Source: Leptogorgia sarmentosa (taxonomy: Eukaryota). From it: a stretch of DNA of 64,000 nucleotides. Shown in pieces: positions 1 to 64,000 of the stretch. Location of the stretch: contig OZ210885.1 of assembly GCA_964658305.1 (NCBI GenBank), positions 19,530,001 to 19,594,000 on the forward strand, read 5' to 3'. The notes under the pieces were generated by a model that saw nothing but the letters and a program-made list of their open reading frames with translations, did no database searches and had not been told where the DNA came from. Positions within the stretch are counted from its first letter, which is position 1. Every line of letters begins with the position of its first letter. The position numbers and the translations under genes are program-made.

Positions 1-361
1 GTGTGACTAAACGATTTTGCTATGGGCAAACCCAGTAAAGCAAATGCCTTATACTGTATATTGCAGATAATCCGGAGCTATCTTATCGATAAACAAGTGC
101 ATCTTTTGACCAACAAATTGTGCAACTCCGACACAGTTGCTGAAATACGCGATTTCTGTCGGCAACTTTCACTGTCAAAACCCAGGTAAATACCGTGACT
201 TTCTTGTTATTGTTAGTTTTTGAACCGTTAAATTCCTAGCTGTGAGAATATAGCGCTATGCTAACGGTGCAGGCCAACCCTTTGATTAATAGTTTCTTAT
301 ATATGTTGTTTAAAAACCCGGAAGCTGAACCTTTTTAAATTTTCAATAATATTTTCTTTCA

Positions 362-937
362 TTGTACGGCAGGTCAGACTGGATGCTTGTAGGAGAGGAC
401 ATATTGTTTTCAGTCCCATTCAAAACACGCGTAATCAATGCGTTGGAGTTGGATGCCCTTAATAAACTTTGCACCACTATTGGATTAAATTCCGTGAATT
501 CTGATGTGTCAGGCAGTTATTGCCAGCGGATTTCGAAATCAGGAGAAGTATTCCATACACGGACTTACAAGAGATCTAAAAAATCATGCAGTACTGTGGT
601 TCAATTCTGCCTGCCAAATAATGAGAAAGATTTACGCTATGGGGAAATTCAAGAATTCCTATGCATTCCTTCCCTAAGTGTGGCTTTTGTTCAGCCTTTT
701 ACGGAAATTGTGACTAGCATTTGCAAAAATGAGATTGCTGCCCCACGTGATTCAACTGTTAATGAATTTTGCTCAAAAAAGCTACTTGGGATTCACCACA
801 CTCCAGTCTCTTCCGCTGATTCTGATCTGATAGCCATTTTGTGCAAAGATATATTGGCTAAATGCATAGTTGTTAAAACTAATGAACTTTCTGTCCATGC
901 ATACATCGCTCGTGTTAATGATGTTAATTGTACATAG
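362..937 (+). pseudogene. C-terminal exon/fragment of a CACTA/EnSpm-type transposase
   Basis: ORF has 'GEVFHTRTYKRSKKSCSTVVQF...YGEIQEF', typical of the C-terminus of animal CACTA/EnSpm transposases; followed by a subterminal-type repeat cluster. Confidence 0.55.
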
Positions 938-1657
938 GTCGTATCATGTTAAATAAAAAATCAATGAAAACTAAAAAACCGCCCATAGTTGACGTCCATC
1001 CCACGGGGTAACCTCAACGCAGTTATGACGCCAGCCTCCCTAACCATACCACAGGGACTCCAATAATAGTCGATGGACTTTGACTGGGTGCATGGGAGGA
1101 CGCGCACCAAGACCCAAACTTATCACGTGCGCTAGCACACGTATAGATGGCACCTTTATCTTTCCCCAGTCACACACTAAATGTATACTCGCCCGCATTT
1201 AACTACATCACAGCAGTCATTATGAGGGAATGTGGTACATATCATATTACTGCGCATGCTTAGGTATTGAATAATTGTTTACATTTTTAAAAGGTAAAAA
1301 CCTTTTCTGAGTTGGACCACGGATTAGTAAGATGTCTAATCTGTGGCTGAACTGACCTGAAGTCAATGATATCACTGTTTTGACGTTGTCGTTGTCGACA
1401 AAATTCAGACGTTGGAGTTGTCTGCTATTTTATATGCAACACGCATGCGCCCACATTTACCATCACTGTAATATCAATGTGAAGTAACTGAACTTGTATC
1501 AATGGTTAAAACTACTACAGCCATTTTGTCAGTGCCATAATAGTTTTAACAAGCTCACAATCTACTGCATGTACCAGCGAAATATCTTAATTGACGTCGC
1601 GGCGCACGAAATTATGATTCGTGTCGAGACTGACATTCGATATAACAACTTCTACGT

Positions 1658-1943
1658 TCTTGGCAAAATCTTGAAAAACCATGACAAGGTTTTGATATAC
1701 CTTGACAAGATCTTGTCAAGGGTACTTCAATATCATGGCCTGATCTTGAGAATTTCTTCGCAAGATCTTGAGAGACCTTGGCAAGATTTTGTACGATCAC
1801 GACAAGATCTTGCCAAGGATATGACAGGATCATAACGCAATCTTAGACTGTTCTTGGCAAGATCTTGAGAGACCTTGGCAGGATTTTGAAAGATCATGAC
1901 AAGATCTTGTTAAAGTTGCTTCAAGATCATGCTTCAAGATCAT
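1658..1943. repeat. Cluster of palindromic CAAGATCTTG/CAAGATCATG motifs (CACTA-like subterminal repeats)
   Basis: Many copies of (G/A)CAAGATCTTG and variants; abruptly cut at about 1943 by Pao sequence. Confidence 0.7.
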
Positions 1944-4900
1944 GATTGTGATGAACGGACTCATGGTGTTCGACAATAACAAGTTCAGTAAAACGGTGTT
2001 TACTTGGGAGAAGAATGGTTTTTTTTGCATTTTCTGCCACACGCGATTCGTCGATTCTACCTTGACAACGTACTAAGTTCTCCTGGCCTAGAAATAGCCC
2101 CAATTGTCTCACGAGGTGCGGTTCCTCACCTTTCGATTTAAGCAAGTGATCTAGTGATCTGTTTCTTCCACGAAATGTGAACATTGTAGCGAACGTATCC
2201 AGAGTTTCTCGGCTTCTCACAGTTCCTCGCCAGATAATTCGACCGATGTAAATTTTTCACGTTTTACTTGAATGCGAACGAGTCGTTTTACGTAGGCTGT
2301 TACTCGCAGCAACTTTGTTCTCGTACTATGGCAATTGCAATCGATTATAGCATCGAGATTTGGAGATGCTTTAACGACATTTGCTAAGGATCGTGTGATC
2401 TCAGGCTGAGACCTAGGCTTCGATAACTCTTCCTTGGCTTGAACATCGTCATGGTCCGGTTCGGATGGCCAGAGATCTTCAGTCAATCGTAGGAACTCCG
2501 GGCCCTTCCACCATGTTTCATTATCAAGAAGCTTTGACGCATTACATCCTCTAGAGGGTAAGTCCGCTGGGTTCCGTTCACCGGGGCAAAACTTTCAGTC
2601 TTCTACGTTTGTAAGCTCTCGTATGTTGTTGACGTGAATTTGGACGTACGTTTTCCATGCTCTGTTGTTTCGAATCCAGCATAAAACGGTATGCGAATCT
2701 GTCCACAGTACGACCCGGTGGAGAACTGGCAATGACGTAATGGCCCTTTGCACAGAGTTGATGAGCCGAGCGAGTATAACTGTGCCTAATAATTCTAACC
2801 TTGGTATGGATTGTTTCTTAACTGGAGAAACCCTGGTTTTCGAGGCCACCAACCTCACTTCAGTTCCTCCGTATACATACTCCGTTCGCAAATATATCAC
2901 TGCCGCATATGCCTTACATGAAGTGTCAGAAAATCCATGCAGCTCGAATCGAATTGGACTGTTCGAAACTGTTCGGTAGTGCAAATGGCTTCAAACTTGA
3001 TAGGTCGTCAAGGATCTGGTTCCATGTATCTAACGCCTTTCCAGTTAAGGGATCGTCCCAAACCACACTTTCCTTGCACAAAAGCTGGAACAATACTTTC
3101 ATAACGATCGTAAATGCCGAGAAAAATCCCAGAGGGTCGAAAATCTTTGCCGATACCTTTAGGAGTGAGTCCTACCATACTCTGCCAACTTTGACAAATC
3201 ATACTCGAACTCGTCCTAGTCCACATTCCAGGAAACTCCAAGAATCTTGACATTGGAATCAATTTCACTTCCGAGGGTGATCTTATCCTCGTGGATTTCG
3301 CTAGAATCCACCGTGTTGGAATCCTCCGGAGTTTCTTGTTTCTCCGTTGTTACATATTCCTAAAGGTTTGGGAATTAGAAGTCCATTTTCGTAAATTAAA
3401 TCGAATCGCTCTTACCTTCTTCCATGATTAAATTAGATTTGTCGTAAATCTCGACAGCCCCGGCATCGTCCCATGCATCCGAGACTAAATCATCTACATA
3501 AAACGATCCTTTTAATTGTGCAACGATCTCTGCATGTTCTTCAGCACGACAATCCGGATGATGATCTATTAATGATGGCAATATTGCAGGACTTGGTGTG
3601 AGGCCAAACACAAGGTGACAAAACTGGTAGTGTACAATTTTAGGATTTTCCTTGGAAATGTCATCGAACCACAGAAAGTGAAGCATCGGTCGGCTCAATC
3701 TCGATTTGGTGGAACGTCTTTTCAACGTCAGATGCCACTCCAATCGGAAATCCTCTGAATTTAATTAAAACATCAAAGAGATGTGGTACCAAATTGGGCC
3801 CCTTTTCAAGGCACTCGTTAATCGATGCTGTAGTCGCGTCTCCGTGCTTGGCTGAGCCATCAAAAACAATGCGTACCTTTGATGTGAGCTTTTCGCGACG
3901 TACAACTCCGTGATGCGGCAAATAGTGTGTCGAGCCAAATTCAGTGGGTTCAGAAACCTGTTTGATAATCCCAGTCTCTGATTGTCGTCACATGACAATG
4001 TCGTACTCTTCCAACAACCCTGGTTCGCTCTTTAAACATGAGTAAACATGTTCTAATCGCTTGACACACTGTGGATAACCACTGGATTGGAGTAAACAGC
4101 CATCCTTCCAGGGCAAGCTAACTTGATATCGTGACTGAGTTTCATCGTACCTCACATCTCTCAAAAACTCTTGGGGCATGGCTTCCGCTTCCTGTGCAAT
4201 CCCAATCGATTTTGTATTCGAAAACTTGTCGAGTACTTCTGTCAGCCGCTCATGCTCGTTTCTTACGAGGGTGTCGTATTGTAACATGGCTGTCTGTGCT
4301 GCAACAAAATTTACAACCGTCTCAGCTCGTTCGGAATTTCGAGCTTTCGCACCTCCACATATCAACCAGCTGAACTCACTATTTACAGCGCACAGCCCTT
4401 CTTCACCTCGTCGTATTTCGCCAGTTATTATATCGTAGTAGTGGTCCGTCCTAATAAGAATATCAATCTCTGGTGACGTACAACTGTTGGTTGACAGATT
4501 ATCATCTGCCAATTCTAGCCTGTCCAAATGAGGGCATTGGTCCATGTCTAGTGTCGTGGAAAGCGCAGCGCATATCTTGGAAAAGGTAAGAGCGCTTATT
4601 TTAATGTCCTTGCTTCGTCCTCTCAGTTGCAGTCGAACTCGGTCGCACTTTCGCTTCTGCACTTGGTCATGGCCAAAAGTGTTCAAGTTGAGCACTTTAG
4701 ATTTCTCAGCAACCAGTCCAAGTTCGTTCTTTAAGGGGTTAGTAATATAGGTGCGCTGACTTCCGCTGTCCATTAAGACTCTTACAGGCACTTGGTTTCC
4801 TCCAGCGTATGCCTGGGTCGTTGCAGTTTGCAGGAAAACTCTTCGCTTATTTGCCCTTGCACCTCCTGTTGCAACCACAGTTTGGTTAGCGGTGATGACA

Positions 4901-6099
4901 TGATCCTCACCCGCCACAGTTGCTGTGAGTGAGGGTGTTTCTTCCGGTGGCTTCGCGCCACCAGCCGGTGTCGGCGTACGTGGAGCCCCAGCTTTGGTTG
5001 AATTAAAATTCCTCTCACATATTGATTGATGGTGTTTCCCATTACATTAGTGACACTTTCGTGAACAATGATTACCCCGATGACCAAATTGTAAACAAAC
5101 GAAACATCTACCGTCTCTTCGCAAAATGTCCTTTCGATCACTGGATTTTGAGACAGCCTCACATGAGGCAGAATGATGTTGTTTGCCGCAAAAAGCACAC
5201 TTAATTGTAAATGTATTCTTTCCTGGGCTCCGTTCGCCACTAGTGATGCTGTTGAGCCGACATTCTTCGGAGTTTGTACCTTCTTTGCCTCATTATTTGC
5301 CTTAACGTGTTCGCTTAGTTCTCTCGCCTCCCTTCTAATTATTTCTAATAAATCTTTTATCTCCCACACATCCTTCTTCGTGGTTCTTGCTATTTGTAGA
5401 TGAACGTCACTGGGCAACTTCGCTCAGTGATGTAGAACGTAGGGCTTGTTGCTCCAACAGCAAGACGAGATAATTAAACTTGTCAATAACCGTCAACTGG
5501 GTATTGTTGTGCACTGCGCTTTCGAATATCTCCCAAAACGCTCGATAATTTGTTACCTCACCTTTGAATTTGGGCAGAATCAGCTTTGGTCATTTTGATC
5601 TCACCGTACCCACGTTCAAGTTCGCCACCAATTGCGGGTACGTGTTTTCCAACTGCGTATTTGTGCCTTCCAATTGCGTGTTCGTGCCTTCCAATTGCGT
5701 GTTCGTGCTCGTCAGCGAACTTGGTGTCAACATGTCTTCACTCTCCTGAGCTGTTGTTGGCATATTTTGCTTCGTTTCCTTAGCTTTCGTTGCATCCATG
5801 GTCGTATCAATACATTTGCTCGTAAATTTTGTAACCTTAACCCATATATCGCAAGCTCTAGAGTATACCTCTTCCGTTTCATCGATTTCTCGAACGATAT
5901 CATCCACGTCGCATAGCTCCAAAATTTGACTATCAAATTGCTTCAACAACTCCATTTTTCCGTTTAACAAATCAGAAATTGTACTCAACCTTTTGCTCAC
6001 ATCCCCCGATTTTTTCTCAATGCTCAACAGTTCGATTGCCTCTTTCGTATATTTCGTTACTACGGCTCGATTTCCCGATCTTATGGCCTTCAATCTCAC
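1944..6099 (-). mobile_element. Degenerate BEL/Pao LTR retrotransposon internal region (gag-PR-RT-RH-start of IN), both ends truncated
   Basis: Frameshifted ORFs in order: gag N-terminus 'RLKAIRSGNRAVVTK', aspartic protease 'VLMDSGSQRTYIT', RT 'PHHGVVR...RIVFDGSA', 'FYVDD', RNase H 'ELHGFSDTS...IPRLELL', integrase start 'ILLPSKHRFTELVI..HH'. No LTRs seen. Confidence 0.92.
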
Positions 6100-6835
6100 T
6101 TTACAATATCAATTCACCCAACAAAAGAGCCTTGATACAGGTGGTGGAAACGAAAATTTTCTCATGTCGCGTCAAAGGAGAAGCCAAAAACTGTGTGTGA
6201 TGCCATAAAGAAATGCAATGCCGCATTTTATCCTGCAATCAGTAAAATCTTGACAATTTTTTTAACCGTTCCTGTTGGAAGTGTGTCTTGTGAAAGGTCA
6301 TTTTCAGCACTTAGGCGCCTTAAACTTTGGACGCGAGCGTCAATGAATGAAGAACGCTTAAGTGGACTAGCAATGCTTATGCTTCATCAAGACTCCTCCA
6401 TTATCCCATCGGCAGAGGATGTTTATGCTCGAAAGGGTAAATGGCGCATATAATGTTGTGAACCGCTGAGTCGACCATAAACATCTGACCGATATACTTA
6501 TACGTTTATATTTCATATAATTGTATGTATTAAAATATGTCATAAAATATTTATTGCATTTGCATTGCTTTTAACCGTTTGTTCCATTATTCCAGGATTT
6601 TCAGACATTCGTCTCCTAATACGGAAAGTAATTTTTTTGAAGTGTATTTAGTAATTTTACTACTAATTGTAGTATTTTTTTGAGCATTAGATACCATGTT
6701 CTGTCTCGCTCAAAATTGTGCGGGAAATTGCATTGCAGGGACTTTAAATTTCGAATATTCACTGAAATTGTCTCATCATTCCTCCCGAAGAAAGACCACT
6801 GCCCCCCCAGTTAAAAATTCCTGTGTACGGCCCTG
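6100..6835 (+). mobile_element. 3' end of a hAT transposon (dimerisation domain plus right TIR)
   Basis: 6193-6453 'TVPVGSVSCERSFSALRRLKLWTRASMNEERLSGLAML'; terminus ...AATTCCTGTGTACGGCCCTG at 6835 (reverse complement CAGGGCCGTA, a hAT-like end). Confidence 0.85.
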
Positions 6836-6945
6836 GATGGTAATACCATTGCAGATTTTCACATGTGTTTGCAGAAAGAAACTCAGCTACGTCTTCGTCG
6901 GTGAATAAATCGTATGATTTTCGACAAATGTCCGATTTATCGCCT

Positions 6946-7222
6946 TCTAACTTAACCCATCTTTTTCGGCAACTTATAAATTTTAATAAACGCGGGCCAG
7001 TAACTTGTGTGAGAGGTTGTGATAGTGATACATTGTCAAAATGAATAAAACATCTGCATAAATTTATAATGTTGGTCATTCTTTCTTAACCAACCTTTTT
7101 CGGCAACTTATATACTTTAATAAACGCTGGCGGGTAACTGTGTGAGAGCTTGTAATTGTCAAAATGAATAAAACATGACAAAAAAACACCTACACAAATC
7201 TAAATTTATAATGTCAGTCATT
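6946..7222. repeat. Two-copy diverged tandem duplication (about 135-140 bp unit)
   Basis: CTTTTTCGGCAACTTATA...TTGTCAAAATGAATAAAACAT...AAATTTATAATGT occurs twice in tandem. Confidence 0.75.
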
Positions 7223-7612
7223 TAGCAAAACAGGAAACCCCCTGATCCAGGATACCACGTTGCCTGATCGCAGGCAAAAGTTCGTGTTGCCTAGGTGATA
7301 ACATGAAAAATGTTCAGAAATTCAAAATGGCGGCCAGTTACGGAGACAGAAAATGGCACAAGTTTGATGTTAATTTTCTACTTATTGTGCACAATTACGA
7401 ATGGGGTTTGCAGATCTTGAAGCAGTATTGTAGAGCATCTACAATTCAATCTACATCCTTTAGCATCACTATTACTGTATGATAAAGATTGGTTACTCAA
7501 ATGTAGATCAATACATTCAAAAATATCTACAAAAATATCCAGACTAAATGTACTAAATGTATACCTGGTTTGTCTCATGCCTGATTGTAAGGGAACTTCG
7601 TGCTTATAAACC

Positions 7613-7756
7613 AAAATATACATGTTGTGAACTGCTAAATGTGTGTATTTTGCTGACATTGAGCGAAAGCCCTTCATCACAGTGAATGATGAAGGGCTTT
7701 TGCTTGAAACATCACCAAATTACACACATTTGCCAGTTCACAACATTTATATTTTT
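7613..7756. repeat. Inverted pair of Penelope-like termini with degenerate minimal hammerhead motif
   Basis: Arms of about 65 bp in inverted orientation around CAGTGAA; TGATGAAGGGCTTTTGCTTGAAAC at 7687-7710. Confidence 0.5.
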
Positions 7757-7952
7757 GAAATACCTTTGAAAGGTTGACTATTATTTCTGAACTTTTCTTT
7801 TTACTGATCATTAACACTTACCATGAAGCAAAGACTAATACTTATCCTAGTAGTATTACCTCTTAAAGCTTTACTGACACATCAGTACCACTCAAATTTT
7901 TTATTTATCCCATTAATGCAGTAGCTGGCCGCAACCGGCCTCTCTATTTTAC

Positions 7953-9370
7953 CAGGGGCGGATAAACAAATTTTGGTCCTGGAGCTATTAAACTCATGGG
8001 CCTATATAAGTACAGTATATATTAACCAAAGCCAGTGTTTTGTTTTGATTTTTTAATTTAAGTTTGATAATTAACAAAACGTTTCTATAACAGGGCTTTC
8101 CTTGATTTTGCTGTAGCAATGTTCTTAATAATTACTGGTAATTGCAAATGGTCTAGTATGTCGCTCTCAACACACACCAGCGATAAGAAATTCAGGCGAT
8201 CTTGGCCAATGCTTGAGCGTAAACTGTTTTTCAAATGCTTCAGAACTGAAACTGAACGGAAATATTTCGCACACAGCTGCAAATTGTTCAATTTCATCCC
8301 CCATAGTTTCTTCTTCTAGGTCGTCAAAATATATGACAACCAATCAACTTGCCCTGTCACGAAGCTCCTGCGTTGGCATTGAATCTATAAAGGCCAAAAA
8401 TCCAAATCTCTCTCTAATTAGGTTGTATGCTCGAACCTCTTACTAAAAGCAGCTGTCAATTGATCGACAATAAGAAGAAAGCTATTGACTTTAAAGTTGT
8501 TGGATGGAGAGAGAGTTACATCTTCCACATCTCTGTGGTCCCATCTTGTATTCCTTTTCTGTTTTCTCAACAGTTCCTCTTTGTAGGTGAGACAACCCTT
8601 TTTGTTCATATTCTGCAAATAGTGGGCGGATTTCCTACAAGAACGTTGTCAATGACTCTAGACTCTAATAATTGCGTACCCGAATTCAAATCTGTTCGGA
8701 TTTTGCAACTGCTTGCTTGTATTGTTAAACCTTCCCAATATTGTGGACCATACCTCAAACATAATTCCAGTTTCCAGCTGATTTAGTATTGAAAACAGAC
8801 CTTTTGCCTTTTCCTCCTCATCCTCAGATATCACTTTAAGAAGGTTTTTAATACTGGGGTATCCCTTTTTTAATGCACAAATAGCATCTGCATGAGCCGA
8901 CCATCTTGTGTCAGAGAGGCGCTTGACTGTTGGTGCTGCTGATTTTTCAAGGGCATCGCACAAGATTTTCCAGTGGTGTATGGAGGTTGAGAAAAAGACA
9001 TATATTTTCTGCAGAGCACTAAAAAATAGAACAGCTTTTGTGCAGCAATCTACAGCGCATTTTCCAACCAAATTTAGGGAATGCGTGCAACATGGAACAT
9101 ATTCTGTGAGATTATTCTTTTCTTTGATTAGGGCCTGCATACCGTTATACTTCCCACTCATGTTAGAAGCGTTATCGTAGGACTGACCTCTACAGTCTGC
9201 GATGTCAATACCAAAATCGTCAAACATGGACATACTGGAGCTGAACTCGCAAAAGCAAAACTTTTGCCAGTTCAGCTCCAGTATGTCCATGAATCCGTAG
9301 AAAGCACTCAATGTACATATCTTATGTACAACATATCTTATGATAACTGGATTTCCTGTAGTTTGCATGA
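7953..9370 (-). mobile_element. hAT (ZMYM1-like) transposase pseudogene with probable terminal CAGGGGCGGAT
   Basis: 'CRGQSYDNASNMSG', 'YVPCCTHSLNLV', 'LSDTRWSAH', 'LKNSLRSSIGQDRLNFLSL'; frameshifted. Confidence 0.88.
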
Positions 9371-10129
9371 TTGCGCGATTTCACTGTACGCTCTTAGCCA
9401 ATTAGATTGCTTTTACCATCTACAATGTATAATAATAATAATTATACCTGTTAGGGGATATTTGCTTGAGTCTATACGCCACCCTAAGCACATGGTTGGC
9501 GATAAAGTCAATTAATCCATGTCCTATTGGATTAACTCAAAACATGAGCAGTTACCCATCTGTTTTATTGAAAATTATGTACTGATTGTTTCAAGATATT
9601 GCTTGCCTGTCATGCCTAATCACAGATATGGCTTTGATACAGGACCGAGGATCAATTGGGATAAATTCAAGATTTTGGAATTCTTATATTCAATAATTGT
9701 TTTATGATTTATTTGTATCTTAATCGGACTTAGGGTAAGAGCACTGTACACAAGAGACTTTCTTTGGAAAGCCACACTTTGTATTTTTCAGTTTTGACTA
9801 AGCGGAATAAATTAGTCGACGTCATAATGTCATATAATTTCCAATATACGATATGATTACGTTGTAAGGTCGTATATGAGGATTTCACTCACTGCCCTTA
9901 ACCAATCAAAACTCTTGAATTATTTGAAATAAATAATAATAGCTATTATATCTTAATTCCATGTTCAATATATTTTTTTTTGCTTGTTGTTGTTTCCCGC
10001 TACCTACACTGGATCCCATATAAAATTTAATCTAAACTTCATTATGTAGCCTGCGTGCGTAGCATTTCACTATGTCAACAAACAGTTTTTACTACCTAAA
10101 AGATACAATAAGATTCAATGTTATCAATC

Positions 10130-11260
10130 TCATCAAGTGTCTTTGTCCCCTTTAGTGATCTTGCCCTCCCGTTGTCTATCGCCAAAAGCAGTTTGCTTAC
10201 TTTTGCGAGCTCAATTGCTGAGTCAGGATTTTTCAGCTTTGGCTAACATTCCAAGGTAAATTGCCTAAGGCAATCTGTTCCTCTCAAATGCTCAACCGAA
10301 TCACGATGAGCCCTTGCGAAGACAAACGGGTTGTTTTCTGCCACTCCAACAGCCGACCTCAAAGAGTTGAGGAGATCAATTCCAGTTTTTAAGTCGGACA
10401 TGAGGATGATTGCAACTTTACGCCTTTGTTTTCCCCTGGTCTCAACCATGTCAAGCCTAAAATAGATAAATATATTTGAAAATCGAAATTTCTACTGCTA
10501 TATAGAGCATTATATGTATATTGTGTCCTCCATTTTTGTTTCCTTTCATTTCCATGGGTTTCCTTTCAATTCTATGCACAACTGAAGAAGCTTAATAACT
10601 GGCTGCATGGATTTTTTCGAAGCCATGGTCCAATCAGGTCTGCTGCTGTATGAACTGATCAGCAACTTTGATGCTTATCCTCCCCTTCTCTTATTGAGCA
10701 ATATTGCTCTCGATAAGAGAAGCTTCGCCAGCATGGTGCAGGATTTCACATTTGGGTCTTCCCTGAGATTTTTCGACTCAATTGCTGTCAATGTACGCTC
10801 GCAAACAAGCCAAATCTTCAGCAAGGGGAGGCACATGGACTTTGTTGAAGCGACGCTCATGGAGGGTGGTCAAAGAATGATGCGACACTCTATATTCCCA
10901 TTCAGATTGCATTATCTTCTGGAAATTCTTGATGGCTTTGAATCTCGCATCATCCTTCGACCAAAATCAAACAGCATTTGTGAATTGAGTAGCCAATCTT
11001 TAATGCGAGCGACGGTATGCCCACTTGCAGATGACTACTCTCTTCATGAAATCCTGCTATGTACCTGATAGCTCTCACGATGGTATCGAATTTCTTGGGC
11101 ATAAGGAAGTTGGATAGTTGCAGATTATTCCTTCTCTCAACAGACATCAAGCCTTCAACCAACCGTGCCAGGTCCCTCATTTTCTGTGAAATGAACTGGG
11201 CGTCTTTTCCACCCTGTTTCTCGATTGAGCATTGATCCAAATTGCTTTATGAGACTGTCT
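10130..11260 (-). pseudogene. Fragment of a tyrosine-recombinase-like TE protein (GKxxRKV family), intron-containing
   Basis: 'ISQKMRDLARL', 'PSLALKIGYS', 'ILLNKRR.G', 'VETRGKQRRKVAIIL', 'NPFVFAR...RGTDCLRQF'; putative intron at about 10457-10595. Confidence 0.55.
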
Positions 11261-11529
11261 TGAGTCACAATCTTAGTGAAATTTGCTTACGTTGTGGTCT
11301 TTATATTCGCTTGCTTGTTTCCAACGTGCACAAACAAGCTAACAACAATCAATATGGTTATGCACTGCTAATGACACATCATCAACTGCTAATGACCATA
11401 TAATGGTTATTTTATACAATAGTTAACAGAATAATGAGTCACAACCCTAAACATTTTGACGAAATAAGTTACAGTCCCAAACATTCCACTATTTTCGGCA
11501 AAATGTCTTTTGGCAAAATGTCCGGGTAC

Positions 11530-12040
11530 CCTACATGCACTCTTCAAAATCCGAAAACAACTTGATTTCCATAAACTATCCCCAAAACTATCAATTAAAA
11601 TCTTCAATGGAATAATTTCCCCAATCTTACTATACAACTCAGGGATTTGGGGAGCTTACGCCAATAAAGAATTCCCTAAATGGGACAACTCGTCTACCAA
11701 AAAAACACACCTAAAATTCTGTAAGATATACTTAGGTGTAAACAGAAAAGCAAGCAGTATTGCCTCCAGAGGCGAACTTGGTAAATTTCCTCTAATTATC
11801 TCAATATTCAAGCGACTGTTCACTTACATTAAACACATCAACCAACAACCAGACTCCAGTATAGTAAAATAATCTTTTTACATATCAAAAAGACTAAACT
11901 CAATCGGCAAAGAATCGCTCCACTTCAATATGGGCAACATCATCAAAAAATTCTATCCGGATGTGAAAGGAATAGATATTGAAAAATTTACCAGCGAAAC
12001 AAACATAAACGATTTTGTAGAAACAATTCAAAACAAACTA
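11530..12040 (+). mobile_element. Non-LTR retrotransposon fragment (post-RT region, RTEX/Proto2-like)
   Basis: 'ISPILLYNSGIWG...HLKFCKIYLGVNRKASSIASRGELGKFPL'. Confidence 0.7.
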
Positions 12041-12324
12041 TCAGACCTGCCAAGTCTCCCAAGCAAAAATGAGGGACGTTTGTTGGTTTCGAGTCATATT
12101 TATTACTATTTAGTATTACTTAGTACTAATGAGTACTAATGGCAACTTTCAGCTCAGAAATGAGCGACAACTCTAATGGCAACTGTATAATACACGAATA
12201 CACGATAGTATGCAATTCTTAACTTCCTGTTCACCAGGAACATCTTCTGCACTCTCTTAATGAATTAGAATCATAAGTAGCCCAACGCATGCATGACATA
12301 ACATTCAGTAGTATAATATGATAA

Positions 12325-12834
12325 GGTTGGCAAGTAAACAATAATATGACTCGATCGCTACCGCTTAAAACAAGGTGAAAAAATCAACCTCTAGCGAACG
12401 AACTTCTCTAAAAAATAGCAGCCCCTGCTTCTAGGATAGTATTACTAAATATATACAACGTTTTTTGGCAACAAAACGTGTGAAAAAGTCAAAAAAATAC
12501 GAAAGTTGCCGTTTGAAATAACGAATACGCAATCCTATTGGTGGGCTGTTTTGTCGATTTATAACCAATAGAATCGCGCATTCGTCATTTCCAACGGCAA
12601 TTTTTGCACGGCAACAGGCATCCAGCGTCGAGACACAGCAAATTAAGAGAAACTTTTCGTATTTTTTCGACTTTTTCACACGTTTTGTTGTCAAAAAACG
12701 TTGTATATATTTAGTAATACTATCCTAGAAGCAGGGGCTGCTATTTTTTAGAGAAGTTCGTTCGCTAGAGGTTGATTTTTTCGCCTTGTTTTAAGCGGTA
12801 GCGATCGAGTCATATTATTGTTTACTTGCCAACC
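12325..12834. mobile_element. MITE with near-perfect TIRs of about 180 bp (GGTTGGC...GCCAACC)
   Basis: 12325 to about 12506 is the reverse complement of about 12652 to 12834, with few mismatches; no coding capacity. Confidence 0.9.
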
Positions 12835-12836
12835 TT

Positions 12837-13090
12837 CCCAGCTAACAAAATTATGTTGTGGCAACGTTGTCCAAACGTTCGACGAACGTCGGGACAACGT
12901 TAGTAATTTTGGTGGTCGTGGTAACGTTTTTTTGTGAACACCTAAATACGTAGTAGCAATGTTGGGCATAACGTTGCGATTTACGTTACTACAACGTTCA
13001 AACGACGTTCCACAATAACGTGAAAAAAACGTCGAAAAAACCGTCGTTGGTTTAACGTTTTGCTGTAACATTGGATCAACGTTGTGACTT
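12837..13090. mobile_element. End of an EnSpm/CACTA-like non-autonomous element with AACGTT subterminal repeats
   Basis: Starts CCCAGCTAACA, followed by many AACGTT/AACGTC motifs. Confidence 0.55.
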
Positions 13091-14607
13091 TGTGCTGCGC
13101 AGTTAACAGTGAACATACAAACATTGAAATCTTCAAAGTTCTATATATTATCTTCAAATAAAGTAAATAAACGAGAGGATCGTCAATGCGTGTGAAAATT
13201 TATATAATTCAGAGGCAATAATTTTAATAAAATATTTGAATACATATAAAAATAATAAATAGCTTAATCGCAATATATAGTTATAACAAGAAGATCTGAA
13301 TACATACATAAATAGCATGATAAAATAGTGTTTGCTGTGTTTTAAAGAATATTTAAACATATATGAACTGCCTGGAAATATTATTTTCGTTCATTCCAAT
13401 AAATATATTGAATGATATACTCTACAGCCCCCAAGTAATCGTCATTCAACGTGTTTTTACGATCCTGCAAAAGCAAAAGAGTACAGTATAAGTGCTTTGG
13501 GAGGAACTTTATGAACTTGCATAAATATTTGAAATATATAGTAAGTCGCGAAGGGCTGTAATACGACGTACGACGCGGATAATTTTATCTCGGCTTTCGG
13601 CCAGGCCTTGTGCCGAATTTATAGCCGCGGCCAATTTTGGCTGGAATTGAATGCAAACATTATTTGTGTTCAGGATCCTTCGGAAGCATAATCTCAACAA
13701 TGTAATAGACCTTATTCTATAGCTATTAATATGTAAGTGGAGATTGCGATTGTGTAGACATAAGTTGTAAATCCAGCCTATTTTGGTATTTTTAGTGGAG
13801 CAAAGGGTGGAGCAAGGTGGTGTTACGGCCCACTGAGCACCCTTCACACCGACACACACCTAAAACCCTGGCCAGCCCAGACCATATCTTCCGAGTATAC
13901 ATAATACAACAAGAACAGTATAATTATACTTTATCAATTGGATTCCCATTACCTATATTTGCACGTATATCTAGATCTCCTGTCATGGGCAGGTTTAGCA
14001 GTCATCGTGGAAGGTAAAACCCACCTGGCACTAATACAGCCACAAATCTATAAGACAAGTAACTTCGGCACAAAAAACCAGTATATGGTATTTTGAAATA
14101 AAAAAATAAAAAATATGAGCGTAGGCCTTTAACTAACAAGTGGAATCTTACTGCACTGACGAAAATACGTTCTAAAGCAACGTTTAAATAGTAAATTAAT
14201 AATGATGAAGTTATGGATTTATTTATATTTATTTTAGTTTAATTTGTTATAATAAATTTGTGGCTGGGAAGTGTTTCTTTCAGAGTTAAAGGTTGTTCAC
14301 ATCACTGCTAGAGCTTAAATACGTCGTTTGAAACACATGGTTGGTAAGAAGCAGCCTAACACATTCATGTTATAATAGTCTTGGGTGGCTCGTTGGCCAA
14401 CAAAGCAGCATTGCTGTTCATGAGATTTACATTCTTTGATTTTTTTGTAAACTCGTATTGAATATGCGGGTTGAGAATTCTCGGAACGTGCAAACACGGT
14501 GCAGTCCGAATCTATCGACAGACAACAAACTCATCCCCATGCATTCGTTCCACAAGCATTCCTCGCGGTTGCAGCGTATAAAAGGCAATCATATGCGCCA
14601 TGAAGTC

Positions 14608-14771
14608 ATACTTACCTGATGCGAGAGGCACCTTGATCAACTAGGAGGTCCTCTCAGGATGAGGCCCTTTCATTGCACTTCGACTGGGTTGACTCCTGCG
14701 ATTACCCCTAATGTGGGTAACTCGATCGTATAATTTCTGGTAGTGAGGACCTGCGTTCGTGCTCGTCCCCT
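14608..14771 (+). ncRNA. U1: U1 spliceosomal snRNA (full length; variant or pseudogene)
   Basis: 5' ATACTTACCTG, stem-loop I loop GATCAACTAG, U1A loop CATTGCAC, stem-loop III, Sm site AATTTCTGG (14732-14740), terminal stem with TTCG loop; 164 nt. Confidence 0.95.
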
Positions 14772-15259
14772 TTATCCTCATCTTATTATTCTCATTTCCC
14801 ATACTTAAAACTGCCAATATAAGTGTCGTTGAGCATGCTAGTATATTGACGACACAACAATTCCATGTGTTCCTCACACTGGCGGCCGCATGTTTCACGA
14901 ACACGTGTAACTCAATACTACATCACGGTCATTCGAAACTAATATATAACCATGCAATCAATATTGGATTACTCACACCTTGTTGCATGCACGTCACATG
15001 GAATGAATGAATGAATGAGTCAATCGATACACACGCTGCCAACCGATCATGCATTTTATACTAGACTTATGTTAAACAACCATTTCCAATTCAAATGCAC
15101 TCGTCATTTCTCCAACCGAAGCGCAACCGGACAGAAACCGAATGCTTCGTTCAACTCAATGCATGTCGCTCATTTGCCATTCCCGAATCGGTTGCGGAGC
15201 CAGCGAATGGCAAAAAGCGCCACATGCACCCGCCAAAAAATCGCCAGAAATTCGTGGAG

Positions 15260-15617
15260 AAATCGCATGCGTCGCGAGAAGTTTCGCCGTGCACTCGATG
15301 ACCTCTGCAATGACCTTGACAGAATCAGCAACTCTCTCCTCGCTCCCTGGCAAAAACTGTGGACGCCTTTCGAACTTTTGTGCAGCCTTGCCTGACATTC
15401 GCTCTCCGTGCCGGCGAACCACAAAAAGCGTCCCTATCCAAGTACAGAAGGAAACTCATTGAAGTCGTTCGCTCCATCTGCCATCTACCTCTCCGTGCCA
15501 CAACCCATATCATCTTTGCCTCAACAAAAGCAGGTAGCCTCGGCTTTCAAGACCCGCATGATGAAGTGGACGTTTAAACGGTGGTCCAAGCAATCAAAAT
15601 GCTTTCCTCTGTTCTGA
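15260..15617 (+). mobile_element. Fragment of an R2-group (NeSL/Utopia-like) non-LTR retrotransposon, post-RT region
   Basis: Across a frameshift: 'LDRISNSLLAPWQKL/DAFRTFVQPCLTFALR...ICHLPLRATTHIIFAS..GSLG'. Confidence 0.65.
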
Positions 15618-16054
15618 ACGCACGCTATGTGACAAGCTCCGCCGTTTTATGCATTTTACACCTCGAATATTGGTTGGTTGACGGTGAATAATATATCAAA
15701 AGATAGCTAAGGCTCTCCTGCATCGATTGGTGTATATTTCATCGACGACGGTCGAGAAGTTCGTATGTTACGAGGCGAAACGGGTCGGCAGCGAGTAGGT
15801 TTGTATACGGGTATCGAATTACACGTCGACAGCCAGCTTTGCGCCGTTGTTTCAGCACGATCCGCGGTTCAATCTCGACCTAGTACGCATCGTTGGAATC
15901 GGGAGCAAATTCCCTATCGAACGGTGGTATTTTCGGCGAGAACAGAGCAGCCTTCGCGAAGTTACGACCGATTATCAATTCGTAGCGCAGTATATGACGT
16001 CAGGTTTTATATTTACATGTATTCATCGCAAACGTCTGCCTAAGAATTATAGAT

Positions 16055-17224
16055 ATGGTGAGACAGAGGTCTCTAGAACTATCGCTGGAGGGATTACCGA
16101 CTGACGCCACCGTAGGTGGCCCAGTCGCCCTACGGCTCGCAATTTTCAACAGTCTACAGGATGCCGGAATTGGAACAGAAATGATCAAAGGGATAGAATG
16201 TTACAGTAAAACGATGTGGTACATTGTATTCAACAAACGCGCCAGCAGACAGAAATACCGGGAACAAAAGATTACACTGTTCGAGAAACAATTTGAACTA
16301 ACAGCAAATGACTACCGACCATCCAGACCGACGTACATCTTCGTACGCGCCTACGGCTACCCACTGGACGCGGACCGCGAAACCCTAATACAAACTCTGG
16401 GGTTATATGGCAACCTCCTCGAAGTCGTGGACGACATTGACGGGCAAATGGGCATCAAGACTGGTGTACGACATGCCAGATTCAGCAAACTGAACAAGAA
16501 CATTCCCTCATTTATCTACGCGGGCAAGTATCAAGTGAGAACGAGCTACCGCAACCAACCGCAAACATGTCACAACTGCCACCAAACAGGACACAACACG
16601 AAAGACTGCACGGCAGGGAAAGTGTGCAAGCAGTGCGGAAAACCTGGGCACACGAAATGCGACTGCCCAGAGCGCCGCTGTTTTTACTGCAAAGGGAAAG
16701 GCCACGAGCTTTTCCACTGCGATAAGTACGCGCAGGAATTTCCCGGCCTGGCAAACACCCAAGACGAAAGCAACGGCACGTCAGCAAATACAGCCGACCG
16801 CGAAACGAGCTCCCAAACGCAAAACGACCCCCAGACGCTAACACCCAACACCACACCTGCTGCAGAAACCGAGGGCCCCACCACGACGCAAAACCCGGCT
16901 CCAACGGAAATGGAGGTAGCCGACGCCAACGGCCCCTACAGCACAGAGGAGAAGGCCTCACCATTACCACCCCAGGAGAACCAGACCACCACGACCAGCG
17001 CCCAGGACTCCCCCACAGACACCGGGTCAACGGTCGAAGGCGATCCGCCGACAGAAATCCCCATGAACGAGGAACACAACCCACCAACCTTCCCACCACC
17101 GGGAGCCTCAGGCCCCTGGGGGGGGGGCAGCGAATACACTGAATGGAACTGGCATGACACCATAGAAATACATAGAAAGCATGATTTAAAAGAGCCAAAC
17201 GTATCTTGCCTAGTTGTCAAATAA
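16055..17224 (+). CDS. Tx1/L1-clade ORF1 (RRM-like region, tandem CCHC zinc knuckles, low-complexity tail); ORF2 absent
   Basis: 'YGYPLDAD...LGLYG...KTGVR...IPSFIY...YRNQPQTCHNCHQTGHNTKDC...CKQCGKPGHTKCDC...CFYCKGKGHELFHC'; C-terminus probably truncated near 17160. Confidence 0.82.
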   Translation: MVRQRSLELSLEGLPTDATVGGPVALRLAIFNSLQDAGIGTEMIKGIECYSKTMWYIVFNKRASRQKYREQKITLFEKQFELTANDYRPSRPTYIFVRAYGYPLDADRETLIQTLGLYGNLLEVVDDIDGQMGIKTGVRHARFSKLNKNIPSFIYAGKYQVRTSYRNQPQTCHNCHQTGHNTKDCTAGKVCKQCGKPGHTKCDCPERRCFYCKGKGHELFHCDKYAQEFPGLANTQDESNGTSANTADRETSSQTQNDPQTLTPNTTPAAETEGPTTTQNPAPTEMEVADANGPYSTEEKASPLPPQENQTTTTSAQDSPTDTGSTVEGDPPTEIPMNEEHNPPTFPPPGASGPWGGGSEYTEWNWHDTIEIHRKHDLKEPNVSCLVVK

Positions 17225-18928
17225 TCATTGAATTTTTTTTTGAGATTTTCTTCTATTTTATGAATATCCTTTGAAAACGTTATTGCGCAAAGACACTTGT
17301 CATATCTTATCTATTTATGTACTTTATGAATGATTCAGTATAACACCACATCATGTAGACTTACCAGCGTTGGCAGGTGGAGAAAGTCGAGAAACAGTGT
17401 TTTTTTTCAAATGTTTCTGAGTTTGGTAGAAAAAGTTTGGTTTTCCGGGAAACAAACTCTGTTTTTGCAATAAGAGCCAGTATTTCTAGATGTGGGATGC
17501 AAGGAAGCATAAGAGCATTTGAACAAATATTGAAAATCTCCTTGATTTTGTACATACATAAATGCAACTACAACTACACAAAAATGGCTACCCTTTGAAT
17601 TCAAGTGCTAGTGCTGCATTCTGTGTTATTTCAGCTGAACAAATTCAATTAATGTGCAATGCAAGAACAAAAATTCACTGCTTTCTCATTTTAAGCTCAT
17701 TAATAGGGAGTTTTCCAATTAATAAGTAAAAATAAATTTTAAAATTCACTTCAATTTTCGTTTCTTTTAATTGTAAAATCGGGGAAAACCACTGCGATGT
17801 ACTAAGATAATATAACAGCTCAGTGGAAAAAAATAAGGGAAAACCCACAGGGGAAACCCATTTGTCTTGTGCGCCTGCGCAGTGCAAATTTAGCAGACGT
17901 GCGCATGCGTATTTGCTACCAAAACAATGGTGGTTTGAATATTTCAAAGCGCGGAATTAGCAAACTTTGGGAGCATTTTTCTCCCAATTGTGCACCTGTT
18001 TTGTTTGGGGAGCAACGGATTCTGATAAAGTAAGTTTTTATCTATTCATTCATGTGAAAATTATGTAGTTCCACGAGGGGTGCAATGGAATTCGTTTTCT
18101 AAGCATCTTTTGCCCGCTCATCCCACGGCCTATATATAGCAAGGGCATCCCATCAGCATTATGTGTGAATTTTTATTATGTGCGAATTAGTTTCTGAACA
18201 CTAATTAACATTATTTCACTTTCATTGAACCTTATATAGAATATAAAAACTTGTAAATAATTTACCTTTAACCTTTCCTACTTCCTTTATTAGTCAAACG
18301 CTTTGTAATACCAGATGGTCATACAAATAAAGCATTTATTATTATTAAAAAAAAGAACCCTGGCATTTGGACAGAATTTATAAAGATGACTATAATAAGT
18401 TACTTTAATGAATGAAGTATGATTTATCAAAAGCATTAGCTATTATATATAATTTTTCAAAACATTAGCTCTTAGTTGTCTTAATTAAATTGCTAGCATA
18501 CAGTACTTGAATTGTACTAAACCCCCCAAATTTGTGTCAGAGCATGTTGGAAATGGAATTTGTTGGCCTTTCAGTTTGCCTAAAATCACTGGTAATTGAA
18601 CAGTAAGACACCAATGAGCAGCAACAGTTCTAGTTTCCATACCAAAATGACACAAAGAGATTTGACATTTCAAGTAATAAAGACAAGGCCTTCACTCAGT
18701 ATCATCCAGGTAGTGACAGCCTGTGGGAAACTGTTGCCACTTGTTGATGTTGATACACTGGCTGGGTTGGCACTAGATCATGGTTAATGTACGTACATAA
18801 TCGCGACTGCTGTACATTGGGGTCAGCGGTGTGTTGCAAGAACAATTATAGTCAAATAGCGTGCGGTTGTGCGGGAATATTTAAATGCCAATTGCCAAGC
18901 ACGCGAAAATCGATTATAGAGATGCAAA

Positions 18929-21900
18929 ATGGCTTCTTTACAGTTGGATAACGAAAACGTTGTAGTTTGTGCTAGCAGGGAAGAAATGCTAGAAAGTTTT
19001 GAAGAATATAAGAGAGATACCCAAAGCGGATGGAGATGCATCAACTCGAGCGCACTGTTCGGTAGGTTTTGCCGTTTTAGTGTACAATACATAATTTATA
19101 TATAGTTATGAATATGTAAATTGTGCAGAATAACATTATAAATTCATATATTCACAAGCGGTCAATTGTCTTTTCCCACACAAATAACAAGAAAGCCCTG
19201 ACTATAACATTCACATTATCTCAACCCACGAATGGACGGCATATTGCGGTACAAGCTAGAATTTATAGAGTCAATAATAGTGCAACAATGCTCTGCCAAT
19301 GATCTGGATAACAGTGGTAAATTCTTTTTGATACAAAATTCACAAGAAAATTTTGACTCATTTATTATCTAACATTGTGGATGTATTAAGACCTTCAACA
19401 GGTTAGTGTTACAATTATGTACCACCAGTGTAGTAGAACTAAATTTACCAGAGAAGGGGCTTTCTTGATGAGTGTGAAGCTGTGAAATGGTTGAATGCTC
19501 TGCCCCATCCCACTTCTAAAGTACTTCCCCTCTTTTTGCAAAAAAAACTTCAATGGACCAAAATTCGTGCTACATCAAGTTTCTATTTTATGCATTTAAT
19601 TTAGGGAAAACATTTAAAGAAGTTATGGAGCTCAAAAAAGGTGTAGCAAGGATTCAATGGAGTGTAGTAAATCCTAGTGGTATATCAATTCCATTTGATG
19701 GGGTACCTTTTATGTGTGTTGGTACAGTTATTTACCAGTGTCACCAAGGTGATGATATTGATGCAAAAACAAAACAAAGACGACAAGAAGAACGAGATAA
19801 GAAAGAGGTGAAATCTATTTTGAATTGAAATTTATTCTTTCAAAATGATATGGCAAAGTGAAGAATACATGACTTAATTTCTTCATGTGTTTTCTTAGAA
19901 TCATGACCATAGTTTTAGAAAAAGAAGGAAACATATAAAACCAACAAAAAAACTTGGCTGCCCTAGCAAAATCACAATGTCAAGAGTTTTAAAGTTTCCC
20001 AAATATAAGGTTTGTGTATGTATGTTACATATATCCAGAAAATTGCTGGAGTATTATACATTTTTACCACATATAACTGTAACCCCTAAAGTTCCTTTCT
20101 GAATTTCTTATCAGAGAAAAAATGCCTATGCTATATAAAAGCATTTTTAAATGTTTGAACACCTTTATTTAAACAACAATTGCACAGAAAATACATTATA
20201 TTTACTGTACTGTGTTATTTTACTCTATTTGGTACTTTATGAATTGTAATCATCATCAAGAAAAACTGGGATCAATATGAAATGAAATGATATTGTGCTA
20301 GGTTGATGTTGGGCCAAATGGAGAAAAACCAGACAGGAAAATGAGAACAGCTGCTGCATTATTGAAAGAGGGCCTGAAAGCAGGAAAGGAACTATTAGTT
20401 ATTGATGAGTTTTGCATTAAGTTTCCAGAAGTGACTAGTCACCAGTTTCACACAACAGAAGCCGAGGTATAGGTAACATATTCATGATTGGTACTAATTG
20501 ATTTTCAGGGCTGTTAGGATTGCCCTAAATTATACACACATTGTACACAGGTTTTTCATATCAAAAGGATAGATGATAAACTTCATGTAATCTTGCTATT
20601 GGTTGGTTCTGCTTGCTAATAGTTCATCTTTACTATACCCTATACCCTCTACCAGCAAATTTAATTTTGTTTTGTTCAAAAAAAAACAGTTATCCCTACG
20701 TAATTTATATACATACGATTGATACGAATCACCCGAAAGGCCGATGGAGGAACATCGTCCTACATAGACACGTACCCGCACCTCAAACACACCTGCTAGA
20801 TAGTTTATGCCCTTGCCTTTTTAGGCAGCTGGTTTGAGAGAGCCTATCGATCCACGCATTGTTGCAAAAATTAGAGAGATGGGCGTGATGGGCGTGCGTA
20901 GTACGGCAGAAGTTCGACGTCACCTGAGAACCCATGTACAGAATGACCTGTTCCATGGGGAAAACCTCCCATCCCAATTTAGCAGACGCTACTACCCTAC
21001 TGATGGTGACATTCGAAATATATTGTACGCATCCCGAATTGGTAACCGAAAGGCCCCGGACGATCAGATCAATCTCCAAATTAAATGCAAAGAGTCGAAA
21101 GAATTAAATGCGGAAGACTTCATTTTCTACCGGGTACGCAAGCGTTGATTTCAACCCAACCCTTTAACCACTCGATAAAGTGTAGAAGCGGTGTCCGTAG
21201 CTGAAAATATAAGTCCAATCTAGTAAGAAGTATCGTGTGAAACACACACAAATTAGCTACCAAATGATTAATGTTTTTATTTACTTTCAAGCCATCAACA
21301 GAGGAAGGGGAAGCGAAATTCTTATTTGTCTATCAATCCGAATGGATGAAACGCTTGCTTCTTTTATATGGTCAAGAAATGTGCTTAATGGACGCCACAT
21401 ACAGGATGTGCAGGTACAACTGATGGAATTTGAATGGAAAGTAGATTTAATTATTAGGTCATGTGCCATAACGAACATGCATATATGCCTATTGGTTTTT
21501 GCATCTTTCATTTTGTTTGATTTCAACCCATATAGATACGCGCTGCCACTTTTCTTTTTATGTGTACGCTCCAATGTCGGTTACATTGTTGTCGCGGTTT
21601 TCATTCCCGAAAATGAAGATGCAGATTCCATATCTGAAGTTTTAAAGATACTGCAAAAAGAAAACCCAGCTTGGCATCCGAAAAATATGATGGTTGACTT
21701 TTCTTTGGCAGAAATAGCAGCCATCGACGAATGTTTTCCACGTAAGTAGCACAGGTAGAAAGAGCGACTTGCAGTTAGGAAAACTGCGAAGATTGATTGA
21801 AAAGTGTTTTAAAATTCCAGAAATATAGCCCTTGAAGTTAGCAAATTTGTATACTTTTGCATTAAATATAGAGTGTATTTTTTTTCAATTCCCAGGAACG

Positions 21901-24326
21901 CACATTCACGTTTGCGATTTTCATCGAGAAAAAGCGTGGAATGGTACGTAAAACAACCTTGTTAACCGACTCAATTGTGTACAGAAAGTGGAGCAAAATA
22001 TTTTAGAAAACATGGACACGGTGTTAAACTAAAATGTTAGTAATGTTACATGTCTCCCCATGACTTTGTAATCCAAGACTGGGTTTTATTTTTCAGGTAA
22101 CAGATAACCGAGACAAAGTGTTGCAATACCTGCGAAACATTGCAAGGAGTGCGAATAAAATTCAACTCGACCACAATATTGCTATACTAAAACACAGTAA
22201 AGTTTGGAAGGCATCAGTGCAACTGCAAAAATATTTCGATGGGTTTTGGGGCTTGCACCTAGAGGTACAGTTTTCTTATCATTTAAATGCATGAACACAT
22301 GTTGTGAGTAAACGTTTATTAAAAAGTAACAAGACTTACAGTACTATCACTTTCTACAGAAATGGGTTCATTTTTACTGTGACGAGTCTTTGCGGGTTGC
22401 GATATACACCAATAATGGAATTGAAAGGCAAAACAATTGGCTGAAGCAATCATACCTTGACGGGCGGAGAAATAATTCCATAAGTGATCTGGGGGAAATA
22501 ATAGTAAACCAGTTTTTACCTGATAGCTACAAAAAGTGCGTATCTATATAATCTATATAATATTTGGTTTGTGGCTTTGGAACATGCGTGATTTTGACGC
22601 CCGTACAGTAGGATTTCAAACAGGTTTATACGGAAGAATGGCATTTGTTATGTTGTTATCCATGTTTTTTTCAATTGTCAATTCTGTTTTATTTTTTGTT
22701 TTTGGAAGGTACAAGGAACACAACATCAAATCAACGAACGCCTACAGAAGCTATGATAGCCGCATACCCAACAATCTTCATAACCGGCCCAAAGGCATTG
22801 TGGAACATATAATGAAGAGGAATGCCACTGACATCGAAAATTTGAACATCTCCCGATCGACGCCAATGCTTTTTAATGTAAGGAGTGGTACACAGTTTTA
22901 TCAAGTATGGCTAGGCTCTGATAACCAGTTACTGACTTGTCAGTGTATAGACTACAGAACCAACAGACTGCCTTGCAAACATATATGTGCTGTCGTTCGA
23001 CAACCAGGAGTAGGATGGGAATCTTTGGGATCAAGATTTAACACTCATCCTTTATTCATATTGGATCAGGTGGTCATCAATTCCCCAAACATGTCAAATT
23101 CTACCGTTGTTCCTAACCACACCTCTTGGCCGACATCACATTCAAAACCAGACGAAAGTGAAACAAACGAAGCAGTACGCAATTCATCCATGGAAGAAAG
23201 TCCTTTGCAAAAGAGCAAGCCTGTTACAGTAGGCCTACCATGCAGAACAAAATCCAACGTAAGGAGACAGTGCATTCAAGAGGTAAAGTCCCTTCTTGAT
23301 GAGCTGTACGTAATTACAGATGAAGATGTATTGAATGAGACCCTTAAAAAAGTCCGAGACGTCCTTCCATACACGAGGAAACATCATCCAAAAGAAAATG
23401 GAATTTCTTTGAAAGACAAATCGTTGTTACCCAAAAAGGTGAAAGCGAAAGATTTAAAAATTCGCAAATTGGCGAAGAGAAAGACAAAGAAGGAGTATTT
23501 TAGAAAAAGAGTTGGATCTGTAGCAGAGTCCCGGAATGCGACAATGAGTTCTACGCCGCAACATCCTGGCTATCGTAACAAAAAGAAGCGCAAAGGATCC
23601 AAAACAGAGAACAAAGAAGGTCATAGTCCTCAAGATGTATGGGTGATTATTAATGGAATTAAGTTAACGTATGAATTGCAAGACATCCTACTCAGCAAAT
23701 ATGGATGGTTGACTGATGACCACATTGATGCTGCCCAACATCTCATTAAACAGCTAAACACTAAGGTTGGTGGTCTCAACTGCGTTGCAGCGACGACACA
23801 TTGTAGTAGATTTGCTGTTCCGCATAGTGTCAACAAAACCATCCAGTGCCATAACATCGGTTTGCATTGGGTAACATCAAGCTCCACCTCTGGTAAGGTT
23901 GTCGTGTATGAGAGTTTGTACAGGATAGTGAATGATTCTCTGAAGCGGCAATTAGTCTCCATTTACAAAGGGCTGTGTAATGATGACGGTTCCCTTGATA
24001 TCACAGTCATTCTACAACAACATCAAAGAGGAACCTCTGACTGTGGTCTTTTCTGTATTGCCAATGCCACAGCATTAGCTAATGGAGTTGATCCATCTAC
24101 ACTAACATGGGAGCAAGATAAAATGCGAGACCACTTGGATAGATGCTTTTTACAAAACAGAATTGAAATGTTCCCAAATGAAATAAAGGAAACACCATGC
24201 AGTAGATCTGAATATGTTGTCAGCATTTATTGCACCTGTTTAAGGCATATCCCTGTTGCACCGATGGTTCACTGCAGTGTCTGCGACATTAACCACAGAA
24301 TTGCCATTTGTCTGCATTTACTGTGA
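18929..24326 (+). pseudogene. Multi-exon MULE transposase: CARF(ALS2CR8)-like N-terminus, DDE core, SWIM finger, Ulp1-like protease, truncated PHD
   Basis: ATG at 18929; 'IPFDGVPF..QCHQG', 'KKLGCPSKI', 'LMDATY', 'MVDFS', 'CDFHREKAW', 'TNNGIERQN', SWIM 'CQCIDY..LPCKH', protease 'HWV..VYESL..QHQRGTSDCGLF', 'YCTC...MVHCSVC'. Confidence 0.85.
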
Positions 24327-24377
24327 AAGAAAATAGCTCAACCTGTTACAACCTATGAAAGAATTTAGTTCACTCAC

Positions 24378-24549
24378 AATATGTCAGTGACCAATATATA
24401 GGTAGTAGATAACAACATCAACAAGCAGCAAAAGTTCTACTCACTACCTAAACGATACAATAAGATTCAAACTTCAATATGTGGTCAGTGTAGGTAGCGG
24501 ATAACAACATATTCAACAAGCAGCAAGAGTTCTACTCACTACCTAAACG
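24378..24549 (+). repeat. Two tandem copies of a short SINE-like module (TAGGTAG...CTCACTACCTAAACG), also at about 9980-10118 and 43422-43490
   Basis: Shared motifs GTAGGTAGCGG, CTCACTACCTAAACG and GATACAATAAGATTCAA at three loci. Confidence 0.55.
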
Positions 24550-26274
24550 GTATGTGTTATGCTAATGTTACAATACATAGTTAACTTAGTACTAGATATT
24601 ATATAATAACTCATTGGTGATGCGAATGAATGAGTGAATGAATGAATGATTGTAAATATATTTTTTGTAAATAATTTATATGTATATGTATAGGATAGAT
24701 GTTTATACATATATATTGTAGACATTGTAAATGCATAGATAAATGTGTACTAGTAGTATGATAATAATAGCAAGTAACAAAATTATTATTTTCTTGACAA
24801 AAATATTAAATTGAATAGCACATCAAAATAACTTCTTTGAAATTTCTAGCTTGTTACCTAGTCAGTAAATTGTGCAATGCAGAGTGTAAACTTGACTGAT
24901 TTGGGGACATATCCATTTGAGGATGGAATAGCAGGATTTTGGTTAACAGAATGAAATTTCTTTCCAAAGCTCTTACTTTTACCCAGAGTTTATTGCTAAA
25001 TTTTGGTCTAGGTCCATGTGCATGAGCAAAGTGCATATACTGTGTGAGTCTGGTTGTACCATATTGTCAGATGATAATGGTATCATTCATTTGCATGACT
25101 TCCTAAACTGATAAAGTTTATCTTTTAAGACTTAATCATTTCATAAACTGATTAGTCAAGATGTTTTACTACCCTGTGTAGCCTTTGTATAATAAGCAAC
25201 ATTTCTCATACACATCATTAATACAGGCAATATTGATTTGAATTAATTTGTCTAGAATTAAGTAAAAATTTTTAATTTCAAAACATGATACTAATTGTTA
25301 AATATTATTACTTACTTAACACTTACCACTAGACACTAATTCAATACACAATATTTTCGCACCATGATGACCAGATGTAATGATGTAATTAGAATGAACA
25401 GGTAGTTTGTGAGTTTTTAATTCACTAACATAGTCGTTATATGACGCTTCTAGTTTGAAGAACACCGCTGACGTGAATGTACAGCAGTCGCGGATATGTA
25501 CGTATGTTAACCATGATCTAGTGCCGACCCACTGGCTGCATATCCATAATAGTATGGCAGATGTATGTATGTATGTACGTATGTGCGTATGTATGTATGT
25601 TCATCATCATCATTGAATCAATCTGCACTAAAGTTAAAAAATTGTTTTCAGTATTTATAGTGTCATTTTTTATTTTCATAATCAATGCTAGCACTTTATT
25701 CCTTTAAACACAGAAAACAAACTGTAGTTTTAGTTGTAGCTGTATTTTTACAAGTTTACAAAGAATTCCTAGTGTACTGGAACTTTAATGACATAACTTA
25801 GTCTTTTGGAATATTTTGTGTTGCCAGAATGTGAAATCAAATGCATGCAGCAGAATTAAGTCATATAGGTAGGTAGAAAACAAATAATCTACATCAAAAG
25901 AATGCACTGTATTGATGTGATACTTCAGGAAAGAAATTGTCTTTTCATATATGTACAGGCAGCACGAACTTACTATCAGCAAACTGATATAGTACAAAAC
26001 ATTACTGAAACAAACAGTACTGAACATTGAAAAGCAAAAGAATAATGAAACATACAATACCTGATGGTATATATGAATTGCTTGATGGTTTATCATCTTG
26101 CTGTGACGACAATCTATTCCCTGTGAGAAGAAATAATCAGGGCTTTAGTATAGTACTTTATGTATTCTAGGTTTAAGGAATGTCAGTTGAATGTTATACC
26201 AACTTTTTATCATGTATGAATAAAGACAAATATGTTAGACTGAGACAAATATTTATATGACTAGTAAACTAACT

Positions 26275-27890
26275 CTGCCTTTCTGCAACAGGAGAAAGTT
26301 AGCCTCACCATTTACATTGCCCAATGCTTCAAGTGCAGAGTTTAGCATTTTGTCTTCAACATGTGGGAACATTTCCCGTAGTTCTTGAAGTTCTTCAATG
26401 CGTTCTACAGCCAGTAATAATATTAAAGAAACCATTAACCCAATTTTGGCAAATTATTGAATGCGAACTCATCATTCTTACTATGAACAATTGAAATAAA
26501 AATGCTGATTTAAATGTAAAATTATCTACTATTAAATGGAATGTTGTACCTCCATTTATTGTATTGCTTCCAGTGGTGCTTGTAAACTCAGTAATTTGTG
26601 ATTCATGACACACTTGTCTGGAAAAGTAATTGAAATAAATACCTATGCATGGCGTGACTGATCAGCAGTTAGCAAATCATGATGTTTGAATGAAATGAAA
26701 GTATTGTTCATACTGTATATCACATACACATACTCATACAACATACTCTTACAACATACTCTGAAGTCTGTGATTGATTTGACTGCAAGCACCCATCACA
26801 AGTGTTTTGGTGTTGTCTTATTTCTGCCATTGCTATGTTCTCATTGCAGCCAATACAGCAGACTTTAGGAGATTCTTGGTGAGATTCCTTTGATGAAACA
26901 AATATATATACAAACAAATTAATTAATAAAACTTACCATTACAGTATGATTACCATTTTCTTTTGCTCCTCCTCCTCCCCCCCCCCCATCCCTTCACCCT
27001 GTCTAGAATGTTAAATACTTAATGCAACTCTCACTTTTTATAGTTTGGAGAGGCCGAATAAGTGCCTTCCTAAAGGAATCCTAAGATTTTCCAGAGGGGT
27101 GTGCCCAATTGTAATTTGCAATAGCCTACTAATCTATTATAATGGTTGTAAAGAAGTACTTAATGCATTTGCTTACTTTGGTGCATCTTCTAATGCAATA
27201 TCCTGCTGAATCGGTCTCAAAAATGCTTTTGCCTGTCCAAGAGCACTCTTCAGAAAGTTGACCATATACCCCATATGAGGACATGGAACGACCATGAACA
27301 GCCTTGAGTTGCCATCAGATGTTCGAAGAATTTCATATCCTCCACAATTCATCAAAGCTGCAAATGTTTGAAGTATTTTATCGTGAACATACTGAGAGTC
27401 ACCACTCTTGTCGAAAATAATTTTTTCTTCTCCCAAGCCAGCCAAGCTCAGACTAATCTTCTCTGAGGCAGTTGGTGCCGATGTTTGGTTTCTCTTTGAG
27501 AGACAAACAAATGCTTTAGTGAAGGTATTCTTGGGCACATATGAGTGATATGACTGCCTTGAGCTGCTAGTACTTGGCCTCGAATATGGTGTGCTGCCTC
27601 TCTGGCCACGTCTTGACGGTGTAGCTGTTGCTGTGGGTGGAGTAAAGTTAAATAGTTCTTCTATGTTCAGATAGTGCAGAAACCTGAATCGGAACATTAC
27701 TCAAAGCAGTGGTTGGGCAAACGAATGATCCAATTTTGACAGTACCGGTGGCAGGAGATCTCGTTGTCAAGCTCAATGACGAAGTTGATGTAGTGGATGA
27801 AGAGAACGACGACTCAACTCTATTGGCAGAACCAATATCATTCGCGGCTGAAAGAAGCCTATTTGCGCATTCTCTAAGGACATTTTCCAT
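26275..27890 (-). pseudogene. Spliced accessory gene resembling the N-terminal part of G2E3-like HECT proteins carried by IS3EU-type transposons
   Basis: 'FVCLS..PTASEKISLSLAGLGEEKI...GGYEILRT...LGQAKAFLRPIQQDI'; later exons 'CIGCNENI..IRQHQNTC' and CUE-like 'LQELREMFPHV'. No HECT domain seen. Confidence 0.5.
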
Positions 27891-28262
27891 GTTTCAATAA
27901 TTTACAATTCAAATGAACAGGTCTAAAACTATGACAATAACGCCGGTCCAAAAGATTAACCACAAGGTTGTTGACAAACACGAGTGTAATGACACTATAT
28001 TGATTGCAAGATGAATTACAAGGCGATGGTCACCGCTGGCCAAATACAGGCTCAAGCAGCCAAGCTCGCTATGCATTATCAATGAATTTACTTCTTCGAT
28101 GAATTTGCTTATTTGACAAAATTTCCCCAAATTTACTTGTTCAAGGAATGCGGTTGAATTTGCATAGATGAATTCATACGTGTGATGAATTCACAGTTCA
28201 CACGTTTCATTTGCCAAATTCATATGTGTTAACAACAGAAGTCGACAAATTTACTATATAGT

Positions 28263-30050
28263 ATTTTGACCCCGATAAAGCGCCATATGCGCATGATTTG
28301 CAAACGTCATACATCATAAATTCGAAATTTTACAACAACATTTCCATTTATGGTAAAAAGCAAGCCATATTTGGTAAGTCACTTACATAATCAAAACCAT
28401 TCGATCGACACTTCGACAGATTCAACAGTTGAAACTCGAAAACATTGAAAAGCGAATAAAGTTTACAGCGTAAAAAATGAATAAAGTAATGAAATAAAGA
28501 AACTAAAGTTCATCAAACAGTTACTGAACGTTTTATGTGAGATCTAATCTGAGTCTGATTCTATTATGAATTGCTTTTTCTTGTTGGGACATGAATCACT
28601 ATCAGTTGTAGTCGGAACAATGCTGAAGTTGAACGTGCAGCCTTCAAATTTGCCAATCTTTGCACCGGAAAACAATCCAGATGCTGTTGTTGTTGCAGAT
28701 TCTCAGGAAATTACTGACTTGAATGAAGTGGTTGGTTGAACGTTGCTCGGCTGAGGATGTTGGACATCTTACGCTGATGAACTGTGGAAGCTGCTTTGTA
28801 GGCATCCAAACTTTGTAGGTTTTTATGCCCAGTCAATTGAGCCATGTAATTTACTGGAATTTCAGCGTCCATCAGACGGGAAATGCATGTTTTCCGGACG
28901 GAATGGTTGCTTATGTTGCCTGGTAATCCTGGTAATCACAGTTTTAGCAGCTGTGACAAGAAACTTCCCGATCAAGTTCTTTCCCAAAGTAACGTTTGAA
29001 TACCAAATCTGAGAACTTGGTCTACGTTTGTGGTTCACTGCAAGGAAGAATAGCGACTCTGGTTGCTTAGATGCTTCTGGTCGATGACTTGCAAAGGCTT
29101 TGTAGAGATTCACTGGACAACGACGGTTGTTTGTGGCTTGCGCTGTTGGGAAAAACGCTCTCTGGTGACCATTGCTGTGCCTTGTCTTTGAGCCTCGCTC
29201 AGGCTTCCAAACAAGAACTTCATTGCCGGTTTTAGGATCGGAACTTAAGCCAATGTCTCCCCACTTGAGTTTTCGAGACTCGTCTCGAGCTCAGAAGCCA
29301 AAGTGTAGTGCAATTGCTCACCAAACGTTGTCCGTTGAAGGACCTCGGAGTTGTGGTCGCCAAATAGACCCTGGTCGAAAAGCAAGTCTTCTTCAGCTTC
29401 TGTCAATGCTCTCGCTGCTTGTGGATGATTCCCTTCTGCTAGCCTTTTACGAGCTAGAAGAACTTCTCTGGACTTATTAAATTCGGGGTCTTGGAAAATA
29501 TTAATGGTGGAATTGCTTTCATTCAAATAGCGTTGGAAAGTGACGAGGGCTCGTAAACACTGCCATTTTTTTTGTTATAGTCATGAAAAATCTACACAAC
29601 AGGACATTCAACTCTTCAACTGGTATGTCTTCCAGGTTTCTGCTTTCTTGAACGCTTTCACAGAAACGCTTCCAAATGTTTAAGTCGTAGGTTGTTTTTT
29701 TCGTAGTATTAATTGGTCATTGCTGGGCAATCTAATTTCGTCATCAAAGCTCTCGTTACTCTGCAAAACTTGAGTGTTGTTGGCATTCTGTTGTTCTTGA
29801 GTGTTGTTGGCCATGTTTAATTCATCGGGATAGTAAAACTCACTTTCACTGTGATAGCTTTCATTATCGCTATCCATTTTGGTTCACAAGTTTTGTGAAT
29901 AAATCGACAAAATTATGTTTACATTTGTTTACATTTTAAAAAACCGTTAGCGGTCCGGTTGAGCGGTCCGTATCGTGAAAAACCGGACCGCAAACGCAGC
30001 AATCTGATTGGTTAAAAGGCATGGATACCGGACCGGAAAAAAAAATCTTT
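28263..30050 (-). mobile_element. CryptonA-type (DUF3504/KCTD1-like tyrosine recombinase) element, pseudogenised
   Basis: 'EFNKSREVLLARKRL..GNHPQAARALTEAEEDLL', 'LHFGF..RDESRKLKWGD', 'FFLAVNH...LGKNLIGKF', 'NHSVRKT', 'GHKNLQSLDAY'. Confidence 0.88.
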
Positions 30051-30100
30051 GTTTTCTCAAATCTATTTTCTAACTATTTTGTGGCCAACTGGATCGATAC

Positions 30101-30910
30101 TAGAAGAAGAAGAAGAAAAATTGTTTAATAGCTAACACACATTGCAGTCTGTACGACTGAATTACATGTGAGCGAAATTTACAAGTTAGAATCTATATAA
30201 AATACGTATAAATATTTACATAATCTTTAACTATTTCTTCAGGAACTATAATAAAAACCCTAATGTTACTATATAGTCATTATTTTATTTATCAGCCATA
30301 TACATGCTGTGACTGATAATAAATGATTTTTTAAACTGATCTGTTTTACAAATTGGAGTATTGAAGCGTCTCGTATTTCTTAAGGACTTGTTGTGGTTTG
30401 ACTTGGGTGGTAAAAGTTCGGCCAGCTTGTGGTTTTTGTCATTAACAATATCTTTAAACAACTTACGAGATAAGAGTTCGTGTCTAGAGTGTAATGTGGT
30501 AATATTAGCTTTGGCTAACGCTTCTCCATATTTTAAACCAGGGTAGACGATTCACATAGCACGCCTTTGAATGCGCTCAATTTCGTCAGACAGATAGTTG
30601 GGAAGACTTTGGTGGAATACCTGGCATGAGTATTCTAGAGTTGATCTAATAACATTACAATAGAAAAGTACAAGATCGTTATGGTTAATTCGTGCTCCTT
30701 TGAGCTGCTTCAAGAGGTATAAGCGTTTGGAAGCTTTGGTGGTAATAACTTCTACGTGGTCGTTCCATTTAAGATCATTCCTTACCGACATCCCTAGAAT
30801 TTTGGCTGAAGATAATCTCTCAAAGTTTAGTCCATTTACTTCTAGCTGAGCGTAAGACGTAGGTGTTCTCTTAAAGCAGGTTAGGATTTCTTTGGACTTA
30901 GATGGTTTTA
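30101..30910 (-). mobile_element. 5'-truncated CR1/L2-group LINE with (TTC)n tail
   Basis: 'KILGMSVRNDLKWNDHV...KASKRLYLL...IRSTLEY...IERIQRRAM'; tail AGAAGAAGA at about 30102-30116. Confidence 0.85.
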
Positions 30911-32286
30911 GTTCGAGGCGATTTTCGGTTTTCAATGTGCTCATTATAACATTTTATGCTTTAAGTTGAATCTAAAAATCAATTTACGATACTGGTTATT
31001 GATAGATATATGCTTAAAATGTTATATTACCCTCGACCTGTAAGCCCCAATCGGTATATCCGGTCCAACCATGACTATGACGGTGACCAGTCAAAACGGC
31101 CCCAAGGCAAAATGGCCCCACATCCGATGGTAAAAACGGCCCCATACAAATGACTTATATTAATACTATATTCATGAACTCATATCATACGATTATTAGG
31201 TTTTTGTAATATATATTTTGAAGCAGATGTCTTGAATATCATACATAGTTACTTAGCCATATTTCCGAGTCTTGCAATGAGTCTTCGTATTTTATATAAA
31301 GCTTCAAAAACATAAATAGATCTATTGTCCAAGCGCATCTTTTGTCAGTTAATCCTGTTGTGACTGTTGTTTGCATTAATTGCCTTGAAACAAACAACAT
31401 AAATAGCTTGAAAAATTAACAGAAGAATAAAATCCAAATTGAATGGGCTTTTTTAAGTAAGCGTGTCATCATTCCTCACATGATTGTCGATCACGCAGGA
31501 AATGCGAAACATCCTATAACTTGCATGTAGCATGCAGCGTCATGTCGTCATGCAAGGTCGGTTGTTTGAAAGTCGGATAACTTTATCTGCTCGAAGTGAT
31601 TTTGCTGTTGTAAAAATGTTCAAAAAGCCATAAGATAGATAGATTTTGAGAAAACACATTGCAGCTAAATACAGCTGGAATGCGTGTTACTTTACAACAA
31701 TGAAAGTTATGAAAATAAGGTTTATCTAAAAGAGCATATAAAAAGGAATTACAAATATTTTAAAGTATATAAGTCATATAAAATTTATATTTACAAAGCT
31801 AAAACTTAATGAAGATTACGCACAAGAGAATTGTTTAATACAGGAAGGAATAAATGTTTGTAAAAATCAAAAAAATTATAAAAACAAAATATGAAGACTT
31901 TTATAGCGGTTACACATAATTTCCAGATATAAACTGGCTTGCGATTGATAGGCAACTTCCATTCATTACCCAATCAAATACGCGTGTATTAGATATATTG
32001 CCTTGAGATATATTGCTAACCTACTATATTTTCTGGACAAAACATTTAAAAATATCAAAAACAAAACTTGAACAGAAGCATGTATGAGTCATCCGGATGT
32101 TATTGACTGTATCACAATAAGTTATTGTGATACAATGATGATACCATGCCATTGTTCTTGCGCAGTCATTGTCATCAATGGCCAAACACAATCGTATAAA
32201 ATGTGTTACAAGTATACAGTATCTTCACTCGAACATTCACCACCGCTGCGCTACAGTCAGAAGTTCTATTCACTGTTTTACTGAAG

Positions 32287-34656
32287 ATGTCTGCCGAAGA
32301 TAACTGCATTCGCTGCAAGGAGCCTGTAAGAGCTCGGCAACAGGGGCTGTTATGCGATTGCTGCGAAAGATGGCAACATCGGACCTGCAACAGTGGGATA
32401 TCGCTAAAAGCGTATCGAACCGCTGTTAGATGCGGTGAAGAAATTGACTGGTGTTGCGTAGACTTCTTGTTTGATTCTTGTTGCCTGCCGCAGAGAGCAC
32501 GAGACTGGTTCAAGAATGTGAGTATTCTACTCCATATAGCTGTATAGAAATGATTGATAATATAGAATAATATGAAAACTCAATAATTTAACTATTTGCA
32601 GCCGAACAAGAAGTAGATGAAGATTTAGTAAAGATGTTGGTCGACATGGCTGCTAGCGGTTCGGAAACTGACACACCCGAAGGAATGGACTGTGGCCCTC
32701 AAGGTATCAATTGCATTCGCCAGTCTTTTTTAGTGTAACTAAAAAATTGACGTCATGTATTGAGTACACGAAGTTATACTGATTGCACACAGTGCTTTAA
32801 AATAATAAGTACCTTTTTCGTTCAGAAATTCAGAATTGTCTGTCAAGATCTGTTGAGGCTCATAGTCTTCTAATGGAGGAAAATTTCAACGAAAGCATGC
32901 CTACTTTTGATGTTCTGGAACAGCTGACAGAATCGTCCATTGAAGACAACACGCCAAGACACTGGGAACATGATAATGCAACTACAGAGATAACATACCA
33001 ACTTATTGAAGATGGCTCGCAGAAAGGCAAAGAAAAGCTGGCAGACAGCCGAGGCTTCACGTACATCATTAAAGCGCAAAGAGTCAATGGCAATAAAGTT
33101 TGGAGGTGCAGCGTTAGGAACAAATCTGTATGGTGCAAAGCAATTGTATCACAAAAAGGTTCTGTCTTCACCCAGGGATCGCAGCCCCACACACAACCCG
33201 CCCAGCTTGGAGCAGCAGTTGCCACTAAAGTTGCAGCAGCGGCGAAGAAAATCACGGCCACTGAAATATTTACATCTGCCGCTGAAATAGTTAATAAGGT
33301 AATATGTTATTATTTTTTAATAAATTATTTCAATTGGGAGCTCATTATAAATCTTGGCTCCAGCAAATTCAAGCTTCATTTTAGGTAATTTTACTGATAC
33401 AGCGTTAAATCATTCATTGAATTTCCTTGTTAAAGCAAGTCTTTTAAATATTTTTTTAGGTAATGTTGGAACAGGGTGTGGTTACATCTAGTGAGCCATT
33501 GCCGGCATTGAGAAACCCAGAATACATTGCACGAGCAGCTAACCGTCACCGTCAACACATGCGACCAGCAGAGCCAACAGACTTAGAATTTGAAGTCAAC
33601 GAGGACCACATACCAGATGATTTTTTGAAGTCTGACATAAAGATCGATGGAAGGCGCCACTTGGTTTTTCCAACTGAAAACATGCTGAATTTACTGTCGA
33701 AGTCGAAGACATGGTATGTAGATGGGACTTTTAAAGTGGTAAAAGAACATTTTACGCAATTATTCACGATCCATTCGTTTGTGCGGAGTGGAGAATGCGT
33801 AAAGCAAGTGCCACTTGCATTCGTGTTGATGTCGGGCAAAAGACAACGGGACTACCGAAAAGTTCTGAAAGCAATAAAAGATCTAACGGGAAGCAGGAAA
33901 CTAGAAAAAATTATTCTCGACTTCGAGAATGCGGTATGGTGTGCAATTCCACAAGTGTTTCCAGGTGTCACGATTCGTGGCTGCTCTTTTCACTGGGCAC
34001 AGTGCATATGGAGGAAGATCCAGGATGTTGGTCTGGCCCCAGCCTATACAAACGATAACGCCACGCATAAACTATGCAGAAAGTTCCTTGCGCTGCCGTA
34101 CCTACCCAAGGAACATATATCAGCTATATTCGAGAAACTTGCGGCAAAGGCTACGTCTTCGCCAATGCTGATAGAACTCGTCAGGTATATTCGCACAAAC
34201 TGGATTGAAGGTAAAATAATGTAATTTTCGGGTAGTAAAACTCCCTTTCACTATGACTTTTGTCGCCGCTATATTTTTTAAACAGTAAAAAAATAACGTA
34301 TGTTCTGTTTATTTCTTGTTATTGAAGGTGAATTGTGGAAGCCGGAAACTTGGAGCGTGTTTTGTCAAGTTGTGAGAACCAACAACGACGTTGAAGGCTG
34401 GCATGGTATGCTAAATCGACATGCAAAGCGTGGGAACCTGAGCTTCTACTTGATGGTACGTCTTCTCCACGAGCAAGCACAGCTTGTCGCCATGCAAGTC
34501 CGGTTAGTGTCCGAGGAGAAGTTAAAGCGAAGACAAAGAAAAAAATATCGCCAGGTGCAAGGCAAACTTTTTGAGAATTGGTCGCAATATATAAATGGAG
34601 AGTTGTCAGCCATGAAGCTTTTGTCGAGATGCTCCTACCTCGCATCCCCAATCTAA
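32287..34656 (+). pseudogene. PHD-FLYWCH-MULE transposase, 5 exons (32287-32517, 32601-32703, 32826-33298, 33460-34210, 34328-34656)
   Basis: PHD 'CIRC...CDCCERWQHRTC', FLYWCH 'WRCSVRNKSVWC..H', DDE 'YVDGTF', 'LDFE', 'GCSFHW', 'RTNNDVEGWH'; GT-AG introns; one apparent frameshift near 32465. Confidence 0.88.
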
Positions 34657-34938
34657 GGACGGGAGGACTACTATGTTACCATAATATGTTAGTTAGTTAT
34701 TTATACGGTGCTATAATATGTTAGTTAGTTAGTTATATATAGAAATTAAGATGTACATAAATATGTAAAATACTCCAAATATATGCTTATTCTTACAATT
34801 GGAAAATGTGTGTTCATTATGTTCATGAAAGAGTTTTTCACTATTAATTTTTCATTATATTTTTAACCTGTCAAAGGCATTTAGATACTTTAGGATTGGC
34901 ATCAGGTCTGATTGCGTTATTATGGTTAAAATTGTCCA

Positions 34939-35397
34939 TTAAACAATTATTGAATGAGGCCGAGTAGGATATGAGGAATTATTCAGGCCGAGGTTTGTGT
35001 TATCTGCCGAAGCCGAAGGCTGAGGAAGATAACACAAACCGAGGCCTAAATAATTCCGGAAATAGAACAATAATATAGTGTTCCCAAGACTGAATAAGCC
35101 AATCAGAATACAAGAGAAAATGTTCTTATAGCAATTCAACATAGCTAAACAAAAATTAAATCAAACAAATTTATTTCAACTCAATATAAACGTTTGGAAG
35201 AACCTTTCCTTTGAGGAAGCCATTTGTATTTTCCACAATTTTCCCGCTTTTGGCATATGCAGAATAAATTAGTCAACGTCATAATGTCGTATAATTTTCA
35301 ATATACGACATAATTACGTCATAATGTCGTATATGAGGATTTATTGCACTGCTTTTAACCAATCAAAACTCTTGAATTGTTTGAAATAAATAATAAT
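34939..35397. mobile_element. Non-autonomous Crypton-like element with internal hairpin; its right part is also present at about 9805-9940
   Basis: AACAATTATTGAATGAGG start; hairpin GAGGTTTGTGTTATCT...AGATAACACAAACCGAGG; 35262-35397 closely matches 9805-9940. Confidence 0.65.
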
Positions 35398-35879
35398 ATG
35401 AATTTTCCTACTCTGAGGATAGGTTGATAATCAAATACAGGTATTGCTACCTGGATTTTATACAATAAATTACATGAATGTAAAATATGGGAGTATATGC
35501 ACACAAGAAAAAAAAATTCTGAAAATCATGTGTATATTTATATAAAAGAAAGCAGATTTTTCAGTGTCATTCAAGTACGTGTTCTGAAAATCAGCGATGA
35601 TGAGATTACATATGTAAATACATTTCAAATGCCATACAATATAAAAGAAGCTCGTATCTGTAACAACCTCCAGATAAATAAGTATAGCTCAGTGATCAAC
35701 ACAGACTAAGCGCCTGCATGCTTTTCCGCCTGTGAGCGTCTGTGACGCAGCTACTTTTAACGTCACAAATTAATAAGAAAGGTCTATTGAATATGCCGTT
35801 TTGACACAGATTAAAAGTAGATTGAGAGTCTTAATCTGTGGTTTTGACTCGGGGCCGTTTTGACTTGGGGCCGTGTGTA

Positions 35880-36164
35880 ATACAAAAGTATACAAAAAAT
35901 GCCAAATTCACAAGGTCATATTTTCTTTGCTTTATAATATTTTTCTTATTTCAAATTGTTTTAAAATTTGGTCTATGTATAAGGTTAATCAAGGGTCCAT
36001 TTGGGTGTTTTAAGAATTTTTAGCTTGTTGAATGCTCTTTCATTATGCTCAGTTGTCATTGGTGAAATTAAAGCTAATCAATGAATAAACCCGATTTGTC
36101 AGTGGAAAAACAGAATGTGAACTTGGGGGGTGCTCCCCCCTAATCCCTCCATTGGTACGGCCTG
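35880..36164. mobile_element. hAT-like terminal fragment
   Basis: Ends ...GGGGGGTGCTCCCCCC...GGTACGGCCTG (reverse complement CAGGCCGTAC). Confidence 0.45.
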
Positions 36165-36425
36165 CTGGATTTACATGCATATATACATGTATATATACAT
36201 ATATATTTTGCAGTCTGCTACAACTGCCCTGAACGAGCTTGGAAAAAGTGCTGAATCTGCAACAGTAGATCAGTGGGACATTTTTGGCAAGGATGTGGCC
36301 AGTCTCAGAAGCTCCTAGTGCACTATTCTAAGTGCAGTCATGCGTAACATGGGTATAAAAAGACTGAGTCACATGTAATCGGGGTCAGTTTGTTAAACTA
36401 GACTCCGGGTTAACTTCGTTGGATT

Positions 36426-36575
36426 ATGGCCGAACCCGTTGACGTCCCAGTCGTTTTGCCTGTACAAGTACCTGATGTCGCGCCAGAAGAAAATCCACCA
36501 GCCGTTGCAGCCGCACAGCACGATGATGAACCTCAAGTACAGCCTCAAGCGTTGCCTCAAGCGCAGCCCGCCGAG
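36426..36575 (+). CDS. Leader coding exon (50 codons, Pro/Val/Gln/Ala-rich) of element 1
   Basis: ATG at 36426; ends GAG|GTATGT (phase-0 donor at 36576); equivalent exon present in element 2. Confidence 0.7.
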
Positions 36576-37292
36576 GTATGTCGTTTTATACAGTGCCTTC
36601 AAACATTTTGAGATTTCTTTGGGGGCCATTCAGACTGACTGGCGTGAGTATCGTCTTTTTGGTTATTTTGTGTCTTACTTTTGAGATCAGCCTACCGCTT
36701 GCCTAGTTCTTAATCGTTCCGTTATTTGGGGCATTATTCTTGTCGCCCACCCAGTCATAGTTTTGGTTTGTGGGCCTTTGTAATTTTGGCTATTTACTAC
36801 GTTTATGAGGCCGGTTTCCGTGCTTGTTTCCCTGGTACCTTGTAGGCGTTGCTGCGCTGCGTGCTGCCAGCTTTTCTCGATCTTGTGTTGATTTGCTGAT
36901 TTTACAGAGCGATTTTTTCCCCAGTTTCGTACGACTGTTTGTCGCCAGTTATAATCAATGGTAATTATGGTATTTGTTTTATTTCCCTCCGGTAATCGTC
37001 GTTCATTCATTTAGGGTGTGTTCCCTTAATCCCGTATTTTACATAAGTGGCTTAGTTTCGTTATGCTTTGATGCACGCCCTGGTCATTTTAATACGGTAC
37101 AGCATTACAATCGTTCTTCGTTGCATTTATGTGCTAGGTTCATAGGTTTTATGTTTATGATTTAATCTCCCGCTATGGTTGGGCAAAGTTTTCCCGGTTT
37201 GATTGCATGGATGATGTTTGTTTTGCCTTAGACCTATAATTACTGGTGGTTTGATTTTACTTCCACTCTGGGGTCATTACTATAGCTTTTTC

Positions 37293-38141
37293 GGTTGAGG
37301 CCGACTTATCGTAGAGCATGGTTGGATGATTTGCTGTAGTCATTCAATTTCGATTCGGAAAGAAATGTTTTAGTTGAGGTCCAGTTATAATTATGTTTGA
37401 GGGTATGTTGTACATCAAGTATATTGGTTGGGGCCAATTCTAGTCCTGTACATATACGAGCAGGATGTGTTTGTTGATGCTACCTTACATATATAAAGGA
37501 ATGTCTATGTGGTGTCATTGGTTGCGGCCAATTTTAACTTTGTATAAACGTACGTCGCATTGTTTCACGGCGATTTATAGCCGCTGCGTGTCTGTACATG
37601 CGACAACCCCAGGATAGATATAGTATGATGCATTGGGTTCGCCCTATTTGCCAATGTATATGTCTAAACGTGTATGTGGTTGAGGCCAATTTATAATACG
37701 TGGTGGACATTGACTGTGTCGTTGAGACCGATTTACAATTCTGGTTAACAATACACCCTGCTGGTTGAGGCCAATTTGCGACTCGGTATGAGAATATCAT
37801 GTCTTAGTTGTAGCTACTTTACAACTTGGTCACTTCTGCATGACAATCAAACGTTGGTTGTGGCCAATTTCTAATGTTGGTTGAAGCGATACCCTGTATG
37901 TTCGGCCCAACTTGCGACTGTACGGAAATTATGTTTGTTGAGTGCAATTTACAGTGAACTGCGCGACAATCTGGTGAGTAGTGTCTAGATCTAGTGTCTA
38001 GTGGCCAATTTCAAGTCTATCTGACCGTCTAAAGTTTGGTTGTCGCCAACTGCATCTATGACCGGACGCATAATTTAGTGGTTGTGGCCAATTTCTGCCT
38101 TTTTATGCATGTAGCATACATGCACTCGTTGAGATCCGTTA
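37293..38141 (+). repeat. Array of about 19 copies of a ~15-nt repeat (GGTTGNGGCCAATTT) at about 43-nt period with divergent spacers, inside the putative intron 36576-38177
   Basis: Copies at 37293, 37372, 37426, 37472, 37520, 37635, 37678, 37720, 37763, 37806, 37856, 37899, 37936, 37997, 38038, 38080, 38127, plus weaker ones. Confidence 0.85.
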
Positions 38142-38177
38142 TGTGAATCTCGCTATAGTTTGGTTCTCGTGTTTTAG

Positions 38178-38693
38178 ATTGGAGAACAGTTACGATTGTT
38201 GAAAGAGGAAGTCCAGGCATTGCGTGCGAATCGTTCTCCACAAGATGGTGTTGATGCGGCGTTGCAATTTGTTCGCCAGCTGGCTTCATCACCTGTAACA
38301 TTGCGCGACCCAACCATGATTTCCGCCGCTCTTCAGACCTTAGCAGACCAGGCAAGGTGTGCCAGCCATCCAAAATCGGCTGAGTTTGAAGCCATACTAC
38401 GGCAAACGCGGCCATTACTTTATCGGCCTGAGTATGGCGATGTTATCATCAGATTGCTTGGCACAAAGGAGTAGACGGCCGTTGCGGCAACTATCGCCAA
38501 GATGACAAAGAACCTGACTTCCAATCGTCAACCTCCCGCCCACTCATATCGTCGCCAGTTTCGAGGTCGAGGGTCAGGTTGGCGTTTTGGTCGTGATCGT
38601 ACTGGGGCTAATCGTGCAACATTACTTTGTTTTCATTGTGGCCGTCCTGGTCATTTTCAGAGACATTGCCCCGATAAAAATTCTACAGCTTAA
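38178..38693 (+). pseudogene. gag-like exon of element 1 with CCHC knuckle (premature TAG at 38472-38474)
   Basis: Acceptor GTTTTAG|ATT; 'IGEQLRLLKEEVQALR...', 'CFHCGRPGHFQRHC'. Confidence 0.8.
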
Positions 38694-38987
38694 TGCGAAC
38701 ATTGCTTTGTATTACTGACACTTTGTATTCTTGGATACTATATTTAATTATATCATATATTGGCTCATTGTCTATTTTTGCTTTTACGTCTATTTCTCTA
38801 TTATTTCTCTATTTGAGTTGATCCTATTGAGTCCTCCTCGCCACTGCTGGACCTAGGTGCGGGCTTTGTACAGCCTTGTATGCCCCGCGAGGGGTTGCCT
38901 GGGGCCGACAGTGGTTGGGCGGGCTCCCTATGCCTCGGGTAAATCCTTTGTTTGTTTGCTAGTTTTGTTTTTTCTTTACCCCTTAAG

Positions 38988-41230
38988 GGTCTCCCCGCTC
39001 CTAAGCGCCAAAGAACAGATAAACGGAAGGCCTTTTTCCGCGGACATCACCCGAGGCCGAATATACAATGGTGTGATTGGCAAGGCTCGCCTGTGTCTTT
39101 CGTCGGCCCCAGACCCCCTCCGCTGATGGTTTCACGGGGTCAGGTTTTGGCCAGCCCACGAGACGTCATTTTCCGCAACCCTTCTTCGTTTGTTCCTGGG
39201 AATTGCACAACCATTATAACGAATGGGAACAGATTGTTCCTGTAGGTGAGGCGGAAGAAGTCCTCTCCTTTATTCGCCATGGGGTAGATGTGTGGCAGTA
39301 TTTCCACCCATTTAAGGGGAAGTTTGCGGGGCAACGTTATGATTCGGCCTATCCACCCTCTTGGGAATTCCCAAATAGCCCCTCTTGTGAGCGTTTCACA
39401 GTTTTTGTCCATTCAACTATCCAGGAGAGAGTCCGCACTGGATCTTTGATATTTTGGGGGTTTGTTGGTGAAGTGCAGCCCCCACATTTGGTCATGCCTA
39501 TCACCGTTGAACCGACAAAGCCGCGCATGTGCCATGACGAGCGGTTCCTTAACCTTTGGATTCGCGATCTACCATTTACTTTAGATTATTTATCTGACTT
39601 ACCACGATATGTTGGTCGTGGCCATTTTCAGACGGTTTGTGATGACAAGAGTGGCTATGACCATTTAATGCTTACCCCATCTAGTAGAACAATGTTTGGT
39701 CTGCGTTGGGATGGTTGTTATTTCGTTTATGCCTCCTTACCGTTCGGCTGGAAGGCAAGTGCATATGTGTACCATTCCACCGGTTTGGTGGCCACCAGCT
39801 ATATTCGTACATTAAACGTCCCTTGCAGTCAATACATTGACGATAGACATAATGGTCAACTGGTTTGTCCATCTAGTGGCACCTGGTCTGATTTTGAACG
39901 AGCCGAAGCAGCGGCTTATATTGTTACCGCCGTACTCACAATCCTCGGTTATACCATCGCTCTCACGAAATCATCCTTGATACCTTCCCAGTGCGTACGT
40001 TTCTTGGGTTATTTGTCAAATTCTCTACTCATGGCGTTCGTTTTGCCCGACGATAAGAAACAGAAATTTCGAATATTAAGGGAGGTTATTTTATCTCAAG
40101 AGGAAGTCGGCCTTCAGATGTTGCAGCGGTTCGCGGGCAAAACAACATCTTTTTCTATCGCAGTCCCAGCTGCCCAATTGTACACTCGGGTCAATTATCG
40201 TGCTATTGGGTCGCATCAGACGCGGTTAGGCGGGTCAATTCCGGTTACCGGCGAGTTACGTGATCAGATTGCATTTTGGCGATTCCTGGATACCTGGGAG
40301 GGGCATCTTCCGTGGTTTGACGAGAGACACTACGTACTTAAATTTTTTGCGGATGCCTCAAACTCGGGTTGGGGAGGAGTTCTTTGTCCACTCGGTGGCG
40401 AACATTCTACACTTCGCGATTATTGGGAGCCAACTCATCAGCCCAAGCCTATGGTTGTCAAAGAGGCTCTTGCCCTCCTGAAAACCCTTTCTGTTGCGGC
40501 TCAGTCTTGGTCTAATTGCCACGTCGATGCACATTCGGACAGCTTGACATTTGTTAAGGCCTGGAAGAACCAAGGGAGCAAGAGTGCCGACCTCACTTCG
40601 GTCATTCAGTCTATCTTCGAGTTGTCACTCCGCGCCAATATTAGCCTCACTCTCTACCACGTGCCATCCAAGGCAAACTTAGCAGATGCTCCGTCTCGAG
40701 TTTTGTCCATGGCCGACTGCATGCTTGCTGAGCACGCGTGGCAAGATTTGCAGCGTCGTTGGGGACCTCATACGGTCGATCTTATGTCCCTGGATTCCAA
40801 CGTGCATACAGGTCTTGACGGCTTGCCACTACGTCATTTCTCCCCTTGGCCGACGCCCGACTCTGCGGGCGTTAATCTGTTCGCTCAATCGCTTGATGGC
40901 ACAGAAAATGCCTATGTGTTCCCCCCGTTGCCGGTCATTGGCCCTGTCCTTCGCTTCCTGTTCTCTGGTAAATGCAGCTTTACTGTTGTTCTCCCTGACC
41001 TCTTTCCACGACGCTTTTGGTGGCCCTTGATGCATGGACGTGCCCTGGATAAGTTTCGATTAGAAGGCAAAGGTCAATCCGGTATTCTCCTCTTCCCCAC
41101 GCGAGCAGGTAATTTCGAGGATAAACCTCTGGAATGGGATCTTTGGGCGTTTCGGGTGCAAATTGTTCTCTCCATTTCCCAACCTCCGCTTCCTTGTTTA
41201 GGGAGTTCCTCGGTTATGGCGACCAGCTAA
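38988..41230 (+). pseudogene. pol of element 1: RT, RNase H and Dam-like methyltransferase domain (one frameshift near 39198)
   Basis: 'DDKSGYDH', 'LPFGW', 'YIDD', 'FADASNSGWGG', 'NLADAPSR', 'VDLMSLDSN...GVNLFAQ...YVFPP'. Confidence 0.92.
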
Positions 41231-42514
41231 GACGTGTAGAGAATGCCATTACCTGAATGACGATTGCGCTGTGTTTTGTCAAAGATGTGGCGTCCAGCAG
41301 CTCTCGACCGCCGTCGGCACACCCGGTCTGCCTTCATCTACTAAAACAGTGAGACCCGATATCACGATGATAGACAAGCGTATCTCTGAACTTCAGCAGG
41401 CAAGGACTTCGACGCCTTATGGGCGTCAAAAATCGCAGCTGGGGGTTGAATCGCAGGCGTTTCTTGCCTCCTTATCCCCTTCTAAAACATCTCTCTCGTC
41501 TACACCACAGGATGTGGTCCGGTTCCTAGTATGGAAGGACCAAAAAGGACGAACAAAGGTTCACCAGCAGCACTGCCAATTCATTGGTTCTCGCGCCAAA
41601 TGCCTATGTGATTGCCGCGGGGACTGTCGATTCTACTATTGGCAAACTTCGAGCTATATTTAATAGCCTGGGTCGTTCGGGTGGGGGCAATCCTGCTGCA
41701 CACTTCACGGTTACACAATACCTCAAGTCTATTCAAACAACAAGCTGCAGCTAGGATTTCTCCTCGCCAGGCTACATCACTCTTTTTTGACAAATTTCGT
41801 CTGATCATCCTTCACTTGCGCTCTCTTCTTTGCAATTCCACATCGTCAGCTATCGATAAGTATATTTATGCCCGTGATCTGACATTTTTTACTCTTGAGT
41901 TTTATACCGGTCAGCGCGCCTCGGACCTTGGCAGACTAAAAACAGTTGACATTTCACAGAATCCGGACGGCCGCAGTTTGCTTATTCACCAACGAGTCGG
42001 GAAAACTCTCCGAGGAAGTCGTTCGAGGCCAATTCCCATCCGCCCGTTAGCGAATCCCGCCTTCTGCCCTGTCGCAAATTTAACATTCTACCGTACACTT
42101 TGCACCGCAATGCGAATTGATTTGGGTGTTGGTTTCCTCTTTCGCACAACATCACATCGTGTGTCGGTTTCTAGTTCCCCGTTTTTGGTGTCGGCGGCAC
42201 AAGCTCGGTTGGTGTCATATTTGAAGTCGCTGGGGCTCTACACTAACGAGACTGTGCACGGTTTCCGGGGGGGTACCGCTCTGCTGCTCAAGATGCTTGG
42301 TGCCTCAAGTGACGATATTGCACGCCACATAGGATGGTGCTCAACTGCCATGGTGGATCATTACACACAAGTTGATAAGGTTTCCGCGATCCTAGACACG
42401 GGCGATAAACTTGGGGATAGTATTCTTTCCCGTGCGGGGCAGGTTCCAGCCCAGGTCTTGGGACGTCGATTTACCGAATGTAATAATTTAACGGGTTTCG
42501 AACCGTTTTTCTAG
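41202..42514 (+). pseudogene. Tyrosine recombinase of element 1 with N-terminal C4 zinc ribbon (frameshifted at about 41610-41730)
   Basis: 'CRECHYLND...FCQRCG', 'GQRASDLG', 'GKTLRG', 'HGFRGG', 'HIGW', 'DHY'. Confidence 0.9.
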
Positions 42515-42802
42515 TTAACCCATAATCCTATCAGCTGTGTTTGTCTTTATTGTTTTGTTTTCTTTCTTTTCTTTCGTGTGGAGTTTTGGGGGAGAGAGTT
42601 TTGGGGGAGAGAGTTTTGGGGTTTTCGGGTTTAAGTTACGGGTAATGTTAGGTAGGTATAGACAGGGAAATAAAACTTATTTTTAGCCGGGTTTGCAATC
42701 CTAGCTAACTTACATGACCCGGTGACAGGGCTCGCATTTCCCATAACTCTCATCCCGTAAACCCATGGTAGCATGATTGCAATTGGAATAGATTACCATA
42801 TC

Positions 42803-44430
42803 CAGTGGTGTGGACAAGGGGGGCCTTGTGTAATGGGATACACAATGGGTTTTACTGAGAGTATTTTTTAATTCATCAAACTTTTCCTTCTCTAGGTTTC
42901 GTCAAAGAGTGATCAGGTTTTTATCAAAGTTGGCTTTGGTAATTGGAAGAAATCTGAAGTTTTGACTAAGCACCAAAAATCAGACTGTCACAAGCAATCT
43001 CTTCATGCATACCGTTATTGGAAACATCAGAAATCAGTTAGAAATACAAGAGTCTTATCATCAACAGACAGTGAGTAGTCATTCAGTGTTCATATATATC
43101 CATACAATTTTTCTCTTTTTCCCACAGCTAGTTTTCTTCATTCAATTACAAACACCTAATGGTTCTTTAGGTGAAAAGAAATTGAACGATTATTGGCAGA
43201 ATTATTAATGTGGTGCAACTACTGGGCAAACTTAATTTGCCCTTTAGAGGATGCCACAAGGGTGAATGCTCAATGAATAAGGGGGGTTTTAAAGGATTCA
43301 TTGCACATATGGCAGAGTTACCTGCTTATTGAAAGCCATCTAAATGATTGTGCAGGTACATACAGTATTAAAGTCTTGGTGTTCATTAATGTACAGTAAC
43401 ATGTGATAAACAACAGCACACATCGCCAGCATAGGTAGCCCTTCAGGAAGGATAATCTCACTACCTAAACGACAAAACAGATTAGATGTTTCAACCGAAG
43501 GCCATTAGTAAGATGTGAGTGCTGACTGAAAATCAGTATATACATATTTTTTTCATCAGCCACATGTGGTAGTAGTAACAGGCAATGACTGGAAACCAAG
43601 ACTTAAATGTTGGTTTGTAGTATTGTTCAGTCAGAGAAAATTGTTCTTCTTGTAGATAATGCAAAGTATATCAGCCCTGCAATTCAGAATGAAATGATCC
43701 AGTTAGTTGGGTGTGCTATTTTGGATGAAATTGTGCACAGGGTCGAAGAAGCAAAGCTGTATTCAATTATAGCAGATGAAACTCCTGATAATAGTAAAAC
43801 AGAACAGTTCTCTGCTTGTCCGTTATGTTTGGAATGGGAAAGTGGAAGAACGCTTTTGGCAGTTATACCAATAAAAGAAACCTCAGCTGAAGTTCTTTTC
43901 AATACTGTTTGCAATAAAGTAGAAGAACATGGAATAGAAATTTCAAATTTACACGGACAATGCTATGTTGGTGCAAGCAATGTTTCAGTTCACACCGGAT
44001 TACAAGCACAAATTAAAGAACCCACAACTCTCAGAATTCTCTCTCAGAGAAAAAATGCTCATTTCACCCATTGCTATGGCCATGTGTTGAACCTTGTCAT
44101 TGTGGGCACAATGAATAACAACCCAATTGCAAAAGATTTCTCTGGAACATTACAAAATTTGTATGTGTTCATTGAAACCTGGTCCAAACGACATGCAGTT
44201 TATTTGGATCAACAAAGAAAGGTTAACCAGGCTTCTGGTGAAGAAGAAGAAAGTGAGATACCAGATGGGCCTGTCGTGCTGATAGCATTGAAGCAATCCA
44301 CCACACTATAAAAGCAGTAATTGCAACTTTAGAGGATATTCGGGAAAATGAGAAGAAAGCTAATACCGCCACTGAAGCAAAAGGGTTACTGAAAAATGTC
44401 AAGGAGTTTGAATTTATCCTGGCATTGGAG
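42803..44430 (+). mobile_element. hAT (ZMYM1-like) element, 5' part, degenerate
   Basis: Start CAGTGGTGTGGACAAGGGGGG; 'GFGNWKK', 'YISPAIQNEMI', 'IIADETPD', 'THCYGHVLNL'. Confidence 0.85.
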
Positions 44431-47400
44431 GTATATTTTCTATATTTTATTGAACACTTGTTTATGGCTTTTTAATGATATGCTAATGCAATGAAGAACA
44501 GGAAATCTGAATTGAATTCTAAAATTCAGCTCATTTTCAACCAATGGGAATAAGATCACCTGTTAAACTCGTTCGTATTGACCATATTTATATTTCTGTT
44601 TTTTTACCGTTAATTTAGGGAACGGTCAAATATATGTTTCTGCCAAAAAGACGTCAATAGGACGTCTCTTACAAAACCCCCTCCCAAAGACATCAGGCTC
44701 CAATAGCGGATAATTTGTACGACTTTATCTCCACATTTCTCAAGACTCCAATACTGAGAGTGGTCACGTTTATTAAAAATATAAATGTATTTCCCACCTA
44801 TTTATATTCCTACGTGTATAATCATAATCACTCGATTATTGTCTGACTATAGACAGTAACTGCAAAAAGTAACACAATTGTGATCAATTAACTTGACAAA
44901 AAATGGACTCATATCTATCAAATACATTCTTCACAGTAGAATTTGTTATTAATCGGTACTTCTTATCTTATTCCGATACAAAAAATGTGGAACCATTTGA
45001 AACAGCTGTCACAGGAGACCTATCCAATAGTATCATCATCAATGTCTTCGTTGTCCAGTTAATTTTCTGGTGGGTCAATCTGTTTGCATATCTCCCAAAC
45101 TTCTTCATTTTCATTCGCTTCAGCTTTCTCATTGGAATCACTTTGATCTACGTCATTAGGCTTTTCGGGAATTGATGAGTTAGCATAGGCTACTCGTTTA
45201 GGAGCTAGGAAGGTTTCCATTCTTGCTTGTTCAGAATTTTGGCTATCTAGCTTATTTTTGCTCTGTCTTGCCCTCTTGCGACTGTCATAGATCTTGTGAT
45301 TCATGAGATCTTTGTGTTGCAGGAGTTGGCGGCATGACTGAAAAGAAAGCCCACAGTCCTTGTAAGTGCACTCGTACCTATTTTCCAGCTGTTTTCGAGA
45401 TGCATTTTGCAACGTCTTGGTTTTGGATCTTTTTGGGTGAAAGAATCTGCAATGTTTTTCTTTTTCTGTTTTTGATGAAAATGACCATGCAGGACAAACT
45501 TCACATCTTCCTAAGATTTCAGTTTTTTGTGCTTCTATTTTCATCTTCTGTGATTTTTAAAGGGCAGAAAGTTTCTTGTAGTTTTAGATGTTCTTTCTCT
45601 ATTTCTACCATTTCCAAAAATGTTTTGTAAGATCCATGAATTAGCTCACTAGGTTCTGGATCAAAAATGCCGTGGGTTGTAATAAAATTCCAGAATTGTT
45701 TTGCACTCACTGGATGGTGGTTGCAATGTTTGCAATTGTTACACTTGCTAATTATTATTTCATACTTTCTACGATCTACGTGCTTTAGTGCCTCTTTAAA
45801 TTCTTCATGAATGGCAACATGGGGACCTGACAAATTTCTGGAAGTTGTCAATTTACTGTAAGCATGAACAGAATGAAAGGTGCAATTTGTATGTTGTAAA
45901 CCTGTCGGAATGTTCACTGCCACAACAGGCCAGCATCCATCGAATGCCAGCTTTTTCCAGTAAACGTTAGCAACCTTATCCAGCTCTCTGTCAAAAACCT
46001 CTATCTCTTTTTTCTTTACTTCTTCGGGTGCCAGCCAAACCAGAAATAAAAACTGGAGGCTTGTCATCACCATTTGCTACCGGTTTCCCTCGAACATCTG
46101 TTAATGCCTTTGACAGAAGAGACCATAAATGCTCTATTGAATTGTAAGCAGAGTAACCAGGTGTATATGATGTAACGATTAGTGCATCTTCGTGTTCTTT
46201 CCAAAGGCGATAATAGTAGAGCAAATTTTGATAATGTTGAGGGTTTCTATCAGGACCTCGGTCAGTGATCACAATCACAACTTTCTTTCCTGTAGTGTAT
46301 TTGCATATTAGAATACAAAATTAATCTAGATAGTATGAATATGTAGCATAGTTAATTAATGTGGTCTTATTGTTTGTCTGTCATCTGCTTGTGGAATACT
46401 GAAAAGCTTAGTTAAAAGTATAAATCGAATCCAGTGCAATCTGCAATTTATTTAGTGTTAGAACACTACATTTCCGTCTTTTATAGCTCTTTTGATAATA
46501 GGTTCAATGTCCTCATTATGAGTCTCCATGTTAACTTTTGGTGCTTTGTTGCTCTTATATAGACGTGGGCTGGTCCAGTATGAGGGGTTTTCAGATGCGG
46601 TCTACCGTGCTTGTCTTTAACAAGCGCTGATGATTCAAAACCCTTTTCCATCAAATTTTCATCAATTGTTTCTCTAGCATTTTCAACATTTCACTCCACT
46701 TTCATGATAATGCAGTCGATAACTTCAGTTAATACGTTTTGTCTGAATATATCATCTACATTACAAAGTTCTTCATCAAAACTTGTTGATTGTTTATAAA
46801 TCTCAATAAAGTTTACCTCTGAAGTATTCAGAGTAAAATTGTTTTTGAATCTAAGTTCCATCAAACCACTTGGTTTTCCTAAATATCCTGGGACTGGAAA
46901 GTCATGGTCTTCATGATCCGGGAAATTGTCTACTGGGTATAGTTGATTATTCTGATGGTAGCGACTCACCATTGTGTAGCTGCTCAATCTCAACTGATTC
47001 ATACAATGTACAGATAGAACCAAAACCTCATCATTGAACATTGATGCCATTTTTCTTTGGTATTTAAGAGATCGTCTCTGTAAAAACCGTCCACAGGTTA
47101 CAGGAATAAAAATATAACAATCCTTTATTTTTTGTCAAATAAAAGGTATTCCAGCCTGATAAAGTGATTCAGGTTTGTTTTTGCAAAACAGTCTTTTGTT
47201 TCGGTTTTAGAGCGCATTCAGTATGCCTACTATTCACTGCTGGTAATGCCGCCATTTTACCGCCTAATTTTAGCAAAATTTTGAAGGAGCTATTATCACT
47301 CAAGGAATTATCCTCAAATTGTGCCATAGATTTTTCCGACCATTCAGAACATTGCTAACAAAAACTGATATGAATAAAGAAATCTGTCACATTTGTTTCA

Positions 47401-47968
47401 TTTTTAACACGAAATAAAAATCAGTGGTTGACCCACGATGGATATCAAGTCAAATTTGTACACTGAAAATAAGGTCATTTTTCTGGAAAGTGGATCGTTG
47501 ACAGTTCATTATTGCTCTTGCACGGTACTAAGTACACCTATATCTATTAAAATCTGCTGATAAAGTTTGTGGTCAAGCTTTTATTTAGTGGCCAGGAATC
47601 TATAAAGATGTCCCTAATTACGGCTTATGCGTGCGCCATTTGCAAAATAGTGTAACAGTGTCATCGTTTTGTAATGCCTCATTAAACGCAAAGAATATCG
47701 TTCAGACAACCGAAAAATAATCGGAATTGTAATGAAGACAATTAAACGTTAGAAACGTACGAAACGAAACGTACCTTGCTTTTTTCGATTCAATAAACTT
47801 GTTTTGATCCTATGCAGTTTCAGTGCAATTTAACTATAGCTTGCTGAAGAGAGAATCTAATTGTCGCAGGTCCATTGATCGATTTACTCATTTTTAAAGA
47901 ATACCACATAGCTACTTCTGCCGCGAAGATTGCAGTCACAGTTAGGTCAACGTGGTAATGCACTTTCC

Positions 47969-49173
47969 TGGATCCAATCGTATCTGGATGGCAGAACGCA
48001 GCGAATTTCAGTTTATGGCATACTCTGATAGATTTGATTTAGAATGCGGTGTTCCACAGGGCTCGTGTTTAGGCCCGTTGCTATTTACGGTTTATACTAG
48101 CAAACTGTTTGAGATCTTACGTTCGCACCTTCCTTCTGCACATGCCTACGCTGATGACACCCAATTATATGTCTTTCAGACCATCTGAAAGACTGAGTGA
48201 AGTTGATGCTGTGGCTGCACTGGAGAACTGAATCTGTGATGTGCGTGCTTGGATGAAAGAAGACATGCTGTGGTTAAATGATGACAAAACGGAGTTTTTA
48301 CTGATTGGCAGTCGTCAACAGCTGGCCAAAGTGTCCATCAACAGCATCAGAGTTGGTGAAGCTGACGTTATACCTGTGTCGAATGCAAAGAACCAGGGAA
48401 CTTGGTTTGACTCCCACATGAACATGTCTACTCATATATCCAAGACTTGCAGCAGTGCGTTCTACTATCTTTACAACATTCGTCACATCAGGAAATACCT
48501 CTCAAGGGAACATGCTGAACGGTTGATTCATGCCTTCGTCACAAGCAAATTGGACTATTGTAATAGCCTGTTGTATGGTGTTCCAGAATGCCAGATAAAG
48601 AAACTTCAACGCTAGTGCTAGGCTTATCTATTGCACGCCCAAGTTTTGCCATATCACTCCAATACTTAAGGAGTTGCACTGGTTGCCAGTGCGCGCACGC
48701 ATAAAATATAAAATTTTACTTATTACGTTTAACGTTATTAAGGGATTAGCCCCTAAATATCTTTCCGACTTGGTGGAAATATTGCAGACATCGAGGTATG
48801 ACTTGCGACATAATAGTAATGGTGTTCTATTAGCTAGAAGTACAATAAGAACCAAGAAGACAATGGGCGACCGTGCATTCATGATCGCTGCTCCAATGTT
48901 GTGGAATAGATTGCCTTTATCTGTTAGACAAGCAACTACTATTGACACCTTCAAGTCTTTGGTGAAGACCTATTTATTCACCATGACATATAATTAATAT
49001 AACATTATTGACATAAATATACGATTTTATTGGAAAAATTTTTTATTTTTAAGCATGTAATCATAAGTTGTAATCGATTACCATAGTTTTCCATTTTATC
49101 TTTGTATTATTGTTATGCGCATATGATTATCATATAGAATATGCGCAATATAAATATTAAATATTATTATTAT
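47969..49173 (+). mobile_element. 5'-truncated L2 LINE inserted in the left Sola3 TIR
   Basis: 'GVPQGSCLGPLLF', 'YADDTQLY', 'LNDDKTEFL', 'LHWLPV'; (ATT)n tail ends at 49173 where TIR sequence resumes. Confidence 0.9.
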
Positions 49174-51939
49174 TGGTGCTGATAAAAGTTAACTTCAAAA
49201 AGTTGGCTAGAAGTGTGTGAAACATTGTAATATTATTGTTCGTTGTTCGTTCGTACTTATTGTTTACATACACGTAGCTATACATGAAATTGACATGTTC
49301 TGAGAGTGAGGATATTCCGGTTTTAATAAAACTAGTCCGATCAGAATGTTGTTTCCCTAGAATTGTTTAACGATTCTGTTACTGTTTTCCAGTCAAAGTG
49401 CAAGACACAAAATCATCTCGGTTCTTTTCTTGTTCTGCAACAGCTACATCTTCAATCCAGCAGTCCATCTCTTGACTTTCTACATCAATGTGATCGCTTG
49501 ATTGTAATATCTGCTGTTTTCGTCGTGCAGCGAGAAGGCGTGAAAAAACCCCCTTAATTTGCAACTTATTCAACCACTGTTCTCTTTGGAAAGCCCGTGT
49601 TCCGTCTACGTTTTTGGCACGCCTTATATCTAGCGAGACCTGTTGTGGATCTGCTTTGATTCCTGATATCTCACCGATGTCAAATTTAGCTGTTAGATAA
49701 CGACGTGTTACATCAGGGAACTTCTTAGGCGCTTCTCTCGCTGGTTGGAGGGCCCATCCCATTGATACTTTGGGAGCACCTTTGTCACCGACCTTCTGGG
49801 CCGAATCCATTCTTGGCAAATTTTCACCAGAAATTGTCGAGAATTTATGAGCCCATTGCCGCCATAGCCCATCGAAAAAGCTTTCATTGTCAGAGGTTGT
49901 TTCAAAATGTTTCCCCAGAGAAACATGCATTTCCAAATCATCCAAGGTGTCGAATGACTTAAGGCAATTTTGCTCCATGCACACAAAGGTACCATTCCCT
50001 TCACCCTCGTCGTGATTTTCAGAATGTTTTTTGCCTGCTTTTAGTGTTCTTGGTTGTCCAGGAAGGAAAAAATCCTCTCCGTCGCGTACCACCAAACCAC
50101 AAGCCTTCTGACTGGTAATACATAACTTGTCATATGGAATCAACTTTCCAGTTCCAACTGTGAAAGCTTTACACATTCTTACACCATCCAATTCAAATTT
50201 GAAGTTGTGAAAAGCACTAAAGTTAGAAATAGTTTTCATATTTAAGGTTTTATTATTGACATCAACTTGACAAACTGATGCGGTAGATCCTCGCACTGGC
50301 CTCTCCTTCAACGCTTCTCTCATATGTGCTGCGCAAACAATATCGTGTCCTTCGTTGCAATAGGTTTTCAGTGAGTTTTTCATGGGACATAAAATTCTAT
50401 CACATACATGTTTCCCGTGCTGTGGTTCAGAAAAATCGTACGCGTGCACTGTTAAACCTGCCCTCTTTCCAATATCACTAACACTTGCTATTAGGTTGTT
50501 GTTATGGTAACAACCGGCTTCGTCTGAACGCAAATACACGTTCTCAATTGATATTTGGGTTCATTTTCACGATGTTATGGAAAAGATTTTCCAGGATAGA
50601 TGACACTGCAAACCAATCCTGGACGCATCGGGCCTGTGAAAACTCGTAACACATTTCATGTTTCTGTTCCTCATTGTAGAGATGGGATGAAAGCGTTTGA
50701 ATCATGCTCTAAATGTTACTAAGTGTTGTTTTTAGTGCTTCACAGTCCTCACATATAACATCGTGTTGGTGATCACACTTCTCTTGAAATTCAGGATTAT
50801 CTGCATCACTCAAAGAGAATTTTCGGCAGTGGTCACCACACCGGCTTGTTGGCTCTCCACAATGAGCAATGTATTCAGTTTTTAAATAACACTTTGACTT
50901 TCTAAGCTGCTTTTTACAATTTTCAGCCCATTCTTTTTCGATGCCAGATTTCTACAGCTCCTGCAAAATTTCTTCAATCGCGTCAAAAGCAGCAGCTCCA
51001 TCAGAAGCAGTATTGTCCAATCCCTGCAGCGACTTTCTCTGAGAGGCTTCCCTAACTTCAAGTATTCTATATAGGGTTGCTCTACTAAGTGGCTCGAAGT
51101 TTTCGTCTTTGCAGTGATGCATATATTGAGAAATCATGGTCGATCGTGTGACGGTCCAAACAACATTGGGCATAGAAATACACTCACCGCTGTCGAGTTT
51201 TAGTTTCCTTGTTCCAAAGTACACATCCTGGTAAAAATACAGACGATTGACAAACTCAACAAAGTGATCAACCTTGAAAGTATCGATTCTAACTCTGTGG
51301 CGTGCTTGCTTTTCTAGAGGCATGCCTGCCCCAAATTGCTTGCAATGGGCATGTGCTTTTTTTACTCGCCATGATGTTATACGTTCGTAAGGCTCGTGTA
51401 TTTCAATCAGTTTTTTTGCAGAAAATCTGTAGCAATACAAGCTAAGAATCTGAGTTTTTAGTTTCCTCGTTGGTGCTTCTCTGTGAGCAGTCATTAACGC
51501 AGCCAGCTCACTGCTAACCAACGGCTTTTGCCAAGCGCCTACTTCTTCAAACAATGTTTCGCTGTCATTTGGTGCAATTACTTCGCAAACCATTCGACAG
51601 GCTTGACTAGCTTTAGCAATGCATTTCTCCTTGGTCATTTTTGTTGTTTCAGACAAAGGAATACACAATCTAGAACTTACGGGTGAAAACTTTGCTGTTG
51701 ATGTGGATCCTGAGAGTTGGGAAAAGCAATCGTTGAATATATTTAAAACTCCTTTGTCACTTGAGAGTACACTTTCTTTATCCGACTCGGTGGATTCCTC
51801 TTCTTCCACCCACTCTGCAAGGACACTTTGCCTTTCTCTCCTCGTACGTGCAGGGGAAGGGGACTGGAGTGACTCGTGTATTGCCAAATTGGCACATGTT
51901 TTTGCAGCCCTATGCGGGAAAAAAATTATACCATGTGGT

Positions 51940-52300
51940 TTAATTGCTGCCGAGCGTAGCGAGGCAGCACACTATTCTTGACACGCGGTGGTTTCCCCAG
52001 AGTCTACTCGACCCAGTCTTTCGCGCGAGTTATGTATTGCCGAGATCGAGATCTTGTGTCTGTCTGTCTGTCTGTCCATAAAGATGTTTGTCGTATCCGG
52101 GGGCATAATTAAGCTTCAGGGACGTTTGTTAAAAGAGGGGAGCGGTCAGAATAATTAAGCTTCAAGTACGTAGCGCGCGCACACGGCACGCATCTCCATG
52201 TGCGTCAAGAATCGAAAGGTTTTTACAAAAGCGTTTCATACAGATGCAAGATTTTGCTAATGTTTTATGCGTTGTGGTTGGCCCAGGTTGGGTAATTTGG
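51940..52300 (+). mobile_element. HINE/DINE-1-like (Helentron-associated) element in a Sola3 intron; right boundary uncertain
   Basis: 5' hairpin TGCTGCCGAGCGTAGCGAGGCAGCA and (GTCT)n microsatellite at about 52057-52077. Confidence 0.45.
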
Positions 52301-53976
52301 TATTTATGGCGATCACACATCAATGATGCAAGCAATGTTCAGAATGCTAGCTCTAATAGACTGTTAGGGTTAGTGTTTACTATGCTATTACTAATAGTAT
52401 AGTAAACACTAACCCTAACAGTAAACCTTCACCCTAACTGGCGTGCTGTTGCTTTTCAAAGAACGGGACATAAACACAATATGCGCACTGAATCGCATTT
52501 TTAATTATTATGTTGAGCTTGCGATTAAATAACGAGATATAAACGTGGTAAACTTAATCGGTAATAATTTTCACTTCGTATGATCGTACACGAAGAACGA
52601 AGGCTGTCACACGCTGCTTTCTGAATACTCGGGTATATCACATTTCACTTCGTGTCATCGTATTACGAAAAAATGTATCTTGCCCAGGCTTTTTAAAAAC
52701 TCGGATACATTACATTACGTGATCATTTTGACTTCGTATCATCGTATCATGATAACAAGTCACTGTTTCAAAAGTGGACAGGTATTCTATAACCCAGCCG
52801 GGATTTTAAAGTTTGAGCGCAACGCCAGCACATTTCCTTGCGATAGTAACTCCTTGTATATCATTATTTTATACAATCTACAGACCCAATTGTTTTTGAA
52901 CAGTCAATTGTTTTTACTCGTTTCTAGGCACTTTCTTCCTTGAATTTGATTAATTTTTTGTGACATTAATTTTTTGATGACCTTACCGACGTTCAAGTCG
53001 TGAGTCAATAGCAACTTCCTCGACCTCATTCGACTCAGGTACCTGCTCTTCTGCTTTGATTGGATGCAGCCATTTCTCCCTTGAGATAATTCGTTTCTGC
53101 TTTTTCCTACATGTGCTACAAATACCTACAGATCAATAAAGACAATTTACATCCCTGATATTTATTCCTAAATGACTGGCGTATAACGAGGAAGGCAAAC
53201 CTAAAAGCCTCAAGTGATTTGCTCTACCCATAGGGAGACAACTATCCTCAGCTACAAACATAACATAGGTGAGTATTTGTGTGCTGGAAAGTCAAAATGA
53301 ATGAACTTAAAGGCAAGTGCCAAGGGCAACTATAGCATACAGACCCTCAAAGGACTAAGGTAGTTGGTAATGAAAACATTCACCACACACTAGACCGTGC
53401 AATCAAGATTAATCGGAATTCCTTTTGACAATAGTAATATATTCATAGCGGACCCCTTTCCACACAATGCTCTGGGCCCAGGGCGAGAGGTTGAAAGGTG
53501 GTCGTGTGTCGCAGATGAGGGGAGGTGGGTGGGTTGATTTCTCGTGTTATTAGCCTCCTTCTAGCGGGAACACCGTGAAATGGCGAAAAACTGTGCTGAA
53601 TGTCGCCTTTTATATGATTTTCTCGGTCGTTTATTATTGTTACGTCATATGCTAATGTTTACACTTGAAATACTTAGTTAATTACATGCGCTCAGGCAAA
53701 ATGCGGAAATGGCTCCACTGTGAATAGTAATATATTCATAGCGGACCCCTTTCCACACAATGCTCTGGGCGAGGGTGTATTAAGATTGGGGTAACACGCG
53801 AATTTGTAACCCTCGGCAATAGTTATACTCAGGCTGATACCCATCCCAATACCCCTGAACACACTAGATTAAACTGCAAACACGCCGCTTTCTCCAAAAC
53901 TCAGAAAACCAAGCAAAAAAAAAACACAGAAATGAATAAACTTTATTAAAGTATGATGTAGCGGAAAGCGCGAAAA

Positions 53977-54896
53977 TTATGTGAATGCGGGTTTGAAATC
54001 TTGAAGGTAGTTACGTGTTTGGAATTGTTGTCCCAAACGCGCTGCCTCTGGTGGTGCGTGTGGGGATGGTGAAGAAACGCCTTTCGCCATGACGCCGGCT
54101 ACTTTTGTAATGTTCATTACTCTGTCCGTCTGCGAGTAGTATACAGCGATTTGAGGGTTCTTCCAACCAACGTGTTGTGCGATCTCCTGTGTTGAGACGC
54201 TTAGAAGAGACAGCGTGATGGAGCATCCCGAGCGAAAGCTGTGCATTGTTTCGCCTTCGTGGAGCCCGCAGGCAGTTAGGTGTTTTTTGAGAGCGTGGGC
54301 GACAGCGGAGCGTTGAAATGGGGCGTTTATGACGCATCCTCGATTGTTCGTGGGGCGGAATAAATATCCCTGGTTGAGGTGAATGCCCATTCTTTTAGAT
54401 AGAGTAACGTAGAGTCGGAGATTTGTCACCGGACAGACCGCTTGGTTTGCGCACTCTTTAAGGGCAAACACGTTTTCTCCCTGGCCGCGAAGGGTTTTGC
54501 CAAACGTTTGGCGGAAGAGGAGACCGTTGCCTTCGGGGAGTTGCAAAATTTCACAAGTTTTAATTCTACCTAGATCAGATGCCCGATCACCGGAAAAAAA
54601 AAAAATCGACACACACAAAAGCTAGGTCTCGGAAAAATCGGTAACGCTCTACGGGACTAAGTGAAGGCGTGAGAGCGTAGGTAGCGACATAAGGTTTCGA
54701 ATTTATTGAACAGGATTGGCTTTGCTTGTTTAGGTGTCACTTTAGCTTGTGTCTGCTCCTCTCGAATCGACATAAGGTAGTGTTTCAAGACGGGGTGAGT
54801 CGCAGGATTTCCGCTTCCGAGTGAGTCGTGTGTGCCTGAACGGCCGACGGCGGTAAAAAATGCACGCAACTTTCCAATATAACTGTCCACTGTTCT
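53977..54896 (-). pseudogene. Tyrosine recombinase (C-terminal part) of element 2
   Basis: 'TVDSYIGKLRAFF', 'SGDRASDLG', 'GKTLRG', 'HSFRSG', 'HVGW', 'YYSQ'; homologous to the YR of element 1. Confidence 0.9.
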
Positions 54897-54919
54897 CCCG
54901 CAGGGAATTGTCAGGTGTG

Positions 54920-55960
54920 AGGTGAAATTCTATAGCAATACCATCACACAATAGCTATAAACATGAATGAATTCTAATAGATGCCGTCACATAGCAGCAA
55001 TTAAATGTGAGTAAATTCTATGTAACACTTTGATCCATAACGAGACCGTCGCACAGCAGTTATTGAACGTGAGTAAAATTTGTTCTGCGATAAAGGCGAG
55101 ATACAGCTGCCATTTAGTGTGAGTAAATTCTACAGTAAAGTCGTCACATAACAGCATTTAAGGTTGGGTAAACGGCCCGATAAATCCGACAGTATGATGC
55201 CGTCACACAGCAGTCAATAAATATGAGCAAATTATATAGATATGTCATATGTGGTCACCCAGCAAACATATAAACATGAGTAAATCGATTCTATATCAGT
55301 GCTGTCACACAGCAGCCATCAAAGGTGAATGAATCTTGTAGTGTCGTCACGCAGCAGTCGTCAAAAGTGAGTAGAAATCTCATAATTATGCCGTCACACA
55401 GCAGCGATTTTGAGGAAATTATGATATTGCTGTTACGTAGCAACCAGTTATACGAAAAATAAAATGGATATCTAAATGTCAGTGCCGTCACACAGCAGCC
55501 ATCAAAAGTGAGTAGAACTCATAATGCCGTCACACAGCAGCGATTTTGAGGAAATTATGATATTGCTGTTACGTAGCAACCAGTTAGACGAAAATAAAAT
55601 TGATATCTAAATCAGTGCCGTCACACAGCAGCCATCAAAAGTGAGTAGAACTCATAATGCCGTCACACAGCAGCGATTTTGAGTAAATTATAATATTGCT
55701 GTTACATAGCAAACAGACGAAAATAAAATTGATATCTAAGTATCAGTGCCGTCACACAGCAGCCATCAAAAGTGAGTAAATCTTGTAGTGCCGTCACACA
55801 GCAGCCATTTTGTGAGTAAATTCTATAGTAATATTGTCACACTGCAGCCATTTAATGTGAGTTGAGTTAATTCTATATAGTATAGTGCCGTCACACAGCA
55901 GCCATGGGTAATGAATAAGTTCTATAATAATGCGGTCACACAGAGGTGTGAGTAAACTGT
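54920..55960 (-). repeat. Array of about 22 degenerate units (modal period about 43 nt; core TGCTGTGTGACGGCA on the sense strand) with a higher-order triplication of about 133 bp
   Basis: GCCGTCACACAGCAGC...GTGAGTAAA recurs at e.g. 54983, 55199, 55390, 55484, 55526, 55617, 55659, 55748, 55790, 55887. Confidence 0.9.
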
Positions 55961-56744
55961 ACGAGTAGGCTAATGCCACATCGGCAACATTTGTTCAAAG
56001 GGTATGCAGATTGAGACAGGCTGGGAGCGCGCGAGGTAAGATGGCTGATTCTTCGGTACGAATGAAACTGAACCGAGCTGGAGGAAAGACATGATAAGAT
56101 CCAGTTAAAGGTACCATGATAACAAAATACATAGTATAGATAACAATTCGCAATACAAATAGACAAGAATATGCTACGGCTAAAATAGCAGCGGCGCGGC
56201 CGGACACTATCATATGGTAGGGGAATACAACTAATACTAAATAGGCATGCAGTGACAAAACTGGAAAGTAACCCAACCCGGGGCATTATCCAGTCTGTAA
56301 GCCGAAATGAACCCCCTGAACAAACGAGAAACTCCGTCGAAGACAGTGTATAAGGCGTATTTAGAAAGCCCCTCTCATTGAAAAAGAGAAAACTTAACGA
56401 CACCTAACAGCCAGGATAAATAAAAGGAGAGATATGAACGAAGCCCGGGGGAAATATCCAGCCTAATGCAAGCGAAATGAAACTCCGAGGAGTAGGACTA
56501 TTGCCGACGACAGAAAGCGTACTAAGAAATACCCTTAGGTGACCAGAGTAAATAAGTGAAAATACTGAAGACAAACAACCGCCTGGATATGTGAGGTATA
56601 CTATAACGGTGCTAGGATACATAGGCGACTGCATTGATGATAGACAAGACAAAGACGAATACCGTTCCTAATTGCAGCTAGCAAACCGATGGCGAAAGCC
56701 AGGTATGAACATGGAGGCTATAAAGATGAAAGTAAAAAACCAAC

Positions 56745-56918
56745 CCGTGGTTGTGGGCCAGCTGGTGGCAAGACGGCTAGAGCGGCTGGTTGTTCGGCAA
56801 CCGGTTGAGGATTGTTATCAATCGGGTTCATATTAGCTTCGGGTTGTGCGGCTGCGAGTTCTTCAATGACTTGCAAGACATCAACTTGTTGAGGTTGAAC
56901 AGGAGGTTGGTCTGCCAT
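56745..56918 (-). CDS. Leader coding exon (58 codons, Pro/Gln/Ala-rich) of element 2
   Basis: 'MADQPPVQPQQVDV...PPAGPQPR', then a phase-0 GTTGGT donor and pyrimidine-rich non-coding sequence; same position as the leader of element 1. Confidence 0.6.
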
Positions 56919-58203
56919 GGCGGTTTACTGTGGCTCAGCTGCGACACACAGCATGTCCAGAACTTCTCGTGTTATTAGCCTCCTTCTAGCGGGAACACAG
57001 TGAAATGGCGAAAAACTGTGCAGAATGTCGCCTTTTATATGATTTTCTCGGTCGTTTATTATTGTTACGTCATATGCTAATGTTTACACTTGAAATACTT
57101 AGTTAATTACATGCGCTCAGGCAAAATGCGGAAATGGCTCCACTGTGAATAGTTCTTCATCCTGTGCTGTGATAATGTGATTTGCCAATGTTTTCAATCA
57201 CAATGTCGACATACTTCCGCGATCCAACTGCAATATGCGTCCGGTACAACTGCATCACGGTTTCTGCCATTACTGTTCCAACAGTCCCTCGGTCTTTAAC
57301 TTGCTTCGCCTTTCCAGTATGTGCAGGGTACTGGCAAGACCAGAATTTGCCAAGAGAATGTCTATAGCCAGGACAAATCCACATTTTTGCTATCTGATTT
57401 GCTGAGACTGTGTAGAATCCTGCTCGAGCAAGAATTAATTCATATTCCACAAGTTGTACCGACCCTAAGTGACACGATGACAAGATGATTTCTGATGTCA
57501 TCTTTACAGTCAATAAGTTGATATAATGCATAATTTCCCCAGGATTCACCACAAGTACCTTGACATTTCCCTTCTAAAAAGCAAGCCACCATCGTTGTTT
57601 CTTAAATAAATCTATGAATCAATTTGATGAATATAACTAACCAAGCAATGACCTAACCGGAAACGTGTGTGCAATACTAATTCGGTAAATTAAAACCTAA
57701 TAATATAAATTTTGAAGCAAACTATTAACGATTATAGTTTTTTTGAGTCTCCAATTTTTGCATTGGTGTTGCACTTTAGACTGCAAAACAGTAACAGAAT
57801 CGCTAAACGATTCTAGGGAACAAGATTTTGATCGGACTAGTTTTATCAAAACTGGAATATCTGCACACCTCAGAACATGTCAATTTAATGTATAGCTACG
57901 CGTATGTAAACAATAAGTACGAACGAACAACGAACAATAATATTACAATGTTTCACACATTTCTAGCAAACTTTTTGAAGTTAACTTTTATCAGCACCAC
58001 TTTGATTACAAATGTGTAGTATTCGGTATTCCTTGAAAATGAGTAAATCAGCAAATGGATCAAGTTGTGAAGTACTCGGTAAGTGGCAGCTCATGGTAGG
58101 CAATTGCACTGAAACTGCATATAAGATCAAAACAAGTTTATATTGAATCGACAAAAGCAAGGTACGTTTTGTTTTCTAACGTTTAATTGTCTCAATTACA
58201 ATT

Positions 58204-58709
58204 ATCAATTATTGGACGAGGTCGAGCAAAATATCGCGATTTGTCGGCGGCGAGCAGATCAATTATTTGCCGATGCCTGCGAGATCTCGTCCAATAATTG
58301 TTTTATTATTCACTTAGAAAGCATACTTAGCTACAAGGTAGACGTATACAACGAGCTTTACATACAAATTTTATTTCATAAAAAAATAATACTGGTTTAC
58401 AGAAAACACCTTTTAAATTTTTCTTTCTTTTAAATAATGCCGGAAGACACTGAGTGGCGGCCGTTTTGGTGGCTTTTTTTGTATCATCTGAATTTTTTTC
58501 CTCTAGTAAACAAGACAGCTCGTCTTCTGATAGTTCAGGAAAACGAGCCGCCATTGTTTACAAAAAAGTGACGCATTGCGCATGCTCAGACTATTATTTG
58601 CAGGTGAGCAACCTTTTTAACAAATGCGCATGCTCAGACTATTATTTGCACGCAGTTATTTGCAGGTAAATTGACCAATCAAAATTGAGAATACTATAAA
58701 GTGAATAAT
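58204..58709 (-). mobile_element. Non-autonomous Crypton derivative inserted in the right Sola3 TIR
   Basis: Absent from the left TIR (empty site AATT at 47725-47728); encodes Crypton-type N-terminus 'MAARFPELSEDEL..LLEEKNSDDTKKATK'; terminal ATCAATTATTGGACGAGG. Confidence 0.85.
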
Positions 58710-60399
58710 AATTCCGGTTATTTTTCGGTTGTCTGAATGATATCTTTCCGTTTAATGAGGCATTACAAAACGATGACACTGTTACACTATTTTGCAAATG
58801 GCGCGCACATAAGCCGTAATTAGGGACATCTTTATAGATTCCTGGCCACTAAATAAAAGCTTGACCACAAACTTTATCAGCGTATTTTAGTAGATATAGG
58901 CGTACTTAGTACCGTGCAAGAGCAATAATGAACTGTCAACGATCCACTTTCCAGAAAAATGACCCTATTTTCAGTGTACAAATTTGACTTGATATCCATC
59001 ATGGTCAACCACTGATTTTTATTTCGTGTTAAAAATGAAACAAATGTGACAGATTTCTTTATTCATATCAGTTTTTGTTAGCAATGTTCTGAATGGTCGG
59101 AAAAACCTATGGCACAATTTGAGGATAATTCCTTGAGTGATAATAGCTCCTTCAAAATTTTGCTAAAATTAGGCGGTAAAATGGCGGCATTACCAGCAGT
59201 GAATAGTAGGCATACTGAATGCGCTCTAAAACCGAAACAAAAGACTGTTTTGCAAAAACAAACCTGAATCACTTTATCAGGCTGGAATACCTTCTATTTG
59301 ACAAAAAATAAAGGATTGTTATATTTTTATTCGTATGACATGTGGGCGGTTTTTACAGAGACGGTCTCTTAACTTGACTAAAAAGATAATGCGCATCTCC
59401 ATGCGTTTTTCTGATGTTGTTTCTCTTTTTTGGCACCCTCGCTTCGACATAGCCTTTGTAGAGTTGGCTACTTGTTGCAGCTTTATTTGGGGCACAAAAC
59501 ATATATCTAACAGTGTTTATCGACAATCAATTTTCCCACAGTCCCGGAACTACAGTAAGTAGGTGGTTGTAAACGTCTTCAATCGAGACCCCAGCAGACA
59601 CTGCAGTCGATTCTCTTCTCCTGCTGTGAGCTGAATAACCATGTAATCTTATAAACTTCGTGTCCTATTCGACCATTTGAGTGAATTTACGAATTAGCGG
59701 TTTCCTTCCTCTTACATTGTATGGTCCAAAGGCTGGTTTTTTTGCAATGGGAGCATTTTCGGATGGAACAGGAACCTTTTTTGCCACTTTAGGAGACTCG
59801 TCATACAGCCCAATCTGCCAGATATTTATTATATTTGTGTTCTCATTATCGTCCGGATCATTAAAAAACTGCAGTACTTCAGTCACAAACTCCTTTTTTA
59901 GCTGTGATGTAATGCCCATCTGAGACATCAACAGGTCAACTGGCACTGAACTACAGCCTTCCAGTAGATGAGCCGATCATCTGGCCAACATCAAGTGAAG
60001 TTAGAGCCTCTGGAGCATGAACCGATTCAACTAAATTGGTGAAAGCATCTTCCCAGGTAAGGGAGACATCATTCATGCATTCAAAACTGGTTTTATTCGA
60101 CTTAAACTGAAGCATCACATACAAGTCTGATTTATTCTGCACTTAATATCCTGCAGAAGCTTTTTGTTTCATAGCAACTAGAAGACGTCTTAACACTCTG
60201 TTTTGCTTCCACATTTGCTGCAAGTTTTTCATAGCTGAGAGAAGCGGTTATGGCAATGGAACTTGCAGTCTGAAAAAGCGAGGCAATTTGTTTTTCCTGC
60301 TTTTGTATATCGAAAAGGCTTTCTTTTAACTTCGATTTTGCCTTAAACCATATACCTGTCTTTGTATAGGTTTCCTTTAGGATAGAGAACTCATGACAA

Positions 60400-62450
60400 A
60401 AGATCTCGTACACTTTTTGTTTTCCCAGGCCATAAAACGCACTTGTTGAATCACAACCGCTGATTGCGTGCAACGCTGGAAGAGCACTCGACATTTGTTC
60501 ACCAATCTTCTCGGAAATGTTTCGAATTGATAAAATTCTCTTTTTCCCTTTTGAGGCTATTTCAAGTAACAAGTTACAATGGATTTGTGGTTTGAAATAG
60601 ATGGCCAAGATTCCAACATCACTATCGACGGTTGATATACAAATATTTGGGTTCTGAAATCGGTGGGCAACATAGAAACATCTGTGCCAGCCTCCTCTTC
60701 CATACTGACAACAACTGAGTAACTTCTACTCTCAGCTGGTGACACTCGCTCTCCAATGTCAAGAACACTGTTCGATCTTCGATGATGTTTTTGAAGCGTT
60801 GGGGGTGGGACCAATCATTCAGGAAAAATCTTACCAGATCGACTTTGTTCACACCATCACTGAGATATTTCTTGGACTGCTTTGGTCATTTCTGATCTCT
60901 TCTCGTTAACTGGATCCTAATGCTTCCAGATGCAGCTCATCGTCGTCTTTCACTTCCTTTTAGACAATCATTAAGGTATTGGTCAGTAACAAAATATATT
61001 ACTTTACCAGGACGCGATGTAATCCGCTTAAGGACGTATTCTGACATTTCACCGAATGTTTCCAAACTCAAACATGTCAGCTGTTGAATAATAACCATGC
61101 CGTAAAATATTTGGCACACAGTTGTCGGGAGGAGTATCCACCAGTGAATCTTCTACTTCCTTCTCAATAGCATCAAGCATCTTGGACTTAACAGTTTTAA
61201 AAAGCTTCCATTCCATTCCGACCATGGAATAGGGCCCAAGGAGTATGTTAGGACTTCTTTCAGGTAACTTTGAACGTTAGTAAGTTTATCATAAAGTATT
61301 CTATTCGGTGCCAAGTCTTTTGTCACACTGTTTGCTTCTGACATTCCCAGAAACTCCTCTAACTTGGACTGGCACTTCATGGCTGCTACATGACTTGTTA
61401 CAGACCATCTCTGTACTGTTTTTTCATTCCAACATTTACTGCTGTGACCTTAATGGTAGATAATGGCTCGGGTTGATTTAATGCTACTCTTGAGGACTGT
61501 ATAACAATACCATTCGTGCAATGCAAACTTTGTCCTTTCAGGCTCTCAGGGTTGATATCATTGTTATCCCATACGAAGGTAACAAATCGAGATGGTTAAA
61601 TAATAGCCGGAGTAAATGATCGATGAACTTGATTTTTCAAATGCTCTAGTGCCAAATGCGTCTCCAGTATTAGAACATTGTCATACAAGACTCCATGACC
61701 AAACTTGTTCGTCCAATTAATGACAGCCTTTGAACCGGTCTTTCTTTTAATCGAGAAGGAGAATGTTGCATGTTTCGATGTTTTCTTACCATTGTTCGCA
61801 TGATAAATGAGATCTTGTCCAATTGAGGAAACCCAACATGATACTTTTGCCGATTTTGAGGGCTTTTTAGTTAGGAAGGATTTATGTCCGTTTTCTCCTC
61901 TAAGGTCGGTTCTTCCCATCTGCTTTTCTCTAGTTTGGCTTGAACTGCTACTTCAATCAGCTGTTCCTTTTCTACGGTATTATTATAGATGTATTCGCTC
62001 CCGGACCTCGGACACCAAAACCCAATTTTTGAACCAAATGACCTCTTAATCTTTCCTTTTAGCCTATGTGGAGGTGGCAATGTAATCTCAGATTTCTCAC
62101 CAAACAGTCGAATTTTGATATTCCATTGCAAGTATCGTCTGCCAATCACTACCAAGAACTTTTGCTTGCAAAAGTGAGTATTTGTCAGATGCAGCAGCTT
62201 TTTGCAATGTTCGAGCCCCGTTCTCGGTTTCACATTTCTCGAGCGTTTCATACCCACTACCAGACTTTGCAGTTTTTCTTTTCTCGCATATACAGCATTC
62301 CAAAATTCCAATTCCAAAACACACTTCAATGTTCTTTGCAAATGTCACACTTAAACAGACCATTGCAAATTCGCAAAATTGTTGTAAGATGGATAAGATT
62401 CTTGTAACTCTGTCTTTGACAATCTGTGTGAGCTTTTCTGATTAGGATGA
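60400..62450 (-). pseudogene. Academ transposase remnant
   Basis: 'FVWDNNDI', 'LTYSLGPIPWS', 'FVTDQY', 'NKVDLVRFF', 'LPALHAISGCDSTSAFYGLGK'; many frameshifts and deletions. Confidence 0.8.
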
Positions 62451-62778
62451 CAAAATTAAGATCAAGATGGTAACCATCGCAGCATCCAAGACATCAGCCA
62501 CTTATGGTTTTCTTTCCAGTTACAGTATTTTGAAGTATCATTGTGTATAGTGATGTCCATAGTACGATGGCCCGATGCAAACAAAATAAAACGTAGATGC
62601 ACACTCGTAAATGTAGTTGAAAACTTAATTAAAACTATAGATTTAACCCTGAATCTGTAATACAAAACAATATACGAAGACAGCGAGCCACTGAATTTTT
62701 AATCTTGTTTGGTGAAAGAAGACATTGCACATGCCACATATGCCATTGTAGGTCCTGTTTTAACAAATTTCAGGTGGA

Positions 62779-64000
62779 ATGTATTGTGCTTTTTGTGGAG
62801 AAATAGTAACACAAGATGGTATATGCGATGAATGTTATTCCCAGCGAAATGTTGAACAACTAATAACACACTATTTTCATTATGGATACCCGTATGAAGC
62901 AATTGTCGGTCTTTTAGAGAAAAAAGGTATTCACATGTGCGTGCGAACTCTGAAAAGGCGTTTACGAATTCTTGGTTTGAGAAGAAAATGTAATGGTACG
63001 ATCAGAGCAGCGATCCAACATGAAATGCAAGGGGCAGGAGAGCTATCGGGCTACAGAACTGTTTGGCACGCGCTACGTTTAAGACACCATATTCATGTGC
63101 CTCGCAGTTTGGTTGCTGAAATAATGAAGGAAATCGATCCCATTGGTGTAGAAGAAAGACGAGCACGAAGATTGAAGAGAAGAACATTCAATTCAAAAGG
63201 GGCAAACGCCACTTGGCACATGGACGGTAAGTGATACTAGGTATTGTGCTAACAGAACTAACATGTTTTTGGTTTTCACAGTTTCTGTACATACATCATA
63301 AATAAAATCTCACTACTGTCAACGTTCATGCCGACCATTGGTCATGCCGACCATTGGTCATGCAGACCAATTCATAGGGTTAACATGTACAGGGTTTAGT
63401 TGATAAAAGATTGCAACGTTAGAAAAATGCAACTAAGGAAGACTGGGGGGAAATGGAGTGCATGGAATGAAGCCATTACTACTTGTTTATTTTCTTGTAC
63501 GTGACATTTACAAGCTATGACAAACTAAAGCCGTACGGCTTTCCCGTCCATGGTGCTATTGACGGATTTAGTCGCAGGATTTTATGGCTGGAACTAGCCC
63601 GATCTAACAACAATCCTAAAGTAGCCGCAACGTTCTATCTTAACCAAGTTAAAGAGATAAACGGATGTCCTTTACAACTAATATCTGACTGCGGCACAGA
63701 AAATGGCATTGCTGCTTCCATGCAGTGTTTCTTCCGTCGAAATGGTGACGATGAGCTAGCAGGCGAAAAATCTCATAAGTATTGTTCATCACCTTCAAAC
63801 CAACGCATAGAGGCATGGTGGTCTTTCTTAAGAAGACGTAGATCGAACTGGTGGATAAACCTATTCAAGGACATGATTGAAAACAACATACTTGATTTGG
63901 GAAACGAATTTCATCTTGAATGTTTGTGGTTCTGCTTTTCGAGGGTTCTGCAGAATGACTTGGACAAAGTCAAAGAACATTGGAACAGCCACAAAGTTAG
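62779..64000 (+). pseudogene. IS3EU-type integrase-core transposase, runs off the window; intron 63227-63513
   Basis: 'RTLKRRLRILGLRR', 'GYRTVWHAL', 'WHMDG|YDKLKPYGFPVHGAIDGFSRRILWL', 'SDCGTENG', 'NQRIEAWWS'. Confidence 0.85.

What the first reader, a model, noticed from the sequence alone, without database searches (positions are those of the whole stretch)
36426..41230. One 50-codon leader exon fits in frame onto three acceptors opening gag, pol and the recombinase
Seen: a phase-0 donor GAG|GTATGT at 36575/36576 and three pyrimidine-tract-plus-AG sites, each followed by a phase-0 frame that has no nearby ATG of its own. These are TTTTAG|ATT at 38178 (gag, IGEQLRLL), TTTCTTTACCCCTTAAG|GGT at 38988 (pol, GLPAPKRQR) and CTTCCTTGTTTAG|GGA at 41202 (YR, GVPRLWRPAKTCREC). 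Element 2 has an equivalent 58-codon leader with a phase-0 GT. Inference: the retrotransposon expresses all three proteins by alternative 3' splice-site choice from a shared N-terminal peptide, while replicating through an unspliced RNA that keeps the 1.6-kb intron. Splicing is known for some DIRS elements, but I do not know this shared coding-leader three-way layout.
Basis: partly seen in the sequence, partly recalled or inferred. Interest (0 to 1): 0.8.

Follow-up and report, generated by a model that had tools for sequence, protein, structure and literature searches.

The report
One start exon, three retrotransposon genes
A jumping gene of a probable coral or sea anemone likely makes its three proteins by splicing one short first exon onto three separate genes; the splice to the first gene is seen in sequencing data, while the other two are inferred from splice signals kept in dozens of distant relatives.

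Summary
The element (36322-42796) is a damaged ALOG-type, Pat1-like tyrosine-recombinase (YR) retrotransposon. The junction 36575->38178 (GT..AG) appears in contigs of two runs of one study (run kind not on record) and not in two deep runs. The pol and YR junctions were not seen; those two runs barely cover them. In relatives, the best acceptor is phase 0 before gag in 16 of 17 families, pol in 22 of 30 and YR in 19 of 20. All 14 sequences with a clear leader end it at a phase-0 GT. No other conserved donor was found in gag or late pol. gag and pol never overlap (0 of 31), which excludes a frameshift. A polyadenylation signal follows gag in 18 of 21 families. One database protein joins a leader to YR at its siblings' acceptor. 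Against: each frame has an ATG 47-56 codons in, and five families show no leader. Best reading: one leader, three alternative last exons, unspliced RNA as replication template (about 0.85). I found no paper describing this; the main reviews were unreadable. The scan noted this layout earlier in four other genomes.

The parts
36322..42796 (+). Element 1: damaged ALOG-type Pat1-like YR retrotransposon; both outer ends present, internal repeat duplication absent
   Evidence: Loose ends of three runs at 36322-36324; end sequences and their match to the repeat junction of relatives
36323..36354 (+). Left arm of an imperfect inverted pair (likely recombinase binding arm)
   Evidence: 84% over 32 nt to 42761-42791; end-to-end palindrome score 15, null maximum 14 in 300 draws
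36324..36403 (+). Block repeated elsewhere in family members (A repeat); holds a TATA-like box at 36354 and an initiator-like TCAGTT at 36385
   Evidence: About double depth and loose ends at 36403 in X1/X2; motif positions; promoter role inferred
36426..36575 (+). Shared coding leader exon, 50 codons, Pro/Ala/Glu/Val/Gln-rich, phase-0 donor at 36575/36576
36576..38177 (+). 1,602-nt intron with 39 ATGs and a dispersed short-repeat array (GGCCAATTT x6, about 37420-38110)
   Evidence: Joint skipping 1602 nt, GT..AG; repeats
38178..38693 (+). gag exon with C-terminal zinc knuckle; stop codon at 38472-38474 in this copy
   Evidence: (zf-CCHC); acceptor used
38694..38987 (+). Non-coding gag-pol spacer, stops in all frames; carries AWTAAA in most relatives but not in this copy; ends in the pol acceptor
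38988..41230 (+). pol exon (RT, RNase H, adenine-methyltransferase fold); frame break near 39200-39245 in this copy; splice inferred
   Evidence: acceptor conservation
41202..42514 (+). YR exon (zinc ribbon, ALOG, tyrosine recombinase); frame breaks near 41610-41750; splice inferred
   Evidence: acceptor conservation; P0360
42669..42674 (+). AATAAA after the YR stop (likely 3' poly(A) signal)
   Evidence: Read from sequence; 15 of 20 families have one, 2.8 expected
42761..42796 (+). Right arm of the inverted pair and right end of the element
53430..57153 (-). Element 2: internally deleted relative with complete split direct repeats A1-B1-A2-B2, leader, repeat-array intron and a YR remnant; no gag or pol
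   Evidence: (D4, D7)
56745..56918 (-). Element 2 leader exon, 58 codons, phase-0 GT (weak donor)

Best explanation
This YR retrotransposon family likely makes Gag, Pol and recombinase from one promoter by splicing a single short coding exon, which supplies the start codon, onto one of three alternative last exons; the gag splice is seen, the pol and recombinase splices are inferred. Steps: (1) transcription starts in the 5' A repeat (inferred from TATA/initiator-like motifs). (2) Leader->gag splicing (shown), with polyadenylation in the gag-pol spacer (inferred) gives a short, probably abundant Gag mRNA. (3) Skipping gag gives leader-Pol, and skipping gag and pol gives leader-YR (inferred from conserved phase-0 acceptors). 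[quoted passage not shown] (5) The circular junction rebuilds a palindromic site that the recombinase integrates (inferred from the end structure and from what is known of YR elements). The leader is conserved in composition and phase, not sequence, so it probably acts as a start-codon donor and disordered tag.
For:: joint 36575->38178, GT..AG, in X4 and X5 (depth 9.8, 7.7), beside intron-keeping contigs; absent from X1/X2 at depth 650-1000; one representative per family, chosen blind to phase: best acceptor phase 0 in 16/17 (gag), 22/30 (pol), 19/20 (YR); control windows show no such excess (intron 93/72/135; inside genes 105/54/70, 189/234/274, 135/100/150). (five loci fetched later): pol 3/4, YR 2/2, gag 0/1, leader phase 0 in L081; phase-blind leader search, 14 of 37 sequences score 40 or more, all 14 phase 0 (9 groups); the 22 scoring below 0 split 9/8/5; no phase-0 donor scoring 3.5 or more in gag (0/29 families), 2/21 in late pol; gag and pol never overlap (0/31; gaps 111-711 nt, mixed frames); pol and YR do not overlap in 21/29; 14/19 YR and 11/16 gag frames have no in-frame ATG in their first 40 or so codons. 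AWTAAA in 18/21 gag-pol spacers (2.7 expected by shuffling; 2/18 in intron windows). P0360 carries a leader-like peptide joined to YR exactly where siblings read FLCQQ|LAPE. Gene models P0064 (leader+pol) and P0204 (RefSeq, leader+gag) show the same joins.
Against: Neither 36575->38988 nor 36575->41202 was seen. Both runs with the gag joint come from one study, their kind is not on record, and each joint rests on one contig with 28 letters on the short side. In-frame ATGs exist downstream: pol has one within 47 codons in 20/23 families; 4/16 gag frames have one within 7 codons. 8/30 pol representatives are not phase 0 (copies are often frame-broken, but I did not prove that case by case). Five families with 2 kb or more upstream show no leader (L008, L009/L010, L038, L068/L073, L079). 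No leader of the coral type was found among 150 YR hits. The window copy lacks the canonical gag poly(A) signal. Splice scores are my own heuristics, the leader score was shaped on this window's leader, and families are related, so binomial p-values overstate independence. P0360's DNA could not be seen, and gene models are predictions.
Confidence: 0.85

Rival explanations
1. Only gag is spliced to the leader. Pol and/or YR come from internal promoters or internal initiation at their own downstream ATGs, as hepadnavirus polymerase does.
For: Only the gag junction was seen. Pol has an in-frame ATG within 47 codons in 20/23 families; in the window at 39126, and YR at 41367.
Against: It does not explain phase-0 acceptors in 22/30 and 19/20 families. 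The conserved W-x-x-W-x-G motif of pol and the YR zinc ribbon lie upstream of those ATGs in the window and most long-distance cases. P0360 shows a leader-YR join.
Confidence: 0.08
2. The pol and YR acceptors are real but are joined to other donors (chain splicing to give leader-Gag-Pol or Pol-YR fusions).
For: Some gene models fuse gag to pol (P0022, P0203) or pol to YR (P0028, P0105, P0462).
Against: No conserved phase-0 donor in gag (0/29 strong) or in the last 120 codons of pol (2/21), and best-donor phases are mixed. The fused models join at differing points, as gene predictors do on repeats.
Confidence: 0.05
3. Ribosomal frameshift or read-through makes Pol and YR, and the AG sites are chance features of a T-rich strand.
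For: In the window the YR frame overlaps the end of pol by 29 nt; 8/29 loci show some overlap. The strand is T-rich.
Against: gag and pol are separated by 111-711 nt in 31/31 loci, with mixed frame relations; 21/29 pol-YR pairs do not overlap. Acceptor scores of 5.5 or more in 71-85% of representatives against 8-23% in control windows.
Confidence: 0.02

Closest known systems
ALOG-containing DIRS1-like retroposons (Iyer and Aravind 2012, PMC3537659; parts 1-2 of 5 read, rest word-searched)
   Same: Gag with zinc knuckle, RT-RNase H, adenine-methylase domain, YR with N-terminal zinc ribbon and ALOG; present in Nematostella and Acropora.
   Different: The paper's main text holds no 'intron', 'splic', 'exon' or 'frameshift'; it defines the structure from Ectocarpus and treats metazoan copies as fragmented. 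No shared leader exon is described.
Echinoderm-form Pat1-like elements (Szitenberg et al. 2014, PMC4157794; passages read)
   Same: Split direct repeats A1-B1-A2-B2, methyltransferase domain, zinc finger in Gag, reported from Nematostella and Lottia.
   Different: No expression strategy in the passages seen. Here the ORFs barely overlap and are separated by spacers that end in acceptors, whereas DIRS-order ORFs are described as frequently overlapping (PMC6681497, PMC9210276; passages).
Foamy virus pol and env mRNAs (PMC3705302; passages read)
   Same: Pol is made apart from Gag from a spliced mRNA that shares one 5' donor with another gene.
   Different: There the acceptor lies upstream of Pol's own start codon and Gag comes from unspliced RNA. 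Here Gag too needs splicing and the shared exon is coding.
Plant Ty1/Copia short GAG subgenomic RNA, EVD (Oberlin et al. 2017, PMC5580714; abstract and outline read)
   Same: Splicing coupled to early termination gives a dedicated Gag mRNA while full-length RNA stays unspliced.
   Different: One splice within a gag-pol polyprotein gene; no shared leader, no third exon, DDE integrase.

Membership tests
YR (DIRS-order) retrotransposon | gag, RT-RNase H and tyrosine recombinase genes | tested here: met
   zf-CCHC and Phage_integrase; RVT_1 in 45/47 and RT_RNaseH in 29/47 aligned members
ALOG-type DIRS1-like retroposon (Iyer and Aravind) | ALOG domain before the recombinase core, zinc ribbon at the N-terminus | tested here: met
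   PF04852, E 2.2e-11; invariant CxxC...C in 14 aligned sequences
ALOG-type / PAT / DIRS1-like (not Ngaro) | Adenine-methyltransferase domain after RNase H | tested here: met
   Model pLDDT 84; best fold match cap-specific adenosine methyltransferase, E 3.4e-5. Sequence searches of PDB and PHROGs found nothing
Pat1-like, echinoderm form | Split direct repeats A1-B1-A2-B2 with the internal pair after YR | tested here: inconclusive
   Met in element 2 and L052; partly in L001, L004, L024, L053, L080. Element 1 keeps both outer ends but has no internal duplicate; doubled depth and loose ends show the 5' block is repeated in other copies
Pat1-like | Zinc finger in Gag | tested here: met
   PF00098 at 38475-38690
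Pat1-like | RT tree placement with reference SpPat1 | not tested
   No named reference sequence was fetched
DIRS1-like in the strict sense | Long inverted terminal repeats with an internal complementary region | tested here: not met
   No long inverted repeats in element 1 or relatives; only the roughly 30-nt arms that also form the B1|A2 junction of relatives
Ngaro-like | No methyltransferase domain | tested here: not met
   Methyltransferase fold present

The most novel reading that the evidence does not exclude
A whole clade of marine-invertebrate YR retrotransposons expresses every protein from a spliced mRNA: one coding leader exon and three mutually exclusive last exons. The unspliced RNA then encodes only a short dead-end peptide and serves purely as genome, which separates mRNA from replication template completely. 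The lineage-specific repeat arrays in the first intron would mark that unspliced RNA for packaging, and the spliced RNAs would occasionally be copied back as intron-less inserts (P0360).
Probability: 0.55. Interest if true: 0.8.

Novelty: new variant of a known kind. Interest (0 to 1): 0.68.

Why it matters
How YR retrotransposons express their separate gag, pol and recombinase genes is little studied. This gives a concrete, testable answer for one widespread clade: splice-site choice and alternative polyadenylation set the Gag:Pol:YR ratio, with no frameshift. It also means these retroelements keep a spliceosomal intron through reverse transcription, and that databases call their proteins with wrong N-termini (many hits start inside the pyrimidine tract). 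An element whose genes each come as 'acceptor + ORF + poly(A) signal' is ready-made for capture by host genes. Abascal et al. (PMC4495291, passages read) inferred such an acceptor and poly(A) signal for the DIRS1-like gag that became LAP2-alpha, although that is a different DIRS lineage; the plant ALOG genes derive from this one.

Tried and rejected
No whole genome is held for the window. No RNA holder was listed; this says nothing about expression. Pol and YR junctions were not seen, but X4/X5 have depth of about 0-5 at the pol acceptor and 0 over 39628-41915, so this is not evidence either way. The depth step after gag in X4/X5 fits a short gag mRNA, but contigs cannot show RNA ends or levels, so it was not counted. 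The first metagenome scan with the single pol protein found nothing. The virus collection was not scanned successfully. A profile search for leader-YR fusion proteins gave no coral-type leader among the best 150 of 1509 hits; three RefSeq models from Ptychodera, Branchiostoma and Mytilus join some upstream exon to the YR start. TATA or initiator motifs are not general: TATA in 6 of 15 leaders. A poly(A) signal after pol is only modestly enriched (8/21, 2.6 expected). Aligning 5' ends across families was uninformative. In the window my acceptor score preferred 38115 over the acceptor actually used at 38178, which shows the score's limits. Literature: ten searches showed no paper on native splicing in YR retrotransposons. 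Word searches found none in PMC3537659, PMC3266345 or PMC9210276; in the 12 of 15 passages shown for PMC7192593, splicing concerns an engineered marker. Poulter and Butler 2015 is not held; Goodwin and Poulter 2004, Poulter and Goodwin 2005 and Repbase entries were not seen, and no supplements were read. These could already mention exons.
Full report
Observation. The coordinates are right. 36426-36575 is a 50-codon ATG frame ending GAG|GTATGT, and the AGs before 38178, 38988 and 41202 each open a phase-0 frame. These frames are the starts of gag (zinc knuckle), pol and a recombinase with an ALOG domain. The copy is dead: a stop in gag at 38472-38474 and frame breaks in pol and YR. In-frame ATGs do occur, 47, 47 and 56 codons after the three acceptors; 51 ATGs lie between the leader start and the pol acceptor and 85 before the YR acceptor. 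Named homologues come from Acropora, Montipora, Oculina and Actinostola, so the host is probably an anthozoan (inference). No genome is held.

What the element is. It runs from 36322 to 42796. Contigs of three runs diverge from the window at 36322-36324. The two ends carry an imperfect inverted pair, 36323-36354 and 42761-42791. Placed end to end they score 15 as a palindrome, against a null maximum of 14 in 300 random windows. The same kind of palindrome sits at the internal B1|A2 junction of L001, L080, L024, L053 and element 2 (scores 13-20), but not clearly in L052 or L004. Element 2 (57153-53430, minus) and L052 have complete split direct repeats; element 1 lacks the internal duplicate. 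The C-terminal pol domain folds like an adenosine N6-methyltransferase. Together these fit the ALOG-containing retroposons of Iyer and Aravind (PMC3537659) and the echinoderm-form Pat1-like group (PMC4157794), and exclude Ngaro and strict DIRS1. Tree placement was not tested.

Direct evidence. Five runs hold the stretch, none on record as RNA; four were laid on 36300-42520. X4 and X5 (one study) each show a joint that skips 1,602 nt with GT..AG ends, that is 36575->38178, beside contigs that keep the intron. X1 and X2 (one sample, depth 650-1000) run through both sites unbroken. Whether X4/X5 are RNA or DNA holding a processed copy, the joint requires splicing. No joint to 38988 or 41202 was seen, but these two runs have little cover at the first and none at the second. 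X1/X2 also show a derivative lacking 39615-42023 at about twice the depth of the full-length form.

Comparative evidence for the acceptors. A metagenome scan returned 198 matches, of which the best 80 were kept (pol 38-72% identical in the best segment). With the two window elements, 24, 57 and 38 sequences had a scorable gag, pol and YR start. The best-scoring AG upstream was phase 0 in 22/24, 43/57 and 35/38. After grouping at 80% nucleotide identity (39 groups) and taking the most intact member, the counts were 16/17, 22/30 and 19/20; the frame was open from the acceptor in 15, 21 and 17. Control windows gave lower scores and no phase-0 excess of this size. Five loci fetched afterwards gave pol 3/4, YR 2/2 and gag 0/1. 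Independently, many database proteins called on genomic contigs begin with an F/L/S-rich stretch ending in Q just before the conserved start, which is what reading into a pyrimidine tract and CAG in phase 0 looks like (seen, not counted). The scores are my own heuristics and the groups are related, so the p-values are optimistic.

Comparative evidence for the leader. A phase-blind search of 37 sequences gave two clear classes: 14 score 40 or more, all with a 40-66-codon Pro/Ala/Glu/Val/Gln-rich peptide and a phase-0 GT 775-2,279 nt before gag (9 groups); L036 is intermediate; 22 score below zero with mixed phases. Many of the 22 are cut short, but five families with 2 kb or more upstream show no leader, which is unexplained. 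The composition score was shaped on this window's leader. The strong donors inside gag are never phase 0 (0/29 families), and only 2/21 are in late pol, so the leader donor is the only conserved partner found for the three acceptors. None of the upstream frames printed shows a leader fused directly to a gene, so these genomic copies keep the intron.

Alternatives to splicing. gag and pol never overlap (0/31 loci; 111-711 nt apart, mixed frames), and pol and YR do not overlap in 21/29. 14/19 YR frames have no ATG in their first 40 or so codons and four more have one only after the zinc ribbon. Pol is the weak point: 20/23 families have an ATG within 47 codons, although the conserved W-x-x-W-x-G motif often lies upstream of it, as in the window.

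An added feature. AWTAAA lies in the gag-pol spacer in 18/21 families (2.7 expected by shuffling; 2/18 in equal windows of the intron; the reverse motif, 14, is close to its expected 12) and after YR in 15/20 (2.8 expected); after pol only 8/21. The window copy is one of the three exceptions for gag. This points to alternative last exons with their own poly(A) sites.

Joined proteins in databases. P0360 (unnamed, on a 577-kb contig) is a leader-like peptide joined to a recombinase exactly where three of its aligned siblings read FLCQQ|LAPE; it is the only such form among the 15 of 21 cluster members listed. It may be an intron-less retrocopy or a gene model; its DNA could not be fetched. P0064 (Actinostola model) joins a leader to pol and P0204 (Oculina RefSeq model) to gag. 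These are predictions. The best 150 hits of a profile search held no further coral-type leader-YR protein.

Mechanism. One promoter in the 5' repeat (TATA-like 36354, initiator-like 36385; inferred) gives one pre-mRNA. The leader is spliced to gag (shown), pol or YR (inferred), and gag RNA ends in the spacer (inferred). [quoted passage not shown] Confidence 0.85. Rivals: internal starts for pol/YR 0.08, chain splicing 0.05, frameshift 0.02.

Comparison and novelty. It works partly like foamy virus (Pol from a spliced RNA sharing a donor; PMC3705302) and like plant Copia (spliced, early-ending Gag RNA; PMC5580714), but in neither is the shared exon coding for all proteins. Ten literature searches and word searches of the papers named under Tried and rejected found no description of native splicing in YR retrotransposons. 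The main reviews, Repbase and supplements were not seen. The element class is known; the expression plan appears undescribed: a new variant of a known kind. This scan's own notes report the same layout in four other genomes; they are not evidence, and my reading was formed before I saw them. Interest 0.68.

Noticed in passing
window 37420-38110; 54930-55950; L005, L007, L009, L016, L020, L031, L043, L046, L052: The leader-gag intron carries arrays of a short dispersed repeat, a different motif in each family (5-20 copies of a 9-mer against null maxima of mostly 2-4, up to 9). Several families show none. Possible packaging, splicing-control or protein-binding sites.
   Followed up: partly
window 36322-36354 and 42761-42796; L001:5660-5730; L080; L024; L053; element 2: The B|A junction is an imperfect palindrome around a short spacer (GAATA-N6-TATTC in several), like a lox or dif site; element ends share the core ACTATT.
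   Followed up: partly
window 39615-42023 (runs X1, X2): A deletion derivative lacking most of pol and the first part of YR is about twice as deep as the full-length form; X4/X5 have no cover over most of that stretch. Element 2 is a similar non-autonomous form with intact repeats.
   Followed up: no
window 40667-41161: The pol methyltransferase domain's best structural match is the cap-specific mRNA adenosine methyltransferase (6IRV), which raises RNA as a possible ligand; earlier work calls this domain inactive.
   Followed up: partly
L036, L038, L053: More distant relatives have longer gag N-termini or spacers; L038 has an ATG right at its gag acceptor and L036 a Gly/Pro-rich leader, so the plan may vary at the clade's edge.
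   Followed up: no
L081-L085: These animal retrotransposons sit inside bacterial metagenome-assembled genomes, which points to host-DNA contamination of those assemblies.
   Followed up: no
window 47064-59372: Long inverted arms (370 nt at 98%, plus further pieces) bracket element 2 and two frames at 49379-50560 and 50952-51971 (weak RFX-like hit): a probable DNA transposon into which element 2 inserted.
   Followed up: no
window 2595-5423 (-), 8658-9380, 21213-24326, 32801-34224, 43607-44311, 62764-63234: Other decayed mobile elements: a DUF1758/protease (BEL-like) remnant, DUF4371 (hAT-like) pieces, MULE/SWIM/FLYWCH pieces and an HTH_21 frame.
   Followed up: no
window 15998-17224: 408-codon open frame on an A-rich strand with a weak zinc-knuckle-like match to gag and no Pfam hit.
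   Followed up: no

Follow-up and report, generated by a model that had tools for sequence, protein, structure and literature searches.

An array of 17 stem-loop motifs (37291..38094, forward strand) occupies part of what is predicted to be intron 1 of a tyrosine-recombinase retrotransposon in the window, the whole 64-kb stretch of DNA analysed here. On sequence evidence we regard it as a genuine, non-neutral-looking and clade-wide feature of a known element type; its mechanism we infer. The array would be a multivalent RNA signal through which Gag selects the unspliced genomic RNA to be packaged and reverse-transcribed, a reading to which we give an even chance. A preliminary description of the window had also put forward a signal on unspliced RNA, and that is the reading preferred here.

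Motif copies, spacers and hairpin register

The consensus unit has a stem UUGGU/GCCAA closing a UGNG loop, followed by a U-rich tail, and units recur with a period of ~43 nt among diverged spacers. The 15-nt motif has five exact matches in the 64-kb window, all inside the array; with two or fewer mismatches there are nine, versus 0.77 expected, seven of them within the array. A profile search gave 17 copies with starts at 37293-38080, and 11 of the 16 spacings fell at 41–50 nt, the range first described. The original count of about 19 copies is reached only if gaps of 79 and 73 nt conceal two decayed copies; the array itself stands. It does end just before the gag acceptor, as had been noted: the final copy ends at 38094 and the acceptor AG (38176-38177) lies 83 nt on. 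An alternation of strong and weak copies was found from 37426 to 37899, as claimed, and broke down beyond 37899. TRF did not detect the window array because its spacers have diverged, and an Rfam scan gave only three weak matches, all on an AT repeat outside the element.

Identity between copies was 0.69 in motif columns and 0.29 in adjacent flanks, the former inflated by the picking of copies by motif match. Among 1200 arrays simulated under uniform decay, with the best block picked similarly and without indels, the gap between motif and flank identity never exceeded 0.18. The observed values thus bear out the combination of conserved repeats and diverged spacers; equal decay of the two, named beforehand as the pattern that would argue against selection, was not what we found. 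The seven strong copies were 0.89 identical in the motif versus 0.22–0.32 in the flanks. In an old duplicated block, by contrast, weak motifs show about as much drift as spacers do; one subset of the copies appears maintained while the remainder decays.

The spacers are mostly unrelated, as had been stated, except for 3 of 120 pairs that were similar at p ≤ 0.01. Spacer similarity and alignment revealed an old three-unit (136-nt) duplication, present as two copies (37717..37990, forward strand), in which the weak motifs have diverged about as much as the spacers. This duplication, and near-identical tandem units in relatives, agree with the minisatellite origin suggested earlier. Gain or loss of units between copies, proposed as a check, was examined in four runs, of which only X1 and X4 have contigs spanning the array; neither showed a unit gained or lost, and the window array differed from the high-depth X1 contig at five places only.

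The hairpin first drawn, GGUUG/CAAUU, did not hold up. No cells were changed on both sides, 500 of 500 shuffles equalled its pairing, and its energy was +0.3 to −0.5 kcal/mol in four consensus copies. Shifting the register by two bases (UUGGU-UGNG-GCCAA) gave seven cells with double-sided change, distributed over five of six pairs, and a score reached by 7 of 500 shuffles that surpassed every slid control; energies were −2.7 to −5.2 kcal/mol in the six copies evaluated. Related sequences can pass this shuffle test, so the covariation in the window is modest evidence. Lack of covariation had been named as counting against the hairpin; there is modest covariation in the shifted register of the window and none in most relatives. 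Isolated motif copies folded better than shuffles (none of 200 as good). When the array was folded as one piece, pairing probability was below 0.15 for 15 of the 17 motif hairpins, and whole-array stability was no better than that of shuffles (z −0.5). The idea of the spacers as hidden hairpins was rejected (p 0.26). Single changes in the stems across motif sets comprised 43 G-U and 48 A-C, giving no sense-strand signal; the comparison is blurred because most loci are decayed copies, and its outcome is negative nonetheless.

The host element and its predicted splicing

The element spans 36322-42794 and encodes Gag, RT/RNase H, a methyltransferase-like domain and a tyrosine recombinase, with the window copy broken in gag, pol and recombinase. 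Its domains and splice sites agree with the placement of the array, from the outset, in the gag intron of a retroelement with reverse transcriptase and tyrosine recombinase. Gag exon 2 (38178..38693, forward strand, as are all features here) contains a single CCHC zinc knuckle from 38628 and, in the window copy, a premature stop at 38472-38474; zf-CCHC scored above the Pfam cut-off, and knuckles were found in 13 loci. The pol gene (38988..41230), covering RT, RNase H and the methyltransferase-like domain, follows an acceptor AG (38986-38987) in phase 0, has no start codon of its own, and is broken in frame near 39197. RVT_1 was found in 41 of 44 aligned members and an RNase H-like domain in 29 of the 44; the best PDB structure match of the pol RT was Ty3 RT. 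The recombinase (41202..42514; acceptor AG 41200-41201, phase 0; frame broken at ~41613-41740) comprises ALOG-like and phage-integrase domains, with Phage_integrase above cut-off. It lies on the same strand as the other genes, and the element has no DDE integrase.

The methyltransferase-like domain (40712-41152) had no Pfam or PHROGs match. Its structure model (pLDDT 85) best matched the PCIF1 adenosine methyltransferase (TM 0.65, probability 1.0, E 0.007), and most of the top structural rows were SAM-dependent methyltransferases. The modelled fold argues with moderate strength that the domain after RNase H is a methyltransferase, and the match to PCIF1, a cap-specific adenosine methyltransferase, offers a lead on the function of the DIRS methyltransferase.

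The left terminal repeat A (36322..36403) holds a TATA-like box at 36354-36361 and has an approximate right edge; the right terminal repeat B (42728..42794) has an approximate left edge. Both are placed by the joints 42794->36322 and 36403->42728, and A/B repeats are found in the related loci L001 and L053. In these two relatives the set of split direct repeats is complete (A1-B1-A2-B2), and its inner pair follows the recombinase; the window copy has only A and B, its second A-B pair missing. The B-A junction of the window's family is present in runs X1 and X4. We had considered the joint 42794->36322 as proof of circles or tandem copies and rejected it, since the inner B-A junction accounts for the joint. 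That junction (window 42786-42794 plus 36322-36331; L001 5686-5706) forms a short palindrome with conserved arms, likely the recombinase site. Two letters are common to both sides of the element insertion.

By the criteria set out in PMC4157794, the element classes as a Pat1-like tyrosine-recombinase retrotransposon of the echinoderm form. Assignment to the DIRS1-like class was rejected: the window has no internal repeat of the ends, the relatives have direct repeats, and the ends are only loosely inverted. Named relatives are mostly anthozoan (Actinostola, Acropora, Oculina), which makes an anthozoan host probable. On either side of the element, at 33460-34656 and 43607-44311, lie broken pieces of MULE and DUF4371 (hAT-like) transposases. 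Also seen in the window were inverted repeats of 40 nt (34975-35057) and 17–18 nt (35276-35334), possibly ends of small non-autonomous transposons, and tandem repeats of 97 nt (1656-1930) and 133 nt (55340-55812) unrelated to the element.

Leader exon 1 (36426..36575) consists of a start codon and 50 codons rich in Pro/Ala/Val/Glu/Gln. A GT donor (36576) closes it in phase 0, and it holds the only start codon for gag, pol and recombinase. Each of gag exon 2, pol and recombinase is preceded by a pyrimidine tract and a phase-0 AG. Predicted intron 1 (36576..38177; 1602 nt, GT...AG) is the sole stretch absent from all three predicted mRNAs. Because one leader would feed these three phase-0 acceptors, only unspliced RNA is predicted to contain intron 1. 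In relatives, the best acceptor around the expected start was in phase 0 at 24 of 30 loci for recombinase, 18 of 25 for pol and 12 of 15 for gag, counts that include near-identical loci; control windows had a phase-0 acceptor in 5 of 120, 6 of 100 and 5 of 60 cases, respectively. Manual inspection placed leaders in 13 sequences, the window and 12 other loci. Two NCBI gene models among 120 pol homologues, themselves predictions, contain the leader: P0064 joins it directly to pol, and P0118 has leader, gag and pol. None of 108 recombinase homologues showed a leader-recombinase fusion, no leader was found in the 6 gag homologues examined of 21, and no longer proteins containing gag exon 2 were found. 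Contigs of four runs, which show presence and not absence, had no splice-type joint. Intron-less copies numbered 0 among 39 loci. Foamy viruses, with their spliced pol, offer a parallel to this layout.

Arrays in relatives and a deletion at motif-like sites

Related elements were surveyed in the best 80 of 234 confirmed stretches, plus the window, and the tree of these 80 loci and the window was built by a quick method. Many loci are near-identical copies, and the counts overstate independence. Tandem arrays of period 26–69 nt, made of about 11 unrelated hairpin-forming units, occupy intron 1 of the relatives. Of 33 tandem arrays in the 80 loci and the window, 26 lie in or upstream within intron 1 (L046 relabelled by hand). 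Absence of arrays from relatives, which had been named as a finding that would weigh against the array, was thus not observed. Arrays cover 8.7 of 41.3 kb in the intron 1 region, and none was found in 19.4 kb of gag-pol spacer or 13.2 kb of 3' region. Where the donor was located, an array was present in 11 of 13 sequences; in L032 the intron is present and no array was detected, and in L059 TRF reported none and a degenerate repeat was visible by eye only.

The window, L001 and L009 (with L012) form a clade with support of 99. The motif core is common to the first three; in its outer pair, U-A has mostly become C-G. Their introns no longer align: matches between the window intron and those of L001 and L009 do not exceed 17 nt. 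Across the units of 10 families, Watson-Crick hairpins were enriched versus dinucleotide shuffles (combined z −6.6), with 8 of the 10 at z ≤ −1 and 2 near 0; enrichment was equally strong on the antisense strand (z −6.5). The L046 type, one of five families tested, had no hairpin excess among the weakest. Covariation within arrays, over 16 motif sets, was found in the window (p 0.02) and L020 only, and in none of 13 others.

Loops differ between families, and L065 and L020 place one loop on two different stems. A G second from the loop end across families is an after-the-fact pattern. The Smaug-type loop consensus is CNGG(N); loops at L064 1466-1751, L065 586-985 and L020 1-384 fit it, on two different stems. 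At L056 723-1029 there is a 61-nt hairpin-bearing minisatellite, which was dropped from the motif sets because it lies outside element homology. A degenerate run of 8–9-nt repeats was seen at L054 3370-3723, downstream of the RT match. No relatives were found in viral contigs; the four two-motif matches were all in open reading frames, and three were obvious peptide repeats.

The most abundant deletion in the window's family, 39615->42023 (2407 bp), removes the greater part of pol along with a portion of the recombinase. Its joint has a depth of 440 in X1 versus ~220 for the undeleted middle, and the derivative forms a 4.1-kb circular contig in X4. Of the 5634 positions outside the array, the deletion brings together in register the two that are most motif-like: the best (39612..39628, forward strand) at its left breakpoint and the second-best (42019..42035, forward strand) at its right. 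The joint rebuilds a stem-loop two mismatches off the consensus. Only 1 of 4771 random microhomology deletions scored as high; this is a single event, found after the fact, and none of the other three deletion joints is at motif-like sites. It suggests that the motif may play a part in replication, either by encouraging template switching or by supplying one more favoured site.

Candidate roles and known systems

The mechanism that we favour begins with a leader spliced to three alternative acceptors, so that every mRNA would keep both ends of the element and lose intron 1. Were intron 1 unmarked, copying of spliced RNAs would yield defective elements that lack the intron, a cost that would favour a selection signal. 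A mark within intron 1 would be favoured because spliced RNAs would otherwise be reverse-transcribed; retroviral Psi, past the splice donor, is comparable. The mark would need to act in cis because the reverse transcriptase of DIRS-1 works in trans (PMC7192593). Several single-knuckle Gag molecules would bind the G-containing loops. Arrays would grow by tandem duplication, probably through template switching at the motif; redundant copies would decay, and units would turn over between families. More tentatively, and with doubt outweighing belief, the scheme may extend across the clade: three genes would be expressed by one leader and three acceptors, and the genome would be marked by an intronic hairpin code whose unit is swapped per family in step with Gag. 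Such a family-specific barcode for packaging would in addition drive template switching, and it would be the order's first cis-acting recognition signal.

The hairpins could instead serve unspliced RNA in another way, in nuclear export, stability or restraint of intron 1 splicing, through host proteins or Gag, as do the HBV PRE, CTE and Rev/RRE. Such a role would share the location logic and all of the conservation evidence. The CNGG-type loops of L064/L065 and L020 recall the CAGGC pentaloop of the HBV export element, a proposed SAM-domain binder (PMC2275152), and the array stops 83 nt short of the gag acceptor. We consider it unlikely nonetheless: CNGG loops occur in only two or three of about 11 unit types and not in the window's, array position within the intron varies, and fast unit turnover would better fit a partner encoded by the element than a conserved host protein. 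Slightly less likely still is that the arrays are functionless, hairpin-prone minisatellites that expand as reverse transcriptase slips within the one long stretch that is dispensable. Young homogeneous arrays in many relatives, decay of weak copies and the L056 array in a flank outside element homology would all fit this, as would little covariation, G-U changes no commoner than A-C, and strand-symmetric hairpins; the deletion at motif-like sites would likewise fit a motif that promotes switching. Against it, uniform decay could not attain 0.69 versus 0.29, the core persists between elements with unalignable introns, and no arrays occur in 33 kb of other non-coding parts. For the core of the window's motif this explanation is already weakened.

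Action on DNA is improbable. The motif might form hairpins in single-stranded cDNA, through which DIRS-1 passes (PMC7192593), or it might be a dyad site (4-bp arms, 6-bp centre) for a recombinase or transcription factor. Its lack of strand preference and a deletion crossover within the 6-bp centre fit this idea. However, the true recombination junction has different, longer arms, which are conserved in L001, L053 and the window while the array units differ, and the stems vary under a constant loop, a pattern that double-stranded recognition would not allow. We give almost no credence to the remaining proposal, from the preliminary description, of a CRISPR/TIGR-like precursor cut into ~43-nt guide RNAs. 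The window does have the repeat-spacer look and a matching period. The guide-array reading fails because the spacers are old duplicates and not acquired DNA: relatives have repeated, near-identical units without unique spacers, at periods of 26 to 69 nt, and no units were gained or lost in two runs. Spacers had no match in the DNA collection searched, which lay outside the host genome, or in 50,697 phage records. No guide-binding (Cas/Tas) effector was found among the element genes (gag, pol, recombinase) or the scanned neighbours (MULE and DUF4371 transposase pieces).

If the preferred reading, Gag selecting unspliced RNA through the array, is true, then the leader, three acceptors and intron 1 signal would answer two questions together: RNA choice and three-gene expression in elements of the DIRS order, which are poorly known, and intron retention in retroelements, which PMC8557442 calls unexplained. 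The unit and Gag pairs, about 11 in nature, would be material for studying how RNA and protein co-evolve, and minisatellites of the host may derive from such arrays. Literature searches found no paper on such arrays or on this splice layout; supplements, the founding PAT description and Repbase notes were outside their scope, and prior mention is possible. The word "intron" is absent from PMC3266345, PMC6681497, PMC4157794 and PMC3783388, and the passages searched in PMC8547959 and PMC9940879 hold nothing on introns.

Among known systems, the closest in gene content are the Pat1-like elements of the DIRS order, reported from Nematostella with a Gag zinc finger, RT/RNase H, a methyltransferase-like domain, a recombinase on the same strand and A1-B1-A2-B2 repeats (PMC4157794). 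The window element has the same domains; its relatives L001 and L053 have the A1-B1-A2-B2 arrangement, of which the second A-B pair is absent in the window copy. The Pat1-like papers searched mention no intron, leader exon with three acceptors or hairpin array. Penelope-like elements also retain a 5' intron through retrotransposition, with its significance stated to be unexplained (PMC8557442); their RT class and integration are unrelated, and the passages searched in that paper report no array. HBV PRE and Smaug-type stem-loops resemble two related families in their CNGG-type loops on short stems and in a putative role on unspliced RNA (PMC2275152), but the HBV element is single and found in all transcripts, and the window loop is not CNGG. 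CRISPR and TIGR arrays (PMC12045711) share short repeats, variable spacers and a period near 40 nt; the window array differs in lying in a eukaryotic intron, with duplicated rather than acquired spacers and no associated effector.

A further comparison is with retroviral Psi, which sits between the splice donor and gag (PMC7599994). Zinc knuckles of retroviruses bind guanosines exposed in loops, and the single knuckle of MoMuLV binds UCUG (PMC7599994). By analogy with Psi of HIV-1 and MoMuLV, the array would present short stem-loops with an exposed G past the splice donor, on unspliced RNA only, to a Gag that has a single CCHC as in MoMuLV. Unlike Psi, the putative signal in these elements comprises as many as 30 tandem units spanning 0.3–1 kb, with the unit replaced between families; and unlike in retroviruses, the element's gag itself would come from spliced RNA.

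Follow-up and report, generated by a model that had tools for sequence, protein, structure and literature searches.

Sequence-divergent tandem arrays of small hairpins in the predicted gag intron of PAT-like retroelements: a candidate packaging signal on unspliced RNA

The window analysed here, that is, the whole stretch of 64,000 nucleotides of Leptogorgia sarmentosa DNA (assembly GCA_964658305.1, contig OZ210885.1, forward-strand positions 19,530,001 to 19,594,000), holds two PAT-like retroelements, each of which carries, downstream of a short predicted leader exon, a tandem array of short self-complementary units. The two arrays are unrelated in sequence, as a first-pass annotation of this DNA had stated and as blastn bears out (best matches 10 nt, E 0.68), and Rfam covariance models gave no match on either array at E values up to 1 and none at the gathering score in five loci. 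This raises the question of what such an array would do for the element, and whether its position and form reflect, as that annotation proposed, a family-wide architecture with family-specific sequence.

The PAT-like element type is already known. Named homologues of these elements come mostly from corals and anemones, the viral collections scanned contained no relatives, and the tyrosine recombinase has the orientation of the element in both cases (PF00589 in both; PF04852, ALOG, in element 1). Element 1, on the forward strand, has a predicted leader exon (36426..36575, +) of 50 codons that starts with ATG and ends at a GAG/GT donor. The gag frame is taken up again in phase at 38178, directly behind a pyrimidine tract and TAG, by a second exon (38178..38693, +) that has no start codon of its own and contains one in-frame stop. 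The array of about 16 units (37290..38095, +), with the core UUGGU-UGAG-GCCAA, lies inside the predicted gag intron between them (36576-38177). Gag exon 2 encodes one CCHC zinc knuckle, which is also present in most relatives (PF00098 on 4 of 18 homologues) and is deleted in element 2. Broken pol and ALOG-recombinase frames follow (39077..42514, +); pol itself has no Pfam match, PF00078 (reverse transcriptase) being found on most of its homologues, and a putative methyltransferase domain, recognised by its motifs, lies after the RT/RNase H part, in a region that element 2 has lost. The element 1 core was also considered as an NFI site and rejected, being one base too short against the consensus. 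No split direct repeats were found for element 1.

Element 2 runs on the reverse strand from 57153 to 53430, with its repeats in the order A1, then B1, A2, a 61-nt spacer and B2. It fits the echinoderm-form Pat1-like PAT elements of the order DIRS, as these are defined in the available text of PMC4157794: split direct repeats A1...B1-A2-B2, with the internal repeats 3' of the recombinase, are found here and in the relatives L077 and L081. A1, at the 5' end (56964..57153, -), is identical to A2 at 188 of 190 positions, and the 3' repeats (53430..53770, -) comprise B1 (53723-53770), A2 (53539-53728), the spacer and B2 (53430-53477); the 6-nt overlap of B1 and A2 recurs at either end of the element. 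A strong hairpin with its centre at the B1/A2 junction is predicted (53693..53766, -; -36.5 kcal/mol, z -7.04); it has the 6-nt crossover core in or beside its loop and may be the recombinase site, usable on single-stranded cDNA. The corresponding folds in relatives, each the best of 29 windows, have z values of -5.3 (L081, near 7001), -6.7 (L053, near 11293) and -2.5 (L077, near 6174), and of 0.2 in L004, where the position of the junction was guessed. Between 16 nt of the A2-B2 spacer (53504-53519) and the part of the leader that immediately follows A1 (56934-56949) there is 94% complementarity, so that the two RNA ends could pair; the same leader stretch is also similar to the array core.

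Within these repeats, the predicted leader exon of element 2 (56745..56918, -) consists of an ATG, 58 codons rich in Pro, Ala and Gln, and a weak phase-0 donor, CGG/GT, that falls below the donor threshold of our scan of relatives. The array had been placed in the distal part of a non-coding region after this exon; the location stands, and by analogy with element 1 and the relatives the region is better read as the 5' part of a predicted gag intron (54920..56744, -) whose acceptor went with the internal deletion. The junction of that deletion, placed approximately at 54905..54925 (-) by comparing the translation with the recombinase alignment, joins the array to the middle of the ALOG domain. 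The deletion took the 3' end of the intron, the second gag exon, pol and the first part of the recombinase frame, in line with the reported loss of gag and pol. What remains of the ALOG and tyrosine recombinase frame (53977..54905, -; PF00589, E 2.1e-06) contains two frameshifts. Element 2 is a dead, internally deleted copy that still shows its family's array. Two pairs of long inverted repeats, one nested within the other, surround it, 47064-47728 / 58710-59372 (665 nt, 97%) and 49174-49406 / 57766-57999 (235 nt, 92%); these are likely to be DNA transposons, and further ORFs occupy 49379-51971 (-). Other mobile-element remains in the window are a zinc-knuckle ORF that by eye resembles LINE ORF1 (15998-17224, +), a DUF1758/protease region (3988-6108, -) and a MULE transposase (33460-34224, +).

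The element 2 array (54920..55965, -, the sense strand) consists of 22 units, each with a self-complementary 15-nt core and a second conserved word, UUUACUCAC, which lies 11-20 nt before the core and had gone unnoticed. The first-pass estimate of about 22 units is confirmed: the best 500-nt pair score stands at z = 28 against 60 shuffles, and one 12-mer occurs 20 times, compared with at most 7 times in 8 shuffles. The count includes a unit at 55108 and falls to 16 once a triplicated block is collapsed. This three-unit block of 133 nt (55340..55812, -; TRF period 133, 3.5 copies) agrees with the triplication of about 133 bp described before, and it is largely responsible for the modal spacing: the proposed mode of 42-43 nt holds in that 42 nt is the commonest value (5 times), but three of those five involve the triplicated block, and the spacing has a median of 47 nt and a range of 39-62 nt. 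Both the core, UGCUG-UGUGA-CGGCA, and its pairing-compatible CAGCA variant (55300-55314) were found as described. The 5-bp stem-loop drawn for it needs revision, since the canonical unit is instead predicted to form a 6-bp stem with a GUG loop and a short lower stem (-8.2 kcal/mol, z -1.73, compared with -1.6 for the antisense strand). Three variant units have predicted folds at z -1.02, -0.54 and -0.24, and the stretches of array on either side of the triplication give folds that are no more stable than those of shuffled sequence (z +2.09 and +0.31).

The presence of the array in a copy without gag and pol had been offered as a sign of function, with a mobilised, multi-copy deleted form as a possible background. 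Copies of element 2 were judged from the contigs of four sequencing runs (X1, X4, X5 and X6) at an identity threshold of 85%. In X1, which may be the source sample, depth is 101-110 inside the element and 208 in the left flank, an empty site is present at depth 99.6 (joint 53429 to 57148, with 6 letters that fit either side), one unbranched contig crosses the deletion junction, and all 23 records are at least 95% alike. The half depth, the empty site and the absence of anything less than 95% alike point to a single heterozygous insertion in this run; no other copy of at least 85% identity was found there, and a multi-copy deleted form was not recovered. Because the copy is single and heterozygous in X1 and the deletion adjoins the array, its retention carries no weight as functional evidence. 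The other three runs, at depth 3-7 and with no contig spanning the deletion junction, are too thin to judge copy number; they contain a second haplotype, about 97% alike and with a different 3' joint, which is likely to be another insertion, and contigs of X4 and X5 match the 53977..54905 remnant without differences. The triplication is polymorphic, as two of the 133-nt blocks are missing from an allele in X4, where 16 letters separate the joined positions 55458 and 55742. Contigs of X4 and X6 also join the A2-B2 spacer to a longer B and then A (53476-53805; joint 53805 to 53476), which would represent either a member of the family whose B2 is longer or the junction of a circle or tandem.

The context of the arrays can be followed beyond the window. 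A pol alignment provided 80 metagenome loci (the best 80 of 213) and 4 genome loci. Four of the resulting elements (L081, L082, L083 and L084) lie in contigs of bacterial metagenome-assembled genomes, most likely as animal host DNA binned with bacteria. A leader exon of the same make was found in 13 of the 32 rows with enough upstream DNA, and 11 of these end in GAG/GT, donors being counted at codon boundaries only. Gag frames, judged by eye, mostly lack an ATG and open behind a pyrimidine tract and YAG. For pol frames, the best acceptor is in phase 0 in 45 of the 63 loci that have one (71 examined), and in 35 of 71 loci the stop that opens the pol frame is a TAG preceded by a pyrimidine tract, as opposed to 19 of 148 in other frames (p 2e-8, for loci that are not independent). 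Recombinase frames follow suit, with a phase-0 best acceptor in 28 of 37 (45 examined). Phase-0 acceptors at gag, pol and recombinase starts occur in the window, at 38178 and 41202, as well as in relatives from L003 to L084. From these splice signals we infer that one leader exon would be spliced to three acceptors, those of gag, pol and the recombinase; with frames mostly starting at phase-0 acceptors, spliced mRNAs would drop the array. The N-terminus encoded by the leader exon is absent from all 18 gag homologue proteins, most of which look like unspliced gene calls and are hence uninformative.

For the spread of arrays, the 41 of 84 loci with at least 1500 nt upstream of pol were grouped into 24 families at 80% nucleotide identity. 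By hand tally, a clear array precedes gag exon 2 in 15 families, weak repeats are found in three (L039, L055 and L080), and six (L052, L053, L054, L058, L060 and L061) have none; of these six, four group together as a single side branch in the pol tree (support 92/96), the trees containing no named reference elements. In L052, L060 and L061 the upstream region is short or rearranged; L054 and L058 have the intron signals and no array. None of the 41 downstream control stretches rises above z 3.4, and over 483,656 nt scanned, TRF arrays with a period of at least 18 fall, with few exceptions, in the zone upstream of gag exon 2. One locus, L063, has the same 26-nt array twice, at 435-979 and 5267-5687, about 4.8 kb apart, which suggests tandem or nested elements. 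The proposal of a family-wide architecture with family-specific sequence is therefore upheld in position, by the 15 arrayed families and the quiet controls, but not in dimensions. Periods are 24-26, 27-31, 44-49, 58-67 or about 143 nt, and unit numbers range from about 4 to more than 40 and differ within families too, in arrays of up to 1.5 kb; the match between elements 1 and 2 in a period near 43 nt and in copy number does not generalise, and a conserved 43-nt period was rejected. The element 2 motif, though unrelated to that of element 1, is not unique in the clade, sharing 10 of 15 core letters with L008.

Self-complementarity recurs among these motifs. The best stem exceeds the mean of 1000 column permutations in 14 of 14 arrays (individually at p < 0.05 in 6; p 6e-7 when combined by Fisher's method), a G-N-G lies in the script-chosen loop in 8 of 14 arrays, compared with 2.39 expected (p 4e-4), leaving six without it. 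Substitution is lower in cores than in spacers for 9 of 10 arrays, with p < 0.05 in 6 of them, and for 10 of 10 when G/C columns are compared. These p-values overstate independence, since the families share ancestry, and the cores used for covariation, for part of the loop and stem comparison and for the substitution tests were picked by eye. Between families, stems change on both sides and still pair: the sister families of element 1 and L022 (support 100/99) differ by a two-sided change, U-A against C-G, that keeps pairing, and element 2 and L008, its closest family by recombinase identity (~52%), differ by one swapped pair, C-G for G-C. L084, L057 and L005 have a five-base loop similar to that of element 2 on other stems. 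Reassigning arms between families gave 22/25 and 24/25 pairs against means of 13-14, a result that shows only that arms differ between families, because the arms had been chosen to pair.

Within arrays, on the other hand, no covariation was found. Over 16 arrays there were 15 two-sided changes compared with 14.3 expected, and changes to G-U equalled changes to A-C (60:60); in element 2 alone, 3 pairs covaried vs 2.1 expected, and 181 of 500 shuffles scored as high. Predicted pairing in context is low, at about 0.2, and 6 of 14 arrays have no sense-strand helix above the cut-off. The sense strand folds better than the antisense in 13 of 16 arrays, which we do not count, since G/U-rich strands do so anyway. 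As to the co-evolution of repeat and Gag that the first-pass annotation had in mind, element 2 has lost gag exon 2, gag knuckles are by eye about equally alike whether or not the array loops match, and a recurring loop on changing stems would suit one reader common to all families no less than a separate pair in each. The arrays are real, clade-wide and probably functional.

As to what that function would be, the reading we prefer, at somewhat less than an even chance, is that the array is a multi-copy packaging signal on unspliced RNA, in which Gag, through its single zinc knuckle, would bind the G-N-G loops. It draws on the position of the array, the recurring loop, the Gag knuckle and retroviral precedent. 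If the leader exon is joined to each of the three acceptors, every mRNA would lose the array, and the unspliced RNA alone would keep it and so be tagged for packaging and replication; many weak sites could compensate for a Gag with one knuckle, and duplication and loss of units would renew the stems completely from family to family and spare the loop. In retroviral packaging signals such as HIV-1 SD/Psi and the UCUG of MoMuLV, as presented in the available text of PMC7599994, unspliced RNA is likewise selected, knuckles bind an exposed G and sites are many. In HIV-1, NC binds a G that is exposed in loops of the sequence GGUG or GGAG, and over two dozen sites for NC lie in the packaging signal (PMC7599994, same text). 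The single-knuckle NC of MoMuLV bound the UCUG linker and not isolated hairpins (PMC7599994, in the part available), which weakens the retroviral analogy. Retroviral signals are also folded, single-copy leaders, whereas the arrays of PAT-like elements are 4 to more than 40 weak tandem units extending up to 1.5 kb. Counting against the packaging reading are the lack of covariation within arrays, the weak predicted folding and pairing, the six arrayless families, the intron signals without an array in L054 and L058, and the 6 of 14 loops that have no G-N-G.

Several of these points bear on other explanations as well. The array might act on unspliced RNA through a different reader: a protein of the host or of the element could prevent splicing, or export the RNA with its intron, as Rev/RRE and CTE do for retroviruses. 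Such a reader would draw on the same position and the same conservation as packaging would, the element must in any case keep an intron that its mRNAs remove, and the second conserved word of the element 2 units, UUUACUCAC, which resembles a branch point and is complementary to a donor consensus, would find a place in it. We nevertheless think it unlikely; the second word was not seen in the motifs of other families, and L054 and L058 have intron signals and no array. The arrays could also be a by-product, units being duplicated by slippage of reverse transcriptase or polymerase at small hairpins, with the intron as the sole tolerant place. Hairpin slippage alone would account for self-complementary units, and it agrees with the absence of covariation within arrays, with the parity of G-U and A-C changes, with the wide variation in period and copy number, with array lengths that differ between individuals, and with the six families that have no array. 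It sits poorly with cores that are less substituted than spacers in spite of being rich in CpG, with G-N-G loops that recur across families on different stems, and with the degenerate arrays of elements 1 and 2, in which the core is kept while spacer length varies; we regard a purely passive origin as improbable.

A protein might instead recognise the units as DNA. We hold it to be quite improbable that they are double-stranded sites, formed by short inverted half-sites, for a host or element DNA-binding protein in the manner of VANC, even though the available text of PMC5735166 describes VANC motifs in the VANDAL transposons of Arabidopsis as family-specific, fast-turning tandem arrays in non-coding regions, introns included, much like those of PAT-like elements. 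Equal numbers of G-U and A-C changes are also as DNA sites would have it, and the element itself encodes an ALOG domain. On the other hand, the unpaired centre is kept while the arms change, and we would expect a dimeric DNA binder to keep the arms; the dyad is interrupted in elements 1 and 2 by U-G pairs of the consensus; and the canonical element 2 unit folds on the sense strand only. VANDAL is moreover a DNA transposon with a non-palindromic DNA motif bound by an anti-silencing protein (PMC5735166, same text), whereas PAT-like elements are retroelements with self-complementary cores and a recurring loop.

With regard to earlier work, no intronic hairpin array in DIRS or PAT elements was found in the literature searched, which covered sources other than subscription papers, so that a prior mention is possible. 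In the algal PAT elements TOC1 and kangaroo, tandem arrays of 76 and 89 bp separate the first ORF from the terminal repeat, with units that are longer and more uniform than those described here. Algal PAT Gag of the TOC1/kangaroo type is without a zinc finger (PMC4157794, in the text available). For Pat1-like elements, a gag intron or an intronic hairpin array goes without mention in the available text of PMC4157794, and that of PMC3266345 has no instance of "tandem", "intron" or "splic". How tyrosine-recombinase retrotransposons select genomic RNA is a subject that the searched literature does not address, and "packag" is absent from the available text of the experimental DIRS-1 replication paper PMC7192593.

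Together, these observations lead us to propose, as a tentative model that we put below even probability, that this clade separates messenger from genome by splicing: gag, pol and recombinase would share one leader exon and skip one intron, in which a multivalent array of G-N-G hairpins would be the packaging signal, its stems changed from family to family by tandem turnover and its loop preserved. Should the arrays be neutral, these introns would be a recurring source of minisatellites. Retroelements whose intron survives reverse transcription need a means to favour their unspliced RNA, and the array is a short and mutable candidate for this role. If the model is right, the array would be the first packaging signal defined for the order DIRS, and one of array type, and the approximately 15 natural variants with different stems would provide ready material for exchanging Gag and array between families.
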